Shown here: one piece after another, positions 1-64,000 of the stretch
Position numbering within the stretch: position 1 is the first letter of the stretch
Layout of the letters: the number at the start of each line of letters is the position of its first letter
DNA from: Candidatus Latescibacterota bacterium
GTDB taxonomy: Bacteria; Latescibacterota; UBA2968
NCBI GenBank assembly: GCA_965207885.1
Contig: OZ242311.1
Coordinates: 544,001-608,000, forward strand
Direction of reading: 5' to 3'
Length of the DNA stretch: 64,000 bases
Notes under the pieces: model-generated
Seen by the model: only the letters and a program-made list of their open reading frames with translations
Told to the model about the DNA's origin: nothing
The model's database searches: none
Program-made: the position numbers and the translations under genes

Positions 1-1
1 G

Positions 2-346
2 GATCTTTCTCCGCTGTCGGGTTTGACCGAGTTGAGGTGGCTGGATGTGAGTAATAATCTCATCTGGGATATATCGCCGCTATCGACTTTGACAGAGTTG
101 GGGGGCTTGGCTCTGAATAACAATGCGGTCTCGGATCTTTCTCCGCTGTCGGATTTGCCCAGGCTGCGAAGGGTGCATGGTTGGGATTGCGATGTTTCGG
201 ATTTATCGCCTCTGGTGGCGAATGCGGGATTGCGTGGCGAGAACAGTTTGGTCGATTTGAGGGATAATCCCCTGAGCGATGTTTCGATTAATAAGCATGT
301 TCCGGTGCTTCAGGAGAGAGGGGTCAGGGTGAGACTCAGTAACTGA
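2..346 (+). CDS. Leucine-rich repeat (internalin-like) protein, 3' part (5' end outside window)
   Basis: Open frame from base 2 (DLSPLSGLTELRWLDVSNNLIWDISPL...), repeated LxxLxLxxNxIxDLSPL units and a capping LRDNPLS motif. Confidence 0.85.
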   Translation, partial: DLSPLSGLTELRWLDVSNNLIWDISPLSTLTELGGLALNNNAVSDLSPLSDLPRLRRVHGWDCDVSDLSPLVANAGLRGENSLVDLRDNPLSDVSINKHVPVLQERGVRVRLSN

Positions 347-352
347 GGGCAC

Positions 353-1354
353 TCAGGCACTCGGGTCTTGAAAGACGAGTTCCATGCCGTCTGTGACAGT
401 GACCGTGATTTGCAATTTTCTCGGTTCTGTCAGGTGTGCGGGGTGGGGTTGTCCGTCGATCCATACGTTGGGATAGCGACACCAGGGGGCGGGTACGTCG
501 GCGCAGAGGGTGAGCGTGCGGCAGGTGACGCGGTCGCTCAGGTTGTTGAGGTGAAGGCGGTAGTGCTTTTGGGTTTGCGTGTCGGACAGTATTTCGATTT
601 GGGTGTGGCGTCTGGTCTGGTGGTAGAAGAGTACTTCTTCGGGTACGGCGCACCAGACTTTGTCTCCGCCTTCTGTGAGGATGGTTTCAAATCTTTTTCT
701 GAGTTGTGGATGCGAGCAGTCTTTGTTGGGGTGGATGGGTTTTTCCAATGGGCAATGGCAGTAGTCGATGATCCAGCCGTTTTGCGCTTGTGCATGGCGG
801 ATGTTGCGGAATGGGTCGTATTCGCTGAAGAATGGGGCGTAATACTGTTCGTGCAATGCCGTGCGGTTGATCCAGAAGAGCGGGGTGTTTGGACGGTTGA
901 GGGCGTCGGTCAGGCTCATTGCGCCGAGGTAGCCGTATTTGCGGCAGGCGTCGAGGACGTGGTCCGACATGTTGGCGTTGTTGCCGGGCGCGCAGTAGAG
1001 ATCGACGGGTGCGTCAATGGCGGCTTCGAGTACGTCTTTGGCGCGGCCAATTTCCAGGTCAACCATGTCGGGTTGTATGAGTTCATGGCTATAGGAGTGA
1101 TTGCCAATTCCCCAGCCCCGGGCGAGGAGGTCTTTGAGTTCGTCGGCGTTCATGTGGCGATAGCCATTGTAGCTGGAGTTGCCTATGTTGCGCGTTTCGC
1201 CCAGTTGCCCGACGACGACTTCTACATGTCCCGGGATGCCGTATTCTTCGTGGATGGGAATTGCGAATTGGTGCAGGTCAACAAGGGCTTCGTCATAGGT
1301 GATGGAATAGACCCAGGTTTTGTTGTATTTCCATGGGCATATTGTGAGGGCCAT
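353..1354 (-). CDS. Polysaccharide deacetylase (NodB/CE4-like) family protein
   Basis: SITYDE and GNHSYSH metal-binding motifs; start re-called to ATG 1354 (MALTICPW) behind a GGAG RBS. Confidence 0.75.
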   Translation of the reverse strand: MALTICPWKYNKTWVYSITYDEALVDLHQFAIPIHEEYGIPGHVEVVVGQLGETRNIGNSSYNGYRHMNADELKDLLARGWGIGNHSYSHELIQPDMVDLEIGRAKDVLEAAIDAPVDLYCAPGNNANMSDHVLDACRKYGYLGAMSLTDALNRPNTPLFWINRTALHEQYYAPFFSEYDPFRNIRHAQAQNGWIIDYCHCPLEKPIHPNKDCSHPQLRKRFETILTEGGDKVWCAVPEEVLFYHQTRRHTQIEILSDTQTQKHYRLHLNNLSDRVTCRTLTLCADVPAPWCRYPNVWIDGQPHPAHLTEPRKLQITVTVTDGMELVFQDPSA

Positions 1355-1368
1355 GTTTTTCTCCAGTG

Positions 1369-2127
1369 TCAGGCTGAAAACGCCTGAGCGAAATCTCGAA
1401 ATGTGGTGCTGTATCCCAGTTGCCATTCGAAGATGTGTGTGCCGTAACGGGTAGCCAATTTTTCGGGATAGGTGCTGGGGGTTTCCACGCCGACTGTTCC
1501 GTCGCGCATGAGGATGCATTGATAACCGCGGGCGAGCATGTCTCTGGCTCCGCCTTCGGCGCCGAGGATGCACATGTTGGTTGCAAATCCCGTGTAGATG
1601 AGGGTTGTGATGTCGCGCGTTTTGAGGTAAGTGTCGAGTACGTCGGTGTAAAAGACGAGGGGTTCGTCTTGTATTGGGGAGACGATGGCGGCCCGTTTCA
1701 TGTTTGCAAGTGGCGATTTTGTGAGGTAGTTCGGGCCATGTGCGCGATTTCGCATGGTTTGTGCGCGGTTTTCGGGCTCCGGTTGTGATGTTTCTTTGCG
1801 TCGGGAAGGGATGTGGGGATATTGATGCGCCATCCAATCGGTTTCGACATGGCAGACGGGCATTCCGATTTTGCGCGCGATGTCCATGGCCGGGCGTATG
1901 ACTTCGGCCATGATGCGCGCGGCTTCGGCGGTTGCCTGGGGCCAGCCCATGCCCACGCAGTAGTTGGGGTCGATTGCCGGACCATCTGGACAGCCGATGT
2001 TCCAGCAGTGCAGGCCGATGAGGGCGGTTTTTGCAACGGGTAATTCGAGGCGAACAGATTCGTAACCGGGGGCATCAATGGGCAGGGCGCGATAATACCG
2101 GGCGTTCAAGGAGTATGTGTGTGACAT
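1369..2127 (-). CDS. Isochorismatase / cysteine hydrolase family protein (divergent)
   Basis: LIYTGFATNMCI nucleophile motif and RGYQCILMRD motif. Confidence 0.75.
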   Translation of the reverse strand: MSHTYSLNARYYRALPIDAPGYESVRLELPVAKTALIGLHCWNIGCPDGPAIDPNYCVGMGWPQATAEAARIMAEVIRPAMDIARKIGMPVCHVETDWMAHQYPHIPSRRKETSQPEPENRAQTMRNRAHGPNYLTKSPLANMKRAAIVSPIQDEPLVFYTDVLDTYLKTRDITTLIYTGFATNMCILGAEGGARDMLARGYQCILMRDGTVGVETPSTYPEKLATRYGTHIFEWQLGYSTTFRDFAQAFSA

Positions 2128-2133
2128 GGGGTG

Positions 2134-3378
2134 TTAGACTCGATTCTGGTCGGCGACGGCGGCGACTATTTGGGCGACGAGGTCGCAGTGTTCGGGCTGG
2201 TATTTTTCGCAGAATGTGGTCCAGCGGATGAAATTGTCGAGAAAGTCCCGGGCATTGGGACAGGTGTTTGCGTTGTATGTGTAGGTGTGGGATGCCGGGG
2301 GTTTGGAGAAGGGATGGAGGTGTTTTTCGGCTTTGTCCGTTAAAAAGGGCAGTGCGGCGGGCATGAGATAGTATTTGCCGAGTCCCGCTCCGGTGAGTCC
2401 TGCTTCGGCGACTTGCTGGGCAAAGGATTCGGCGTCGCATGTAAAGGCATTGGGATCGATGTTGAATCCGGCCATCCAGCAGGAATAGGTTTCCATGTAA
2501 TCTGGTATGGATAGCGGGATTATACCGGGAATTTCGGCGAGTTTGTCGGTGATGAGGCGAATCATGCGGTCGATATGTGCAACGGCCGGCCGGATGATTT
2601 CGAGTTGTGCAAGGGTGATGGCAGCGGTCGATTGGGTTATGCGGATCGCGTATCCATTTACGGCGTGTACGCGCCCCAGTCCCTCAACCATTTGCCCGCC
2701 TCTGCTTTGACCGACGAACCGAATTTGTTCGGCGAGTTTATCGTCATTTGTAATTACACAGCCGCCGACGTCGGAGCCGAGTGTTTTTTCGGAGTCGAAT
2801 GAGAAGGCGGCGACATCGCCCAGGGTGCCTGCAAGGCGGCCTTTGTACGTGCCAAATACGGCCTGGCATACGTCTTCAATGACGGTCAGGCCGTGTTTTT
2901 TTGCCAGGGCGTGGATGGGGTCCATGTCGCATATGAGGCCGGTTATGTGGACGGCGAGAATGGCCCGCGTGCGGTTGGTAATACAGGGTGCGATGGTGCG
3001 GGCGCTGATGAGCGGTGTGCCGGGTTCGGTGTCGGGAAAGACCGGGATGTAGTTTTCTTTTAGCAGGCCCATGACCGTGCCGTAGTCGGTGATGGGCGAT
3101 ACGATGATTTCATCGCCGGGTTCGAGATTGAGTGCGGCTGCAAGTATGTTGAGGGCTGCGGTGCATCCAGGTGTGCCGATGCAGTGTTTGATGCCCATTT
3201 CGCTTTCGAAAGCGGCTTCAAATCTCCGAATCATGTCGCATTGCAGACCCGAGGAGACGACTTCCTGGAGGTATGTCAGGCAGTTTGGACCCATGGTGCG
3301 CGGAAAGGGTTGGGGCAAGCTGCCCGTGATTCCTTCAAATGCTTCGGCACCGTATTTTGCGCGTTCTTGTATAGACAT
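2134..3378 (-). CDS. DegT/DnrJ/EryC1/StrS family PLP-dependent aminotransferase
   Basis: GCTAAL, PGDEII, VIEDVCQA and FSFDSEKTL (PLP Lys) motifs; start re-called to ATG 3378 behind AGGTGG. Confidence 0.9.
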   Translation of the reverse strand: MSIQERAKYGAEAFEGITGSLPQPFPRTMGPNCLTYLQEVVSSGLQCDMIRRFEAAFESEMGIKHCIGTPGCTAALNILAAALNLEPGDEIIVSPITDYGTVMGLLKENYIPVFPDTEPGTPLISARTIAPCITNRTRAILAVHITGLICDMDPIHALAKKHGLTVIEDVCQAVFGTYKGRLAGTLGDVAAFSFDSEKTLGSDVGGCVITNDDKLAEQIRFVGQSRGGQMVEGLGRVHAVNGYAIRITQSTAAITLAQLEIIRPAVAHIDRMIRLITDKLAEIPGIIPLSIPDYMETYSCWMAGFNIDPNAFTCDAESFAQQVAEAGLTGAGLGKYYLMPAALPFLTDKAEKHLHPFSKPPASHTYTYNANTCPNARDFLDNFIRWTTFCEKYQPEHCDLVAQIVAAVADQNRV

Positions 3379-3379
3379 G

Positions 3380-5365
3380 TTACCACCTGTGTACGTAATG
3401 CCCTTGCCCGGAAAACCACAGGGCATCGACCGCGAACGACAGCGCGACCCCCAGGCCATAGCCGGTGAGCAAACCGATGAAGAAAGGCTGAAAACGGCGG
3501 TAAGCAGAAACACCGCCGAAGTGCAGTACAAACAATTTGAAAGCCCAAATAATAAAAATTGAGACCTGATTGCTGCGGGCGACATTGGTGCTGCAAACCG
3601 TCAGGCCAATGGGATGCAAAGGCCACCAGGAGAAGCGATATTGCAAGAATGTGAGCAGTCCCATCAGCGCTGCGCCGCCGCCAAAAAATCCCATTCTTTG
3701 CCAGTCGGGACCAAAGGGATTGACAATTTTGCTGAGGATGACCGGATAGATTCGGTTGGTTCCCGATTTGAGGGGAATATCGTTGAAATTGAAGGCCCCT
3801 CTTTCATAACTCAGGGGAATTACATAGAAAATAAATGTTAGACAGCCGACGAGCAATCCCAAAAAGACTGCGCTGAGGAGTTTGCGATGGTCGGTTTTTA
3901 TCCATTCAGACAATTTGGCAATGTGGATCAGCGCGGGCATAAACAGGCCGCGAATGTAGTTGGTGAGCGCGTAGGAGAGGGCGATTGATGTCATTGTGGG
4001 CGTTGAAAGGGCGTGTGCGCCCAGAGAGTAAATGGTGAAAATCTGTGCGCTGATCGGGGCCTGCACAAAGAGGATGCCGGTTTGAGCGACGACACGCGCT
4101 ACGCCTATGTAAATGACAAAGGTAGCTGCAGTGTAAAAGGCGATCGCTGAAAAGGCCATGCCGGATTGGTATAACCAGATAATAATAAAAAACGTTCCGA
4201 AAAACAGGCCCAAAATAGCGTTCCGATAAGACATGAGTTCCCCGCTGTCGTCGATGGGGTATTGCGGATTTACGGCTTTGAGGAAGACGGCTTTGAGGTG
4301 GTGGCGAGAGATGTACAATCCCCAAAAAACGAAAAAACACAGCGCGCCAAAACACAACCAGCCCGCGCCGGAAAAGTGAAGCGCGCCATAGGGGTCGCCG
4401 CGGCCGGGCATATCAAATCCGATGCGATTTAAGAGGCCACCTGGAATTTGGTAAAATAGGAGATGGAAGAACCACATGCTGAATAGCACATCGAGGTTGG
4501 CAAAATAGGCAAAGCCCATGATATAGATATTGAATCGGGGGAAGATGGGAGGATAGCCTTTGGCAAAATAGAAAAAGGGAAGTGTCAGCTTAATATCGGG
4601 TACAAGAGGAAAGAAGAAATGGAGGATATTATAGGAGAGGATGCCGGATGACAGTGCGAATCCCGCCCAGTACAGACCCCTGTATTGAAGGGATTTATCG
4701 CGTGTGGATTCTGAGGAAACGATATGCAGTGCCGGACTCAATAGGGGAAATGTCAGGCGTTCATTTTCAGACCACTGGCGGCGCAAGATAACTGCAATAC
4801 AGGCCGAGACAAAGACAATGGCAACGATGAATACAAGCCACCAGAAAAGAGGGGCAACCCATATAGACCAGGGGATTGGCGTGCCGGGCAGCGTGCCTTC
4901 GTAAAAATCGCGCATTGCACCGCCGGTATTGGGCGGTACCAAATAGGTGGGAAGGTGGGCGTGGAAGAACTCAGCCCAGCGGTTTTCTGGCGTGGCAAAA
5001 TAATAGGGTGTGGCAATGGTTCCCAGGAGAAAACCGAGCACGCCTGAGCCGGGCACTACGCCGCCTGCAAGCCCCATTGCGATAATGACCAGTTGTTCAG
5101 AGGGGGCTAAAGAGAAGGCGGGGTTCAGGGTTGACAGCAGGGGGTTGAGCAGGTAGCGGATGAGGAGAAAGAGGATGAATACAGCGACTGGAAAATGGCT
5201 GAGGTTCATGCGCGAAGCCCGCACGATATATTCTGAATAGGGTATCCAGAGGTTGATCAGAACAACGAGCGCGAGCCCCAGTACAACGGCGCGAAGACTC
5301 ACGCCACTTGTCAGGTACTCGGACAGGGATTCTGACCTGTTTTGTGGGGCTGGCGTTTTTGCCAT
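3380..5365 (-). CDS. Polytopic inner-membrane protein, DUF6785/DUF6784-like (putative transporter)
   Basis: 661 aa with many TM segments; RRQWSENERLTFPL, WWPLHPIG and PFFIGL motifs typical of this family. Confidence 0.7.
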   Translation of the reverse strand: MAKTPAPQNRSESLSEYLTSGVSLRAVVLGLALVVLINLWIPYSEYIVRASRMNLSHFPVAVFILFLLIRYLLNPLLSTLNPAFSLAPSEQLVIIAMGLAGGVVPGSGVLGFLLGTIATPYYFATPENRWAEFFHAHLPTYLVPPNTGGAMRDFYEGTLPGTPIPWSIWVAPLFWWLVFIVAIVFVSACIAVILRRQWSENERLTFPLLSPALHIVSSESTRDKSLQYRGLYWAGFALSSGILSYNILHFFFPLVPDIKLTLPFFYFAKGYPPIFPRFNIYIMGFAYFANLDVLFSMWFFHLLFYQIPGGLLNRIGFDMPGRGDPYGALHFSGAGWLCFGALCFFVFWGLYISRHHLKAVFLKAVNPQYPIDDSGELMSYRNAILGLFFGTFFIIIWLYQSGMAFSAIAFYTAATFVIYIGVARVVAQTGILFVQAPISAQIFTIYSLGAHALSTPTMTSIALSYALTNYIRGLFMPALIHIAKLSEWIKTDHRKLLSAVFLGLLVGCLTFIFYVIPLSYERGAFNFNDIPLKSGTNRIYPVILSKIVNPFGPDWQRMGFFGGGAALMGLLTFLQYRFSWWPLHPIGLTVCSTNVARSNQVSIFIIWAFKLFVLHFGGVSAYRRFQPFFIGLLTGYGLGVALSFAVDALWFSGQGHYVHRW

Positions 5366-5388
5366 AGGTCCTGGTAGCTTCTCGCAGC

Positions 5389-6759
5389 TTATGGCGGAGA
5401 AAATGCCTCAGCTGGCAGCGATGTCGGGTCGGTCTGATCGCCGATAGCTTGTTGATCTCGCCAGTTGGGATTGTAGCGTTCTCCTGGCATGGTGGCGTGG
5501 ATCATTTCATAAACACCGTCTCCAAGGCGATCCAGAAATACAAACTCGTAGTAGTTGAGATGTTCGTAGGTCCAGATTTCAAAGGCTTTGCCCGTGGCAC
5601 TGAATGGGTTGCGCTCGATGTCTGTCGGCAAGCCGTATTTGATGTGGATGCGCCCTTGATCGGTATCCGATCCCTTTTGTCCGGGACGCGCAGAGAAGTG
5701 TTCGTCTGCATAGCGAATGCGCCTGAAATGTTCCGTGGCAAATTCGTTTTCAGGTGTTAGAGGCGTTGGGTCGCGTTTTTTCCAGAAGGTGAGGATAAAT
5801 TCTACTTTTTCTGCGGCGCTTAAAGAGGCATAAGTTTCGCGTTCGGTTTTTGTGGCGATATAGCGGATTTGTGTGTAATAGCGTTTTAAGGAGGCGGGGT
5901 CTGTTGCCAGTGCGGGTTTTTGTACAGAAAAAGCCCGCTGGCGCGTGGTCATTTTGCCCGTGCCGTTATCGCGGGCAGTGATTTCCAGTATATACTGCCC
6001 TGGCATTATGCCCTCAATGTCAAGAGATTCAGTTTTAATAGCGGTTGCGCCGGGTTTGCGATAGCGCGCCGAGGGAAAGTTTTTGATCCGCTGTCCCGCG
6101 GTATCCAGGAGGGCATAGGCGAGGTCGAAAGTTGCAGCGCGTCCCTCGCCTGTGGCAAGGCCATAGAGTTCAAAGTAGATGTTTAAGGTCGTTGCGATTG
6201 ACCTGCGCGCGTTGGGAACGATTTTGAACCCGTTCTTGACCAGATTTCTGGTGGTCTGTGTGTTTGCAGCGTCAATACGATGGGCAAACTGGATGTCGCT
6301 TATGGTCGGGGCGGCGTTGTCAAATTCGGGCATTGTAAAGGCGAGTTCACAGGTGCCTTCGGCATTGGCCTGCAAATCTTTCAGGCGAATGTGAACTCTA
6401 TAAGTGCCGGGCGCAATTCTGAAGCTCAATGCCTCTGTAATCATTTGATCGCGCAGGTCTGTTCCCGAGTCTGTGACGATCTGTTTTTCCCATTTGAAGG
6501 GCATGCTATCGCGTTTGAAAAAAAAGGTGGCTTCTACGCGATAGGCAGCCCGCTGGTGGTCGTTCAATTCACTGAAGGTGAGGTGCTGACACGGGCACTG
6601 GAGATACAGTTCGCCGTAGTTCAGGCTGTCTGGCGTATCAAAACCCGCTCTGTCGATCCAAAATGGAATGGCGCCTCGCGCCCTGACGGGAATATCTTCT
6701 CCCGAAATTGGCGCGAGGAGAGCCTGTGCGAGACACAGCGACAAAAGGATATATTTCAT
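5389..6759 (-). CDS. GWxTD domain-containing protein
   Basis: Signal peptide; FWKKRDPTP..NEF..EHFRRI.YAD..F and GSDTDQGRIHIKYGLP (GWxTDRG variant), EIWTY. Confidence 0.85.
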   Translation of the reverse strand: MKYILLSLCLAQALLAPISGEDIPVRARGAIPFWIDRAGFDTPDSLNYGELYLQCPCQHLTFSELNDHQRAAYRVEATFFFKRDSMPFKWEKQIVTDSGTDLRDQMITEALSFRIAPGTYRVHIRLKDLQANAEGTCELAFTMPEFDNAAPTISDIQFAHRIDAANTQTTRNLVKNGFKIVPNARRSIATTLNIYFELYGLATGEGRAATFDLAYALLDTAGQRIKNFPSARYRKPGATAIKTESLDIEGIMPGQYILEITARDNGTGKMTTRQRAFSVQKPALATDPASLKRYYTQIRYIATKTERETYASLSAAEKVEFILTFWKKRDPTPLTPENEFATEHFRRIRYADEHFSARPGQKGSDTDQGRIHIKYGLPTDIERNPFSATGKAFEIWTYEHLNYYEFVFLDRLGDGVYEMIHATMPGERYNPNWRDQQAIGDQTDPTSLPAEAFSPP

Positions 6760-6767
6760 ATCGCAAC

Positions 6768-7709
6768 TCAGAAGGAACCGCCGATATTTATCCGATAGGT
6801 GGGATCCAATAACTCGCCCATGTCGCTATACGCCATGTCCAGGGTGAAGGGGCGCTCATTGACCGAGTATTTGAGGCCAAAACCGAGTGCAAAACTCTCG
6901 GTATCGTTATTGAATTTCCAGCCACCGCGCAGTGCGAGAATATTGTGCAACCAGAGTTCGGCACCCGCGTGAATGCGGCCTTCAAAATCGACAAAGAAGG
7001 CATTTTCCGCAGCTACGGTAAGCGAAACTGGATCGCCCAGATTGCCATAGAGTTCCATTGAAGCCGCGATGCTGTAGATGAGGGGGCGGAAGGCCGTATC
7101 GTCGATGATGACGATATCCTGTCCGAAATTCTTCAGCGTCATGGCCAAACGCAAAGACCGGAACCCGGTGTAAAAGAGCGTGCCTATGGAGATATCCAGA
7201 CCGCTGTTGACATCGGTATAGAGCGTCTCTTGAATATACCGGCCCTGGGCACCAAATGACAATCGGTCGGTGAATTTGATGGCATAAGTCAGGCCAATGG
7301 CAAAGTCGCTGTCTTTAATGATATTGCCCGTGCCATTGGGCTGGAAAATGGTGGTTTCTTCAAATTCGTCGGGTGTGAAAGACAAGACCGTGATGCCTAT
7401 GGTCTGCGTGCCCAGGTTATAGGCAAAAGCCCCCGAATAAAATTTGGAATTGACCATCCACTTGTTGTATCCCAGGCTAAAAGCGGCGCGATCGATTTGC
7501 GTGATGCCCGCTGGATTCCAGAACATGGCATCGATACCCGTGCCCACTGCGGTGTACGCATCGCCCATGGCAACTGCGCGCGCGCTTTGGGAGACTTTGA
7601 GGAAGGTGAATCCGGCATTGCCGAGTTTTTTGAGCCCGGCCTCTGCGCCTGTTGCCGATAGGGCAAAGGCAGTGAAGACCAGGACGAGTGTTGTTTGTAA
7701 GCGTTTCAC
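6768..7709 (-). CDS. PorV/PorQ-like (UPF0164) outer-membrane beta-barrel
   Basis: Signal peptide; FLKVSQSARAVAMGDAYTA...AMFWNPAG motif; C-terminal Phe. Confidence 0.85.
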   Translation of the reverse strand: MKRLQTTLVLVFTAFALSATGAEAGLKKLGNAGFTFLKVSQSARAVAMGDAYTAVGTGIDAMFWNPAGITQIDRAAFSLGYNKWMVNSKFYSGAFAYNLGTQTIGITVLSFTPDEFEETTIFQPNGTGNIIKDSDFAIGLTYAIKFTDRLSFGAQGRYIQETLYTDVNSGLDISIGTLFYTGFRSLRLAMTLKNFGQDIVIIDDTAFRPLIYSIAASMELYGNLGDPVSLTVAAENAFFVDFEGRIHAGAELWLHNILALRGGWKFNNDTESFALGFGLKYSVNERPFTLDMAYSDMGELLDPTYRINIGGSF

Positions 7710-7725
7710 GTGTTCCTCCTTTGCA

Positions 7726-10035
7726 CTATTTGATGATCATAAACATCCCGGTCTGCTTTTTGCCCGTTTCGCCAGCAACCAGAGATTCTACCACGTAGTA
7801 GTAGCGTCCGGCGGCGACGCGCCCGGAAAATGTGCGCGTGCGCTGGTCCCAGGTGGCTTCGCCCCTGTCGGGGTCGGTAGTGCGCTGTGGGTGGTTGATG
7901 ACGGCGACCAAATCTCCGGAGATTGAAAAGATGGAGATTTTTGCTTTTCGGGGTATGTTGACAAAACGAATATTGTTGCTGGCAGGTGGATACCTGTGGT
8001 CGGCATCTCCCGGGTCGTCCCGAAAGGGATTGGGAACTACGCGCACCTGTTCGGATAGCGCGTCTTTTTCAGGGGTTGCAATCACGATGGGGCTTCTGGA
8101 GACATTCATGCGCTGTTCGGGTGCGCTGTGTCCGGATTCCAAAGATGGAATGGCCCGGCCTGTGCCGTTCCAGTCGCTGTGTCCGGAATCGTAGGTGCGC
8201 ACCGAATACCAGTACCTGAAACCGGGTACGGATTCTACGTCTCGATAGGTGTAGGTTCCCCCATCGGCGTAGGAGATCGTGGGCGATGTCCAGGGCGTGC
8301 CGGGTGCGTATTCCGTGTTGGATGGGGTAGTTCCTTTGGGGATATCAGCCACGAGTTCCCAGGGTCCCAGGTGGTTGTTTTGGGTGCGATAGACCCGATA
8401 GCCCTGCACATCCAGGGCTTCATCGCCCGTATAATCCGGGTCAGGGGACTTTTCAGCCCGGTCAGACCATGTGATGGCGTTGTTCCCGTTTTCGTCGCTA
8501 TCTACAAATACGGCAACATCGGGAGGCGCGTCTGGCAGGTCGTAATTGTTGTCGTAGGCAAATTGCGCGCGTTCCAAATGGAGGGCCATTGCCCGTTCGC
8601 CGTCGGCGACCTGGCTCTGGTTGCCCTGGCGCGCCCATTCGTAAACATCCATGGGACTGCCGCCGGGACCGGCAAATTCGGCACCCGATCCGGCGACCCA
8701 GGCGACCACGACTTTGGCTTTTTCACCGGGGGCGAGATCATAAGGTCCGTAGGTGTGTGCGAAGGTTACGCGGCTGACTTTGGAGGGATTGTCCTGGACA
8801 GCTGGAACTCTACCTGAACCAATGAATTCATTGTAGAGATTTTCGTCGCTATTCAGGTTGGTAATATCTGGGGTGTCCCAATCGAAGCGCCCGTAGATCT
8901 CCCACCAGTTGGCGAAGGCGGGCTGGTCCATTGTTTTGGGGGCCACGTAGGTCTCGTTGTCGTTGGTGAACCCGTCGGTGGGATCGTAATCGAGGGGTGC
9001 CAGGCCGATGTACTGGAAAGCCATGAGTTCGCCGTGGTTGAGCTGGCCCCGGTTGATATAGGCTGACTTGGCGTTGTTTTTATCGAAAGGCTGACCCGTG
9101 TCGTCTCCGGCCGAAGAGAGCAGATCACTGTCATAGACATAAGAGATTTTCTTGCCACGGAGATCGGCCAGGCCATCGAAGTTGGACGCTCCGCTGTATT
9201 TGTACCAGTCGTCCAGGATGATCGGGTCGGAATACGCCCACGGTACGGTTTGGTTCTGCCAGCGGTGCCCGGCCCACGATGGGGCGAGGTTGTTCACAAA
9301 GGCGAAATAGACATCCTCGTGATCAACGGGTAGCCCCGCATCGGGTGTGCCGTCTCCGTTGTTATCTCCGGTGTTTTCGATGATGACTTCGAGAATAATA
9401 AAGTCGTCGTAGTCCGGATAACTCCACGCTCTGGCTTTGCGGGTAATGGTGAGGCCGCGTTCTGTCGTCCATTTAGAGATGACGATTTCTTCGGCCTCAT
9501 TGTCGTTGGGAATATAACGTCCGTAATCGTAGTTGTGGATTTCGATGGGTTCGTCGGCCACCAGTGCAGGTGCTCCGGGCCAGTAATTGGCCGTGGTATT
9601 GCCCGTGAGGGGCGATCGGGTTTCAATGCCCAGACCGCGTTCTGGACCCGAAGCCGCATCGTAGATCATTTCAAAGATGTCGTCGGTATTGTAGCGCGGG
9701 TTAGAGATCGATACATTGTGTGATCCCCCTTCTCTGGTAAAAACCCAAAAACCCTCGCCCTGGCTGGTGTGATAGCGGTGGTCGTTGTCCTGTCCAATGA
9801 TCCAGTATTCGGTAAAATCGCGCTCGCCAATGCCCCAGCCGGGATACATTAAGCCGGCATCTGCACCCAGGCGGCTGTCGTCGCGCAGGCCCTGTGTACC
9901 GGTATTGCGAAAGGTAGCCCAGAGCTTGCCCCGGGTCAGGTGGCGTTGAAGTTCGGGTTGCTGGGCACAGATTTCGGATGCAAATACCAGCACACACAGA
10001 ACGCCCATCCATCCGATGTGTTTTAATGGATACAT
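7726..10035 (-). CDS. Secreted protein with Fn3-like region and T9SS-type C-terminal sorting domain
   Basis: Signal peptide; C-terminal VRVVPNPF..IRFVNIP..KISIFSISGDLV..ATWD..GRYYYVV..GMFMIIK; QGYRVYR and YWYSVRTYD Fn3-like strands. Confidence 0.7.
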   Translation of the reverse strand: MYPLKHIGWMGVLCVLVFASEICAQQPELQRHLTRGKLWATFRNTGTQGLRDDSRLGADAGLMYPGWGIGERDFTEYWIIGQDNDHRYHTSQGEGFWVFTREGGSHNVSISNPRYNTDDIFEMIYDAASGPERGLGIETRSPLTGNTTANYWPGAPALVADEPIEIHNYDYGRYIPNDNEAEEIVISKWTTERGLTITRKARAWSYPDYDDFIILEVIIENTGDNNGDGTPDAGLPVDHEDVYFAFVNNLAPSWAGHRWQNQTVPWAYSDPIILDDWYKYSGASNFDGLADLRGKKISYVYDSDLLSSAGDDTGQPFDKNNAKSAYINRGQLNHGELMAFQYIGLAPLDYDPTDGFTNDNETYVAPKTMDQPAFANWWEIYGRFDWDTPDITNLNSDENLYNEFIGSGRVPAVQDNPSKVSRVTFAHTYGPYDLAPGEKAKVVVAWVAGSGAEFAGPGGSPMDVYEWARQGNQSQVADGERAMALHLERAQFAYDNNYDLPDAPPDVAVFVDSDENGNNAITWSDRAEKSPDPDYTGDEALDVQGYRVYRTQNNHLGPWELVADIPKGTTPSNTEYAPGTPWTSPTISYADGGTYTYRDVESVPGFRYWYSVRTYDSGHSDWNGTGRAIPSLESGHSAPEQRMNVSRSPIVIATPEKDALSEQVRVVPNPFRDDPGDADHRYPPASNNIRFVNIPRKAKISIFSISGDLVAVINHPQRTTDPDRGEATWDQRTRTFSGRVAAGRYYYVVESLVAGETGKKQTGMFMIIK

Positions 10036-10059
10036 GTTATTGCTCCTCAGATAATGAAA

Positions 10060-13000
10060 TTAAAATCCAATTTGGAGACCTATGCTGATCTCTCGAGGCC
10101 GACCGGCCCAGCGGTGGTATTCTTTGGTATCGCCGTAGTTGATATAGTTTTTGTCCGTGGGTTTGGGCATGTCCATGCCGTAGAGATACCAGAGTTCGGC
10201 CTGTGGGCCCTGATTGTGTCGATCAAACCAGGGACCGCGCCAGAAATATTCGGTGGCCGGGTCGCGCTGGTTGAAGAAGTTGTACACGTTCATAAACAGG
10301 GTGGCTTCGGTTCGACCTGTGCGGAAGCGTTTTTCCAAAGACAGGTGGGTCTTGGTTTCCATAGGTCCAAATCGCTCGACATTGCCCTGTGTGGGATGCG
10401 GAATGCTGATTCGGCGTCCCGTTTTCAGGGTGTTGATCACATTGAGCCTGAAGCCGCCGAGGGCTGGGCCGTAATGCATGGGCGTTTCATACGTAAACGC
10501 GATTTTCATGGTGCCGCGTCGGTCGCCAAAACCAGCGGTTTCTGCGCGTCCCCCACGACCCGCACTGCGATCAGAGGTGGTGTTGCGGGTGAAGTAAAAG
10601 ACGCCTGAAAGATTTTCCACTTCCTGAATTTCGCTGTCGGTCAACGGATTCCAATCGGGGTTGGTGCCCTCTCGAATGGTCTGGATATAGCGGTCTGCTT
10701 CGGCGCCGATGTCCTGAATTTGCTGCGATGTGAGCGGCACTTTTGCTTCTGAGCCATCGTCGCTGGCATTGACTACACCGTCGCCATTGGTGTCTTTGGT
10801 GTGCTGGACGAAATAGAGATCTGATGCGATAAATTGCGAGTTGGGAAAGTAGATGATCCGGTTGATTCCCGCGTTGCCTCCCGACTGCCACTGGTGGTTG
10901 TAGGCGACCTGGAAGGAGAAGTTCTGGCTGAAGTCCTTTCGGAGGCTCATTTCAAATCCCCGATTGTCTGTAAAGACATAGCCCAGAGGTGTGTTGCGTC
11001 CCCTTTGGCTTTTGCGACTGGGGTCACGCCAGTGGGCTCTGCCGAATCGAACCTGACCATCTACGCTTTGCTGATAAGTCGTGAAGCTCAGGACATAGTC
11101 CTGATAGAAGTTCCAGTCTGTGCCCACCTCAAAATTGGTGGAGCGTTTGTAATCGAGGTGGGGATTGCCCGTGGTGGCTGGCTGGTTGTTTTTATTGAGC
11201 CATTCGGTATCGTCGATTTGGCCATTGTCGTTGAAGTCTTCCGGGGGTGCAACGCCGCGCCATTCGTAGGAATAGAGGTGCCAGAACCCGGGCATCTGAT
11301 GAAAGATGCCGTAGGAAAATCGAATGATGGCATTGGCCGTAATGGGGTGTGAAACACCCAGGCGAGGGCTCCATGCCGATTTGGTGGATACAGAGGTGCG
11401 CGGCATAAATTTGCGCTGCCGAGACCAGGAGTTGGTCATAGGTGCTCCGCTCCAGGCATTGTTGGCAAGTGGGGAGTAAAAATCGCCGTTGTGGTCGTGT
11501 CTGTCGTAGCGGATGCCCAGGTTGACGATGATGCCTTCAAATTCCATTTTGTCCTGGAGGTAAAAGGCGGATTGGATGGGGTTAATGGGTTCGCCCATTT
11601 CGTAGGGCACGCCCGCGAGTTGATAGCGCGATTTGCCCGCCTGAGGCCAGTTGATCTGGTTCCACCAGTAGGTGTGTCGCGTCAGATCAATGCCGGTTTT
11701 GATAAAGTGGTTCTTGTTGATCTGGCTGGAATAATCGAGTTTGAAGTTGAGGCGGGCGCGGTGGTCGTTGATCCAGATGGAGACCCGTCTGGGGCCAATG
11801 GTGAATACCCCGTCCTGATCTTTTCTGAGCGGTTCTGTAATGCCGCCGCCAAATTGGCTGGTGACACCCGGCACATTGGTTGTGTCTGTGGCGTCGCGGT
11901 AATAGGATAAGCGGGCTTCGTAAAAGGTTTTGTTGCTCAGGGTATGTGTGAGGGATATGTATGCCAGGTCGTGTTTGACGTTGGCGATGCCTGCACCAGC
12001 TTCACCTGCGGGCAGGAAAATGTCGATGCCCTGGAGTTCTCGACCAACGGTGCGCTTGACGCCCTGTACCCAGCTTTCCCCCTCGCCGACCTGATAGGCT
12101 TCGTGACGTGCATAGACCCCGCCGACTTTAACTTTTATGTTGGATTGCACATCCCAGGCCAGTTTGTAGGTGCCTTTGATGTTGTAGGGCGATTCGATCC
12201 AGCGGGCGGTTTGTGGAGATGTTGAGACGGCCTGGTGGAAGATGCCGCGTTTGGTGGGAGAGGGAAAATGCGAGGCTTGTCCCTCGTGCTGTGCCGTGAC
12301 AAAAAAGGAGGCATTTCCCAGCAATGGACCCGAGAGTGACCCATCGACTTCATAACCGTGAATGCCCGTGTAGTCCGTGCGCTCGTGCGCCAGGCGGGTG
12401 ATGTCGTCGCCCGTTCCCATCTGGCGGTCTGGACCGGGATCTGTGTATGTTTCATTTTCCCAGGTCGCATCGCCCCATTTCATTCTGCCTTTGTGGATGG
12501 GGCTGTCATAGACATTGCCACCCCAGTGTTTTTTGCCCGGTGGAATATAGGTGAAGCCGCCTTTGCCGTGAAAATTTTTGCCTCCTTCTCGGGTGATGAT
12601 GTGAATGGCGCCAGATGTTGCATTGCCGTATTCGGCTTCCATCCCGCCAGTGATGACGGTGATTTCTTGCACGGCGTCGCTGTTGACTCCGACAAATTGA
12701 ACATCGCCCCGGGCAGTGCCCGCATCCATGACGACGCCATCCACATAGACGAGTGTTTCCGAGTTGCCCCGGTTGCCCTGGTAGCTGCCGCGAATGGCGG
12801 GTTCGTTGTTGTCGAGAGAGACGCCTGCCTGAAGGCTCATGAGTTCTGAGGTGCTTGCCGCTGTCGATAGCCGATCTATCGTATCACCACCCATGATGTA
12901 TTTGCTCGTGGTTTTGTCTCTTTCCACGGGTGGGCGTTCAGCGACAACTGTGAGTTCGGCCAATTCGACGGTGGTTTCTTTGAGTTGAAAGTTGAGAGGC

Positions 13001-13281
13001 GTGGTGAAGTCCGTTTTGACCGATACATCGCTCTGGGTTTGATTGGTATATCCGATAAGCGAAGCTGTGAGCGCGTATCGTCCCGGTAGAATATTGATGA
13101 TAAAATAGCTGCCATCGGCATCTGCCACAGCGCCGAGTCGCGTACCTTCTACGATTACATTGGCGCCGGGAAGGGGATTGCCCTGATCGTCTTTGATGAC
13201 ACCGGCGATTTTACCCGTGGTGCCCGCATAGAGATGAGAGGCAAAACACAGAAGTAAGCATATCATAGCTATTCGTTTCAT
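10060..13281 (-). CDS. TonB-dependent receptor with N-terminal carboxypeptidase-regulatory-like domain
   Basis: GTTGKIAG..PLPGANV; plug motif VQEITVITGGMEAEYGNATSGAIHIIT; NLGIRYD, SPRLG; C-terminal GLQIGF. Confidence 0.92.
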   Translation of the reverse strand: MKRIAMICLLLCFASHLYAGTTGKIAGVIKDDQGNPLPGANVIVEGTRLGAVADADGSYFIINILPGRYALTASLIGYTNQTQSDVSVKTDFTTPLNFQLKETTVELAELTVVAERPPVERDKTTSKYIMGGDTIDRLSTAASTSELMSLQAGVSLDNNEPAIRGSYQGNRGNSETLVYVDGVVMDAGTARGDVQFVGVNSDAVQEITVITGGMEAEYGNATSGAIHIITREGGKNFHGKGGFTYIPPGKKHWGGNVYDSPIHKGRMKWGDATWENETYTDPGPDRQMGTGDDITRLAHERTDYTGIHGYEVDGSLSGPLLGNASFFVTAQHEGQASHFPSPTKRGIFHQAVSTSPQTARWIESPYNIKGTYKLAWDVQSNIKVKVGGVYARHEAYQVGEGESWVQGVKRTVGRELQGIDIFLPAGEAGAGIANVKHDLAYISLTHTLSNKTFYEARLSYYRDATDTTNVPGVTSQFGGGITEPLRKDQDGVFTIGPRRVSIWINDHRARLNFKLDYSSQINKNHFIKTGIDLTRHTYWWNQINWPQAGKSRYQLAGVPYEMGEPINPIQSAFYLQDKMEFEGIIVNLGIRYDRHDHNGDFYSPLANNAWSGAPMTNSWSRQRKFMPRTSVSTKSAWSPRLGVSHPITANAIIRFSYGIFHQMPGFWHLYSYEWRGVAPPEDFNDNGQIDDTEWLNKNNQPATTGNPHLDYKRSTNFEVGTDWNFYQDYVLSFTTYQQSVDGQVRFGRAHWRDPSRKSQRGRNTPLGYVFTDNRGFEMSLRKDFSQNFSFQVAYNHQWQSGGNAGINRIIYFPNSQFIASDLYFVQHTKDTNGDGVVNASDDGSEAKVPLTSQQIQDIGAEADRYIQTIREGTNPDWNPLTDSEIQEVENLSGVFYFTRNTTSDRSAGRGGRAETAGFGDRRGTMKIAFTYETPMHYGPALGGFRLNVINTLKTGRRISIPHPTQGNVERFGPMETKTHLSLEKRFRTGRTEATLFMNVYNFFNQRDPATEYFWRGPWFDRHNQGPQAELWYLYGMDMPKPTDKNYINYGDTKEYHRWAGRPREISIGLQIGF

Positions 13282-13293
13282 TCGCGGGTCTCC

Positions 13294-13995
13294 TTAATTT
13301 AAGTTGAATTTGATACCGGCACCGATATCGATGAGGTTAAAGGGGTATGTTTTTTCAATGCCCCAAATGAGAAAGGGACGCAATTCTCCCATCACGATAT
13401 TGTAGCGCGCGCGCACATCTAACGCGGCTTTGTCTCCCAGGCCAATTTGAACCCCGCCGCCAAAGCTGGCACTGAAAGCTGTGCGCGTGTCATTAACAGG
13501 TTCCAGGAGGATGTTTGGATCGGGAGGCGCACCGGCACCCGAAGGCGTTTGACCAGCAAAGATCAGACCGCTGACTTTGCTGGCGTAATCGTGCAGGCCC
13601 GCGCCAAATGTGAGATAGGTCGTTGTGCCCTGGCCAAACCCCTGTTCCCTCAATGCAAATAGCCAGTTGGCGTGGATGCTGTTGATAGTCATGTTGGCTT
13701 CGGCCTGTGGACTGGTGTATTCTTTGCCGTCGCTGAAGCTGAAGGTGCGCGTTTCAAGGCTGCCGTCGTTAAAGCGGGCGTGGTGAAATTCCACCTCGAC
13801 CATCTTGCGCTTGTGATAGATATAGTGCGCTGTACCCCCAAACTTGGTACCGCTGTCGTACATGTCTTTGAAGTTGAAGAGGGGAATGTAGAAGTCAAAA
13901 AAGCCGCCAGCGCCGAAAGCTCCTTCTCCTGCGGTTGCCTGCGCGTTTGGCAACAGGGCCGCAACGCATAAAATCAAGAGTAATTTTTTCAACAA
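13294..13995 (-). CDS. Outer-membrane beta-barrel protein (OmpA/OmpW-like TM domain)
   Basis: Signal peptide, alternating beta-strand pattern (YLTFGAG, FGGGVQI, DVRARY, GAGIKF); GAAAGGAG RBS before TTG. Confidence 0.7.
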   Translation of the reverse strand: MLKKLLLILCVAALLPNAQATAGEGAFGAGGFFDFYIPLFNFKDMYDSGTKFGGTAHYIYHKRKMVEVEFHHARFNDGSLETRTFSFSDGKEYTSPQAEANMTINSIHANWLFALREQGFGQGTTTYLTFGAGLHDYASKVSGLIFAGQTPSGAGAPPDPNILLEPVNDTRTAFSASFGGGVQIGLGDKAALDVRARYNIVMGELRPFLIWGIEKTYPFNLIDIGAGIKFNLN

Positions 13996-14006
13996 AAACT
14001 CCTTTC

Positions 14007-14070
14007 TCAGCTTGCTGTGTTAAAGGGATTTCCGAAACGCAATAGCATCAGTCCATTGTGACCTCCTTTC
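14007..14070 (-). promoter_or_regulatory. Leader with strong SD and two coupled micro-ORFs (MD*, MLLRFGNPFNTAS*)
   Basis: GAAAGGAGGT-CACA-ATG GAC TGA (14056-14048); TGATG overlap opens a 13-aa ORF 14048-14007 that ends next to the barrel-gene RBS. Confidence 0.35.
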
Positions 14071-14093
14071 GAGAAATACGAAGCGTTGTATTG

Positions 14094-14627
14094 TCAATTG
14101 GACAATGCTTCAAAGGATAGCGTATCTGCCACTGATTTTATTACGGTGGCAATGCGGGCGATGTCTGCGATTTGTTGTGCGTCAATGCCCAGTTTGTTCA
14201 ATTGCGATGCGTGTGCGTTGACGCAAATACCACATGCGTTTACCACACTTGCCGAGAGGCTCCACGCTTCGAATAATGCGCGATCGACACCGCCGTGGGT
14301 CAGCACGGCATTCATTCGCAATTTGGGCGGCTGTTTTTTTACGTCGTTATCTCGAATGAGATCGGTGAATTTATACCATACATTGGTCATGCTCATCATG
14401 GCAGCGGCAGATTTCACGGCTTTTATGTGTTGTTCGTCCATAACAGCCTGTGCGTCTTCGATGATGTTCTGGATCACCTGTTCATTTTTCGATACCAGTG
14501 CTGCGGTGAGTGCCGATCCCCAGGCCATTGCCGGGTCGAGACGCGATGCGGATATGACCGATCCCAGGTTCAACCGAATGTCCCGCGCATAGTCGGGCAT
14601 TGCCGATCGCAGATTATCTATTCCCAT
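14094..14627 (-). CDS. ahpD: Alkyl hydroperoxide reductase AhpD
   Basis: PDYARDIRLNL N-terminus, AAAMMSMTNVWY, LRMN, FEAWSLSASVVNACGICVNAH (CxxC plus His). Confidence 0.9.
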   Translation of the reverse strand: MGIDNLRSAMPDYARDIRLNLGSVISASRLDPAMAWGSALTAALVSKNEQVIQNIIEDAQAVMDEQHIKAVKSAAAMMSMTNVWYKFTDLIRDNDVKKQPPKLRMNAVLTHGGVDRALFEAWSLSASVVNACGICVNAHASQLNKLGIDAQQIADIARIATVIKSVADTLSFEALSN

Positions 14628-14645
14628 AAAATCTCCCGTATGAAG

Positions 14646-14685
14646 TACAAAACGCAGAGAACGGCATTGCTCTCTGCGTTTTGTA
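14646..14685. terminator. Intrinsic terminator-like hairpin (copy 1)
   Basis: TACAAAACGCAGAGA-N10-TCTCTGCGTTTTGTA perfect 15-bp stem. Confidence 0.7.
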
Positions 14686-14714
14686 ATATAACTAAAATTC
14701 TGTGCAACTTTTAA

Positions 14715-15080
14715 CTATTCTTCACCGCCGCCACCATCACCGCCACCATCACCAGACGCTGAGACGCGATTCCATACTCTCTTTGCGAATACGGTTATGA
14801 CGCCGGCATACAGAGCGATAGTGATCGGATCGACGATGGCGTCCAGTTTCTCGCCTGCCGCTGGGATGTTGCTCAACACATCCGCACCTGCAGCAGCACC
14901 GACCGCAAGCGCAACGACCAGGAAGGATGTCGCATCTTCAGCGTCGAGCGCCATCCCCCCGTACACCAGGCCCAGAATCACCAGCGCAATCGACACAATA
15001 TTTTCAGGAATTGCGCCAGCCACCAGGCCCTGAATAATGGCCAGAGCGACGATCAGGCCAACAATAATTCTGACTACCAT
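14715..15080 (-). CDS. Small 4-TM membrane protein, paralogue 1 (Gly/acidic tail)
   Basis: Hydrophobic 121 aa, GGGAGG RBS, strong similarity to the two neighbouring ORFs. Confidence 0.85.
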   Translation of the reverse strand: MVVRIIVGLIVALAIIQGLVAGAIPENIVSIALVILGLVYGGMALDAEDATSFLVVALAVGAAAGADVLSNIPAAGEKLDAIVDPITIALYAGVITVFAKRVWNRVSASGDGGGDGGGGEE

Positions 15081-15188
15081 TTCATCCTCCCAGAATAAGT
15101 TAGTTGTGTTATGACGTAGCCGTAAAGGGCTACACGGTGTATCACGCTATCACAAAGTTTCCAATCTCAGGTGAGCCACCAGTCGTCT

Positions 15189-15515
15189 TTAACCCTTGAG
15201 GTGATTTATTATCCCTTTCACGAGTATGGCTATGACGCCGGCATACAAAGCGGTACTGATTGGATCGACGATGGCGTCCAGTTGGGCACCAAGCTGTGGG
15301 ATGCCGCTCAACGCATCCGCACCTGCAGCAGCGCCGACCGCAAGCGCAACGATCAGGTAGGACGTCTCGTCATCAGCACCGACCGCTACCACCGCGTAGG
15401 CCAGACCCAGAATCACCAGCGCGAGGGACGCAAGTCCCGCAGGGATCGCGTCGGGCGTCAGGCCCTGAATAATCGCCAGAGCGGCGATCAGGCTAACAAT
15501 AATCCTGCTTGCCAT
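15189..15515 (-). CDS. Small 4-TM membrane protein, paralogue 2
   Basis: Shares LVILGL, AVGAAAGAD.LS.IP and LDAIVDPI..ALYAGVI motifs; GGGAGG RBS. Confidence 0.85.
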   Translation of the reverse strand: MASRIIVSLIAALAIIQGLTPDAIPAGLASLALVILGLAYAVVAVGADDETSYLIVALAVGAAAGADALSGIPQLGAQLDAIVDPISTALYAGVIAILVKGIINHLKG

Positions 15516-15585
15516 ATTTCTTCCTCCCAGAATAGGTTAGTGTGTCACGACCTGTGGCTACAGGTCGCTGATCCGCCAGTCATCT

Positions 15586-15912
15586 TTAACTCTTGATGCG
15601 GTTTATTCCCCTCTCCACGAGTATGGCTATGACACCGGCATACAAGGCGGTGGCGATCGGATCGACGATGGCGTCCAGGTGGGCGCCTACCCCCGGGATG
15701 TTGCTCAACACATCCGCACCTGCAGCAGCGCCGACTGCAATCGCAACGACCAGGAAGGCCGTCGCGTCCTCAGCGTCAACCGCCACTATCGCGTAGAGTA
15801 GTCCCAGTATCACCAGCGCGAGTGGCACAAGTCCCCCAGGGATTGCGTCGGGCGCCAGGGCCTGCACAATCGCGAGGATGATGACCAGGACAATAATATT
15901 TCTGCTTGCCAT
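15586..15912 (-). CDS. Small 4-TM membrane protein, paralogue 3
   Basis: Same motifs; start re-called to ATG 15912 (MASRNII) behind GGGAGGT. Confidence 0.85.
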   Translation of the reverse strand: MASRNIIVLVIILAIVQALAPDAIPGGLVPLALVILGLLYAIVAVDAEDATAFLVVAIAVGAAAGADVLSNIPGVGAHLDAIVDPIATALYAGVIAILVERGINRIKS

Positions 15913-16168
15913 TTCTACCTCCCAGAATGTGGTTGTGTCACGGCTTGCGCTATCGCGCAGCCGCAACGGTTACCGACGGAATGCTACAAGATGCACCATC
16001 CCCGTCATGAAAAAGGTGAAAACCCTTTTTTTCTTTTCTTATTTGTAAATGTAGAATTTCTTATCTTATTGTGTTAAAAAATGTAAACAAAGTAGCAGTG
16101 TCAAGAGAATTCCCACTCGCTCAGCAAAAAAAATTCGCTTATCTATCTATAAAATTTTCCGTACAAGT

Positions 16169-16206
16169 ATAAAGCGCAGAGAACAGCATTGCTCTCTGCG
16201 CTTTAT
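16169..16206. terminator. Intrinsic terminator-like hairpin (copy 2, paralogous to 14646-14685)
   Basis: ATAAAGCGCAGAGA-N10-TCTCTGCGCTTTAT with compensatory stem changes relative to copy 1. Confidence 0.65.
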
Positions 16207-16229
16207 TAAAGAGTTGATTGTGTGTAGCG

Positions 16230-16407
16230 TTACCTGTTCTTCACCATCACCATTGACAGACAAAAGACAATGTATTTAATAGGATTACCGCTGCCTGTAC
16301 TTCCCGCTAAAAGCGCGCCAATGGCAACGGCCGAGTTGAGATGCCCACCGCTGATTGCACCTTACCATCACAATAATTGCAAACGTCTGGGCTAATGCCA
16401 GCCCAGT
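16230..16407 (-). pseudogene. Aquaporin / MIP channel remnant
   Basis: Manual translation: TGLALAQTFAIIVMV, frameshift, GAISGGHLNSAVAIGALLAG..IKYIVF, a degenerate SGGHLNPAVT signature; no start codon or second half. Confidence 0.75.
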
Positions 16408-16601
16408 CCGGTCCGCTCGTCACAATGGTCCAACAGTTACAAACCTGCAATATAATTTATTTTTTTTTGAAATCAAGTTAAACTCATAGGGGTGATGAAT
16501 GTTTTTTACAGTGAGCTTATCCCAAAAATTGAAAATCCTTGACATCGTCCATCTGTTGTGCGAATGTACGCACGACAGACAACTAACAACTGACAACGTT
16601 T

Positions 16602-18383
16602 ATGTTCTCTTTCTCTCCCAACGATTTTCTCGCCTGTAATGGCACGCGCATAGGTGCTGAGCATCTGCATGGGCGGATGCAAGTCCTGCGCGATGAAATT
16701 GAACCCGTCCTGACGAAACAGCATCCAGACCTCACGGCTGTTATTTCACCTGTTTATGCGACGACGAATTTTCGCTCCAATCCCAACCGGCCGCGGGATC
16801 ACGCGTGTCTCTATTTTGTAGATCGCAAGCTGAAGAAGAGCGCGTTTCCCCGATTGCCCCAACTGGGTATTTATTTGCACCACAATGCCGTCGCTATTGG
16901 CTTTTACTCTGGGTGGTGGACATTTGAGGCGATGCAAAAGGCGATTGCCGACCGCAAGAAGTTTCGCGGTGTGGTGCCGCGTAAGGGGTATCGCTGTTTG
17001 GCGGGTGATATTATTGTGGCGTCACCCGGTCGTTCGGTGCCCTGGTCGCCATCCAGGCTCGAGGGGGTTGATCGCTCGCTGTTTGTCGGTTCGATTCTCA
17101 CGCCGGATGAAGCTGCGGTGCCGACTCTTGTGGATGATATTAAGACGGTGCTCGCGGATCTCTACGCGCTGTATGCGGTGTTTACAAGCGCGAGATACCA
17201 GATCTCTAAAAGCAGTATTGTGTACAATATGCCCGATCCCGCAGAAGCCGGTGTTGTGCGGGATGCGCTTGTGCCTGTGGAGGCAGAGCTTTTGTGCGAT
17301 CTTTACCGGTTCACGGCGCTGAAGAATTTCCATATTGAAGCGGGGATGTTGTTCAATCTCTATCTGTGTTTGAAGACCAAACCTTTTCTCATTCTGGCGG
17401 GGATATCCGGGACGGGGAAGAGTACCGTGATTCGGCTTTTGGCCGAGGCGATCAATGGTCTCGATGAGGGTCGGGCAAGCGGGTATCGCCTGATTCCCGT
17501 GCGCCCAGATTGGAATGATGTGCGCGATTTGCTCGGGTTTGAAAATTTGCTCACGGGGGTGTTTCGCCCGGGTGCGTTGCTTCAGGCGATGTGCGAGGCA
17601 CAGGACGATCCGGACCGTCCCTATTTTGTGTGTTTGGACGAGATGAATCTCGCCCGCGTGGAGCACTATTTTGCCGATTTTTTGAGTGTTATGGAGACGG
17701 CGAGACGCACGCCCGATGGGGCGTGGACAACGGATCCGATTGAATTGGCGCAGGGAGGGGATGTCGTGTCAACGGATGAGATGGGAGATGTGCCTTCGCG
17801 TTTGCCCATTCCGTCCAATTTGTTTGTTGCGGGTACGGTCAATATGGATGAGACGACTTATGCGTTTAGTCCCAAGGTGCTGGATAGGGCGAATACGGTT
17901 GCTTTTGATCGCGTTGATCTGGGGTTGTCGGGTTATGATCCCGGGGTGCAGATTGATTCGACTGCTCTGCGCGCCCTCGGACAAGCGCTTATTGATCGTC
18001 CCTATCGGCAGTTGGAAGATGTTCGCCACCGCGATGAGGTTGTTGCGTGGAATGAGCCGCTGGAGGAGATTAATGCGATGCTTGCGGAGGAGGATTTGCA
18101 TTTTGGCTATCGCATCCGCGACGAGGTTCTTATCTATATGGCGTATGCGCTCGACTTGATTGAGGGGCTGCCTTCAAATGCGCCGGCATTCGCGCCCCGA
18201 GATGCTTTTGATTATCAGATTTTACAAAAAATTCTCCCACGCCTGTCCGGCGCGGGAGATGAACTCGCAGGTTTGCTGGACGCGCTGATCGCTTTTTGCG
18301 ATTCCACATATCCCCGCTCAACACACAAACTCCAGCGCGTGAAACGTCGCGTTGAACATACGGGGTTTGTGAGCTTCTGGTAG
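16602..18383 (+). CDS. mcrB: McrB-family AAA+ GTPase with uncharacterised N-terminal domain
   Basis: GISGTGKS Walker A, VRPDW, LDEMNLARVEHYFADFLS, GTVNMDETT..FSPKVLDRA, QKILPR, C-terminal GFVSFW. Confidence 0.85.
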   Translation: MFSFSPNDFLACNGTRIGAEHLHGRMQVLRDEIEPVLTKQHPDLTAVISPVYATTNFRSNPNRPRDHACLYFVDRKLKKSAFPRLPQLGIYLHHNAVAIGFYSGWWTFEAMQKAIADRKKFRGVVPRKGYRCLAGDIIVASPGRSVPWSPSRLEGVDRSLFVGSILTPDEAAVPTLVDDIKTVLADLYALYAVFTSARYQISKSSIVYNMPDPAEAGVVRDALVPVEAELLCDLYRFTALKNFHIEAGMLFNLYLCLKTKPFLILAGISGTGKSTVIRLLAEAINGLDEGRASGYRLIPVRPDWNDVRDLLGFENLLTGVFRPGALLQAMCEAQDDPDRPYFVCLDEMNLARVEHYFADFLSVMETARRTPDGAWTTDPIELAQGGDVVSTDEMGDVPSRLPIPSNLFVAGTVNMDETTYAFSPKVLDRANTVAFDRVDLGLSGYDPGVQIDSTALRALGQALIDRPYRQLEDVRHRDEVVAWNEPLEEINAMLAEEDLHFGYRIRDEVLIYMAYALDLIEGLPSNAPAFAPRDAFDYQILQKILPRLSGAGDELAGLLDALIAFCDSTYPRSTHKLQRVKRRVEHTGFVSFW

Positions 18384-18404
18384 TAAAACCCGTAGGTTTT
18401 GGTT

Positions 18405-18437
18405 GTCATTGCGGCATGGTTTTGAGCCGCAATCCAG
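18405..18437 (+). repeat. REP/RPE-like palindromic element, copy 1
   Basis: GTCATTGCGGC-ATGGTTTTGA-GCCGCAATCCAG; six copies in window. Confidence 0.85.
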
Positions 18438-18478
18438 TAAAATATTTTTCGCGCAGTCCACGAAATTCATATTCGAAA

Positions 18479-19042
18479 TTAGCCAAGACTTAATCTCCTG
18501 TATTTCGATCGTGTGATCTCGAAGTCCAGCGTCTTTCCGTTGTCCATTTCTCTTGAGATGGTCAATCCACACGATTGCCACAAGGCTTTTGAACGTTCGT
18601 TGTCTGCATGTACATCCATCGCGCAGAATCGATTGATTTCCAATTCCTCAAATGCGTACGCCATCAGGCGTCGCACTACTTCTTTTCCATAGCCTTTGCC
18701 CCAGAGGGATTTGTCCCATATCCCAATGGGCAAGCGCATGACCTTCTCTCCCTCGATTTTTGCCCGTTCCAAATTCATCCACTGTAAACACACTTCGCCA
18801 ATGGTTCGTCCGCTCGCCTTTTCCTCAATTGCAAATAGGAAGCCCTGTTTTGCCATGTGCTTGCCCACGCGTCTGAGATAGTCACCTGTCACGGGTTCTT
18901 CGGGCGGCTCTCCCTCCATTGCATTCAGAAAATCGGGATCTCGATAAAAAGGGACCGCGAGATCGAAATCTGTTTCTTCAAATGGCCGAAGCCTCAAGCG
19001 TTCCGTTTTCAGGTGAATATTGTGATGGGCAAAGTTGTCCAT
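18479..19042 (-). CDS. GNAT N-acetyltransferase (RimJ/RimL type)
   Basis: LKTERLRLRPF, WGKGYGKE, NERSKALWQSCG. Confidence 0.85.
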   Translation of the reverse strand: MDNFAHHNIHLKTERLRLRPFEETDFDLAVPFYRDPDFLNAMEGEPPEEPVTGDYLRRVGKHMAKQGFLFAIEEKASGRTIGEVCLQWMNLERAKIEGEKVMRLPIGIWDKSLWGKGYGKEVVRRLMAYAFEELEINRFCAMDVHADNERSKALWQSCGLTISREMDNGKTLDFEITRSKYRRLSLG

Positions 19043-19363
19043 TTATTGTATCACGGACCTCGGTGTTGCGTTGAGGCGCGTTACTACAATGCGTTCTCGG
19101 TCGATCAATGCGCCTACTTGATCGCTCAGGGTGTCGGTCCAATACGGGTCTTCATAGACGGCTTTGTAGAGTTGCTCTCTTTGTTCCTCGCTCTCAAATC
19201 GGCGGATCCACACGTAGAGGTCTTCTTCTTCCTCGCCGACAAAACTGCCGATAACTACCATGCCTTTTGATATTTGAAATGGGATGATTTCGCTTTCCAT
19301 AAATGCAACCCATTCTTCGCGTTTTCCAGGTTGGGTGCGATATTGACGTAGTTCGAAGAACAT
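19043..19363 (-). CDS. NIPSNAP family protein
   Basis: MFFELRQYRTQPGK, YVWIRRFES, L.ATPRS. Confidence 0.85.
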   Translation of the reverse strand: MFFELRQYRTQPGKREEWVAFMESEIIPFQISKGMVVIGSFVGEEEEDLYVWIRRFESEEQREQLYKAVYEDPYWTDTLSDQVGALIDRERIVVTRLNATPRSVIQ

Positions 19364-19399
19364 GTTTTTCTCCTTTGTTTGGGATTAATTGACGACGAT

Positions 19400-20488
19400 T
19401 TAAATTTGTTCATACCACCGCACATTGCCCGTTGACATGCCGCTTGCGGCGATGTCCAATTTGCCGTTGCCGCTGAGGTCTTCGATTGCCATTTGCCCCA
19501 TGCCAATGCCGTTGTCAATTTGTTCAATGTGCCAGGTGTCTGTTTCCAGATTCTCTGGGCGATAGATGTTGAGGGCTGTGCCGGGTCCGTTGTATCCGGC
19601 GATGACTTCCAGTGCGTTGTCGCTGTCTATGTCACCACACCAGAGGGAATGCCCGCGGTTGAGTTTGTCGCTGATCAGGTGCCGTTCCCACGCGCCTGTT
19701 CGGATGTCGCCGGTCGCTTTGTACCAGACGAGTTCATTGCCGTGCCAGGGTTCGATGGATAGTATTTCATTGATGCCATCGCCATCCATATCTACGGCAA
19801 AGGTTTCGCTGCTTTCGCGGGGGCTTATGGTCCACCGGTTCCATTTTTCCTCGAATCCATCCCCTTTGGGCGGTTCAAACCAGATCAGGCCGTCGCGTGT
19901 GCCGAGCAATAGATCCATGCGGCCATCGCCATCTACGTCGCATACGCTCAGGCCGTGGTTGAGTCTCAACTGCCCGTCGATTAATCGCTTTTCCCACGGT
20001 TCATTTACCGGGTCTTGTGGTATGCGATAACACCACAGTTCACCCGGCGCATCAAAGTCGTTGATCTGGCTTCCCGGCCCTTGCAGGGTTGCGGCAAACA
20101 GCAGGGGTTGACCGTTTACTTCTACCATTGCAATGCGGTGTGAATAGGGTACCCAGTCGATGAAGTGCTGTGTCCAGATGTCGCTGTCTTCAGATGCTTG
20201 AAACCAGTGTAGATACTCCGATGGGATCCGCTGTCTTCGCCCAAATCCGCTGCTCGCAATCACGTCTTTTCGACCGTTGCCCGTGACGTCGAATACCGAT
20301 AGTGCAATGGTGCCGGGGTGCGCTTCTGATATGATTTGTTTTTCAAAATGGGGTCCTTCGTACAGGGCGATCATCGAGGTTCCCATAGAACCGGCTACGA
20401 TGTCCAGGTGTCCGTTGTCTGTGACATCGGCGACTGTCATGCCATAGGCGCTGCGGATGTTGTCGTCTATTTCGTGAATTATGAACAT
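19400..20488 (-). CDS. FG-GAP/VCBS repeat beta-propeller protein (aldos-2-ulose dehydratase propeller-like)
   Basis: Repeated DVTDNGHLDI / DVDGDGRMDL / DMDGDGINEI motifs; IEPWHGN and RGHSL His motifs. Confidence 0.75.
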   Translation of the reverse strand: MFIIHEIDDNIRSAYGMTVADVTDNGHLDIVAGSMGTSMIALYEGPHFEKQIISEAHPGTIALSVFDVTGNGRKDVIASSGFGRRQRIPSEYLHWFQASEDSDIWTQHFIDWVPYSHRIAMVEVNGQPLLFAATLQGPGSQINDFDAPGELWCYRIPQDPVNEPWEKRLIDGQLRLNHGLSVCDVDGDGRMDLLLGTRDGLIWFEPPKGDGFEEKWNRWTISPRESSETFAVDMDGDGINEILSIEPWHGNELVWYKATGDIRTGAWERHLISDKLNRGHSLWCGDIDSDNALEVIAGYNGPGTALNIYRPENLETDTWHIEQIDNGIGMGQMAIEDLSGNGKLDIAASGMSTGNVRWYEQI

Positions 20489-20543
20489 TTGTTCTCCGTT
20501 TTGACGGTTCTCCTTATCGGTAGTGGCTCAATATACCTCGTGT

Positions 20544-21653
20544 TCAGGGTAAAATCAAATGTAGATCGCCGAATTCGTGCCACAAATAATTTTTGTTGAG
20601 TGCGGCTTCATAAGTCAGTTTGAGGTGGTCTAAGCCCGCCAATGCCTGGAGCATGGATAGATGTGTGGCACTCGGTTCGTGCATTCCGGTGAGTAAGCTA
20701 TCTACGATCTGCATGGGGCGATCGGGTGAGATTATCAAGGATGTCCATCCTTCGCCCTGAGAGATTTGGCCGGTTTTATCGGCTACGGTTTCGAGCGCGC
20801 GCACGACTGTTGTGCCAACGGCGATGATCCGTCCGCCGTTTTTTCGCGCGTTGTTGATTACCCGCGCTGTTTCGGCTGGTACGCGGTAGTATTCCTCATA
20901 AGGCGGTTCATCGGCTTCCAGACTCGCCACGCCTGTGTGTAAGATCAGGGGGGCAATTTGTATGCCTTTTGCGACCAGTTTTGTGATGATTTTAGGTGTG
21001 AATGCTCTGCCGGCTGATGGCATTTCAGCGCTGCCCACTTCTGTTGCATATACGGTTTGATAATAGTCAATGGGCCAGTCGTTTTGCACATAGCCATACC
21101 GGATGGGCATGCCGTATATGTCCAGGTAGGTGTCCAGATCATAGGGCAGGTTCAGGGTTGCAATCCACAGACGAATATCGGCGTCGGGATTGTGCCGCAG
21201 TTCGGGGCGATAGGGGGCGTGCAGTTGTGCGGATCCACTGCCGGGCAATGTGAAGACTTCGCCCGCGTGTGCGCGGGAAAAAGGCTGTGTTGCTATGCCA
21301 TTGGGTTGGCGTATTTCAACTGCCCACATGTCGGCGGGCAGTTGCGTTGATAGATGCAGTCTGAGTTCTGTTCCATCGGGTCTAATGATGGGCAGAGATG
21401 CTTTGCGCGTGCCGCTGGTGTTGATGACGACGACGTCGCCCGCCTGGAGCACGTCGGGCAGGTCGCGAAATGCGATGTGTTCAATCGCATCATCACTTTG
21501 CCAGGAGACCATCAACCGAACCTGGTCCCGACTGAGTCCGCGTGCTTCGGGCGGTTCGCCCGCTTCCAGGTTGGATGGCAGGTCAAATATTAGAGAGTCC
21601 AGTTTTGAGTCCATCATTGTGATGGGGAGTACTGTGTTGGGTATTATGGACAT
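20544..21653 (-). CDS. QueA-family protein (S-adenosylmethionine:tRNA ribosyltransferase-isomerase-like, divergent type)
   Basis: RDQVRLMV, GDVVVINTS, YQTVYA, SAEMPSAGRAFT, LHTG, AVGTTVVRALE, YLWHEFGD. Confidence 0.85.
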   Translation of the reverse strand: MSIIPNTVLPITMMDSKLDSLIFDLPSNLEAGEPPEARGLSRDQVRLMVSWQSDDAIEHIAFRDLPDVLQAGDVVVINTSGTRKASLPIIRPDGTELRLHLSTQLPADMWAVEIRQPNGIATQPFSRAHAGEVFTLPGSGSAQLHAPYRPELRHNPDADIRLWIATLNLPYDLDTYLDIYGMPIRYGYVQNDWPIDYYQTVYATEVGSAEMPSAGRAFTPKIITKLVAKGIQIAPLILHTGVASLEADEPPYEEYYRVPAETARVINNARKNGGRIIAVGTTVVRALETVADKTGQISQGEGWTSLIISPDRPMQIVDSLLTGMHEPSATHLSMLQALAGLDHLKLTYEAALNKNYLWHEFGDLHLILP

Positions 21654-21667
21654 GAGATGTCTCCTTT

Positions 21668-22369
21668 CTATTTTGCGAGGGTGGTGAGTAGCTCGCGTGC
21701 GGCGTAGCGGCCACTGGGGTAATTATTTTCCAGGAGTTCGATAAATCCCGGTACACTCGTTTCCGGCAAGGGGCGGTCGCTGATGTCTTCAAAGGGGAAT
21801 GCTTCGCGGTGCATTTGCGTTCGCATGTCGCCGGGATCTACCCAGTAGATGCGCCAGTCGGGACGTTCTGCTGCGAGTACGTTTGAGAGTTGTTCAAGCG
21901 CAGCCTTAGAAGAGCCGTATCCGCCCCAGCCGGGATACGGCTCGCGTGCGGCATCGCTGGTGATGTTGATTACGCGGGCACCTGATTTTAATGTGTGTTG
22001 TAGCGCCTGGAGCACGCCCAGGGGCGCGATTGCGTTGGCGCGATAGACGTCTGCCAATATATCGAGTGGGTAATTGAGTAGTTCGGGCTGGGGACTCGGT
22101 CCCAATATGCCCGCGTTGTTGATTATGGCGTCCAGGTCCCCCAGTTCTTTTGCTGCGTGCGCCAGTGCTTTCCGGTGTTCGGCGTCTGTTACGTCTCCGG
22201 CAATGGCGATGACTTCGGTCCATTTGGCCAATTCTTTGCGCGCGTGTTCGAGTGCTTCTGCACCTCTTGCGTTGATGATTAGTCGCCAGTTTTGCTGTGC
22301 GAGTTCACGCGCGAGAGCGAGACCCAGTCCGCGAGATGCGCCGGTGATGAGAGCTGTTTGTGTGGACAT
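21668..22369 (-). CDS. Short-chain dehydrogenase/reductase
   Basis: TGASRGLG, NNAG, YGSSK catalytic motif, DPGDMRT. Confidence 0.92.
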   Translation of the reverse strand: MSTQTALITGASRGLGLALARELAQQNWRLIINARGAEALEHARKELAKWTEVIAIAGDVTDAEHRKALAHAAKELGDLDAIINNAGILGPSPQPELLNYPLDILADVYRANAIAPLGVLQALQHTLKSGARVINITSDAAREPYPGWGGYGSSKAALEQLSNVLAAERPDWRIYWVDPGDMRTQMHREAFPFEDISDRPLPETSVPGFIELLENNYPSGRYAARELLTTLAK

Positions 22370-22427
22370 TTTGAATCCTCCTGTAAGGGTGAGAGACTAT
22401 CTGTTTGTTGTGGTCAAAATTTATCAC

Positions 22428-22458
22428 AAAAAAAAGCCCTCTGCATCGCACAGAGGGC
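22428..22458 (-). terminator. Intrinsic terminator
   Basis: GCCCTCTG-N7-CAGAGGGC stem with a T8 tract on the minus strand. Confidence 0.6.
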
Positions 22459-22476
22459 GTGTTTGATACCCGTTCT

Positions 22477-23347
22477 TTAGGTAGTGTCTGAAAAGTAAGC
22501 TTTGAAGAGTTGTCTGATACAGGCCAGCTTGACCATAGTGAGAAAATGAGTCGCCTTTTTTTCAAATCGGGTCACAATCCGTCGGCAGTGTTTAAGCCAA
22601 CCAAAGAGACGCTCCACGATATTGCGTTTGGCATATAATCTTTTATCACACTTAGGCCGTGGTCCTCTCTTACGCCGTTTTCTGCCTTTGGGAATCGCCT
22701 TGTTTGGGATAGCAGCCTTGATACCCCGTTTGCGTAGATAGACTCTGATGCGTGAGACATCATAAGATTTATCAGCTACCAGATACTTGGGTCGGTTTCT
22801 TGGACGCCCTCGTTTGGTGGGTATGCATACCTTTGACAGTAGCCTTTCAGCCTGTGTGGATTCTGACTGGTTACCAGGGAGAAGATCCACTGCTAAAGGA
22901 TGCCCGACTGCATCGCAAAGAAGATGGATTTTCGTGGTCAAACCGCCACGAGAGCGTCCTAAAGCGTGATCTGGGGGCTCTTCTTCACCCTTTTTGCCCT
23001 TTTTTTTTCGCTCCTGCCGCGGCTTGTGTGGCTCGAATATGGGTTGCATCCATCATCCAGGTCGCATAATCTAAAAGACCATCTTCACCCAATTTGAGAT
23101 GTAGCTTTTCTACAATGCGATCAAAGGTGCCATCCTGTTTCCATTTGCAGAATCGGTCAAAGGCTGTCTGCCAAGGACCATATCGTTCTGGCAGGTCGCG
23201 CCAAGCTGCACCTGAACACAATATCCAGAAGATCCCGTTGAATAATGTACGATCATCCCGACGGGGACGACCCATCTTCTTCGGCGGTGGGAACAGGTCT
23301 TGGATCAGATGCCAAGCCTCGTCGCGCAGTTCATATCTCCGTTGCAT
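22477..23347 (-). CDS. IS5 transposase in two overlapping ORFs joined by a probable -1 frameshift
   Basis: ORF A (22985-23347; GRPRRDDR, WRDLPERYGPW, DAT) and ORF B (22477-23049; GRSRGGLTTKIH, ADKSYD, RNIVER) overlap at the A9GGG tract at 22997-23008. Confidence 0.88.
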
Positions 23348-23416
23348 ATCATACTCCTTGGTTTAGGGCGTATGCTGCAACTAAAATACATACTTTACGA
23401 CTTTTCAGACACTACC
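22480..23416 (-). mobile_element. IS5-family insertion sequence (IS427/IS402-like), 937 bp
   Basis: Perfect 17-bp terminal inverted repeats GGTAGTGTCTGAAAAGT (22480-22496, 23400-23416) flanked by a TA duplication. Confidence 0.92.
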
Positions 23417-23436
23417 TAGGACAGGAGAGTGCCTGT

Positions 23437-24498
23437 CTATCTGAGCAGCGCACCGCAATCCCAATCCTTATACGCTTTCATCGCATTCCGAACCGAGAAC
23501 GCGCGCTTCCATAAGATCGGGCAGAAGACACACGATAGCACGGATAGCCGATAATCGTATTCGAATTGGTCTCGGCTGTAATTTTTGATGCCACCAGCTA
23601 TGAGCTTTCTATAATAGAAATCCATGAGAGGACGTTCGAGTGCTTTGCGCTCGGATGTCCCGTGGATCAGCATGTAAGCGAGGTCGTAAGCACCAAGTCC
23701 TCGCTTGTAGGTTTCCCAATCGAAGAGAATAATCCGGTCCTTTGAGGGGTCTTTCGGGTAAAACAGGTTCCACAAGTGCGCGTCGCCGTGTAGCATTGTG
23801 ATATTTTGGCCGTTTGCGACACGCGCGAGGAATACATCGGGATATCCGTGAATTACGCGCTCCATTATTTCGATGTGAGAGGGATTGAGGTCGTCTCCCA
23901 GTTCTCGTGCCAGCGGTTTCAGGGCTTTTTCAAAGCTGGCGCAGCTATCGCGCACGTCTTCTTCCGATATCGCCTGAGCCATTCTAAGTGGGCCACCGGC
24001 TTGCATCATGAATGGCCACTCGTCCAAACGTGGATCATTCCACCATTGGATGTGATATTTGAGTAGTTCTTCAATTACGGCTTTGTGAAGTTGTTTGGTG
24101 GCCTCCTTTGGCCCATCTTTATGTGTCACCGACAGGTCTGGCATGAAATAGTGACAGTTTTTCTCATTGTGATCGAATCCACAGTCAAAAACGGGACAGA
24201 CAGACGCATCAGGCGTTTTTGGCGCGAGTTCCTCGTAAAATGTCCATTCGATGACGCCGCCTCCGAACCATCCCTTTCGATATATCTTTAACACAATTGC
24301 ATTTGGAACATCACCCATGTAGTCATCGCTGAATGTCAGCGATAGCCTGTCCCATTCCGCGCACGATGATCCGAATGAGTCCGTTTTTTTCATGGATGTG
24401 ACCGAACCCGATTTCAGGAATCCGTTGCGACTAAATCGATCCGTTAAGAGTGCAGGTGTCAGTTGCTCGACATCGGTGATGGGTTCTGATAATTTCAT
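23437..24498 (-). CDS. Aminoglycoside phosphotransferase / ecdysteroid-kinase-like protein
   Basis: HGDAHLWN (Brenner motif), FDWE, DLAY. Confidence 0.8.
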   Translation of the reverse strand: MKLSEPITDVEQLTPALLTDRFSRNGFLKSGSVTSMKKTDSFGSSCAEWDRLSLTFSDDYMGDVPNAIVLKIYRKGWFGGGVIEWTFYEELAPKTPDASVCPVFDCGFDHNEKNCHYFMPDLSVTHKDGPKEATKQLHKAVIEELLKYHIQWWNDPRLDEWPFMMQAGGPLRMAQAISEEDVRDSCASFEKALKPLARELGDDLNPSHIEIMERVIHGYPDVFLARVANGQNITMLHGDAHLWNLFYPKDPSKDRIILFDWETYKRGLGAYDLAYMLIHGTSERKALERPLMDFYYRKLIAGGIKNYSRDQFEYDYRLSVLSCVFCPILWKRAFSVRNAMKAYKDWDCGALLR

Positions 24499-24563
24499 TA
24501 GCTCTTTTCCTGGGAATAAGGACGTATTGAAGGAAGAGAGATTATTTTGTATTCATCAAGAGA

Positions 24564-24989
24564 TCATGCTATAATGCGTTCCATGCGAACCTGCATGATT
24601 TGGAAATCAAATGTCACTATAAAGTGCGATAAAAAGTTTAGCCCGATCAAACCATCGAGTTGAAGTTGATCGGGCAAAGGCATCGCAGTTAGTTCGAGAT
24701 TTTCCAGCTTTTCTTCGCCCAACTGCATACAGCCCAACCGATAGCCTCTGACCATTTCTACGCCGGTTGCAGATGCAATCCGGTATGGTGCTGTCGTGGG
24801 TTCGAGATCGAGTTGTTGAATCAGAGATGGCGTAAGCAAAGTGGAAGTTGCGCCGGTATCGAGCGCGACATAAGCATCAGCATATTTTTGTCCGTGATAC
24901 AACTGCACATAAGTTGTGATCAGGCGTTGTCGAGACTGAATTGGAAGTGTAATCACAATATACAGATCCTTTACAACGCTGCATGCCAT
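24564..24989 (-). CDS. Retropepsin-like (clan AA) aspartic protease
   Basis: ALDTGATST and GLIGLNFL motifs. Confidence 0.8.
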   Translation of the reverse strand: MACSVVKDLYIVITLPIQSRQRLITTYVQLYHGQKYADAYVALDTGATSTLLTPSLIQQLDLEPTTAPYRIASATGVEMVRGYRLGCMQLGEEKLENLELTAMPLPDQLQLDGLIGLNFLSHFIVTFDFQIMQVRMERIIA

Positions 24990-25207
24990 CCCTTAGGGAG
25001 TACATCACCGGCGAAACGAACAAGGGTATGATCTATATCTTTTTCAATGGCGATGTTCGCAATCACTTGACGGCTCGGGTCATGGGCAACAAATTGCACT
25101 TTGGTAGGCCAATCGTGTTCGTCTGTGTCCGTAACTTCGAATAATAACCATTCGTTTGGATATTTGTCGAAGTACGGCGCAATCAGTTGGTCTAAATCGA
25201 GAATCAT
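24971..25207 (-). CDS. Small hypothetical protein (DUF5678-like) coupled to the aspartic protease
   Basis: KYPNEWLL..VAHDPSR pattern; AGGAGG RBS; overlaps the protease start. Confidence 0.6.
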   Translation of the reverse strand: MILDLDQLIAPYFDKYPNEWLLFEVTDTDEHDWPTKVQFVAHDPSRQVIANIAIEKDIDHTLVRFAGDVLPKGWHAAL

Positions 25208-25300
25208 AATGATGCCTCCTTGAAGGCTGCGACAAAATCGTTGTTATTGAAAATAAAGCCAGAGTTTTGCGTGGCGTCAAGGATGAAAGAGGAGAAAGTT

Positions 25301-26932
25301 ATGTCTGGTATAGATGTGGGACAGATTGGATGGAAGGCGGAGAGTAAGACGGGTGTTGTGGCAGCGGGTGGCGCAGGTGCTGTGGCAGCGGGTGTTGAGA
25401 TTTTGGATAGGGGGGGCAATGCGGCCGATGCAGCCGCTGCGACTATTTTTGCGCTGAATGTTACGGATCACGGCGCGTGTTCAATTGGCGGGGAGGTTCC
25501 GCTTCTTATTTTTGATGCTGAGACTTCGGAGGTGAAAGCTTTGAGCGGACAGGGGCGGGCGCCGCGATCTCAGGAGGCGATTGACTGGTATATGGAGAAT
25601 GGTATTCCGGGGGATGGCGATATGAAGATGGCACCCGTGCCTTCGGTTGTGGATTTGTGTATTACGACGCTTAAACGATACGGTACGATGTCGTTTGAAG
25701 AGATTATCGCTCCTGTGCTCGCTTTGCTCGATGCGGGGGAGGATGACTGGCATCCCAATCTTGCGAGGACGTTGCGAAAACTCGTTGAGGAGGAGCATCT
25801 TACGTCGGGGAGTCGGGAGGAGAAGTTGCAAGCTGCCGCGGATCGCTTTTACGGGCGGAATAAGTATCGCAATGATATTGCGGAGGAGCTTGAGGCTTTT
25901 TATATCGCAAAGGGGGGTTTTTTGCGCCGGGAAGATCTGGCGACGCATGTTACGACGATTGAAGATCCGGTTACGGTTTCTTATCGGGGATATACGGTTT
26001 GCAAGTGCGGGCCGTGGACACAGGGTCCTTATCTGTGTCAGGCGCTGCGCTTGCTGGAGAAGTTCGATGTCAAGGCTATGGGCCATCTTTCGGCTGATTA
26101 TGTTCATGTGGTTACGGAGGCGATCAAGCTGGCGATGGCGGATCGCGATGCGTATTATGCCGATCCCGATTTTTCGGGTGTGCCTCTGGGGGGATTGCTT
26201 TCCGATGCGTACACGGATCTGCGCGTGCCGCTTATCGATATGCAGACGGCTTCTCTGGAGGCGCGTCCGGGGGATCCGTATCTGATGCAGCCGGTTGTGG
26301 ATGGCGGTGTGTTCCGTCCGGGTACGGGGGGGACGACGACTTGTGTAGTGGCGGATCGCTGGGGCAATGTGGTCGCGGCGACGCCGAGTGCCAATGTTCA
26401 CCGGCCTACGATTGATGGGGGGAGTACGGGGGTTACTTATGGGAATCGCCTGCGGAGTCTGAATACGACGGCGGGGCATCCGAATTGTATCCAGCCGGGG
26501 AAGCGTCCGAGAATTACGTTGACGCCTACGCTGGTGCTGAAAGATGGGCAGCCGATTCTCGGTATTAGCGTTGCGGGTGGGGATTTGCAGGATCAGACGA
26601 CGTTGAATTTGTTGCTGGATTTTGTGGAGTTTGGGATTATGCCGGAGGAGGCTGTTACGGTGCCCCGTTTTGCTACGGCGCATCACAACGATTCTTTTGA
26701 TCCCAATCCCATCCGCGATCAGACGTTCAAACAGGCCGGGTCGTTGACGCTCAATGATGCGATAAATCAGGATGTGCAGGACGATCTCGCCAGGCGGGGA
26801 CATCAGGTTGAGGCGAAAGCATCCAGTATTGCGACGCCTGTTATGGTTTATGTGGATCGGGAAGAGGGCAGGTATTACGCGGCAGGCGATCCCCAAGCAG
26901 GGCGTCACGCCGCGGGATTGGAGGATGGGTGA
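25301..26932 (+). CDS. ggt: Gamma-glutamyltransferase family (Ntn hydrolase)
   Basis: GGNAADAA, KLAMADRD.YYADP, GTTTCVVADRWGN (Thr nucleophile), PGKRPR.TLTP, AGGDLQDQ; start 25301 behind GAGGAG. Confidence 0.88.
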   Translation: MSGIDVGQIGWKAESKTGVVAAGGAGAVAAGVEILDRGGNAADAAAATIFALNVTDHGACSIGGEVPLLIFDAETSEVKALSGQGRAPRSQEAIDWYMENGIPGDGDMKMAPVPSVVDLCITTLKRYGTMSFEEIIAPVLALLDAGEDDWHPNLARTLRKLVEEEHLTSGSREEKLQAAADRFYGRNKYRNDIAEELEAFYIAKGGFLRREDLATHVTTIEDPVTVSYRGYTVCKCGPWTQGPYLCQALRLLEKFDVKAMGHLSADYVHVVTEAIKLAMADRDAYYADPDFSGVPLGGLLSDAYTDLRVPLIDMQTASLEARPGDPYLMQPVVDGGVFRPGTGGTTTCVVADRWGNVVAATPSANVHRPTIDGGSTGVTYGNRLRSLNTTAGHPNCIQPGKRPRITLTPTLVLKDGQPILGISVAGGDLQDQTTLNLLLDFVEFGIMPEEAVTVPRFATAHHNDSFDPNPIRDQTFKQAGSLTLNDAINQDVQDDLARRGHQVEAKASSIATPVMVYVDREEGRYYAAGDPQAGRHAAGLEDG

Positions 26933-26969
26933 TTGCATAGAGTAGCGGTAAACTCAAATTTGAGAGTAT

Positions 26970-29870
26970 ATGAGTAAACGCACTGGGAAATCGATGCGAA
27001 CCACGCAGCATATTATCGCGTTGATATGCTTTTTTTTGTCGGGGTTTGCCGGGCTGGTTTACGAGGTTGCCTGGATACGGCAGGCCGCGCTTTTGTTTGG
27101 GTCAACGACTTTTGCGGTGAGCGCGGTTTTGGCTGTTTTTTTTCTGGGTCTGGCTATTGGTGCGTATCTTTTCGGGCGCATTGGTCAACGAACTGCCCGG
27201 CCGCTTATTCTTTTTGCGTATATCGAAATTGGTCTGGGTCTTCTGGCTCTGATCAGTCCCTATGTTTTTGATTTTGCAGATTTTCTCTATGGCATCGCGT
27301 ATAGAATCTTGAGCGATGATCCCTTCCTGCGGTTTACTACCCGTCTTCTTCTCGTTGCGCTCGTCGTTTTGCCGCCCACTGTTCTGATGGGCGGTACGCT
27401 TCCTCTTTTTTGTCGTCAGTATTCGCGCAATAGCGGTAGAATTGCGCGTGCTGTTGGTCTTCTCTACGGTGTCAATACCCTGGGCGCTGCATTGGGTTGC
27501 GCGGCTGCGGGGTTTGTTTTTTTGCCGGATCTGGGTCTGCGCGGTGCGATCTATATCGGTGTGGTATGCAATATTCTGAGTGGTGTTGTTGTTCGCGCGC
27601 TGTCTATTGCGCGGGAGGATGTGTTTGCTTCTTCAGAGCAGTCCCGCGGTGTGAGTGGCGGACTTCCTCGGAGTAGCGTTGTATTTGTTCTGTTTTTTGC
27701 TGTTGGATTTGTGGCTCTGGGTGCCGAGGTGCTGTGGGTGCGGTATCTGGGGCTTCTGATCAATAATACGGTTTATACTTATACGCTGACGCTGGGCGTT
27801 GTGCTGGTTGGGCTGGTTCTGGGGAGTGTTCTCGCTGCTCAGTTTTCCGATAGGACAGAGAGACGGGCGTATTATTTTGGCGCGTTTCAGGTTGCGACGG
27901 GTCTTGTTGTGCTGGCTCTTTTGATGCTTTCGCCCGGGGCATGGCGAGGGTTGGGCAGTGATCTGTATATCTATTTTGCGGTGCTTTTGCCTCCTGCTGT
28001 GTTGAGTGGTGCGGCTTTTCCGCTTGCGATTCGGTTGGTGATTAGTAATGCGGAATATACGTCTGGGATGGCTGGGAATCTGATTGCGGTGAATACGCTT
28101 GGGGGTATTCTCGGGTCTCTTTTGATTGGTTTTGTGGGTATTCCCTTTTTTGGTCTTGAGAAGAGTCTGTTTTTTATTACGAGCGCGAATCTTGCTATTG
28201 GCATTTCTGCATGGTTTTTGCTGGATGGAAGATATCGCGTGTTCAAATATGTGGCTGCGCTGGTCGCTGTTCTGGTTTATCTGGGGATTCCGTATTTTTC
28301 GCAGACGCAGGTGCCTGCGGATTTTATCGGCGAGGGGCGGGATCTCGTGGCGTTCCGAGAGGGTTATGGCGCGAATATGGCGGTTGTCCGGCGGGAGGAT
28401 GATCTGGAGCTGGAGATTGATCGCTGGTGGCAGGGCGGGAGTAAGAAGAACCACCAGATTATGGCGGCGCATGTGCCGATGCTTTTGCATCCGAATCCCA
28501 AACGGGTCGTTGTTGTGGGGGCTGGTACGGGGCAGACGGTTAGTCGTTTTTTGATGTATCCCATCGATTATCTGGCGTGTGTGGATATCGAGCCTGCGCT
28601 TTTTCCTTTTATTGAGGAACATTTTGAGGCGGATTGGATGAGGGATCCGCGCGTGAAGATTATCGCTGAAGATGGGCGCAATTTCCTGCGCCATACTGCG
28701 GCGACTTATGATATTATTTCTCTTGAGCTTGGCGAGGTTTCTCGTCCGGGTGTGGCGTTTTTTTATACGGTTGATTTCTATGCGCGCGCCCGAGAACGTC
28801 TGGCACCAGGTGGGTATCTGGTGCAGTTTGTGCCGTTGCGTTTTTTGACGGAGGACCAGTTCCGCGGTGTTGTGCGCAGTTTTTTGACTGTTTTTCCGCA
28901 GAGCGTTTTGTGGTATAATACGTCTGAGCTTTTGCTTATTGGTTCGGTGGATGATGCGTTCAAGATTGCTGAGGGGAAATTGTTGGGGATGGATGAGGAG
29001 GTTCATGCGGATCTCCAATACAGTCACTGGGGCGGGGTGGCGTATTCTCTCAATCAGCCGCATGTTTTTTGGGGTGGTTATTTGATGGGGGCGGAGGGGC
29101 TGGCTTCTGCGACGGTTGAGGCGGATACGTATTGGGATGACCGACCGGTTCTGGACTATGAGACGGTTCAGAATGTGGAGAGCGATGGGCTTGCGTTTGC
29201 GGAGATGTTGTATAAATACCGGGATTCTATTGATGCGTTGATGCCGGGGGAGGTTGATGCGCGTATTGCGGCTGTTCAAAATAAGAATTTGAGGGAGATC
29301 GCCGCGCGCGTTTTTGTGCGTGAGGCGTCGGATTTGATTCCCACGCGAGAACACAGACGTATTGCAACGCTTTGTGCCGAGGCGATTCGCCGACTTCCCG
29401 AGTATGTGGATGCGCATCGCATGTTTGCCGATGCGATGATGCAACTGGGTCGCTTGCAGGATGCCGAAAGACACTATGCGCGGGTTTTGGAACTCGATCC
29501 CGCAGATGCTCGCGCGCTGAATGGTCGCGCTGTGGCGTTTCACCGCGCGGGACGGCTTGAGGATGCGGTTCGCTATTACGAGGATGCGATTCGCTACTAT
29601 CCGAATAATGCGCTGTCGCAAAATGGTATTGCTATGGCGCTTCACAGGCTTGGACGCTTTGATGAAGCGATTCAGTATTACAAGGATGCGATCCGCTTGC
29701 ATCCGGATAGGCCCGATACGTATGCCGATCTGGGTACGGCGCTGGCACAGGCGGGGAGGTTGCGAGAGGCTGTTCCCTATTTGGAGAAGGCGCTCGCTCT
29801 TCGGCCGAATTTTACACGGGTGCAGCGCGTTCTCGCGCAGATACGCGAAGAAGTGGGAAGTGAGAAGTAG
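26970..29870 (+). CDS. Fused membrane (MFS-like) / spermidine synthase-like methyltransferase with C-terminal TPRs
   Basis: SGFAGLVYEVAW TM repeats, VVGAGTGQT, DGRNFL, FYTVDFY, about 5 TPRs; alternative start 26994. Confidence 0.85.
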   Translation: MSKRTGKSMRTTQHIIALICFFLSGFAGLVYEVAWIRQAALLFGSTTFAVSAVLAVFFLGLAIGAYLFGRIGQRTARPLILFAYIEIGLGLLALISPYVFDFADFLYGIAYRILSDDPFLRFTTRLLLVALVVLPPTVLMGGTLPLFCRQYSRNSGRIARAVGLLYGVNTLGAALGCAAAGFVFLPDLGLRGAIYIGVVCNILSGVVVRALSIAREDVFASSEQSRGVSGGLPRSSVVFVLFFAVGFVALGAEVLWVRYLGLLINNTVYTYTLTLGVVLVGLVLGSVLAAQFSDRTERRAYYFGAFQVATGLVVLALLMLSPGAWRGLGSDLYIYFAVLLPPAVLSGAAFPLAIRLVISNAEYTSGMAGNLIAVNTLGGILGSLLIGFVGIPFFGLEKSLFFITSANLAIGISAWFLLDGRYRVFKYVAALVAVLVYLGIPYFSQTQVPADFIGEGRDLVAFREGYGANMAVVRREDDLELEIDRWWQGGSKKNHQIMAAHVPMLLHPNPKRVVVVGAGTGQTVSRFLMYPIDYLACVDIEPALFPFIEEHFEADWMRDPRVKIIAEDGRNFLRHTAATYDIISLELGEVSRPGVAFFYTVDFYARARERLAPGGYLVQFVPLRFLTEDQFRGVVRSFLTVFPQSVLWYNTSELLLIGSVDDAFKIAEGKLLGMDEEVHADLQYSHWGGVAYSLNQPHVFWGGYLMGAEGLASATVEADTYWDDRPVLDYETVQNVESDGLAFAEMLYKYRDSIDALMPGEVDARIAAVQNKNLREIAARVFVREASDLIPTREHRRIATLCAEAIRRLPEYVDAHRMFADAMMQLGRLQDAERHYARVLELDPADARALNGRAVAFHRAGRLEDAVRYYEDAIRYYPNNALSQNGIAMALHRLGRFDEAIQYYKDAIRLHPDRPDTYADLGTALAQAGRLREAVPYLEKALALRPNFTRVQRVLAQIREEVGSEK
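29850..29870 (+). repeat. GAAGTRR heptamer tandem array containing the stop codon
   Basis: GAAGTGG GAAGTGA GAAGTAG. Confidence 0.6.
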
Positions 29871-29899
29871 GACGTGTGAACCATAATAAGGAGGGCGCT

Positions 29900-30853
29900 A
29901 TGTCCAAATTTGTCTGTTTTCTGTTCGTTGTTTTGCTGTTTCAATCTGTTGATGCGCAGCAACCACAACAGCCACAACAACAAAACCGACGCCAGCAACG
30001 CACAATCACCGTGGAGCGAATTATGCAACAGTTACCCGAAGGTGTGACTTTTATTCCCGATATTGCGTATCGCGAGGGGAACGAGGCGTGGAAACTCGAT
30101 CTCGCGATGCCCACAGAGCGCGGCGAGTTTCCACGTCCTGCTCTTGTTTTTATCCACGGGGGTGGGTGGAGAGGTGGGGATAAACGTCGGGGAGGTTTTC
30201 TTCGTCCTACTATCAGCTATGCAGATAGGGGCTATGTTTGTGTTACGGTGAACTATCGGATGCTCGATGAAGCGCCTATTACCGCGTGTGTTGAGGATGT
30301 GAAGAATGCGGTGCGCTGGCTGCGCGCCCATGCCGAGGAGTACCATATTGATCCCGAGCGGATTGGCGCGAGTGGAAATTCCGCGGGGGCGCATCTGGCT
30401 GTTATGCTGGGTGTGTGTCCTCCTTCAGCTGGGCTTGAGGGCGATGGGCCTTACCAGGAGTATTCCAGTATGGTTCAGGCTGTTGTGGCGAGTGCTACGC
30501 CTACCGACTTCCTGTCTGCTATGAGTGACCGTCAACGCAATCAGCAGCGAGCACGCCCTCCTCGCAAAAATGAGCTTAGACTGGAATCCGAAGAGGTTCG
30601 CGCTAAGGTTTCTCCTGTGACCTATGCCTCGGCTGATGCACCACCTATTTTGCTCGTCCATGCAATATCTGATCGCACGGTTGGTGTCTATCATTCGGAC
30701 AAGCTTGTCAATGCGCTGCGAGAAGCTGGTGCCAAGAATGTCAGTTATATTCTTCTGGGCGATGAGAGTGGACACGGTGCTTTTCAGCGCAATATCGCGT
30801 TTACCGAGCCTGCCCGTGAAGCTTTTTTTAATCGTGTGTTAAAGGCAAAATAA
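29900..30853 (+). CDS. Secreted alpha/beta hydrolase (BD-FAE/esterase-like)
   Basis: Signal peptide, HGGGW, GNSAGAHL nucleophile elbow, D and GHG; AAGGAGG RBS. Confidence 0.88.
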   Translation: MSKFVCFLFVVLLFQSVDAQQPQQPQQQNRRQQRTITVERIMQQLPEGVTFIPDIAYREGNEAWKLDLAMPTERGEFPRPALVFIHGGGWRGGDKRRGGFLRPTISYADRGYVCVTVNYRMLDEAPITACVEDVKNAVRWLRAHAEEYHIDPERIGASGNSAGAHLAVMLGVCPPSAGLEGDGPYQEYSSMVQAVVASATPTDFLSAMSDRQRNQQRARPPRKNELRLESEEVRAKVSPVTYASADAPPILLVHAISDRTVGVYHSDKLVNALREAGAKNVSYILLGDESGHGAFQRNIAFTEPAREAFFNRVLKAK

Positions 30854-30854
30854 G

Positions 30855-32168
30855 ATGACTCTATATGAGCTTGAAGCGCGGGTGGCTGGCGCACAGCCGG
30901 GCGATGTGATTACGCTTTCCGATGGCGTGTATGATGGTGAGAGGTGCAAGCTCGCGGCAAGGGGGACCGCAGATCAGCCGATTGTTATTCGGGCTGAGAA
31001 TATGGGGCGGGCGGTTGTAAAGGCACCGCTGCTGGTGGTGGGAGATTATATCAGTTTTGTGGGGCTGCACTTTGTGGAGAAGGGGAGTGTGGAGATTCGA
31101 GGGAGGGGTTGTCGCATAAGTCGCTGTGTGATGACGGATGTTCAGGTTGGCAAGTGGATACGGGTGAGGGCAGAGAGTCGGGAGGTTGAGGTTGATCGCT
31201 GCCGGTTTGAGAATAAGACCAATAATCTCGAGGAGACGCGCGGCTGCCAGTTGATGCAGATTTACGTTCGGAATCAGGGCGAGGGACACCGTGTTCATCA
31301 TAATTATTTTGTCGATGTTCCGGATGGTAAGGAGAGCAATGGATACGAGACGCTTCAGCTTATGACGGAGGGGAATCCTTACGATCCGGAGCCGGGCGAT
31401 TGTGAGACGGTGATTGAGTACAATCTTTTTGTGCGTTGTAGTGGGGAGGCGGAGATTATTTCTGTGAAGTCCAATGGCAATATTCTCCGCAGGAATACGT
31501 TTCGCGATTGCCGGGGGGCGCTGGTGCTTCGGCATGGGCATGGCAATGTGGTGTCTGAGAATTTCTTTTTCGGCGAGGGCGAACGCCGGGCGGGCGGTGT
31601 GCGCTTGCAAGGGACGGATCAGGTTGTGGTGAATAATTTGTTTCACTCGCTCAATGCGTTTGGGGTGGGGATGATGGATGGGACGACGGATGATCTCTAT
31701 GTACGGGTGGAGCGCGCGCTGATTGCGTTTAATACGTTTGTGGGATGTAGTCCGGCGATGGTTGTGGGGCTAAATCACAGCAGGTATCCCAATGGCACGG
31801 CGCCTAAAGATTGTGTGGTTGCGAATAATGCTTTTGTGAGATCCGATGGGACTGTGCGGCTGGTGCAGGACGATGAGCCAGTGGATTGGATGTGGGAGGG
31901 GAATGTGACGGATGGGGATTTGGGTATGCCTGATCGGGATGGGATAAGAATTGCTAAGGTGGATGTGGATTATCTGTCCAATGGGGTTGTTGCGCCAGCA
32001 GAGTCCAGTGATCTAATTGGCAATGCCGAAGGGGATTATCCAGAGATTACGACGGATGTTCTGGGGCATTCACGGGACGAGCAAAAGACGATTGGTTGTG
32101 TTGAGTTTCCGACGAGAACGGAGGATGGTGGTCCTTTAACTGCGGAGGATGTGGGACCAGGGTGGTAG
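30855..32168 (+). CDS. Polysaccharide lyase family 6 (chondroitinase B / alginate lyase-like)
   Basis: PGDVI.L.DG.Y, NGYETLQ, GEAEIISVKS (catalytic Lys), LVLRHG (catalytic Arg); beta-helix repeats. Confidence 0.85.
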   Translation: MTLYELEARVAGAQPGDVITLSDGVYDGERCKLAARGTADQPIVIRAENMGRAVVKAPLLVVGDYISFVGLHFVEKGSVEIRGRGCRISRCVMTDVQVGKWIRVRAESREVEVDRCRFENKTNNLEETRGCQLMQIYVRNQGEGHRVHHNYFVDVPDGKESNGYETLQLMTEGNPYDPEPGDCETVIEYNLFVRCSGEAEIISVKSNGNILRRNTFRDCRGALVLRHGHGNVVSENFFFGEGERRAGGVRLQGTDQVVVNNLFHSLNAFGVGMMDGTTDDLYVRVERALIAFNTFVGCSPAMVVGLNHSRYPNGTAPKDCVVANNAFVRSDGTVRLVQDDEPVDWMWEGNVTDGDLGMPDRDGIRIAKVDVDYLSNGVVAPAESSDLIGNAEGDYPEITTDVLGHSRDEQKTIGCVEFPTRTEDGGPLTAEDVGPGW

Positions 32169-32170
32169 CG

Positions 32171-32473
32171 TTAAGCGATGGAGACGACGAGGTTCAAGTT
32201 TTCTTTTCGTAGCATGTCTTGTAGTGCAAGCTGAACCCAAAAGCTCTCTGGCTCGCCGAGTTGTCTGGCAATTTTGGCTGCTCTGCTGGGGCTTGGGATT
32301 CTTCTTTCTTTTTCTATATCACAAAGGCTTTGAGGCGAAATGCCCAAAAAATCAGCAAACGCTCTCTGGCTTTTTTCTTCTCCTTTTCGATAGCTGGATA
32401 GGGCATTTCCAAATGTGAGACACCCAAAGTCTCTCGCCAGTTCAGAAGTCCCATATTGTTCTTTAGTAATCAT
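32171..32473 (-). CDS. XRE-family HTH protein (HigA-like antitoxin), no toxin partner
   Basis: SQRAFADFLGISPQSLCDIEKERR HTH, VQLALQD; GAGGAG RBS. Confidence 0.8.
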   Translation of the reverse strand: MITKEQYGTSELARDFGCLTFGNALSSYRKGEEKSQRAFADFLGISPQSLCDIEKERRIPSPSRAAKIARQLGEPESFWVQLALQDMLRKENLNLVVSIA

Positions 32474-32517
32474 GTTAATTGATCTCCTCACATATCATCA
32501 TCCCTATCAACAAACCC

Positions 32518-32548
32518 GTCATTGCGGCATGGTTTTAGCCGCAATCCA
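32518..32548 (+). repeat. REP/RPE-like palindromic element, copy 2 (contains the DUF433 stop codon)
   Basis: GTCATTGCGGC-ATGGTTTTA-GCCGCAATCCA. Confidence 0.85.
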
Positions 32549-32722
32549 CTACCAGCGTAGTGCGCTCCCGATCTGCCGCATAACTCAAGCAGGCCAAAAT
32601 GTCCTCTTCCTGGAGATAGGGAAACTCGTTGAGAATTTCCTGGTGTGTCATACCAGATGTGAGATAATCAAGCACATCATAAACAGTTATTCTCATTCCT
32701 CTGATACAAGGCTTTCCGCCTC

Positions 32723-32900
32723 TCTTTCCAGGTTCAATGGTATTGACATACTCCCAAAGCTGAAGCATTGGGATTCTCGTAGCTTCAGCAGGGATTGTGC
32801 GATCAGCAGTCGCCGCCGACTATACAAGCTCGGTCTTACGCAACCTCCTGCATAGGTGGATGTCCCCACCTGTGAATGTTTATTGCTGCGTTGAGGTCTC
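32723..32900 (-). ncRNA. Putative TnpB omegaRNA (reRNA): scaffold over tnpB 3' end/right end plus guide from flank
   Basis: By analogy with characterised TnpB systems; guide would start at 32742 (UACCAUUGAACCUGGAAAGA); 5' boundary uncertain. Confidence 0.6.
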
Positions 32901-33939
32901 TGTCCATCTCGGACCCACATTCGCAACGGAACGTCCTCTCTCGCAAGGGGAGATCTTCTTTAACAGTGCCACAAGCAGAGCAGGTCTTAGAAGTTGGCAG
33001 CCATTGGTTAAGTTGCTTGACTTTCTTGCCTGTCTTTTGTGCGACATACTTGAGAATGGTCAAGAAGTTGGCAAAGCCCAAGTCGTTAATCTTCCTGCCC
33101 CACAGCTTTTGCATGGCTTTGATGTTCAGCTTCTCAAAGCACACAATGTCATATTCTTTGCACAGGTGGTGGGCAAGTCGCCAGTGGTAGTCTCGCCTCT
33201 GATTGGCAACATGCCGATGCACTTTGGCAAGATGTAGCCTTGCTCGATGGCGATTGTTGCTCCCTTTCTGTTTGCGAGAAAGATTGCGGTTGGCTTTCTT
33301 GACCTGTCTGGTGTTGCGAGAAAAGAACAAAGGCGATTGTGTGCGTGTATTGTCAGAGGCAGTCAGGTATGTCTTCAAGCCAAAGTCAAAGCCTGCGGTT
33401 TTACCGTTCTTGGCAATGACTTGCTTGATACCTTCAGCCTTTGCGACAACACATAGCCACAGGTCGCCTACGCGGTCACGGATGATTGTAACCGTCTTAA
33501 TGCTATCTGCATCGAAGGATCTACTCTTATGGTATCTGAAGACACGCCTGCCGATACGCACCTTGTTACCCTCAAGAAACTTGTAGCCTGCCTGCTTTAG
33601 CGTATAGGACAGATACCGAAACTTTGACCTGAAGGTAGGCGGTCGCTTGTTGTCTCTGGCAAAGAATTTCTGATAGCCAAAGTCTATGCGCTCTACTACA
33701 TTTTGCAATGCCTGGGATGGCAATAAGCACCAGTGGGCAAAGCGTGTGGTTCGCTTCAGCTTTGTCAGATGATTGATCAGCGTGAACTTGCTCGGATACT
33801 TGTTGAACCTGCTGTAGTATCGTTTATGCAACGCAATGAAGTGGTTATACACACCGGCAAAGGCGTCTATATCTCGATGGAGATACTTATTGCGATCACA
33901 GCGACTATACAACTTAAACTTGTATGTGATGTAGTCCAT
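32836..33939 (-). CDS. tnpB: RNA-guided endonuclease TnpB
   Basis: RuvC-I GFDFGLK, RuvC-II FEKL, CSACG/CECG zinc finger, RuvC-III DRDLNAAINI; start 33939 or 33948. Confidence 0.93.
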   Translation of the reverse strand: MDYITYKFKLYSRCDRNKYLHRDIDAFAGVYNHFIALHKRYYSRFNKYPSKFTLINHLTKLKRTTRFAHWCLLPSQALQNVVERIDFGYQKFFARDNKRPPTFRSKFRYLSYTLKQAGYKFLEGNKVRIGRRVFRYHKSRSFDADSIKTVTIIRDRVGDLWLCVVAKAEGIKQVIAKNGKTAGFDFGLKTYLTASDNTRTQSPLFFSRNTRQVKKANRNLSRKQKGSNNRHRARLHLAKVHRHVANQRRDYHWRLAHHLCKEYDIVCFEKLNIKAMQKLWGRKINDLGFANFLTILKYVAQKTGKKVKQLNQWLPTSKTCSACGTVKEDLPLRERTFRCECGSEMDRDLNAAINIHRWGHPPMQEVA

Positions 33940-33949
33940 ACTTGACATC

Positions 33950-34086
33950 AAAGAAAGAAGCCCGCAAGGTTGTCCACTGATAACCAAAAGCTATCAGACC
34001 TCACGGGCTAATAATAGGCACAAAAAAGGCTTTTGGTTTTGTTCAGTGGACAGAAGTAATATACTTAAATATCAACATCTTAGCAA
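33950..34086 (-). promoter_or_regulatory. tnpB promoter and structured leader
   Basis: TTGCTA-17-TATATT (34086-34058); helices 34029-34052/33971-33991 and 33998-34009/33959-33970 followed by a U-rich tract. Confidence 0.55.
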
Positions 34087-34240
34087 GGAAAATCCATGCT
34101 AAAGCAACACCAAAATCAAAGCCCTTATCCGATAATATCTTTGTAGTTCATGCGGACCTCTGTTTTCTGTTCACGCCACTAATTTAACGCGACCTCGCAA
34201 ATAATCAAATTTTTCCGGGAGTTCTCCATACAAGCACCGA

Positions 34241-34324
34241 GAGATATTTTGAAATGCGGTTGACAATATCGCCTCGTTGCGACATTTTTAGATCTGATAA
34301 TGTGGATATGATGGGAGGTAGCGC
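34241..34324 (+). repeat. Island module-boundary repeat A (TTGACA plus AATRTCGC-N6-GCGACATT palindrome)
   Basis: About 84 bp alignable with 37779-37861; core also at 39319-39342 and 39408-39445. Confidence 0.8.
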
Positions 34325-34537
34325 GTGGAAAAATTGTCACGGATTACTTTCGATCCCGCGGTCATGAGTGGCAAGGCATGTATTCGGGGACTGCGAGTGA
34401 CGGTTGGAACTGTTGTGGGACTCCTGGCAGCCGGTCGGTCACATGAGGAAATATTAAAAGCCTATCCTTATCTTGAACCAGAAGATATCGATCAAGCTCT
34501 GGCTTATGCGCGGGGCGAAGAAATACCTTCGAGATGA
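34325..34537 (+). CDS. DUF433 antitoxin-like protein
   Basis: RITFDPAVMSGKACIRGLRVTV, EILKAYPYLEPEDI; GGGAGG RBS supplied by repeat A. Confidence 0.85.
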   Translation: MEKLSRITFDPAVMSGKACIRGLRVTVGTVVGLLAAGRSHEEILKAYPYLEPEDIDQALAYARGEEIPSR

Positions 34538-34557
34538 GCGGGCTAAGGAGTCAAGCC

Positions 34558-34789
34558 ATGGTGTGCGATATATGTGGGAAAGAGGGGGTGCGCCAGCGTT
34601 ACGTTTCACGTAGTTATGGGAAAGGCGCGTTCCTTCTTGTTATCGAAGGTGTGCCTGTGATGGGTTGTCCCCATTGTGGCGAAAGCTATTTGACAGCACA
34701 AACTCTGCATGAAGTTGACCGCATTCATTAAGCGCGAGCGAGAAGGAATTGCGACTAAACGCACCGTAGCGGTCGCTGCATTTGCATAA
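34558..34789 (+). pseudogene. YgiT/MqsA-type zinc-finger antitoxin, frameshifted
   Basis: CDIC..CPHCGESY; CATT duplication at 34722-34729 shifts frame; removing it restores DRIKREREGIATKRTVAVAAFA*. Confidence 0.8.
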
Positions 34790-34881
34790 CCCGCGAGGAA
34801 TGCGTCGCAATCTGGCACGCGACGAGAGATGTTTTAAAATGTGAAGAATACAGGCGTTGGTTAATCGTACCGACCCATTCT

Positions 34882-34921
34882 ATGCCGCTCTCCCAATATC
34901 GGGAGGGCGGTATTTTTATTT
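34882..34921 (+). terminator. Intrinsic terminator
   Basis: ATGCCGCTCTCCC-N6-GGGAGGGCGGTAT followed by a T-rich tract. Confidence 0.7.
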
Positions 34922-35209
34922 ATAACTGGAGACGTTGGTCAAGTCCATGCTACATTCGTGGATTGAGGGCCAGAAGCTCAATACATCAAAATGTCCGCGT
35001 TTGTCTTCTTGGGTACGCTCTGATGAGACGTTAAACATATTCCAGGAGACAAGATAAGGACATATTTGCTCTTTATGTCATTTATATAAATATTTTATTC
35101 AGGATTTTCCACTCTATTTCTGTTGAAAAATTTTTCTAAAAAAGATATATTCTTGGTGTATCGTATTTAAGCAGTCTCATTATGAAAACTCAAGCTAAGG
35201 AGTTTTGCC

Positions 35210-36208
35210 ATGAAAATCAATCCTGATTGCCTTCGCACCGTGCGCCAAAAGAAAGGATTTACACGTCCACAACTTGAAAAAAGATCTGGCATCACCGTAC
35301 GCACGATCCAACGTTTGGAACAAGAACCATATCGATCCCAGAAGACCCGAGAGGACACACTGAACCGCTTGGCCAAAGCACTCAGCGTTGAACCAGGTGT
35401 GCTCACAGGCGATTTACCACTTCCCGAGTCCGATGATACGCTCACCGACAATCTTGATCGCGTCCAGATCGGCGCGCAGATCGCACCAAAGGCCCGACTT
35501 GCATACGATCTCATCAAACGCCGATATGGTGTCAATGCCACTGAGATCATTAACATGGCACCGCTCTTCTTCACGCTTCTGGCCGAGGGCAGTCTCGCCT
35601 GGCGACGCAAAAAATTGAAAGAGGCGGAAGAAACGTACGATCATTTGATGCAAATTGATGGATTCTGGAGTGGGGGTAGCGCATTTATTGAGCACGGCAT
35701 GGGCGAAGGTACCTTCGTAGAAGAAGAGTCCATCGATAGGGCTGATCTGTTCGGCGAACATCTGGATGATGATTTTGATTCCTCTAAAAACAACCCATTC
35801 ACCTACTATTTGCGAAAGTTGGCAAATGAACTCGACATCACCGGCATCGTTGGTGTAGATGGCGGTGTTCTCAGTATTGCATCAAATTTCAAGTTTCCTC
35901 ACTACGACATCTGTAGTGAAGAACTCGACCACATTGCTAACGGATCTCCTATTGCCAGGGTATGCCTTGAAACTGGTTGTGCGCGGCCCTCAGAGATTCC
36001 CGATGAACTGATGGCAGAAGATGCTGGTGAGGAGCGTGTGCAGTGGCTTAAAAAAAAGCTACCGGATATTTTGAAACGGGATAAAGAGGGCGTAATCGCA
36101 GAGTTTATAGCCACGTCGCTACAAGGCGATGAGCAGAGGGATTTTTTCTTGATGTTGGATTCTCAAAAGACCAATTCCGAAACTGAGAAAGGAGAGAACG
36201 ACGAATGA
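35210..36208 (+). CDS. XRE-family HTH protein with large uncharacterised C-terminal region
   Basis: LRTVRQKKGFTRPQLEKRSGITVRTIQRLE HTH; AAGGAG RBS. Confidence 0.8.
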   Translation: MKINPDCLRTVRQKKGFTRPQLEKRSGITVRTIQRLEQEPYRSQKTREDTLNRLAKALSVEPGVLTGDLPLPESDDTLTDNLDRVQIGAQIAPKARLAYDLIKRRYGVNATEIINMAPLFFTLLAEGSLAWRRKKLKEAEETYDHLMQIDGFWSGGSAFIEHGMGEGTFVEEESIDRADLFGEHLDDDFDSSKNNPFTYYLRKLANELDITGIVGVDGGVLSIASNFKFPHYDICSEELDHIANGSPIARVCLETGCARPSEIPDELMAEDAGEERVQWLKKKLPDILKRDKEGVIAEFIATSLQGDEQRDFFLMLDSQKTNSETEKGENDE

Positions 36209-36507
36209 ATGATCTCATTTATAGCCGACACGCCAGGACACGCATGCAACAGCGCGGCATTCGCAAAGCAGATATTCCGATTATTATCGAGTATGGAACG
36301 CAGATTGACGACGAGACCTATTTTATGCGTAACCGGGATGCCGCCCGCGAGATCGAGACCCGCAAGCGAGAGATACAGACGTTGAGTCGGCTTGTGAATC
36401 GCAAGGTTGTGATACGCAACGGGCGCGTCATCACTGCCTATCCCTCAAACCTCGCAGACCAAAAACGCACACTACGCCGCGGACGACAAAAGGGGTTGGT
36501 GAAATGA
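36205..36507 (+). CDS. DUF4258-like (RelE/BrnT-fold) putative toxin
   Basis: YSRHARTRMQQRGI and VITAY motifs; ATGA overlap with the XRE gene. Confidence 0.7.
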   Translation: MNDLIYSRHARTRMQQRGIRKADIPIIIEYGTQIDDETYFMRNRDAAREIETRKREIQTLSRLVNRKVVIRNGRVITAYPSNLADQKRTLRRGRQKGLVK

Positions 36508-36532
36508 CAACGGAATCTCAAAACAATTCGGT

Positions 36533-36669
36533 TTGCTCTTTGCAAGCTAGTTTGGATTAAATCGCGGTGATAAGCAGTATGATGCGAAGTACGATCTGGA
36601 TGGTGATGACACAATTGGATTTAGTGATTTTCTGATCTTCGCAGAAGCTTCAGCAAGGAAGGGTCATAA
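36533..36669 (+). pseudogene. Remnant of a dockerin/EF-hand-like C-terminal domain
   Basis: LLFAS*FGLNRGDKQYDAKYDLDGDDTIGFSDFLIFAE with an in-frame TAG and a terminal frameshift; no start. Confidence 0.7.
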
Positions 36670-36730
36670 ATCGCGCTTCCCTGTGACGTCTAAAACTGTT
36701 CACGGTATTGAAAAAAAGGAGCGAGTACTT

Positions 36731-37531
36731 ATGGCCACCAAAAATATGGTAGTGCTTTTCGATGAATCCGGAACACCAACTATCAAAGACGATCCAAGGA
36801 CAGATTGGTTTCTTGGCGTTGGCATAGCTTACGAGCAATCTGCCGAGAAGATGATCTTTTCCAGATGCAAAGATGCTTGCGGTCTAGCGAATAGCAGACC
36901 GTTGAAAAACGACCGCATTGGAAACGTTCGTGCAGTATGTATTGCAAAGCTCTTGGCAGACTTACCTGTGTCCATATTTATTTCTCGTGTGAATACAGCA
37001 GATCCAGAATATCGTGAAACCATAGTTGACTATGAGGACTTTGGTAACAAAGCCAGGCAGGAATTTCGACAAGTCCGAGGACGCCCGATAGCCCAAATTA
37101 TTCATTCTCAGGTACTTGATTATTGTTTATTCTATTTGATCACGGGCTATTTTGAGCAAGGTGGAGGCGATTCTGCCTTTGCCATATTCATCGATAATTG
37201 GTCTATTTCTCCAAACGATATTGATATTTTCCTTAGCTTTAGGGCCGAATCCTTATATGAAAGGATATCGTCTTTACATCGTCGTTTTCCTGCTGAAGGG
37301 CAACTCGTTTCAATAAAACCGCTGGAGTTGCTTAAGGAAGATAGCAGCAGAAAGAGATTCGTTGATGTGGTGGCCAGTATCTTCAGTAGGGCATACCTAA
37401 AAAGGGACAATCAGAGGTATTCATATGAAGCTGCAAATATCCTTCAAGAATGTGGAAAGGCATCGTGTAGTGATGCGACGCAATATTTGATTAATCTCGT
37501 GCAAGCAGTAATGAAAGAAAGTCAAAATTGA
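36731..37531 (+). CDS. DUF3800-like protein (RNase H-like fold)
   Basis: N-terminal VLFDESGT, IFIDN, C-terminal FVDVVAS; start re-called to 36731 behind AAGGAG. Confidence 0.6.
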   Translation: MATKNMVVLFDESGTPTIKDDPRTDWFLGVGIAYEQSAEKMIFSRCKDACGLANSRPLKNDRIGNVRAVCIAKLLADLPVSIFISRVNTADPEYRETIVDYEDFGNKARQEFRQVRGRPIAQIIHSQVLDYCLFYLITGYFEQGGGDSAFAIFIDNWSISPNDIDIFLSFRAESLYERISSLHRRFPAEGQLVSIKPLELLKEDSSRKRFVDVVASIFSRAYLKRDNQRYSYEAANILQECGKASCSDATQYLINLVQAVMKESQN

Positions 37532-37778
37532 GCGTGTTGAAGGTAGGGGGACCTGCGCTCAGGTCTTGGGGTGTCTCAAAGCCCAGACCGATTGGCTCAC
37601 GGGTGGAGGCAAGGCTATCACAGCGTGTGTGGGATGGGTTTTGGATGGGTGGCTTGAGCGGTGGGTATCCTGTAAATCCTCACATCCTACCTATCCTGAT
37701 GAACTGGTCTGGAAATCGACCAGTTGTACACCGCTTCTGACAAGGGGGATTGGCTGGCTTGCGAATAGCACCCAACGC

Positions 37779-37861
37779 GAGATATTTTGAAATGCGATTG
37801 ACAATATCGCGTTGTTGATACATTTTTTATCGGACAGTATGGATATAGTGGGAGACAGCGC
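37779..37861 (+). repeat. Island module-boundary repeat B
   Basis: GAGATATTTTGAAATGCGATTGACAATATCGCGTTGTTGATACATTTT...GGGAGACAGCGC, paralogous to repeat A. Confidence 0.8.
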
Positions 37862-37907
37862 AATACGATTTTGGTAGAAACTCGCTGATGCTATACAATG
37901 GGGCTAC

Positions 37908-38384
37908 ATGAGATTACAGCGTGTATATGTTGATACTTCTGTCATCGGCGGCTGCCATGATGATGAGTTTGCCACCTGGTCAAACGGCTTGATGAAAGAT
38001 TTCCGTTTGGGTAACTTCCGGCCGGTCGTATCCGAAGTCGTTGACGCGGAGGTTCGGGATGCCCCTGAGCCTATTCGAGATATTTATTCAGAACTTTTGA
38101 CTCTGGAGCCTGAATTTCTCAACGCTACAGAGGAAGCCGTGCAACTTGCTGAAATCTACCTGGAAAGACAGATTCTGACAGACAGATTCTTCGATGATGC
38201 CCTGCATATCGCTTTGGCTTCGGTTGCAGAAGTCGATGTGTTGGTTAGCTGGAACTTCAGACACATCGTACACTTCGACAAGATACGTCTGTTCACCGCT
38301 GTGAATATTGAGCGTGGCTATAAACCATTACAGATATACTCTCCGCGTGAGGTGACCAATTATGGAGACGAAAAAGACGTTTGA
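37908..38384 (+). CDS. PIN-domain (VapC-like) toxin
   Basis: VYVDTSV, DALHIA, LVSWNFRHIV, IYSPREV. Confidence 0.88.
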   Translation: MRLQRVYVDTSVIGGCHDDEFATWSNGLMKDFRLGNFRPVVSEVVDAEVRDAPEPIRDIYSELLTLEPEFLNATEEAVQLAEIYLERQILTDRFFDDALHIALASVAEVDVLVSWNFRHIVHFDKIRLFTAVNIERGYKPLQIYSPREVTNYGDEKDV

Positions 38385-38538
38385 TGCGGTTAAAATTGTG
38401 CGCCGGATTCGAGACGCGCACTATGAGCAACTCAAAGATAGAACGGTAAAAGAGCAATTGGCATTTTACCAAGGCAAGTCTCATGCATTGCGTAACGAAT
38501 TAAAAAAGAAATTGCAAGAGCATTATGATGACGAATGA
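38362..38538 (+). CDS. Small putative antitoxin of the PIN toxin (58 aa, below ORF-track cutoff)
   Basis: METKKTFDAVKIVRRIRDAHYEQLKD...; GAGGTG RBS; overlaps PIN 3' end. Confidence 0.7.
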   Translation: METKKTFDAVKIVRRIRDAHYEQLKDRTVKEQLAFYQGKSHALRNELKKKLQEHYDDE

Positions 38539-38713
38539 CCCCATTGTTTCGGAAGTCCGAGCAGTACGCGATAAACACGCTGCTCAGTTTGGCTACAATC
38601 TCAAAGAGATATTCCGCGATATTAAGAAAAAACAAAAAGCATCTGGTCGTCAATATGTGCAGTATCCATCCCGTGCGGCTGTTGCAACAGCTATTACAAC
38701 TTCAGACCAGTAG
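38525..38713 (+). CDS. Small putative antitoxin (DPIVxEVR type)
   Basis: NDPIVSEVRAVRDKHAAQFGYNL motif. Confidence 0.65.
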   Translation: MMTNDPIVSEVRAVRDKHAAQFGYNLKEIFRDIKKKQKASGRQYVQYPSRAAVATAITTSDQ

Positions 38714-38729
38714 CGATAAAGGCAATATC

Positions 38730-39320
38730 ATGACGACGGTTTTCATTGGCGGTTCTCGTAGCCTCACACGCTTGAACGATACCATCAGGTACACAGCGGA
38801 TAACATCATGCGTCAGCATTTTGATATCGTTATCGGAGATGCAAATGGTGCTGATAAGGCTGTACAGAGCTATTTAGCAGAAAAAGCATATCGGAATGTT
38901 ATCGTCTATTGTATGGATGATCACTGTCGGAACAACGTGGGAAGTTGGCCAGTAGAACAGATATATGCAGATAATCAGGTAAAGGACTTTGCATACTACA
39001 CAACTAAGGATACAGAGATGGCTCAAGTAGCGTCCTATGGCTTCATGATTTGGGATGGAAAGAGTAAGGGAACTTTGAACAATATTCTCAACTTATTGCA
39101 GCTACAGAAGAATATCCTGGTCTATTTTTCGCCCGATAAGTCCTGTTATAAGCTCAAATCACACGATGATCTTAATACACTCTTAAAAAAGTGCAGCATC
39201 GATATGAGAGAAATGTTCAAACTTCGGAACTTGCGAACCAGGAAGCATGTGATTAAAGGCGACCCCGAGGATCTGGTTCATATCACCTGGGATAAGGCGG
39301 TGAATATTGATCTACCTTGA
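38730..39320 (+). CDS. SLOG/YspA-like (DUF2493-like) protein with a foreign antitoxin-like C-terminus
   Basis: VFIGGSR, IGDANGAD, KDTEMA, IWDGKSKGT; tail KGDPEDLVHITW resembles Phd/YefM-type antitoxin ends. Confidence 0.65.
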   Translation: MTTVFIGGSRSLTRLNDTIRYTADNIMRQHFDIVIGDANGADKAVQSYLAEKAYRNVIVYCMDDHCRNNVGSWPVEQIYADNQVKDFAYYTTKDTEMAQVASYGFMIWDGKSKGTLNNILNLLQLQKNILVYFSPDKSCYKLKSHDDLNTLLKKCSIDMREMFKLRNLRTRKHVIKGDPEDLVHITWDKAVNIDLP

Positions 39321-39445
39321 TGTTTTGAAATGCGGTTGACAAAAGCGTATGTGTTAAACATTGACATGTACGCTTTTTTGTTTTCTTTGACTTCACAGCC
39401 TTAACCGAAATCCGATTGACAATGTCGCATTGTTGCTACATTGTT
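39319..39445 (+). promoter_or_regulatory. Repeat copies C and D with an intervening terminator hairpin, upstream of the enolase gene
   Basis: C GATGTTTTGAAATGCGGTTGACAA; hairpin AAAAGCGTA..TACGCTTTT (39341-39377); D GAAATCCGATTGACAATGTCGCA-TTGT-TGCTACATTGT. Confidence 0.65.
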
Positions 39446-39485
39446 TATTTCTGAGGATATTCCCAATACCAGAAAAGGAAAATAC

Positions 39486-40694
39486 ATGAAAATCAAATCC
39501 GTCGAAGTCGTTCGCGTGGAACGGCCAGATGCAAGCCAGGTCTCAACGGGTTCTGGTACGACGCTCGCTGCTTCAACAAGTGCAGCCCCGAGGACAAAGG
39601 GGTATAGAAAGGCGTGGCCCTCGCAGATAGAGGTGGCAAATCCGATGTCTAAGTTCCCGCGGTTTAAGGCGCGGCGTCAGCTTTACGGTGCCAGACAGTG
39701 GCCCAGGTTTTCGGTTAAGGTGACCGCTGAAGACGGGACCTGGGGCCTCGGCACGTCGGCGGGACGCCCAGTTGCTATGGTGGTGGAAGATGCTTTCGCG
39801 CATATACTGGAAGGGGAAAGTTGTCTGGCAATTGAAAAGCTGTGGGATATGATGTTTCGCGTGTCCAAATCTTTTGGGACTGTGGGGATTGCCTCGTTGG
39901 CGATTAGTGCTGTGGATCTGGCGCTGTGGGATCTGGCGGGGAAATTGCAGGGCAAGCCCGTTTATGAACTTCTGGGTGGTCCGGCGCGCGATCGTTTGTT
40001 TGTGTACGCGACGGGTGATGATGTGGATTGGTACAAGGAGTTGGGGTTTCGGGCGTTTAAGTTGCCCTGTCAATATGGGCCGGTTGATGGGTTGTGGGGA
40101 TTGGGGGAGAACGAGAGGCGAATAGCCGAGGTCCGCGAGTTGATCGGCGATGATTGCGATCTCATGCTGGATTGTTATATGGCTTTGGATGTGGAATATA
40201 CCGCGCGTTTGGCCAATCGCCTGCGTCCTTATAATCTGCGCTGGATGGAAGAGTGCCTGATTCCCGAGGATGTTGGGGGGCATATTGAACTCAAGAAACG
40301 CCTGCCGTGGTTGACGCTTGCCAGTGGCGAGCATTTTTACACGCCGTATCCCTACCAGTTGATGATCGAAAATCGGTGTCTCGATATTCTCCAGCCCGAT
40401 ATTCAGTGGGTGGGCGGTTTGACTGCTTGTGTCAAAATTTGTAATATGGCTGCTGCTGCGGGTCTGGAAGTTTGTCTGCACGGCGGGGGACGCGATGCGT
40501 ACGGTCAGCATTTGAGCTGGGCAATGCCCAATACGCCCTGGTGTGAGTATTTTATCGGTTCTGATCCGGGGGTACCACTTGAAGAAGTGGCGCAACCCGG
40601 CGCGCGCGTGCCGCGCAATAGCTATCTGGAGTTTGCGCCGACGGGTCCGGGTTTTGATCTGGGGATTGAAGAGGATTGGTTGGTGCCGTTTTAG
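39486..40694 (+). CDS. Mandelate racemase/enolase superfamily, L-rhamnonate dehydratase-like
   Basis: VANPMS, SAVDLALWDL, MLDCYM, WMEE, SGEH, LQPDI; start 39486. Confidence 0.85.
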   Translation: MKIKSVEVVRVERPDASQVSTGSGTTLAASTSAAPRTKGYRKAWPSQIEVANPMSKFPRFKARRQLYGARQWPRFSVKVTAEDGTWGLGTSAGRPVAMVVEDAFAHILEGESCLAIEKLWDMMFRVSKSFGTVGIASLAISAVDLALWDLAGKLQGKPVYELLGGPARDRLFVYATGDDVDWYKELGFRAFKLPCQYGPVDGLWGLGENERRIAEVRELIGDDCDLMLDCYMALDVEYTARLANRLRPYNLRWMEECLIPEDVGGHIELKKRLPWLTLASGEHFYTPYPYQLMIENRCLDILQPDIQWVGGLTACVKICNMAAAAGLEVCLHGGGRDAYGQHLSWAMPNTPWCEYFIGSDPGVPLEEVAQPGARVPRNSYLEFAPTGPGFDLGIEEDWLVPF

Positions 40695-40847
40695 ACGAAT
40701 CAACGAATCAACGAATCAACGAATCAACGAAACAGGTAATGTACATGAAAGCCGTCATTGCGGCATGGTTTTAGCCGCAATCCAGAGGTTTTGGGTGGTT
40801 GGGCGGGGTTCGTCTATTCGCGCTTTTCTCGTCTATTCGTCTATTCG
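40695..40847 (+). repeat. Composite repeat: (ACGAATCA)x4, palindrome copy 3 (40754-40785), inverted ATTCGTCT units
   Basis: Directly visible in the intergenic sequence. Confidence 0.8.
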
Positions 40848-40862
40848 CAGGAAGGAACAAAA

Positions 40863-41696
40863 ATGGATAAGACAATTATTTCAGTGGCGGTTGTGGGATC
40901 GGGTCCTACGAAAGATATGAATCCGGCGGTGCCTTATACGCCAAAGGAGATTGCAGAAGCAGCTATCGAGTGCCATAAGGCGGGTGCGGCTATTACGCAT
41001 ATCCATGTGCGCGATCCCGAGACGGGTATTGTGTGTTCGCGGATTGAGCTTTTTAAGGAGGTGGTGGATCGGATTCGGCAAGCTTGTGATATTGCGATTA
41101 ATCTGACGACGAGTGGGGGAAATATTAAAGGGGAAAATATTATTGAAGAACGGCTTGAGCCAGTTACGCTAAAACCCGAGATTTGCTCTCTGGATATCGG
41201 CTCGTTGAATTTTGGCACTCGGGTTTTTATGAATCCACCGGAATGGGGTGTTGCTGCGGCAAAGCGCATGCGCGAGCATCGCGTCAAGCCGGAGATCGAG
41301 GTTTTTGATGCCGGTCATATCCGCCAGGCGCGGTATATGATTGCGGAGGGGTTGTTCGAAGATCCCCCGTTTATTCAGTTGTGTATGGGTCCCGGATGGG
41401 GTATTGAAGCCACACCCGAAAATCTGATTTTTATGAAAAGTCTCTTGCCGCCCGATGTGATCTGGTCCGCTCTGGGTGTGGGCAAAGGGCAGTTGCCGAT
41501 GATTACCATGGCTTTTCTCATGGGAGGGCATATACGGGTGGGTTTTGAAGATAATATTTATTTGCGGAGAGGTGTTTTGCTCAAGAGCAATGCACAGATG
41601 GTCGATCTCGCGGCGAGTATTGTGGAAAAGCTTCAGGGCGAGATTGCCACGCCAAATGATGCCCGAGAAATGCTGGGGCTTACGTATCCGGGGTGA
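40863..41696 (+). CDS. Beta-keto acid cleavage enzyme (BKACE / Kce, DUF849)
   Basis: [42 protein letters not shown]. Confidence 0.9.
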
Positions 41697-41704
41697 GGAG
41701 TGAG

Positions 41705-42550
41705 ATGGATGTTCTGATGGGTACAACTGAATATGACGTTGATTGGCGCATGCTCAATATGAATGCCGAGTTGGTCGCATCCAGTTTGAGCCTCACGTTG
41801 CGGTCGGGTCTTCACATGCTGCGACCCTACTGGCGATCCAATGTCAATGGCGGCGATGGTGTTGCGCCGATCAATCATATTTTGAAATTTGAAACTTTCG
41901 GGCATCCCTGTTCTCTTCAGACAACACTGCGACAGGAATCGCAGATTCGTCTGGTTACAACGCGCAATGATGACGGAAGTCTCAAACGCGGGCATATCGT
42001 TCTGACATGCGAACTTTTTAAGGCGGATAATCTGGTTGGTCGATCGGAGTTTTGGCTGGCGCTTACGCGGCCGCTTGCACCGCCTGATGAGCGCATGCCT
42101 TCCGATGTGCCGGAGGGGCTTAAATTTTTGAAGGAGTACGAATTGGGTGAAGATGATTTGCTCAGCCGGGATATCGAATCCTATCGCTGCGAGGGCAGTG
42201 GTGAGATGCTGACCTATGACACGCAGCCGGTTGTTTTTCACATGGATCAGTCAGATCAGTATCGGCATATCAACACCGTCAAGTACATGGACCGGGTGCT
42301 CGATCTCCTGTCGCTTCAATATCACAAGATGGGAGGCGATGTCGGGCACTTGCGGTTTCACGAAATTGTGATTTATTTTCGCAAGCCTTTTGTGCCCGGA
42401 CAAGTCGCAGAAGCAGAGCTCGATTTTGTTCAGCACGCGGATAAGTTTCGCGGTGCGGTGCGTTTTTATCACTGCAATGGCGATGGCACGCGCAGTGAGC
42501 GCATTTCTATGGCTATGGAAACGCGGGGTCCTCTGGTGGATGATCTGTAA
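41705..42550 (+). CDS. Acyl-ACP/acyl-CoA thioesterase-like (hot-dog fold) protein
   Basis: SDQYRHINTVKYMD resembles DxNxHVNNxxY; IYFRKPF; start 41693 or 41705. Confidence 0.55.
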   Translation: MDVLMGTTEYDVDWRMLNMNAELVASSLSLTLRSGLHMLRPYWRSNVNGGDGVAPINHILKFETFGHPCSLQTTLRQESQIRLVTTRNDDGSLKRGHIVLTCELFKADNLVGRSEFWLALTRPLAPPDERMPSDVPEGLKFLKEYELGEDDLLSRDIESYRCEGSGEMLTYDTQPVVFHMDQSDQYRHINTVKYMDRVLDLLSLQYHKMGGDVGHLRFHEIVIYFRKPFVPGQVAEAELDFVQHADKFRGAVRFYHCNGDGTRSERISMAMETRGPLVDDL

Positions 42551-42551
42551 A

Positions 42552-43181
42552 TTATTTGGGGAGGTCTGCGAGATGGGCAATATCGTTGAGTGCCATGAAG
42601 GTGGGTTCGCCTCCGGGGTCGAGTCGAAGGTGATGAATGGAGGCGTCGTGGCACGCGAATTGGGGTTTGTGTTCGTCTTCGGGCGTGTATCCCATGATCG
42701 CTTGCAGGCAGGCGACAATAGGGCGGACGTGTGTGATGCACGCAATTTGCTGGTCGGGCGCTTCGTTGACGAGTTGGCTCACGATGTTGGCAATGCGGGT
42801 GTGCAGGTCGGCATAGGTTTCGCTGCCTGGAACGCGCGCCTCTTCGAGGGATTGTCCTCCCAAAAAGCCGGGATAATATTTTTGGACTTCTTCGCGGGTG
42901 AGTGTGGCCAGGTCGCCGCTTTCGAGTTCGCGCAGGTCATTTTCTACTTCGGGCACGATATGGAGTATATCGCCTATCCATTCGGCTGTTTGATGGGCGC
43001 ATTGTTGGGGGCTGGTGTATAGGCCGCGAATGTCAAAGCCGCTTCTGAGGCGTTCGCCAATGAGCATGGCTTGTTGTTTGCCCCGGTGCGAGAGGGGGAG
43101 GTCGGCCCACCAGCCGTAGTGGTTTTCGCCGTCGCGTTCTCTGGCCTGTCCATGGGAGATTAGAATGAGGTCGGTTGGCAT
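42552..43181 (-). CDS. Histidine phosphatase (phosphoglycerate mutase) family, degenerate
   Basis: SHG, DLPLS.RG..QA, YTSP...A.QTA, LRELESG, LNDIAHL. Confidence 0.8.
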   Translation of the reverse strand: MPTDLILISHGQARERDGENHYGWWADLPLSHRGKQQAMLIGERLRSGFDIRGLYTSPQQCAHQTAEWIGDILHIVPEVENDLRELESGDLATLTREEVQKYYPGFLGGQSLEEARVPGSETYADLHTRIANIVSQLVNEAPDQQIACITHVRPIVACLQAIMGYTPEDEHKPQFACHDASIHHLRLDPGGEPTFMALNDIAHLADLPK

Positions 43182-43212
43182 GTGTGTTCCTTACTATTCT
43201 GAGGGGGTGTAT

Positions 43213-43767
43213 ATGAAGTCAATGGTCGCGGTGTTTTTTTTCACAATGGTCGCGTTTTTTGGTCGGGCAGATGCACAGGTGAATGTCAAGATAGGCGGGG
43301 GTGCTCTTCTCGATCCCACGCGCGGGGGCGGGCACCTGTCCATAGAGATTCCCATTGGTGATTTGTATCCGACGTATCTGGCGCCTTTTGTTGAGTTTTA
43401 TCGGAAGGACGGTATTTCAGAAATTCCAGCGGGTGTTAGTCTGGTTTATAAAGCCCCTTTGTCCGATCGCTATGGCACGGTGTTTTTTGGGGTTGCTGGC
43501 GGGGTGTTGCACGCACGGGGTTTTCCCGTGATTGTCGATGTACTGTTTGACGGATCAGTGCTTTACCTCGTAGATACAGAGACCGGAGACTTTGTAAGAG
43601 AAACGTCAACCGAGGCGTTGATTGCCGTAGCAGGTGGTATGCGATTTGATATTTCCGAGGGCATAGGTGCATTTGTACAGGGTCGCTGGTTTCGCGCTTT
43701 TGCGTCCGGATCAACAAATAATTTTGGCATTCAGGCAGGGCTGATGTTCTCTTTGGGTGAGAGATAG
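43213..43767 (+). CDS. Outer-membrane beta-barrel protein
   Basis: Signal peptide and amphipathic strands (FFGVAGG, GAFVQGRW, FGIQAGLMFSL). Confidence 0.6.
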   Translation: MKSMVAVFFFTMVAFFGRADAQVNVKIGGGALLDPTRGGGHLSIEIPIGDLYPTYLAPFVEFYRKDGISEIPAGVSLVYKAPLSDRYGTVFFGVAGGVLHARGFPVIVDVLFDGSVLYLVDTETGDFVRETSTEALIAVAGGMRFDISEGIGAFVQGRWFRAFASGSTNNFGIQAGLMFSLGER

Positions 43768-43793
43768 TGGACGAGTCAGGAGTTTATATCCAG

Positions 43794-43819
43794 GCCGGGA
43801 TTTATGTCCCGGCTTTTTT
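43794..43819 (+). terminator. Intrinsic terminator
   Basis: GCCGGGA-N6-TCCCGGC-T6. Confidence 0.7.
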
Positions 43820-45320
43820 ATTTTACCGATTGATGGCGCAGGAAATCGATCAATAATCGCACGCCAACGCCCGTGGCTCCGATAGGAGTGTCGAGTTTGG
43901 TGGATTTTGTCGATGCCGTGCCGGCGATGTCGAGGTGTGCCCAGGGGAAGTTCTGGACATAGGCTTCGAGGAACGCGGCGGCGGTGAGTGCGCCCGCGGG
44001 CCGACCGCCTGAGTTTTTGAGGTCGGCCACATTGCTTTTGATGCTGTTTCTGTGGTCATCCAGAATGGGAAGATGCCAGGCAATTTCACCGGTGCGATTG
44101 CCCGCTTCGTGGATTTGAGCGATGAGGTCATTGTCGTTGCCCATCAAGCCACTAACTTCGTTGCCGAGTGCGGTGACACATGCACCGGTTAGCGTGGCCA
44201 GGTCAATGACTGCTTTGGGCGCATAGCGCGCGCTGTATGCGATGGCGTCGATGAGGGCGAGGCGGCCTTCGGCATCTGTGCTGTGTATTTCAACGGTTTT
44301 GGTGCCGAGGGGGTGCAAGATGTCGCCGGGCCGATACGCGAGGCCATCGGGCATGTTTTCTGCGGCGGCAACCAGGCCGATGACGCGGTGGGGCAGGTCG
44401 AGTTTTGCCACGGCTCGCATTGCGCCAATGACGGCTGCGGATCCACTCATGTCGAATTTCATGTCCCACATGCCGTCGCCACTTTTGAGGGATATGCCGC
44501 CCGTGTCAAAGGTTATGCCTTTGCCAATGAAGATGATTGGCGCAGCATTGGGATCGGCTCCCGGGTGTTCCAGGATGACAAAACGAGGCGGTCGAGCACT
44601 CCCCTGTCCCACGGCGCTGAGGGCTCCCATACCTTCATTTGAGATGCGCTGTTCGTCAAATATTTCACAGGAGAGTCCCGTTTCACGAGCCATTCCCAAA
44701 GCGCGGTCGGCCAGTGTCGCCGGTGGCAAGTCGTTGCCGGGGGTGTTGCTCAGGTCCCGGGCGAAACACACGCTTTCGGCGATGATTTGTCCGGTGTTCG
44801 CGCCTTTTTCCACATCGATTTGTTTGGATGTGTCAAATTCGACGAGGGTAAATGTGTCGAGACGTTTCGGATCGTCATGATTTGTTTTGTAATTGGTGAA
44901 TTTGTAGTTGCCGAGTATTGCGCCTTCAACAGTGGCTTGTGCGGCGTCTGAGACATCGAGACCGCCTATGCCGCCGCCGTGAATGATGGAGGCGAGGGTT
45001 CTTGCGCCGAGTTTGATGGCTTCTCTGGTCGCAGATGCAGATGCGAGGCGCACGTGATTGGGCGTGAAGGCTTCTCGTTTGCCCAGACCAACGAGAATGA
45101 GGCGCGGCGCGGCCACGCCCTGGCGGGGATAGAGCACGGCGGTTTGGTTGCGTTTGCCGCTGAAATCGCCGCCTGCAATGAGGTCGGCAATAAGCCCGTC
45201 CAGTGCGCGATTGGCTGCGCCTGTTGCGCCGCCCGGTTCTGTGACGCCTTCAAAGAGGTTGAGCACGATGGCGTCTGTTGTACTTTCGAGGATGTTGCCG
45301 ATGGTGGTGGAGATGTTCAT
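43818..45320 (-). CDS. pepA: Leucyl aminopeptidase (M17)
   Basis: GKGITFDTGG, MKFDMSG, STDAEGRL, DLATLTGA, WAHLDIAG; start re-called to 45320. Confidence 0.95.
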   Translation of the reverse strand: MNISTTIGNILESTTDAIVLNLFEGVTEPGGATGAANRALDGLIADLIAGGDFSGKRNQTAVLYPRQGVAAPRLILVGLGKREAFTPNHVRLASASATREAIKLGARTLASIIHGGGIGGLDVSDAAQATVEGAILGNYKFTNYKTNHDDPKRLDTFTLVEFDTSKQIDVEKGANTGQIIAESVCFARDLSNTPGNDLPPATLADRALGMARETGLSCEIFDEQRISNEGMGALSAVGQGSARPPRFVILEHPGADPNAAPIIFIGKGITFDTGGISLKSGDGMWDMKFDMSGSAAVIGAMRAVAKLDLPHRVIGLVAAAENMPDGLAYRPGDILHPLGTKTVEIHSTDAEGRLALIDAIAYSARYAPKAVIDLATLTGACVTALGNEVSGLMGNDNDLIAQIHEAGNRTGEIAWHLPILDDHRNSIKSNVADLKNSGGRPAGALTAAAFLEAYVQNFPWAHLDIAGTASTKSTKLDTPIGATGVGVRLLIDFLRHQSVK

Positions 45321-45334
45321 GGTGAGAATTGGTC

Positions 45335-45955
45335 CTATATGAGAAATGGGTTGATGCGTTTTTCGCGGTCTATGGTTGTGTCTGGCCCGTGCCCGGGGTG
45401 AAGTATCGTGTCGTCGGGGAGGGTGAGGATTTTGGTGTGGATGGAGTCCATGAGCGTTTGCAAGTCTGCGCCTTCGAGGTCGGTCCGACCAATAGAGCCA
45501 GCGAATACCGTGTCGCCAACAATGGCGTGGCCCGGCCATGTGAGGGCGATGTTGCCGGGCGCGTGACCCGGTACATGGAGGATGTTCAGGGTTTCGCGGC
45601 CAAAGACGATGGTGTCGCCTTCATCGATAAAGCGGTCGATTTTGGGCGGTGGATCGGTTTGAAGGCCCAGGGGTGCGACAATGTCTGTAAGCGCCTCGAC
45701 CATGAATACATCGGCTTTGTGGATGGCGAATGGTGCGCCTGTTTTTTCTTTGATCGATGCGACGCGCCCTATGTGGTCAAAATGTCCGTGTGTGGCAATT
45801 ATTTCGACGATCTCGATGTTGTGGTCTTTGATGAGCTGGCGTATAGTGTCGGTATCGTCGCCGGGATCTATTACAATGCCTTCGCGCGTTTTTTCGCAGG
45901 CGAGGATATAACAATTGACTTCAAGCGGACCGACGATGGTGGATATAAAGATCAC
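45335..45955 (-). CDS. MBL-fold metallo-hydrolase (glyoxalase II/YcbL-like)
   Basis: THGHFDHIG, PGHAPG, GDTVFAGSIGRTD, PGHGP; GTG start overlapping the upstream TGA. Confidence 0.9.
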   Translation of the reverse strand: MIFISTIVGPLEVNCYILACEKTREGIVIDPGDDTDTIRQLIKDHNIEIVEIIATHGHFDHIGRVASIKEKTGAPFAIHKADVFMVEALTDIVAPLGLQTDPPPKIDRFIDEGDTIVFGRETLNILHVPGHAPGNIALTWPGHAIVGDTVFAGSIGRTDLEGADLQTLMDSIHTKILTLPDDTILHPGHGPDTTIDREKRINPFLI

Positions 45956-47019
45956 GATAGTTCCTGCGCGATTTTTACTTCTTCGCCCGTTTCCTGGCTG
46001 CGATAGATGCCGTCGAGGATTGCCATGACTTGCAGCGATTGCTCGGCGGGTACGGGTGATGGTTTGCCTTCGGCGATGGCCCGGGCAAATTCGACACATT
46101 CCTGGGCGTGGGGTTCGAGTAGGTCGCGGGTATTTTGCAGGGTGCGGTTGTAGTGTTGTTTTATATCGTTGTTGCTTTGATAGATTTCGCAACTGGGCCA
46201 GTGGCTGCCTCCTCTGGTGCCGTAGAGCCACATTTGCATGTCTTCGCCCTGCGTTTTGTGGTGGAGTAGCCAGCTGACTTCGAGCACGAGGGTTGCTCCA
46301 TTTTCAAAGCGCACAAATGCTGCGGCGAAGTCTTCGACATCGAACTGCGCCGATGGGATGAGACCCCAACTACTGAAGGCGCCTTTCTGGTGGGCGATTT
46401 CTGCACGGGCGACACCGGTGACGGATACGGGTTTGGGGTTGTCCATGAACCAGAGTGTGAGGTCCAGGATGTGAACGCCGATGTCGATGCAGGGACCGCC
46501 GCCGCTGTGTTGTTTTTGTATAAAGCCCGGTGTGTTTGGCGCCCCTGAGCGGCGGAGCATCCAGCTTCGCGCGTGGTAGATGTCTCCGAGTACGCCTGTG
46601 TCGAGTTCGGCTCGCATGGCTTTTGATTTGCCCGAGAAACGAAAATGCTGCGCTGTCATCAGGGTTTTGCCAGATTTGTCGCGTGCGGCAATCATGTTTT
46701 TGATGAGTTCCGGGCTGGGGGCGAGCGGTTTTTCGCAGATGACGTGTTTGCCCGCTTCAAGCGCGGCAATGGCCAATGGGGCGTGATAATTGTTGGGGGT
46801 GCAGATGTCGATGATGTCGATATCGGGGTTTTTGAACAGGTCGTCCGGGTCGGTGGAAAGGATGGCTATGTTGTTGTTTTTGCCCCAATGGTTCAGTACG
46901 TCTGCATTGATATCACTGCCGGCAATCAGGTCGGCATGTTCGGAAGCGGCCCATCCAGGCATGTGGGTGCGCGCGATGCCGCCAACGCCGATGATGCCGA
47001 CTTTGAGTTTGTCTGCCAT
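45952..47019 (-). CDS. Gfo/Idh/MocA family oxidoreductase
   Basis: GIIGVGGI, CEKP, GGGPCIDIGVH, VED. Confidence 0.92.
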   Translation of the reverse strand: MADKLKVGIIGVGGIARTHMPGWAASEHADLIAGSDINADVLNHWGKNNNIAILSTDPDDLFKNPDIDIIDICTPNNYHAPLAIAALEAGKHVICEKPLAPSPELIKNMIAARDKSGKTLMTAQHFRFSGKSKAMRAELDTGVLGDIYHARSWMLRRSGAPNTPGFIQKQHSGGGPCIDIGVHILDLTLWFMDNPKPVSVTGVARAEIAHQKGAFSSWGLIPSAQFDVEDFAAAFVRFENGATLVLEVSWLLHHKTQGEDMQMWLYGTRGGSHWPSCEIYQSNNDIKQHYNRTLQNTRDLLEPHAQECVEFARAIAEGKPSPVPAEQSLQVMAILDGIYRSQETGEEVKIAQELS

Positions 47020-47123
47020 GATGCTCCTTTCAGATTTCAGTTGGAATCTCTTAATGAGGAAAAAAGATAATATCGCAACGCATTGAGGGAAAGTTTTTTT
47101 TGTGAGATTATGATATTTTACCC

Positions 47124-47152
47124 TTGACAGATATACAAATGTTCACTATATT
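47124..47152 (+). promoter_or_regulatory. Sigma70-type promoter
   Basis: TTGACA-17 bp-TATATT in an AT-rich intergenic region. Confidence 0.6.
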
Positions 47153-47272
47153 TATGGCAGATGAAAAAAGGAATATAATATTCTGTAAAAATTGAACTTA
47201 GGAGATTTTTTGTGATTATATAAGACGATTCATGTCGATATATTTCACCTAACTTAAACAGGAGATGTTTCC

Positions 47273-47602
47273 ATGAGACGCATTGTTCCCATGTTGGGTA
47301 TCGGTTCACAATCAAAGAAGGTACAACGAGCTACCTCCCGGTCCCGTTTCATCCCCCAGTTTCGTCGGGAAGTCTGCGAGGTGATCAATCGCATTCGCGC
47401 CGCTTATGGTCCCATTCCCATGAAGACTGTGGCCGATCAGCCCGAGGTGAAGGCCGCAGAAGCGACGATTGAACAGGCCGCGCGATTGGTGTACAGCGGA
47501 CTTGAAAATGTCGAGGTATGGCGAGGTGCGCTGGTGGTCTATGAGTTGACATGGATGTCTGCACTGAAAAAGGTGCGTCCGTCGGATAAGTCAGCTGCTT
47601 AA
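47273..47602 (+). CDS. Hypothetical protein
   Basis: AGGAG RBS, own promoter and terminator. Confidence 0.7.
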   Translation: MRRIVPMLGIGSQSKKVQRATSRSRFIPQFRREVCEVINRIRAAYGPIPMKTVADQPEVKAAEATIEQAARLVYSGLENVEVWRGALVVYELTWMSALKKVRPSDKSAA

Positions 47603-47618
47603 GTACATTTTTTAACTC

Positions 47619-47657
47619 AAAAAGGCCGAGATTCGCAGAGAATCTCGGCCTTTTTTT
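47619..47657. terminator. Bidirectional intrinsic terminator
   Basis: AAAAAGGCCGAGATTC-N5-GAATCTCGGCCTTTTT. Confidence 0.8.
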
Positions 47658-47754
47658 GTCATTGACTGGATTGGACAATTTCAGGAACTTTTGACGCCTT
47701 GCGATAGTTTGTCAGATGTTGGATGGTTTGACACAAATAACGGAGAGACGGCGT

Positions 47755-49158
47755 ATGCAAAGATGGATGTGGATACTGATTGCGGGATTTATGGTTTTGC
47801 AGGTTGAGGCAAAGATTGATCCTGAGCATCAGGTGACGATTGCGCAAATGGAAAAGTTCAGCGAGGCTTTTGCAGCGGTGGCTTCCGAGGTCAATCCGGG
47901 TGTGGTGACTATTGTAAATAAAAAGGATATGGTCGTGGGGGTGAGAAGTTCGACGGGCGATCCGTTTTTTGATCGTTTTTTTGGTGGCCGAATGACGTAT
48001 CGCAGAGAGTGGCGGCAGCAGGGTTTGGGGTCGGGGGTTATTGTTTCTGGAGATGGCTATATTTTGACCAATAATCACCTTATTGCAGAGGCCGATTCTA
48101 TTGAAGTAGAACTCGACGATGGCAGAAAGTTTGGCGCAATGCTGGTGGGAACAGATCCGCAGAGCGATGTCGCGGTGTTGAAAATCGATGGGCGCGATTT
48201 GCCCGCGCTGAAGATGGGCGATTCGGATAAGTTGAAGGTCGGTGCCTGGGTGCTGGCGATTGGCAATCCGTATGGTTTGCGGCATACGGTGACGTACGGT
48301 ATTGTGAGCGCGACGGGGCGGGGCAATTTAGATATTGTGGATTACGAAGATTTTATTCAAACAGATGCGGCGATTAATCCGGGCAATAGCGGTGGGGCAA
48401 TGGTGAATTTGCGCGGGGATCTGGTGGGTCTGAATACGGCGATTTTGTCGCGCAGCGGTGGCAGTCAGGGCATTGGGTTGGCTGTGCCCATTAATATGGC
48501 GCGCAATATTATGCAGCAGATTATTGAAGATGGAGAGGTAAAACGCGGGTATCTGGATGTGGTGGTTCAGGATCTGACGCCGGGGCTTTCCGAAGCACTG
48601 GGATTATCTGTGAATCGGGGTGCGCTGATTCAGGAGGTGGGGGAATTTGCCGAGCAAACGGACTTACAACCCGGCGATGTGATTGTGGGGTTAAATGACC
48701 GAGAGATTTCCAATGCAGATGAGTTTCTCACGCGTATTGCGCGAACCCCTCCAGGCGCACAGGTGATAATTGAGGTGATCCGAAGTGAGGGAAATAAAAA
48801 GTTGCGCGTAACGGTGGATGCGTTTGATCCCTTTCGCGGTCTGCAAGAGGTGGAGCGACAACGCGCCCTGGGGCTGAATGTTCAGGAGATGACGCCCGCT
48901 ATTGCCCGTCAGTTTGGTTATGGTGCACAATGGGGCATGCTCATCACCGATGTGAGAGGAGAAAGTGCGGCTGAAGCGGCGGGTTTGCGACGGGGAGATG
49001 TGATTCGCGAGATGAATCGCAGGCCCATGCGTTCGATGGAAGATTACGAAGATGTATTGGCGGAGTTGAAACCCGGTGACGAAGTCGGCATAATCATTCG
49101 CAGAGAGACCCGCCGGCACTATGCCAATTTTTACGCCGTGCTCAAGGTGCCGAAGTAG
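47755..49158 (+). CDS. htrA: DegP/DegQ (HtrA) periplasmic serine protease with two PDZ domains
   Basis: GSGVI, TNNH, DVAVLK, QTDAAINPGNSGG; signal peptide. Confidence 0.93.
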   Translation: MQRWMWILIAGFMVLQVEAKIDPEHQVTIAQMEKFSEAFAAVASEVNPGVVTIVNKKDMVVGVRSSTGDPFFDRFFGGRMTYRREWRQQGLGSGVIVSGDGYILTNNHLIAEADSIEVELDDGRKFGAMLVGTDPQSDVAVLKIDGRDLPALKMGDSDKLKVGAWVLAIGNPYGLRHTVTYGIVSATGRGNLDIVDYEDFIQTDAAINPGNSGGAMVNLRGDLVGLNTAILSRSGGSQGIGLAVPINMARNIMQQIIEDGEVKRGYLDVVVQDLTPGLSEALGLSVNRGALIQEVGEFAEQTDLQPGDVIVGLNDREISNADEFLTRIARTPPGAQVIIEVIRSEGNKKLRVTVDAFDPFRGLQEVERQRALGLNVQEMTPAIARQFGYGAQWGMLITDVRGESAAEAAGLRRGDVIREMNRRPMRSMEDYEDVLAELKPGDEVGIIIRRETRRHYANFYAVLKVPK

Positions 49159-49159
49159 A

Positions 49160-49197
49160 AGTGTGATCCGCAGATGACGCAGATGAACGCAGATAAA
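49160..49197 (+). repeat. 38-bp CGCAGAT-array element, copy 1
   Basis: AGTGTGATCCGCAGATGACGCAGATGAACGCAGATAAA, identical to 56213-56250. Confidence 0.85.
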
Positions 49198-49232
49198 AAG
49201 TAAGATACAAGAAGTGTGAAGTGATAGTACTC

Positions 49233-49265
49233 GTCATCGCGGCATGGTGTTGAGCCGCGATCCAG
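49233..49265 (+). repeat. REP/RPE-like palindromic element, copy 4
   Basis: GTCATCGCGGC-ATGGTGTTGA-GCCGCGATCCAG. Confidence 0.85.
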
Positions 49266-49274
49266 TGGTTTTAT

Positions 49275-50684
49275 TTAATCCACGTCTTTTACATACCGCT
49301 CGTCTTCTACCTTTTCCTGAAGGCGGTAGAGTTCGTCTTTGAGTTCGCGCACGATATCGGCGTATTCGGGATTGTCGTACACGCTGTTGAGTTCATAAGG
49401 GTCTTTTTCGAGGTCGAAGAGTTCCCATTCGGGTTCTTTGGTGTCTTCGATTGATCCTTTTTGATTGAGGCCGTCGGCGTAGTAATAGATGAGTTTGTAC
49501 TGGTGGGTTCGCACGCCGTAATGGGCGTAAACATGGTGGTGCGTCAGGTGCATCCAGTAGCGGTAATACATCGATGTTTGCCAGTCTTCAGGTGTTTCGC
49601 CGTTGAGCAAGGGGCGCATGCTCGATCCCTGGAAGGTTTCGGGGATGTCAATGCCCGCGTAGTCGAGAAAGGTGGGGGCAAAGTCGGTGTTGAGGATCAT
49701 GTCGGTGTTGATACTGCCGGGTTTGATTTCTTTGGGATAGCGAATGATGAAGGGCATGCGCAGGGATTCTTCGTACATAAAACGCTTGTCATACCAGCCG
49801 TGATCGCCCAGGAAAAAGCCCTGGTCAGATGTGTAAATGACTATGGTGTTGTCGGTGAGGCCTTCTGTGTCGAGATAGTCGAGCATGCGTCCGACATTGT
49901 CGTCGATGGAGGCCACACAGCGCAGGTAGTCTTTGATGTAGCGCTGGTATTTCCATTTTTTGTCTTCTTCAGGTGAGAGGCCTTCAGGGGGTAATCCCTT
50001 GAGGTCATTTTTGTTCATGTCGCGGTCAACGCGCATTTGGGCGGCTTCGGCAGCACTGGCGCGGTTGCTGTAGTCGTCCCAGAAGGTTTCGGGTTCGGGT
50101 ATGTCTTCGTTTTCATACATGTGGGCGTGTTTTTCGTCGGGTTCCCAGGCGCGGTGGGGTGCTTTGTGGTGGTACATGAGCATGAAGGGGCGATTTGTGT
50201 CCCGCGCTTTGAGCCAGTCGAGGCATAAGTCTGTGATGATGTCGGTGACATAGCCTTGATAGACTTTTTCTTCGCCCATTTCTATCATTTCGGGGTTGTG
50301 ATATAATCCCTGCCCGGGCAGGACATTCCAGTAGTCAAAGCCGGTGGGGTCGTGGATGCCGCCGTGACCGAGATGCCATTTGCCGATCATGGCGGTTTGA
50401 TATCCCGCCTGTTGGAATAATTTGGGAAATGTGAGTTGCCTGCCGTCGAGATGGGTCGCCAGCGTGGTTACGCCGTTGATGTGGTTGTATGTGCCGGTGA
50501 GGATTACGGCCCGGCTGGGGGCGCAGATTGAGTTGGTGCAAAAGCAGTTGTCAAAGCGCATGCCTCCATTTGCTATGCGGTCGAGGTTGGGGGTCTGGTT
50601 GATGCGGCTGTTGTAGCAACTCATGGCATGCGAGGCGTGATCGTCGGACATGATAAAGAGGATGTTGGGACGGTCTGTAGGCAA
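49275..50684 (-). CDS. Sulfatase (Cys-type S1; N-acetylglucosamine-6-sulfatase-like)
   Basis: [40 protein letters not shown]; TTG start behind AGGAG. Confidence 0.93.
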
Positions 50685-50769
50685 GAGAGGCTCCTTTTGG
50701 AACGGTGAGCAACTGGTCGAAGTCCAAGTTTACGGTGAAGTGAAAGAAGGTGAGACGCGAAAGGCACTC

Positions 50770-50828
50770 GTCATCGCGGCATGGTCCCGTATAGAATCAC
50801 TACGGGACATGCTTTAGCCGCGATCCAG
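50770..50828 (+). repeat. REP/RPE-like palindromic element, copy 5, with nested hairpin insert
   Basis: GTCATCGCGGCATG-[GTCCCGTATAGAATCACTACGGGA]-CATGCTTTAGCCGCGATCCAG. Confidence 0.8.
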
Positions 50829-50965
50829 CCCGCATAAAATATGACATTGCATGCGGGATATCAAGTGGGACGAATGGCGGGCACAGGCGTTTATTCTTTG
50901 TGGGGGGTGCAATGATTGGTATTATATATGGATGTTGCGATGTGAACTATGAAGGAGTGAAGTAA

Positions 50966-53900
50966 ATGGGCGGTCAAAAAGTTTTGTTTTTTATGTGGAT
51001 GTTCATTCTTTGCCTGAATGCCGAGGTTTTTGCGGGTGAGGCCAGGCAGGTGTGGACGTCCTTTCGGCAAGAAGATGGGCTGGCGCACAATGTGGTGACG
51101 GCTGTGTTGCAGACACCCGATGGGGCGATGTGGTTTGCCACGCTGGGTGGCGTGTCGCGCTATGATGGGCGTTCCTGGGAGAAGTACGGGGTTGAAGATG
51201 GGTTGCCGGGAAATGCTATTCAGGATCTGGTTGCCGCGCCCGATGGGGCATTGTGGGCTGCTGTGGGACGGGGTTTTGGTCGTGAAGCGCGACAGGGACT
51301 GGCTTATTTTTTTGGCGAGGAATGGAGGGGGATTGATCTGCCAGAAGAATTGAGGGGGCGAGGGGGCTTGCGCCAGATTTTGGGGCTGGATGGTGGTCGC
51401 TCCTGTCTGGTGACCGATGCAGGTCACTTGTTGCGCTTTGATGGCGCAGATCTTTATTTGGTAATGTTAGATGGTCAGCCGCTTCAAGGTGTTCAGAGCT
51501 TGATGGCTGACACGAATGGAAAAGTGTGGGTTGCTTATGGGGGGCGGGGGGGTAATGTTTTGTTTGGTCCTGGAATGGGACGGGGTGGACGAGGTGAACC
51601 GGGTGGCAGAGGCAGGCGCGGTGGTTTTAGGGGGGCAGACGGTCCTGATGGTGGTAGAGGGCGAGGTGAACCGGATGGTCGCGGGCGTGGTGGTTTGAGG
51701 GATATGGATGGTCCAGATGGCCGTGGTGGACGCGGTGAACCGGGTGGTCGTGGGCGTGGAGGGCGAGGTGGAAGACCTGACGAGTTTGAGCAGGGTATGG
51801 GGTTATTGGATGTGGATACGGGGGAATGGACTACGATAGCAGATATGGATAGTTTGAGCAATGTATCTGTGTGGGCGATGGCGCAAAGTGACGATGGCGC
51901 GCTCTGGTTTGGTACCGATGATGGCGGGCTTAAGCGGTATTATTCGGGACAATGGGAAACATTTACAACTGAGGACGGGTTGCCTTCTAATCGGGTGCAG
52001 GTGATTCGCTTTGCACAGGATGGAACGGTGTGGATTGGTACGCCGGCTGGCGCGGCTTTTCGAGATGCGGGCGGACAATGGCGAATTTTTACAGAGCGCG
52101 AGGGATTGCCCAATAGCTATGTGGTCGATATCTGTATTGCTGCCGATGGGGCAATTTGGGTTGGTACGCGCGGGGGGGTTGCGCGTTTGGGGCTTTCGGG
52201 GTGGTTGCACCACAGGAACTGGCCGGGGATGAATGATCGCGGTGCTTCGATTTTCGCGCTCGGTGAAAGCGGTCAGCTCTGGGTTGGCAATGATGCGATT
52301 TACAAATTTGAGCGGGGTTCCTGGCATGTGGCACATGGGTTAGACGATGTGCGCGGGCGTTTGATCGATTTGTTTGTCGATGGAAAAGGACACCTCTGGG
52401 CTGTAACGCCGTTTCAATTGTTGCGTTATGATGGCGAGGTATGGGAGGTGATAAGGCCCGATCGTCGAATGGGATTGGGATTTCGAGCCGTGTGCCCTGC
52501 ACAAGATGGCGGCGTGTGGGCAATTACGCGCTCAGGTGTTCAGCGATTCGATGGGCAGGTATGGACGGCTCTGTTTTCCTCACAGGGTCTGGCGCAGATA
52601 GAGAGCAATCCCGAAAGGTCCAGCATTTCGATTTGCGAGGCGAGCGATGGCAGTTTGTGGCTGGGGCAGGTGGATGGCGTGATGCATGTGGTGGATGGGG
52701 AGCAGCGAAAATACACGGCTGCTGATGGGATACCCGGTGGACCGATTACTGTGGTTGCCGAAGATATTGGTGGACAGATATGGATTAGTTCACTGCTTGA
52801 AGGGGTAGCGCATTTTAATGGGCAGAGGTGGCGGCGCGTGCCGGGCGCAGATGAGGCTCAGTTTAATGGGGTGAATCGGATATTTCCCGCCAATGATGGC
52901 AAGGTGTGGTTGGCTTCGCCGATTGATGGCGCGATTCACACCGATGGATTTGCCTGGGTGCGCTATACGATTCAAGAGGGGTTGCCGAGTACACAGGTTT
53001 GGGATGTGGCGCAAGATGCCGATGGTTTGTTGTGGTTTGCGACGTCTGATGGGTTGGGCTGTTATGATCCCGATGGCGATGCGCCCGAGACACTTCTTTT
53101 GGCTCCGCCAGTTCAAATTGCGCCGTATCAAAATGCGTTGTTTGAATTTTCGGGGCAGGATGTGTGGAAGCAGACGCCAGATGGGTCATTGCAATATTCA
53201 TGGCGGCTCGACGAGGGGGCGTGGTCCTCTTTTTCACGCAATAACCGGGTTTTGTTGGAGGACATCGATGCTGGTGGTCACACATTTGAAGTGCGCGCTA
53301 TGGATCTGGCTTTTAATGTGGATAAGACCCCCGCTGTGCAGGTGTTTGAGGTGTTGGCGCCTGTGTGGCAACGGCCCTGGTTTGTGGGGTTGAGTGGTGT
53401 TTCGTTGCTCATTGTGCTGGTCACGACGGGATATGCGTTTCAAAAGCACAAGCGCTGGCGCATAGCGCAGACGCAGTTGATCGATGAGTTGGAGACGGAA
53501 CTTCAGGAAGCCCACGATATGCAGATGGGTCTGTTGCCCCGAGATCCCGTGCGCGAGAGAGGGTTTGAGGTGGTGGGCAGGTGTTTGCCAGCCAATCACG
53601 TCGGTGGTGATTATTTTACGTATTTCTGGCTGGATGACGATCGGAAAATACTGGGGTTTGGAGCCGCAGATGTGTCGGGTAAGGCGATGCAGGGTGCTGT
53701 GCGGGCTATGCAATTGAGCGGGATGTTGCACTATGAGGTTCGCGCGGCACAGACGCCGATAGATGTGTTGCGGAATTTGAATGTTGTTTTGCAAGAGCAA
53801 TTTGATGCGGCGAGTTTTGTGACGTGCTGTTTGGGGACGCTGGACTTAGAGACCGGGGAGATCGTTTTGGCCAATTCCGGGCATCCCTATCCCTATCGGG

Positions 53901-54229
53901 TGTCTGTGGGCGGTGACTTGCAGATGATAGAATTGATGTCTGTGCCTCTGGGTATGACGTTGCCACCCGAGGTGGATACCGAGCCGAGAGAGGCGCGTGC
54001 GTTTTTGGATTTTGGCGATATGCTGGTGCTCTACAGCGATGGGGTGACGGATATGCAAAATGCCGCGGGAGAGTTTTACGAGGAGGCGCGGCTGGAGGTT
54101 TTGCTGAAAGAACACGCGGGCGCAAGTGCCGATGGTTTGATCGATACAGTGATCGATGATCTGGTTCGGTTTCGCGCGTCGGCGGCACAGACAGATGATG
54201 TGACGCTTCTGGTTATTAAGAGGCGTTAG
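50966..54229 (+). CDS. Membrane sensor: two-component-regulator beta-propeller, Y_Y_Y-like domain, TM, SpoIIE/PP2C phosphatase
   Basis: Repeated DGLP.N.V..I..D.DG.LWFGT units; YSWRL..HTFEVRA; PVWQRPWF TM; VGGDYF, ADVSGK, YSDGVTD, DDVT. Confidence 0.9.
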   Translation: MGGQKVLFFMWMFILCLNAEVFAGEARQVWTSFRQEDGLAHNVVTAVLQTPDGAMWFATLGGVSRYDGRSWEKYGVEDGLPGNAIQDLVAAPDGALWAAVGRGFGREARQGLAYFFGEEWRGIDLPEELRGRGGLRQILGLDGGRSCLVTDAGHLLRFDGADLYLVMLDGQPLQGVQSLMADTNGKVWVAYGGRGGNVLFGPGMGRGGRGEPGGRGRRGGFRGADGPDGGRGRGEPDGRGRGGLRDMDGPDGRGGRGEPGGRGRGGRGGRPDEFEQGMGLLDVDTGEWTTIADMDSLSNVSVWAMAQSDDGALWFGTDDGGLKRYYSGQWETFTTEDGLPSNRVQVIRFAQDGTVWIGTPAGAAFRDAGGQWRIFTEREGLPNSYVVDICIAADGAIWVGTRGGVARLGLSGWLHHRNWPGMNDRGASIFALGESGQLWVGNDAIYKFERGSWHVAHGLDDVRGRLIDLFVDGKGHLWAVTPFQLLRYDGEVWEVIRPDRRMGLGFRAVCPAQDGGVWAITRSGVQRFDGQVWTALFSSQGLAQIESNPERSSISICEASDGSLWLGQVDGVMHVVDGEQRKYTAADGIPGGPITVVAEDIGGQIWISSLLEGVAHFNGQRWRRVPGADEAQFNGVNRIFPANDGKVWLASPIDGAIHTDGFAWVRYTIQEGLPSTQVWDVAQDADGLLWFATSDGLGCYDPDGDAPETLLLAPPVQIAPYQNALFEFSGQDVWKQTPDGSLQYSWRLDEGAWSSFSRNNRVLLEDIDAGGHTFEVRAMDLAFNVDKTPAVQVFEVLAPVWQRPWFVGLSGVSLLIVLVTTGYAFQKHKRWRIAQTQLIDELETELQEAHDMQMGLLPRDPVRERGFEVVGRCLPANHVGGDYFTYFWLDDDRKILGFGAADVSGKAMQGAVRAMQLSGMLHYEVRAAQTPIDVLRNLNVVLQEQFDAASFVTCCLGTLDLETGEIVLANSGHPYPYRVSVGGDLQMIELMSVPLGMTLPPEVDTEPREARAFLDFGDMLVLYSDGVTDMQNAAGEFYEEARLEVLLKEHAGASADGLIDTVIDDLVRFRASAAQTDDVTLLVIKRR

Positions 54230-54260
54230 AAGTGTGAAGGTAGAAGTGTGAAGTAGGAAG
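54229..54260 (+). repeat. GAAG-heptamer tandem array
   Basis: GAAGTGT GAAGGTA GAAGTGT GAAGTAG GAAG. Confidence 0.7.
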
Positions 54261-54278
54261 AACCAGAGAATAGCGATT

Positions 54279-54310
54279 GTCATCGCGGCATGCTTAAAGC
54301 CGCGATCCAG
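54279..54310 (+). repeat. REP/RPE-like palindromic element, copy 6
   Basis: GTCATCGCGGC-ATGCTTAAA-GCCGCGATCCAG. Confidence 0.85.
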
Positions 54311-54340
54311 GAGGTTTTTAGCTTTTGCGAGGGGGTTGGT

Positions 54341-56230
54341 ATGCGGATTTTTGTCGCGGTATGTGTTTTGATGGTGCTTCAGGGCAGTGTCGCATTGGCT
54401 CAGAATGAGGCTTCGTTTGGCGTGATGGTGGAGCCAAAAACGGCGCGTGTTGGGGAGGCTGTTGCGGTTTGGATTGATGTCGATCTTTCCGATGATTGGC
54501 ATATTTATTCGGCGACCACACCGCCGGGCGGTCCCTATCCCACGGAGATTGTGCTGTCGGGTGAGGCGTTTCGGCAAGTGGGGGCGGTGATTCAGCCCAG
54601 GCCCATTGTGGAGTACGATCCAAATTTTGAGATGAATGTGGAATATTACCACCCCAAAGTGCGGTTTGGGGTGCGGGCCGAGGTGGGTGAGGGGATGCCG
54701 GGCGAGCGGGTGCTGTCGGGTGAAGTGATCTATATGCTTTGCAATGCGACGCAGTGTTTGCCGCCCAATACGTACGCATTTGAGATTCCCGTGGTGGTGG
54801 AGGCGGGACCTGCGCGGGCGGAGTATGTGTTTTCTCCTGTTGAAGCGCCCGCTGTACCTCTGGATGGCACGGGTAGCGTGGCTGATGTTGAGCGTGCGAT
54901 TACAGAGGGTTTGAGCGCGTTTTTGTACCTGTCTTTGTGGATGGGTTTTCTGGCTTTGCTCACGCCGTGTGTGTTTCCGATGATTCCCATTACGGTGTCG
55001 TTTTTTACCAAGCAGGAAACGCAGAGTCGGAGGGAGTCTGTGACCAAGTCGCTGGCTTATTGCGGGGGTATTATTTTTACGTTTACCGGGTTGGGTATGG
55101 TGTTGGCGGCGACCCTGGGCGCTTCTGGTGCGGCTCTGTTTGCGGCCAATCCCTGGGTCAATTTGTTGATTACTGCGATTTTTGTGGCTTTTGCGCTGGC
55201 GTTGTTTGGGCTGTTTGAGATTCGATTGCCTTACGGTTTGCTCAATAGGTTGAACCAGGTTCAGGGGGGAAGTTATGGCGCGATTTTAATTATGGGGTTC
55301 ACGTTTTCTCTCACGTCGTTTACGTGTACTGCGCCTTTTGTGGGGACGCTGCTGGTGCTGACGGCTCAAGGAACGTGGGCGTGGCCCATTTTGGGCATGC
55401 TGGTATTTTCGGCTGCTTTTGCCTCTCCGTTTTTCTTTTTGGCACTTTTTCCGCAGTCGCTTTCTGCTCTGCCCCAAAGCGGTGGCTGGTTAAATTCCGT
55501 GAAGGTGGTGATGGGGTTTTTGGAATTGGCCGCTGCGTTGAAATTTTTGAGCAATGTCGATCTGGTGTGGCAGTGGGGTATTATTTCGCGCGAGGTCTTT
55601 ATTGCGGGGTGGATCGCGATCTTTTTGCTGTGTGGTTTCTATTTGTTGGGCAAGATCCGCTTGCCGCACGATTCTGTGCTGGATACGATTGGTCCGCTGC
55701 GTTTGCTGGCGAGTAGTGGGTGTTTGGCTTTTGGGCTGTATTTGATGACGGGTCTTTTTGGCGCACCCCTGGGCGAATGGGATGCATTTTTCCCGCCTTA
55801 TGGGAGTTATGGCGAAATTGCCAAGATAAGGAGCGGCGAACCCGAACTGACCTGGCGCGATGATTATGAAGCGGGTTTGGCAGAAGCAAAGACGACGGGC
55901 AAACCGGTATTTATCGATTTTACGGGCTATGCGTGTACGAATTGCCGCTGGATGGAGGCGAATATTTTTCCCGAAAAGGAGGTGCACGCATTGTTAAAGC
56001 AATTTGTACGGGTTCAGTTGTACACAGATGGACGGGGAGAAAAATACAAGCGCAATCGCGATTTGCAGGAGGATCATTTTGGTACGGTTGCTCTGCCTTT
56101 GTACGCGATTATGACACCCGAGGGAAAAGAGATTACGCATTTTCCGGGGATGACGCGCGATGTGGATATTTTTGTTCGCTTTTTGAAACAGGGAATCAGT
56201 CCGACAGTGGCGAGTGTGATCCGCAGATGA
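54341..56230 (+). CDS. dsbD: Protein-disulfide reductase DsbD
   Basis: WHIYS..CNATQCLPP N-domain; LTPCVFPMIP and FTCTAP TM cysteines; DFTGYACTNC thioredoxin. Confidence 0.92.
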   Translation: MRIFVAVCVLMVLQGSVALAQNEASFGVMVEPKTARVGEAVAVWIDVDLSDDWHIYSATTPPGGPYPTEIVLSGEAFRQVGAVIQPRPIVEYDPNFEMNVEYYHPKVRFGVRAEVGEGMPGERVLSGEVIYMLCNATQCLPPNTYAFEIPVVVEAGPARAEYVFSPVEAPAVPLDGTGSVADVERAITEGLSAFLYLSLWMGFLALLTPCVFPMIPITVSFFTKQETQSRRESVTKSLAYCGGIIFTFTGLGMVLAATLGASGAALFAANPWVNLLITAIFVAFALALFGLFEIRLPYGLLNRLNQVQGGSYGAILIMGFTFSLTSFTCTAPFVGTLLVLTAQGTWAWPILGMLVFSAAFASPFFFLALFPQSLSALPQSGGWLNSVKVVMGFLELAAALKFLSNVDLVWQWGIISREVFIAGWIAIFLLCGFYLLGKIRLPHDSVLDTIGPLRLLASSGCLAFGLYLMTGLFGAPLGEWDAFFPPYGSYGEIAKIRSGEPELTWRDDYEAGLAEAKTTGKPVFIDFTGYACTNCRWMEANIFPEKEVHALLKQFVRVQLYTDGRGEKYKRNRDLQEDHFGTVALPLYAIMTPEGKEITHFPGMTRDVDIFVRFLKQGISPTVASVIRR

Positions 56231-56250
56231 CGCAGATGAACGCAGATAAA
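56213..56250 (+). repeat. 38-bp CGCAGAT-array element, copy 2 (contains the dsbD C-terminus and stop)
   Basis: Identical to 49160-49197; encodes SVIRR*. Confidence 0.85.
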
Positions 56251-56302
56251 GACGAATGCAAAGAAAAAAGAGGAACTGGGGCTGGTTGGGAACTGATCGC
56301 TT

Positions 56303-57565
56303 CTATCGTGCCAGGCCGATAAATGTGCCCAGGACGAGGGCAACCACGCCGAGTAGTGATAGGAGAAGGGCGCCAATGGCGATGTGAAGCATTTTGGGTT
56401 CAAGGTGGTCGAGATAGGCTTCGAGTGTTTCGATGCCCGAGCGCATAGCGCGTTCGATGGGGTCGGGAAGGTGCTCGACAAAGGGTATTTTTCGTCGAGA
56501 GAGTTCGTCGATGTATTGAATATTTTTGATGTTGTGTCGGGCGTTGAAGGTGTGTTCGACAAATTTGCGGATTGCAAAACGGTGTACCGGGTCGTGAATT
56601 TCGGATAGGAGAAGGGTTTGTGATTCAATGGTGCTGGATAGTTTGAAGCAGTGTGTGGTCTTGTCGGGGTCGTCTGGGTCGGGGTCGAGTTCGCCTTTGA
56701 CAATGCGTCCCAATATGGTGAGGTCGTGATAGTTGAGGTAGTGATAGCGTCCGCCTTTTTCGCGGCCCAATAGGCTTTCAATGCGCTGGCGCAAGATGTC
56801 GGGGTCGTCTTTGCTCTGGCGGAGGTGTTCGGAAATTTTGGTGTTGAAGCATCGCGCATAAAATTTTAGAAAGTCCCGGACAACGGGCGAGGTATAACTG
56901 CCTTTGGCGTTGATGAGACGACGCACAAAGCCGAGGTAACGGGGATTTGTGTATAGTCGCGTAGCGATGTCGAATGAGCCTGTGGTGAGTGCAGTCGATT
57001 CGCGCATCTGTGATTTGATGGCGGCGTCGATTTGCACGCTCATCTGGATCAGTGCGACGTCTTCGTCGTCTTCGCGCACGATGGACCGGCTCGGGTCTTC
57101 GGGTTCGTCGCGGGCGAGAAAGGGTGTGGTTTCGTCCGAGGCAAAGCTGCCAAGCCCGCCTTCTATGCCCTGTCCGATCATGATTCGAGAAGCGGTTTCT
57201 TCAATTCGCGCTTCTATTTTTTTTGTGAGTTCTTCGGGGAGTTCTTCGTTCTGTTCGGGTACGAGGGCAGAGATGTTGTCTGCAAAGATTTGAACTTGAG
57301 ATTTGTTGTTGAATACATTGAGATAGGGTTGTTGCATGACTTCGGGCAACAGATGCTGTGTGAGGGTGTTGCCCCGCTGTCCTTTGAAGGCGGTGTAGAG
57401 TGCTTCGTGCAGTGAGGTGAAGGGGACCACGCGCGTTGCGACGAGTGCGCGGTCTGTGCCGTAGGTGAAGACGTAGAGGTTTTCCCAATAGCACTTGCGG
57501 TAGTATGGCCGGCCGGTTTTGGAGGAGAAAGCGAAGCGGTATTTTGGATCGACAATGCGTTCCAT
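56303..57565 (-). CDS. Hypothetical protein with C-terminal transmembrane helix
   Basis: AGGAGG RBS before ATG 57565; no motif recognised. Confidence 0.75.
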   Translation of the reverse strand: MERIVDPKYRFAFSSKTGRPYYRKCYWENLYVFTYGTDRALVATRVVPFTSLHEALYTAFKGQRGNTLTQHLLPEVMQQPYLNVFNNKSQVQIFADNISALVPEQNEELPEELTKKIEARIEETASRIMIGQGIEGGLGSFASDETTPFLARDEPEDPSRSIVREDDEDVALIQMSVQIDAAIKSQMRESTALTTGSFDIATRLYTNPRYLGFVRRLINAKGSYTSPVVRDFLKFYARCFNTKISEHLRQSKDDPDILRQRIESLLGREKGGRYHYLNYHDLTILGRIVKGELDPDPDDPDKTTHCFKLSSTIESQTLLLSEIHDPVHRFAIRKFVEHTFNARHNIKNIQYIDELSRRKIPFVEHLPDPIERAMRSGIETLEAYLDHLEPKMLHIAIGALLLSLLGVVALVLGTFIGLAR

Positions 57566-57629
57566 CGGTTCCTCCTGGTGGAAATGGACGGTTTCTGAGT
57601 ACAATAATACGTTATTTTGAAAGGTAAAA

Positions 57630-59735
57630 ATGAATTATTTTCGGAGCAATCGGTTTCTCAATACGCTGCCCGATTGGGAAACGGGTGAGCCGATAGAAGG
57701 TGCGCTGGAAAATTATTTGCCGCGTGTGCGCGCTCTGTTGCATCGCATGGATAATCCCCAGGCGCGGTTTGACTCTGTTATTGTGGGGGGAACAAATGGC
57801 AAGGGGACGGTGAGTTATTTACTATCTGAGTTGTTGCGGGCAGCGGGTTTTCGCGTGGGGCTTTATACGTCGCCGCATTTGCACACGGTGCGCGAGCGGA
57901 TATGCGTTGATGGCGAGGTGCTCGCGCGCGATGTGTGGGCCGAAGGCGTCGCACATTTTTACGAGAAAAGCCGCGATTTTGAGCGCGAAGGCTGGGGTGC
58001 ATTTAGCAAGTTTGAGGCGCTCACGGTTTTGGCAACCCATCATTTTGCGCGGGCGAATGTGGATTGGGCTGTTTTTGAAGTGGGGCTGGGTGGACAATTT
58101 GACGCGACCAATGCGTGGGATTCAAAAGTTGCTGTGTTGACGGCTATTCATCTGGATCACGTGGATGTGTTGGGCAATACGCTGTGTGAGATTGCGGCGG
58201 ATAAGGTACATATTGCGCGTTCGGGAAGGCCGCTGTTTACGGGGTCAGGGCAGGCACCTGAGGTTTTGAAGGTGTTGGAAAGGGAATGTGCGCTTCGGGG
58301 TGCGGTGTTGCAGGTGGTCGATGAGGAAATGGACGATATGGCGGATCGACCGATTACTTTTCGGGAGAATGCCGCGCTGTCGGTTGCTGTGGCGCGTCAT
58401 ATTGTAGATGGGCGCGGGATGGTGTTGCCAGATGAGCGGGTGCGGGATGTGGTTTTGAATCTGGCTCTGCCCGGGCGCTTTGAGGTGGTTCGGAAGACGT
58501 TGATTTTAGATGGTGCCCACAATCCGGATGCGGTTCGCGCTTTGGTGCGCGATTTGCAAGTTCTATCGGATAAGTGGCGATTTGTGGTGGGTGTTAATAA
58601 GGGGCACGATGCACGGGGTATTTTGCAGGCACTTTCGCCCATAGCTGCCGAAGTTGTTTTGACGCAGTCGGCACATCCCAAAGCCATTTCTGTGGCGAGC
58701 TTGAGATCGCTGGTTCCAGAGGGGCTGTGCGTGCGGTGTGAGACTGGGGGATTGGATTTTTTGACTGAGGTGTCCCAACAGCCTACGTGCGTACTCGGGT
58801 CGCTGCATCTGGTGGCGTTGGCACGCGAGGTGTTGGATTTGCCCGGGGAGGCGGATAGTTTTGGCGAGGATGTGATTTTAGAGAGTTTGCGGTGTCTTGA
58901 AATCGCGTGTCGGCAGTTGGGCGTGGGATATGAGGCGGTGTCGGCAGATGGCAATGTGATTCGGGTGGAGAGAGAGGGAAAGCCGCTGTATTTTTTGCGA
59001 AATAAACATCCGTTTAACGATTATGTTTCTGGAAAATTGGCAGAAGATAAGGGGTATCAATACGAGGTGTTTGGTCGGGCGAATATCACAGTGCCCAGGA
59101 CGATGACGGTGTTCAATCCTCTATCTGACCGGCGGTTTGATCGGTATAAGACGCATGCTTCTGTGGCAGATATTGTGAGTGATGTGGTGCAACATATGTC
59201 TTTTCCAGTTGTGCTGAAACGCAATCGCGGATCTATGGCACGGGGCGTGTATTTGGAGACGAATGCAGAGGATTTGCATGCGCGCTTGCAAGACTTGTGT
59301 GTGGAAAGCAGCCTGTTTGACAATGTGTTGTTGATCCAGGCGTATGTTGAGGGTCCTGAGTATCGCATTGTGGGCAGTGAGGATGAGTTGTTGCTCGCAT
59401 ATCAAAAGCAAAATGATTCAGATATTGAGGGAGAGGACATCAATCCCCTGCATCGGGCGGGGGGCAGGGCAGTTGTGGTCGAGGATGAGGAATTATTGGC
59501 GGGTTTTCGCGCGTTGACACAGGCGTTAAATCGGGTGCTGGATTTGGGTTTTTACGCGATTGATTTGATCGTCAGTTCCAATGATTTTTTTGTTCTGGAA
59601 GTGAATCCCAATCCTATATGTCACTTTTACAATGCGGATAATGGACGAGGTGATTTTGTGCAGATTTATCAGTATCTGGTACGGAAGTATTTGCTGGGGG
59701 AGTGTCCTGAGTTGTTGGGGAGAAGAGAGGATTAG
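57630..59735 (+). CDS. folC: FolC (folylpolyglutamate synthase/dihydrofolate synthase) fused to a RimK-like ATP-grasp domain
   Basis: GTNGKGT, YTSPHL..VRERI, FEVGLGG..DATN, PGRFE, DGAHN; then VLKRNRGSMARGV, IQAYV..EYR, AIDLI, LEVNPNP. Confidence 0.85.
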   Translation: MNYFRSNRFLNTLPDWETGEPIEGALENYLPRVRALLHRMDNPQARFDSVIVGGTNGKGTVSYLLSELLRAAGFRVGLYTSPHLHTVRERICVDGEVLARDVWAEGVAHFYEKSRDFEREGWGAFSKFEALTVLATHHFARANVDWAVFEVGLGGQFDATNAWDSKVAVLTAIHLDHVDVLGNTLCEIAADKVHIARSGRPLFTGSGQAPEVLKVLERECALRGAVLQVVDEEMDDMADRPITFRENAALSVAVARHIVDGRGMVLPDERVRDVVLNLALPGRFEVVRKTLILDGAHNPDAVRALVRDLQVLSDKWRFVVGVNKGHDARGILQALSPIAAEVVLTQSAHPKAISVASLRSLVPEGLCVRCETGGLDFLTEVSQQPTCVLGSLHLVALAREVLDLPGEADSFGEDVILESLRCLEIACRQLGVGYEAVSADGNVIRVEREGKPLYFLRNKHPFNDYVSGKLAEDKGYQYEVFGRANITVPRTMTVFNPLSDRRFDRYKTHASVADIVSDVVQHMSFPVVLKRNRGSMARGVYLETNAEDLHARLQDLCVESSLFDNVLLIQAYVEGPEYRIVGSEDELLLAYQKQNDSDIEGEDINPLHRAGGRAVVVEDEELLAGFRALTQALNRVLDLGFYAIDLIVSSNDFFVLEVNPNPICHFYNADNGRGDFVQIYQYLVRKYLLGECPELLGRRED

Positions 59736-62700
59736 ATTTCTACTGGAATCATTTTGCGCGTTTTCGGCTGATATGTCATGCCTGTAAGTAATTTTTCGAG
59801 TGTGTTGGTGATGCGGAAGACAACGCGATTTTTGCCTTGTTTGAGATGGGCTGTTTTTCCAGTCCAGCAATAGGGTGCCCAGGCGCGTACGCCCAAAGAC
59901 TGGCCGTTGATTGTTATTTCGACGATGTCGCCGAGGTTTTTCACGGTGCGTTCGAGGTCTATTTTGAAACGCGGGGTTTGGGGCAGGGTTTTGAAGTCGA
60001 TGTCCCGGGTGTATGACACGGTGCCAGCATAGAAGGGCAGTCCCTGTGCTTTGAGGTCAAAAATTGGACCGCTATCTTGAAGGGGTGATAGTTTGGGATA
60101 TACGTTGCGCCAGGATTTGACCTGAAAACGTCCAAAGAGATACAGGGCATCGACGAGGCCATCACCCGGGCTGTTGACTTCCACACGGATGGCGATCACA
60201 TTTTTGCCCTTGTTTATGCGTTGTCCCACGGAACACGTCGCGTTGGCGTGATCGAATCGGAAGGTGGGGCGAAAAGCATTGCTCGGCAATTTGGAACCGT
60301 TGATGTAGATCTGGTGCTCTCCCTGAATGGCACTTCGATCCATGACCAGAGAGAGTTTACTGGGGACAATGTCTGCGATAAAGGTTTTTCGGTACCAACA
60401 AATCGTTTTTTCTTCTGGGTCGTCAAAAGGTTGTGGGCGCGTTTCGGACCATCTGCTATCGCTATAAGTCGGCTGATGCCAGCCCTGGCGTTTGCCCGTG
60501 TTAGACGGGTCGAATTTCGTTTTGAATTTGTCCAGGCGCAAGGCATTATCTTCTTCTGGATCAACTTTCCAGTGACCTGTTAAATTGAGTTTGAGAGTTT
60601 CTACCAGAGGCTCTTCTTTTTCTTTTTTCGGGTGGCCCGGAGAGGTTACGATCATATGTGATTGCAGCCGATCAAAGGAGAGGTTAATGCGACTCATTTC
60701 TCCGGCAGGTTCGACCACAAGAGGTGTGCGTTTGCCCGTTTCTAAATCCCATTTCTCTATATGTCCGTCGGAGGCGGGTATAAAAATTTGTGTTGTAACG
60801 GGCGAATTTTCCCGATTGGAAAAAAAGAATATGCGATGCTTTTCATCTGTTCGGTGGTGATATTGTATTGTGTCGGCGCTTTTCCCGTCTGACATGATGT
60901 GTACTCGCCGAGGCAGTATTTCGTCGAGCAGGCGTTCCAGCATGGATGTCGCCTGATTTTTTTCTACAGTACCCCCCGTGCGGATAAACATGAAGTTGTC
61001 TCGACTCAGCAAGTGGACGCCCGATTCGTGGCCGGTATAATCGCGAATCATTCGCCCGGGGTCCATGTCGGTCAACCGCGAAAATCCCTCGACGACCGAT
61101 GTGCCCTCTTGAATATCCTCGATGGGCAATAATCCCAGGGCGATGACGAGACCGCCTGCATTGATAAATGCGCGTAGCTTATCAAAAGCTGCGCGTTCCA
61201 GATTGGTGATGGGAGGAATGATCAGGACCGTGTAGCGCGTTTTGCCGATCTGCAATTGGCGGTTGGTGATTTCCGCCTGAGCGAGGAGGGCCGGGTCAAG
61301 ACTTTGAAATGGCCGCTGCATCTGATACAGAGCGCGGGCAATACAGGCCCAGTCGGCAACGAGGTTATTGGTCAGTGTTTCTTCATCGGGATCATAGCCG
61401 ACATAAGACCAGTTGTGAAACGGGTGTGCGAGGTGTGCCCACAGGCTGGTGACGGGCTCGAGGAGTGCAATATCGGCGACTTGCTGACCCTGGATTAAGA
61501 GATGGGCAAGTCGCCCCGCGTAGTCAGACAGCAGATGGAAGTGTTTCCAGTAGGGATTTTGATGAAATAGAGATGTGGCGTGTTTGCGCAATCCGTCGAG
61601 TGTGTAGTAGAGGGCGTGGGGCGCAAAGAAGTTGGTTCCGTGGGTGCCGAGGGTATCGAGCTGTGCTTTCATATCTTGCAGCGTGGTTGCCCAGCCCGTG
61701 TTTTGAAAACAGGTATTGAGTACGCGTGAAGTGCTTGTCTGTGCGGCGAGCGACGTTGCAAATTCAGGGCTGTGGCGATATGATACGACGTATTCTCTGG
61801 TGCGTTCAACACTACCGCCTGTACCAGGTATGGGTATGGAAGTGCGATGGGCATTGCGAAGCGGGGTTATATCGCTCGCATAATTGAGGTCGTGTTCTTT
61901 GCACCAGTCGGCACTGCGCGCGCTGTCGTGCCGCTGTTGCAGTTCGCTCAGGGTTTGAAAATAATCGTAGCGGATGCGGCTCGTGTTGGGTCCAAAGTAG
62001 GTTATGAGGGCAGGCAAGCAAGGGAGTATATTGTAGCCATTGCGCGTTTGGAAGTAGTCGGGCAATACAGGTGACCAGGGCAGGCGATCTTTGGGAAAAT
62101 GCGTTTCCGAAGTTAAGATGCCCTTTAAGGTTTTGCCCTGAAAGGCGGAAAATTGTTCGATGTAGGGTTGTTGAATGGTCTGGTGCAGGGTGCGAACAGA
62201 CTCTGGATTGAACCGATCGAGGTGTGAGCCAGGACAATCGCTGGTTGCCGTGGGTTCTTGCAAAAAAACGAGCACGCGCCAACGTCCGGCAGGTGCTTTC
62301 CAGTACAGTCGGCGGGTGGGATTAAAAGATACATAATTGTAGGGATGGTGGGCGGACACAGCGCTGTTGTTGCGCAATGCGTGGTGTTGGTGATTGACCC
62401 CCAGATAAGCACTGATATCTTGTTTGTCTTCCCACAGACAGCGGTCTCTTCGCAAGGGCACAGCGAATGCTTGCAACACGGGTGCCCAGGGCAGCATAAG
62501 GTCAACTTGTTGTCCGCCCTGTACAACGGTTTCGCGAAAGGTGAGTTGTTGTGCGATGAATTGAGGATGGTTTAAGGTGATTTGGGTCGATCCAATACCA
62601 CCTGGATAGCGGTATTCGTCGTGGATCCAGACCTGGAGGCCATTTTCTTCTGCTGTTTCGAGTGCCAATTTTACGCGCTCGAACCAGATGTGCGACAAAT

Positions 62701-62869
62701 AGGGCGTTTTTAGCCCGGGTCCTGTTGATAGACAGAATCCACCGAGTCTCTTTTCGCTCATTTCGCGGATTTGACGAACGAGTTCGTTTTCTTCTATGAT
62801 GCCGTTCCATATCCAAAATGGAACGAGACGGTCAGCCGCAGGGGGATTGATGAAGTTTTTGAGGTTCAT
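59732..62869 (-). CDS. GH106 (alpha-L-rhamnosidase)-like protein with GH2-type sugar-binding C-terminus
   Basis: PFWIWNG, RQIREM, YLS..WF, WIHDE, RYDYF, QNPYW, PFYAG, LGVRAWAPY. Confidence 0.75.
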   Translation of the reverse strand: MNLKNFINPPAADRLVPFWIWNGIIEENELVRQIREMSEKRLGGFCLSTGPGLKTPYLSHIWFERVKLALETAEENGLQVWIHDEYRYPGGIGSTQITLNHPQFIAQQLTFRETVVQGGQQVDLMLPWAPVLQAFAVPLRRDRCLWEDKQDISAYLGVNHQHHALRNNSAVSAHHPYNYVSFNPTRRLYWKAPAGRWRVLVFLQEPTATSDCPGSHLDRFNPESVRTLHQTIQQPYIEQFSAFQGKTLKGILTSETHFPKDRLPWSPVLPDYFQTRNGYNILPCLPALITYFGPNTSRIRYDYFQTLSELQQRHDSARSADWCKEHDLNYASDITPLRNAHRTSIPIPGTGGSVERTREYVVSYRHSPEFATSLAAQTSTSRVLNTCFQNTGWATTLQDMKAQLDTLGTHGTNFFAPHALYYTLDGLRKHATSLFHQNPYWKHFHLLSDYAGRLAHLLIQGQQVADIALLEPVTSLWAHLAHPFHNWSYVGYDPDEETLTNNLVADWACIARALYQMQRPFQSLDPALLAQAEITNRQLQIGKTRYTVLIIPPITNLERAAFDKLRAFINAGGLVIALGLLPIEDIQEGTSVVEGFSRLTDMDPGRMIRDYTGHESGVHLLSRDNFMFIRTGGTVEKNQATSMLERLLDEILPRRVHIMSDGKSADTIQYHHRTDEKHRIFFFSNRENSPVTTQIFIPASDGHIEKWDLETGKRTPLVVEPAGEMSRINLSFDRLQSHMIVTSPGHPKKEKEEPLVETLKLNLTGHWKVDPEEDNALRLDKFKTKFDPSNTGKRQGWHQPTYSDSRWSETRPQPFDDPEEKTICWYRKTFIADIVPSKLSLVMDRSAIQGEHQIYINGSKLPSNAFRPTFRFDHANATCSVGQRINKGKNVIAIRVEVNSPGDGLVDALYLFGRFQVKSWRNVYPKLSPLQDSGPIFDLKAQGLPFYAGTVSYTRDIDFKTLPQTPRFKIDLERTVKNLGDIVEITINGQSLGVRAWAPYCWTGKTAHLKQGKNRVVFRITNTLEKLLTGMTYQPKTRKMIPVEI

Positions 62870-62870
62870 A

Positions 62871-63104
62871 TTAGTTTACGTCAGCACAGGCCTGACAGAT
62901 ATATGTAACTACCCGGCCGTGCGGGCGAATACGGGTGAGTTTAATCTCGCCTTCCCGCTGTTTGCACTGCGCGCATGGTCGGTCTAATTTGGGGGCGGTA
63001 AGGCCCGAACAGGTATCACAGTGATAAAGGACGCGCTTTATGCCGTTTTCGATATGCGTTTGTGCTTTTGTTGCTGGAACTTTGCCACATTGTTCGCAAA
63101 TCAA
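62871..63104 (-). CDS. Small zinc-finger protein (four CxxC; McsA N-terminus-like duplication)
   Basis: CEQC..HCDTC and CAQC..ICQAC; TTG start at 63104 behind GAGG. Confidence 0.65.
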   Translation of the reverse strand: MICEQCGKVPATKAQTHIENGIKRVLYHCDTCSGLTAPKLDRPCAQCKQREGEIKLTRIRPHGRVVTYICQACADVN

Positions 63105-63253
63105 TGGCGTGACCTCGCGTTTTGAGATGCCCGCGTTTCGTTTATTTATAACCCCGAAATTTAATGCCTGAATAGAAAAAGTCAAGTTATTTTAATAAAA
63201 TGTTGTTTTATTATAAGTTTATGGAATGATATATAAGCTGTTAAAATACGCGC

Positions 63254-63282
63254 TTGTCAACAATAAGCCTTATCATTATACT
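63254..63282 (+). promoter_or_regulatory. Sigma70-type promoter
   Basis: TTGTCA-17 bp-TATACT. Confidence 0.55.
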
Positions 63283-63296
63283 ACAAATGCAAAATA

Positions 63297-63361
63297 AGCG
63301 GTCAGCGGTCAGCAGTTAGCAAAACAAGCTATTAGCTGAAAGCTGATAGCTGAAAGCTGAT
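63297..63361. repeat. Inverted pair of heptamer arrays in the 5' leader
   Basis: AGCGGTC AGCGGTC AGCAGTT facing GCTATTA GCTGAAA GCTGATA GCTGAAA GCTGAT. Confidence 0.75.
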
Positions 63362-63363
63362 AT

Positions 63364-63966
63364 ATGAACGAGCAAATTTACGGTCTTGTGCTGGCCGCGG
63401 GTATGGCGCGGCGCATGGGGTCAACCAAACAGTTGTTGCCTTTTGGCGATCGAACGGTTCTTCAAACAGTAGTTGATACGCTGTCGGGTGCTGATCTGGC
63501 TGGCGTTGTGGTGGTTTTGGGGCACGATGCAGATGCTGTGCGCGAGAGTTTGCGCGGTCGGACCGTGCTGTGTTGCGTGAATGACGCGTACCGCGAGGGG
63601 ATGTTTTCCAGTGTTCTTTGCGGTCTCCACCATTTGCCTGAGGATGCAGATGCGGTGCTGATCGCACTCGGGGATCAGCCTCAGATTGAATTGAATGTTG
63701 TTCGGGCTGTGTTGCGGGCATACCGCGAGGGCGATCGGGGTATTGTGATTCCCATTTCGGGTGGAAAGCGCGGGCATCCGGTGCTGGTCAATTTGTCGCG
63801 TTATCGGGACGAGATTCTGAGGCTTTCTGGAGATGAGGGTCTCAAGCCGGTCATGCGCGGGCACCCGCACGATACGCTGGAGGTGCCGGTAGATGATGAG
63901 GGTATTTTGCGGGATCTGGATACGCCAGAAGATTATCGGGCGGAGATTGAAAGGCGAGGGAAGTGA
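63364..63966 (+). CDS. MocA/MobA-like nucleotidyltransferase (molybdenum cofactor cytidylyltransferase-like)
   Basis: VLAAGMARRMG..KQLL, GMFSS, LGDQP, GHPV, GDEG, DLDTPEDY. Confidence 0.88.
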   Translation: MNEQIYGLVLAAGMARRMGSTKQLLPFGDRTVLQTVVDTLSGADLAGVVVVLGHDADAVRESLRGRTVLCCVNDAYREGMFSSVLCGLHHLPEDADAVLIALGDQPQIELNVVRAVLRAYREGDRGIVIPISGGKRGHPVLVNLSRYRDEILRLSGDEGLKPVMRGHPHDTLEVPVDDEGILRDLDTPEDYRAEIERRGK

Positions 63967-63992
63967 GAAGTGGGAAGTGGAAAGTGGGAAGG
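63960..63992 (+). repeat. GAAGTGR heptamer tandem array containing the stop codon
   Basis: GAAGTGA GAAGTGG GAAGTGG AAAGTGG GAAGG. Confidence 0.75.
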
Positions 63993-64000
63993 ACACCCGT

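Follow-up and report, generated by a model that had tools for sequence, protein, structure and literature searches.

The locus raises the question of how a TonB-dependent receptor (TBDR) might be served with substrate where no SusD protein accompanies it. Within the window, by which we mean the whole 64-kb stretch of DNA that was analysed, positions 353..13995 hold nine co-oriented genes. Their features, from upstream to downstream, are as follows.

13294..13995, minus strand: small outer-membrane (OM) beta-barrel, cassette gene 1; 233 aa, OMP_b-brl (PF13505, E 8e-9).
10060..13281, minus strand: TonB-dependent receptor; 1073 aa, CarbopepD_reg_2/CarboxypepD_reg and Plug.
7726..10035, minus strand: X769, an unnamed secreted protein; 769 aa, signal peptide, without a Pfam or NCBIfam family.
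7729..8046, minus strand: C-terminal domain (CTD) of X769, residues ~664-769; probable divergent type-A T9SS sorting domain.
6768..7709, minus strand: PorV/PorQ-family OM barrel, predicted cognate partner of X769; 313 aa, NF033709 (160.6 bits, cut-off 90).
5389..6759, minus strand: GWxTD-domain protein, accessory and outside the core; 456 aa, signal peptide, TIGR04514 (100 bits, cut-off 28, E 8e-29).
3380..5365, minus strand: DUF6785+DUF6784 polytopic inner-membrane protein; 661 aa, PF20581 (E 8e-108) and PF20580 (E 7e-20), predicted OPT-like fold.
2134..3378, minus strand: DegT/DnrJ/EryC1 PLP aminotransferase, strain-variable add-on; 414 aa, PF01041 (E 2e-61).
1369..2127, minus strand: isochorismatase-family (cysteine) hydrolase, strain-variable add-on; 252 aa, PF00857 (E 2.5e-13).
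353..1354, minus strand: polysaccharide deacetylase (CE4-type), strain-variable add-on; 333 aa, PF01522 / Polysacc_deac_1 (E 1e-8).

After two over-long ORF starts had been refined, the gaps between the nine genes came to 12, 24, 16, 8, 23, 1, 6 and 14 bp, confirming the tight run of 1-24 bp spacing described in the sequence-only reading. Because promoter and terminator scans of the window returned sites no more numerous than in shuffled sequence, it is the short gaps, and nothing else, that speak for a single operon. The absence of SusD was also borne out, family scans finding no match among the nine window genes and none among 98 ORFs from the neighbourhoods of 19 related loci. Loci 94-98% identical to this one are from Latescibacterota.

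A neighbourhood survey took X769 as its anchor: of 299 genome stretches containing an X769 relative, the best 80 were kept and gave 76 loci, 48 of them from Latescibacterota. It shows the neighbours of X769, weighted towards this phylum, and not the frequency of such TBDRs without X769. The loci carry the labels of at least six named phyla (Latescibacterota, Gemmatimonadota, Calditrichota, KSB1, Neomarinimicrobiota and Fidelibacterota), placing the cassette in several little-studied bacterial phyla. Its fixed core is small OM barrel, TBDR, X769 and PorV/PorQ-family barrel, in that order. A homologue of the small barrel lies upstream of the TBDR in 53/65 evaluable loci, the TBDR directly upstream of X769 in 65/70 and the PorV-like gene directly downstream of X769 in 69/71. 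At 70% identity the 76 loci fall into 20 clusters, and 17 of the 20 cluster representatives have TBDR, X769 and PorV-like barrel as a contiguous triplet. Chance falls far short of explaining a gene order that recurs across several phyla in dozens of loci. One chromosome carries six paralogous cassettes, for which all four genes give the same grouping, {L007, L016, L062} and {L020, L058}, and between loci the identity of the TBDRs tracks that of the X769 proteins (Spearman 0.72 over 136 pairs), a figure inflated by shared ancestry. The TBDR, CTD protein and PorV-like barrel, first proposed as an uptake unit lacking SusD, are accordingly a conserved and co-duplicating one. The explanation that we prefer, and to which we give an even chance, is a modular, PUL-like uptake cassette that works without SusD and whose catabolic genes can be exchanged, the locus being one of its copies. 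X769 and its own anchor barrel seem to occupy the place of the Bacteroidota SusD lid. A literature search found no description of this cassette in print.

The first core gene has an AAGGAG motif ahead of its TTG start, and its profile found no meaningful solved relative. The TBDR has a plug and a TonB-box-like VVA motif, and its N-terminus is extended by a CarboxypepD_reg domain; the conserved consensus of the receptor is 'VVVAERPPVEPDKT', and its family profile matches FepA/PfeA plugs (E 1e-16) as well as the N-terminal domain of a SusC. As in SusC/SusD (RagA/RagB) systems, a large TBDR with this type of extension and plug stands beside a partner predicted here to be surface-exposed, and there are many paralogous loci per genome, each with its own enzymes and regulators. 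Unlike those systems, the cassette contains no SusD-family protein, and the TBDR fails the SusC/RagA model TIGR04056, scoring only 72.8 bits over residues 24-235 against a cut-off of 368. Moreover, the partner is no lipoprotein: it has a signal peptide, ends in a T9SS-type tail and comes with a PorV-like barrel of its own, and the small OM barrel is another constant component. X769 stands without an upstream TBDR in 5/70 loci; inspection shows several of them to be second copies lying downstream.

X769 comprises a signal peptide, a beta-rich N-terminal region (~30-500), an FN3-like region (~505-620) and the CTD. Its relatives at E<=1e-3 number 67, every one labelled 'hypothetical' or unnamed, and 389 representatives reach E<=1e-30 in a library of 1.84 billion proteins. 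Its AF2 model is confident (pLDDT 87.6, pTM 0.88), and a fold search with it returned no close solved fold, the best matches having TM 0.20-0.26 and rmsd 10-12 Å. A search of PDB sequences gave no solved relative, and no recognisable binding or catalytic domain was found. Residues R35, Y64, Y174, D210, D211, E216, D275, D302 and D312 of the N-terminal region are invariant or nearly so. These properties bear on the alternative that has fared best, unlikely as we consider it, namely that X769 is a surface-tethered enzyme (a hydrolase or lyase) trimming a polymer outside the cell, with the TBDR taking up the products and no binding lid involved. It shares the synteny evidence with the uptake cassette that we favour, the invariant acidic and aromatic residues are kept across paralogues standing beside different enzymes, and the top fold matches are to glycoside phosphorylases and hydrolases, in their N-terminal beta-sandwich parts. 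Those matches are weak, however, and X769 has no catalytic family in Pfam, NCBIfam or PDB sequence. Calcium binding or contact with the TBDR could explain the conserved residues just as well, and one chemistry would be odd given such varied neighbouring genes.

The T9SS label of the X769 tail required profile comparison, since no Pfam or NCBIfam model reaches its curated cut-off on the CTD in the window; CHU_C matches the last 124 aa at only E 0.004. Compared by hhalign with bona fide Por_Secre_tail tails of neighbouring genes, the X769 tail gave a probability of 94.8% (E 5e-8, 63 columns), and among 45 tails of the family TIGR04183 was matched by 11 and the PorZ C-terminal end by 12 (E<=0.1). 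A PNP motif is invariant in the family. Judged by these profiles, X769 ends in a T9SS CTD, as the sequence-only reading had supposed, and the domain is a divergent one of type A. Canonical type-A CTD proteins lie beside Latescibacterota cassettes in three loci (L069, L070 and L075), and thus the phylum uses this sorting signal.

The barrel beside X769 belongs to the PorV/PorQ family by NF033709, and its profile matches the solved PorV 6h3i_F (E 2.5e-20). That it binds the CTD, as had been conjectured, was modelled with barrel residues 24-313 and X769 residues 645-769. The complex scored 0.84 and the best of three controls 0.00, although resemblance to PorV structures already solved (6h3i, 8gl6 and others), and not this pair, may account for the score. 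The mark for this score was reached by 116/157 solved complexes and 2/215 mismatched pairs, rough counts for which own alignments were used. Runs share at least 91% of contacts, with partner pLDDT of at least 83, and the lowest-error contacts join the near-invariant barrel loop E118-T119-T120 to CTD residues 665-669 (VVPNP), of which P668 and N669 are invariant and V666 and V667 near-invariant. The model supports binding of the X769 CTD by its dedicated PorV-like barrel.

There is precedent for such an arrangement. Passages of PMC10202324 report the PorZ CTD as retained and bound to PorQ, and that of PorU as bound to PorV, and propose that cognate PorV-like barrels shield CTDs from cleavage; PMC12618676 has specialised shuttles encoded next to their own substrates, and retention of a CTD on a PorV-family barrel is documented in both. 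The present pair resembles PorZ-PorQ, PorU-PorV and type-B cargo with PorP/SprF shuttles in that a CTD protein lies beside a PorV-family barrel which it is predicted to bind. It differs in that the barrel falls short of the equivalog scores required for PorV (63 vs 250), PorQ (74 vs 220) and PorV2 (49 vs 325), that almost all loci tie the pair to a TBDR, and that the pair is found outside Bacteroidota, with six or more copies to a genome. PorZ has propeller domains, whereas X769 has none. It could be argued that X769 and its barrel are a T9SS cargo and shuttle pair, for instance an adhesin or surface-coat protein, merely travelling with a TBDR operon. Cargo genes next to cognate PorV-like shuttles are indeed known without a TBDR (PMC12618676, PMC10202324), and extra X769 copies exist without a TBDR of their own (e.g. 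L029, L030, L049, L050 and L053). We nonetheless think two separate systems quite improbable, given that the order of TBDR, X769 and PorV-like barrel is fixed across several phyla, that the four genes co-duplicate in one genome and that TBDR and X769 identities correlate, although shared ancestry raises that correlation.

Downstream of the core, conservation is looser. The DUF6785/6784 protein gave an AF2 model with pLDDT 89.5 and pTM 0.91, for which Foldseek found a sole real match, barley Yellow Stripe 1 (HvYS1, 7wst_A; E 3.5e-9, TMq 0.63, TMt 0.69, probability 1.00), the runner-up having E 0.048 and TM 0.14. This whole-chain likeness supports an OPT-family secondary-transporter fold. In contrast to the fold, the structural alignment shows just 14% identity with HvYS1 (PDB 7wst), and no HMM or profile link was found: 0/46 members matched Pfam OPT at E<=1, the DUF6785 profile had no PDB sequence match, and Pfam files the protein as DUF6785/DUF6784. 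The gene lies downstream of the cassette in 42/65 loci, all in Latescibacterota and Gemmatimonadota, and in the flanks of 0/15 evaluable loci from other phyla. Thus, the suggestion of an inner-membrane importer stands as regards a transporter fold and falls as regards a general component. The GWxTD protein, in the Atlas found in GWxTD clusters only, is downstream of the cassette in 14/65 evaluable loci, all Latescibacterota, and hence is not the general periplasmic partner once envisaged. Among the papers of the literature library searched, none uses the term GWxTD.

The three enzymes are more variable still. All lack a signal peptide; the aminotransferase (ATG start at 3378) scores below the cut-off of every NCBIfam equivalog, the hydrolase has weak RutB and biuret-hydrolase matches, and the deacetylase has its ATG start at 1354. 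Twelve close orthologous loci have X769 88-98% identical, one being cut at a contig end, which leaves 11 evaluable. The three enzymes are present in only 4/11 of these, as is the DegT aminotransferase taken singly, and in seven of the 12 the co-oriented run stops at DUF6785. Across the survey the isochorismatase gene occurs in 3/76 loci and the deacetylase gene in 4/76. It is consequently distinctly doubtful that the nine genes together make up a single module dedicated to an amino sugar or N-acylated compound, with GWxTD as periplasmic partner and the enzymes integral. The tight spacing throughout would suit such a module, as would the repetition of the nine-gene order in L001, L006 and L008 (L002 is the same without the isochorismatase gene). 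Against it, L003 has opposite-strand genes past DUF6785 and different genes upstream (a beta-helix protein and Amidohydro_3), and as a general module it is contradicted by the absence of the enzymes from most close loci and by the GWxTD count. Elsewhere the neighbours include PhyH dioxygenases, GFO/IDH/MocA oxidoreductases, sulfatases, M20/S15/M24/M81 peptidases, ceramidase-like proteins and GDPD, with GntR-FCD regulators upstream in L013, L024 and L041.

It is most improbable that the TBDR works outwards, like Oar for PopC in Myxococcus xanthus, exporting X769 to the PorV-like barrel as a self-contained surface-display unit. The receptor does share the Oar-type architecture (CarboxypepD_reg extension, TonB box, plug, large barrel), and no core T9SS genes (SprA, PorKLMN, PorU) lie within the 64-kb window. 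However, SusC-type importers have the same architecture, which accounts for 28% of all TBDTs in a published survey, and the X769 CTD is of T9SS type with canonical CTD proteins in the same phyla. Oar is associated with the secretion of protein, whereas the present loci combine a transporter fold for the inner membrane with catabolic enzymes of the cytoplasm and GntR regulators, a setting that import explains more simply.

Under the uptake-cassette reading, the four OM genes would be inherited and duplicated together as a core. X769 would leave by Sec and then cross the OM by means of its type-A-like CTD, a route suggested by CTD homology. The CTD would be kept, and the PorV-like barrel would hold X769 at the surface as PorQ does PorZ, in keeping with the complex model. 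From strict synteny and co-duplication we infer that the ~640-aa ectodomain captures substrate and presents it to the adjacent TBDR, whose plug and TonB-box-like motif point to TonB-energised import. In Latescibacterota and Gemmatimonadota only, the DUF6785/6784 protein, going by its fold, may then move a small solute, peptide-sized or chelate-like, over the inner membrane. The substrate would be set by the variable enzymes and regulators, downstream or upstream, with GWxTD as an optional secreted accessory. For this window the DegT aminotransferase, isochorismatase-type amidohydrolase and CE4 deacetylase may point to an amino or N-acylated compound, a guess that fits three cytoplasmic enzymes and would apply to this sublineage only.

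The proposed logic has a counterpart in the TbpB-TbpA system of Proteobacteria, where a surface-anchored binding protein, exported by Slam and anchored by lipid, feeds a TBDT. Here too a surface-tethered capture protein would serve a TonB-dependent channel, though no homology is involved; unlike the lipid of TbpB, the proposed anchor is a protein-protein hold on a dedicated barrel.

On the minus strand of the window, nine genes run in one direction between 353 and 13995:

Genes of the run in gene order, with coordinates where they matter below
minus strand: small outer membrane (OM) barrel (OMP), 233 aa, OMP_b-brl
10060-13281, minus strand: TonB-dependent receptor (TBDR), 1073 aa, CarboxypepD_reg-type extension and plug
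7726-10035, minus strand: X769, an unnamed, putatively secreted protein, 769 aa, without any family match
minus strand: PorV-like barrel, 313 aa, PorV/PorQ family (NF033709, 160.6 bits against a cut-off of 90), below the PorV, PorQ and PorV2 equivalog cut-offs
minus strand: GWxTD protein, 456 aa, TIGR04514
minus strand: DUF6785+DUF6784 protein, 661 aa, PF20581 and PF20580
refined start 3378, minus strand: aminotransferase, 414 aa, DegT/DnrJ/EryC1
minus strand: hydrolase, 252 aa, isochorismatase family
refined start 1354, minus strand: deacetylase, 333 aa, Polysacc_deac_1

Two over-long ORFs, those of the aminotransferase and the deacetylase, were begun at the first in-frame ATG past the upstream gene's stop, and after this refinement the eight intergenic gaps measure 12, 24, 16, 8, 23, 1, 6 and 14 bp. 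An AhpD-family gene lies 98 bp upstream of the run on the same strand. No SusD/RagB-family protein was found, either in the nine genes or in 19 related loci, where 98 neighbour ORFs were scanned. Thus, the ORF coordinates and family assignments bear out the sequence-only reading, which had described nine co-oriented genes with short gaps and no SusD. Operon boundaries could not be read from a scan for promoter-like sites (15 against 11.6 expected) and terminator-like sites (17 against 19.3 expected), since both counts lie near expectation. Moreover, a search of Rfam with window positions 1-17000 (E ≤ 0.1) gave zero matches and therefore no riboswitch clue to the substrate.

X769 belongs to a large and unnamed family. 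A word-indexed protein search recovered 67 relatives at E ≤ 1e-3, all of them 'hypothetical' or unnamed and none with a precomputed Pfam domain. Searched against 1.84 billion representatives, the X769 profile matched 389 at E ≤ 1e-30, a number that rises to 2585 at E ≤ 1e-10 and to 6569 at E ≤ 1e-3, the weaker matches covering in part just the end that holds the FN3-like domain and the C-terminal T9SS-type sorting domain (CTD, residues ~664-769). Pfam families were absent from 29 of the 35 distant relatives scanned; the remainder gave mostly weak CTD or fn3 matches, and one (P0280) carries unrelated Ig-like domains. The Atlas clusters nearest to X769 are also 'hypothetical' and come from Gemmatimonadota, Ignavibacteriota and Bacteroidota. 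From a genome collection, 299 stretches with an X769 relative were obtained, the best 80 of which gave 76 loci (labelled L001 onwards) in 20 clusters at 70% X769 identity. By record title 48 of these loci are Latescibacterota, including those that are 94-98% identical (the complete chromosome OZ242320.1 carries one at 98%), and the others are Gemmatimonadota, Calditrichota, KSB1, Neomarinimicrobiota and Fidelibacterota, together with a few unclassified records and one labelled Cytophagia.

ORFs were called in the 76 loci and compared with the window proteins by phmmer and then one HMM round; the counts take in just loci from the best 80 of 299 stretches that have enough flank. In this set the TBDR ends just ahead of X769 in 65/70 loci, the PorV-like gene begins just past X769 in 69/71 and the small OMP stands ahead of the TBDR in 53/65, an order of four genes that we call the cassette. 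The contiguous TBDR-X769-PorV-like triplet is present in the representatives of 17 of the 20 clusters, and by inspection the other three are contig-end cuts or second copies. In several of the loci lacking a TBDR, inspection showed X769 to be an additional copy, a few kb downstream from a whole cassette, a pattern found in Marinimicrobia-type, Calditrichota and KSB1 loci. DUF6785 lies downstream on the same strand in 42/65 loci (Latescibacterota 39/45, Gemmatimonadota 3/5, other phyla 0/15) and GWxTD downstream in 14/65, all 14 of them Latescibacterota. The co-occurrence expected of these genes among relatives therefore holds for the TBDR, X769 and the PorV-like barrel, but not throughout for DUF6785 and still less for GWxTD, which had been proposed as a periplasmic partner and is not a fixed one. 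GWxTD proteins of 500-850 aa lie <10 kb from cassettes, upstream or downstream, in 22 of 48 Latescibacterota loci (L013, L036, L043, L047, L051, L059 and L066 among them), a loose association. An Atlas search with GWxTD returned GWxTD clusters alone.

Within one genome the four genes also share a history. Chromosome OZ244960.1 carries six cassettes among the loci kept from the best 80 of 299 stretches (L007, L016, L020, L058, L062 and L063), and by pairwise identity all four genes fall into the same groups:

Pairwise identity between cassettes of chromosome OZ244960.1
X769: {L007, L016, L062} 46-57%; {L020, L058} 53-54%; other pairs lower
TBDR: {L007, L016, L062} 42-45%; {L020, L058} 51%; other pairs lower
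OMP: {L007, L016, L062} 54-56%; {L020, L058} 54-55%; other pairs lower
PorV-like: {L007, L016, L062} 52-57%; {L020, L058} 53%; other pairs lower yet overlapping the group values (44-51%)

Since this grouping is shared inside one genome, where species phylogeny has no reach, the four genes were duplicated as a set and have since diverged in step. Among the representatives of 17 clusters, X769 identity correlates with that of the TBDR (Spearman 0.72, 136 pairs), the PorV-like barrel (0.50) and the OMP (0.48, 105 pairs), values that are inflated by shared ancestry. Searched against the PDB, the profile of the small OMP gave one spurious match, a designed lectin.

The X769 N-terminus is hydrophobic and ends ...CAQ-Q (read by eye), and the AF2 model (45 sequences; pLDDT 87.6, pTM 0.88) lays out a putative signal peptide and a large beta-rich part reaching ~500, followed by an FN3-like domain (~505-620), a linker and a beta-sandwich at the C-terminus. 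A profile search of the PDB found no solved sequence relative, and what Foldseek found in the PDB was a weak resemblance to the N-terminal beta-sandwiches of GH94, GH15 and GH116 enzymes (TM 0.20-0.26, rmsd 10-12 Å). Conservation per domain is near flat (0.37-0.44), so that no clear variable 'specificity' region stands out. The tail carries an invariant PNP motif and was aligned by hhalign with the tails of neighbour genes that pass Por_Secre_tail (PF18962) at a probability of 94.8% (E 5e-8, 63 columns). Moreover, 11 of the 45 members match TIGR04183 and 12 of 45 the C-terminal end of the PorZ model, both at E ≤ 0.1. The label 'T9SS CTD' given to this tail thus stands as homology by profile comparison, although no library model reached its curated cut-off on the CTD of the window protein, and we take the tail as a divergent type-A T9SS sorting domain. 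A type-B CTD with a PorP/SprF shuttle fits poorly, as CHU_C reaches just E 0.004 on the isolated tail and the barrel matches PorV/PorQ models instead of PorP/SprF. PorZ (5m11) ranked 23rd in the fold search (probability 0.6), and we rejected X769 as a PorZ-like part of the attachment complex because there are at least six copies per genome, each adjoining a TBDR. DxDxDG-like motifs occur in 22/45 X769 proteins (residues 224-229 in the window protein) and in zero PorV-like or OMP sequences.

The PorV-like barrel scores below the equivalog cut-offs of PorV (63.2 against 250), PorQ (73.7 against 220) and PorV2 (49.1 against 325), and by these scores it classes as a distinct paralogue apart from all three proper. 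Its profile nevertheless matches solved PorV (6h3i_F and six further entries, E 2.5e-20). We modelled barrel residues 24-313 with X769 residues 645-769, each with its own alignment, and the complex scored 0.84 against 0.00 for the best of 3 controls. The score mark was reached by 116/157 solved complexes and 2/215 mismatched pairs, counts that are just rough since own alignments were used. Contact agreement between runs was at least 91% and partner pLDDT at least 83. At lowest error, contacts run between the near-invariant barrel loop E118-T119-T120 and the conserved CTD stretch VVPNP (665-669), in which P668 and N669 are invariant and V666 and V667 near-invariant. The earlier proposal that the CTD is held by its own PorV paralogue therefore finds support at the level of prediction. 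The pass may rest on likeness to PorV, because solved PorV structures exist and similar complexes were possibly in the training set; what the model indicates is that the pair looks like a PorV-CTD pair, binding in the cell being beyond its reach. According to a review, PorQ holds PorZ, which retains its CTD, PorV holds PorU, and cognate PorV-like barrels are proposed to shield CTDs from cleavage (PMC10202324). Specialised shuttles encoded beside their substrates are described for Flavobacterium (PMC12618676).

The TBDR plug is matched by PF07715 at E 2e-7, and the family profile matches FepA/PfeA plugs at E 1e-16 and, among solved SusC-like chains, just a SusC N-terminal domain. A conserved VVVAE motif between extension and plug, in the TonB-box position, is by eye a candidate TonB box. 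The SusC/RagA model TIGR04056 scores 72.8 bits against a cut-off of 368.25 and covers residues 24-235 alone. Like a SusC/SusD PUL, the cassette is a unit repeated within a genome, as the six on OZ244960.1 illustrate, with locus-specific enzymes and regulators. It would work as a SusCD locus does, yet its TBDR lies below the SusC/RagA cut-off and no SusD adjoins it, the two features by which such a locus is defined. Alternatively, the TBDR may act outward: its architecture is that of Oar, which one paper gives as a Myxococcus TBDT required for PopC secretion (PMC6434023), and for this reason we keep an outward role as a possible one. The same paper puts the Oar-type architecture at 28% of all TBDTs and dominant in Bacteroidetes (PMC6434023). 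Residues 682-693 and 830-841 of the TBDR form EF-hand/dockerin-like calcium-loop motifs (DFNDNGQIDDTE and DTNGDGVVNASD); a 12-residue calcium-type loop occurs in 9/17 family members, and no Pfam dockerin match was found for these motifs.

Core T9SS genes (SprA/Sov, PorK, L, M, N) were not found within the 64-kb window. Canonical type-A CTD proteins adjoin cassettes in three loci of Latescibacterota (L069, L070 and L075) and also in some of Gemmatimonadota, Calditrichota and the Marinimicrobia type. The three Latescibacterota cases are indirect support for a T9SS in this phylum. In the literature covered by our search, no paper names Latescibacter* together with T9SS.

The AF2 model of the DUF6785/6784 protein (pLDDT 89.5, pTM 0.91) has a sole real structural relative, barley Yellow Stripe 1 of the OPT family (7wst_A; E 3.5e-9, TMq 0.63, TMt 0.69), the next match being at E 0.048 and TM 0.14. 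Pfam OPT matches 0/46 DUF6785 members at E ≤ 1, and searching the PDB with the DUF6785 profile gave no sequence at E ≤ 10. The protein is thus predicted to have an OPT fold without OPT membership at the sequence level. OPT members carry out proton symport of oligopeptides, glutathione and metal-chelate complexes, and by analogy the likely cargo narrows to a small, peptide-sized solute. The assignment of DUF6785 as an inner-membrane importer, made earlier without this comparison of folds, gains support from the modelled structure, and DUF6785/DUF6784 can now be put to the test as a candidate OPT-fold importer. Planctomycetota and Zixibacteria have members of the family too, which argues for an independent transporter recruited here and not a cassette-specific one.

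The enzymes are a variable part of the run. Among the best 80 of 299 stretches, twelve loci (L001-L012) carry an X769 that is 88-98% identical, and just four of them (L001, L002, L006 and L008) hold the DegT gene and the deacetylase, L002 without the isochorismatase gene. L005 is cut at a contig end, and the remaining seven stop their co-oriented run at DUF6785; in L003 the genes past DUF6785 lie on the opposite strand, and a beta-helix protein and an Amidohydro_3 enzyme stand upstream instead. The nine genes consequently do not hold together as the single module first envisaged. Other paralogous loci neighbour PhyH dioxygenases, GFO/IDH/MocA oxidoreductases, a sulfatase and an FGE-sulfatase, as well as M20, S15, M24 and M81 peptidases, ceramidase-like, GDPD and Ldh_2 proteins, and regulators are present as GntR-FCD in L013, L024 and L041 and as a sigma-54 activator in L017. 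Catabolic genes that change around a fixed transport core are the pattern of utilisation loci. The three window enzymes have no signal peptides (by eye), which would place their action in the cytoplasm, on substrate already imported. Nitrogen-bearing groups are the common target of an aminotransferase, an amidohydrolase-type cysteine hydrolase and a deacetylase, and the three would fit an amino or N-acylated compound, which cannot be named because all three fall below equivalog cut-offs.

Bacteroidota are the sole group in which TonB-dependent utilisation loci are well understood, and there such loci are defined by their SusD-type lipoprotein lids. Soils, sediments and the deep ocean harbour abundant Latescibacterota, Gemmatimonadota, Calditrichota, KSB1 and Marinimicrobia-type bacteria, and to our knowledge little is understood of how they capture substrates. 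The earlier interpretation is partly supported: its core idea, that a TBDR, a CTD protein and its own PorV-like barrel form a unit, has strong comparative evidence and one supportive model behind it; a lid function, T9SS dependence and the substrate are what we infer beyond it. We tentatively propose, as a possibility that we hold somewhat below even, that in FCB phyla without SusD the X769 family, with its wider kin, captures nutrients at TonB-dependent transporters, being displayed by type IX secretion and parked beside the transporter on a private PorV-like barrel as a stable four-protein OM machine. If true, this would be an independent, non-lipoprotein answer to the problem solved by SusD, would give the PorV family a second role, of a structural kind, and would link type IX secretion directly, in function, to TonB-dependent import. 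A large unnamed family (389 representatives at E ≤ 1e-30) would gain a function, and the conserved, multiply duplicated cassette would serve as a marker for utilisation loci in these phyla. The parts (TBDT, T9SS-type cargo, PorV-family barrel, OPT fold) are known and their arrangement is new. In a search of the freely accessible literature we found no account that couples a TBDR with a CTD protein and a barrel of the PorV family, and no mention of DUF6785, DUF6784 or GWxTD. The passages on TBDRs in three papers mention them for vitamins, iron or in general alone (PMC4454575, PMC5317091, PMC11495043).

Further proteins adjoin the cassette in some loci. In the Marinimicrobia-type loci L050, L052, L053, L056, L065 and L072 a Por_Secre_tail protein of ~330 aa sits between the small OMP and the TBDR (e.g. 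L053:2808-3791), and a second X769 follows ~3 kb past the PorV-like gene with GDPD and ceramidase-like genes between. In three loci (L070:13765-19883, L075:13563-19748, L073:14121-19928), the cassette is directly followed by three tandem proteins of 550-660 aa, each of which combines a weak Cache-like middle (dCache_2, E 2e-7 to 5e-4) with a FlgD_ig/type-A CTD tail; from their domains they look like T9SS-displayed ligand-binding proteins, comparable to the surface glycan-binding proteins of PULs. In the KSB1 locus L023 (14119-20868) a 2249-aa protein past the cassette carries six cohesin domains (E 2e-77), fn3 and CarboxypepD_reg.

Leucine-rich-repeat (internalin-like) proteins adjoin the operon end in the enzyme-bearing sublineage (window 2-346, plus strand; L002:18916-20701). 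Elsewhere in the window, genes at 30855-32168, 49275-50684 and 59732-62869 are of glycan-degrading kinds (a chondroitinase-B-like beta-helix protein, a sulfatase and a GH106-like rhamnosidase) and fit a polymer-degrading lifestyle. Positions 32000-40000 have a lower G+C (0.46-0.48 against 0.50-0.57 elsewhere) and contain an IS605 OrfB/TnpB-like gene (32836-33987), an HTH protein and several family-less ORFs; this segment may be a mobile island. Part of a DDE transposase is present at 22477-23049. At 26970-29870 a 966-aa fusion joins an MFS-like membrane part, a spermine/spermidine-synthase domain and C-terminal TPR repeats, and at 57630-59735 a 701-aa protein combines Mur-ligase and ATP-grasp domains, an architecture that we take to be like that of cyanophycin synthetase.
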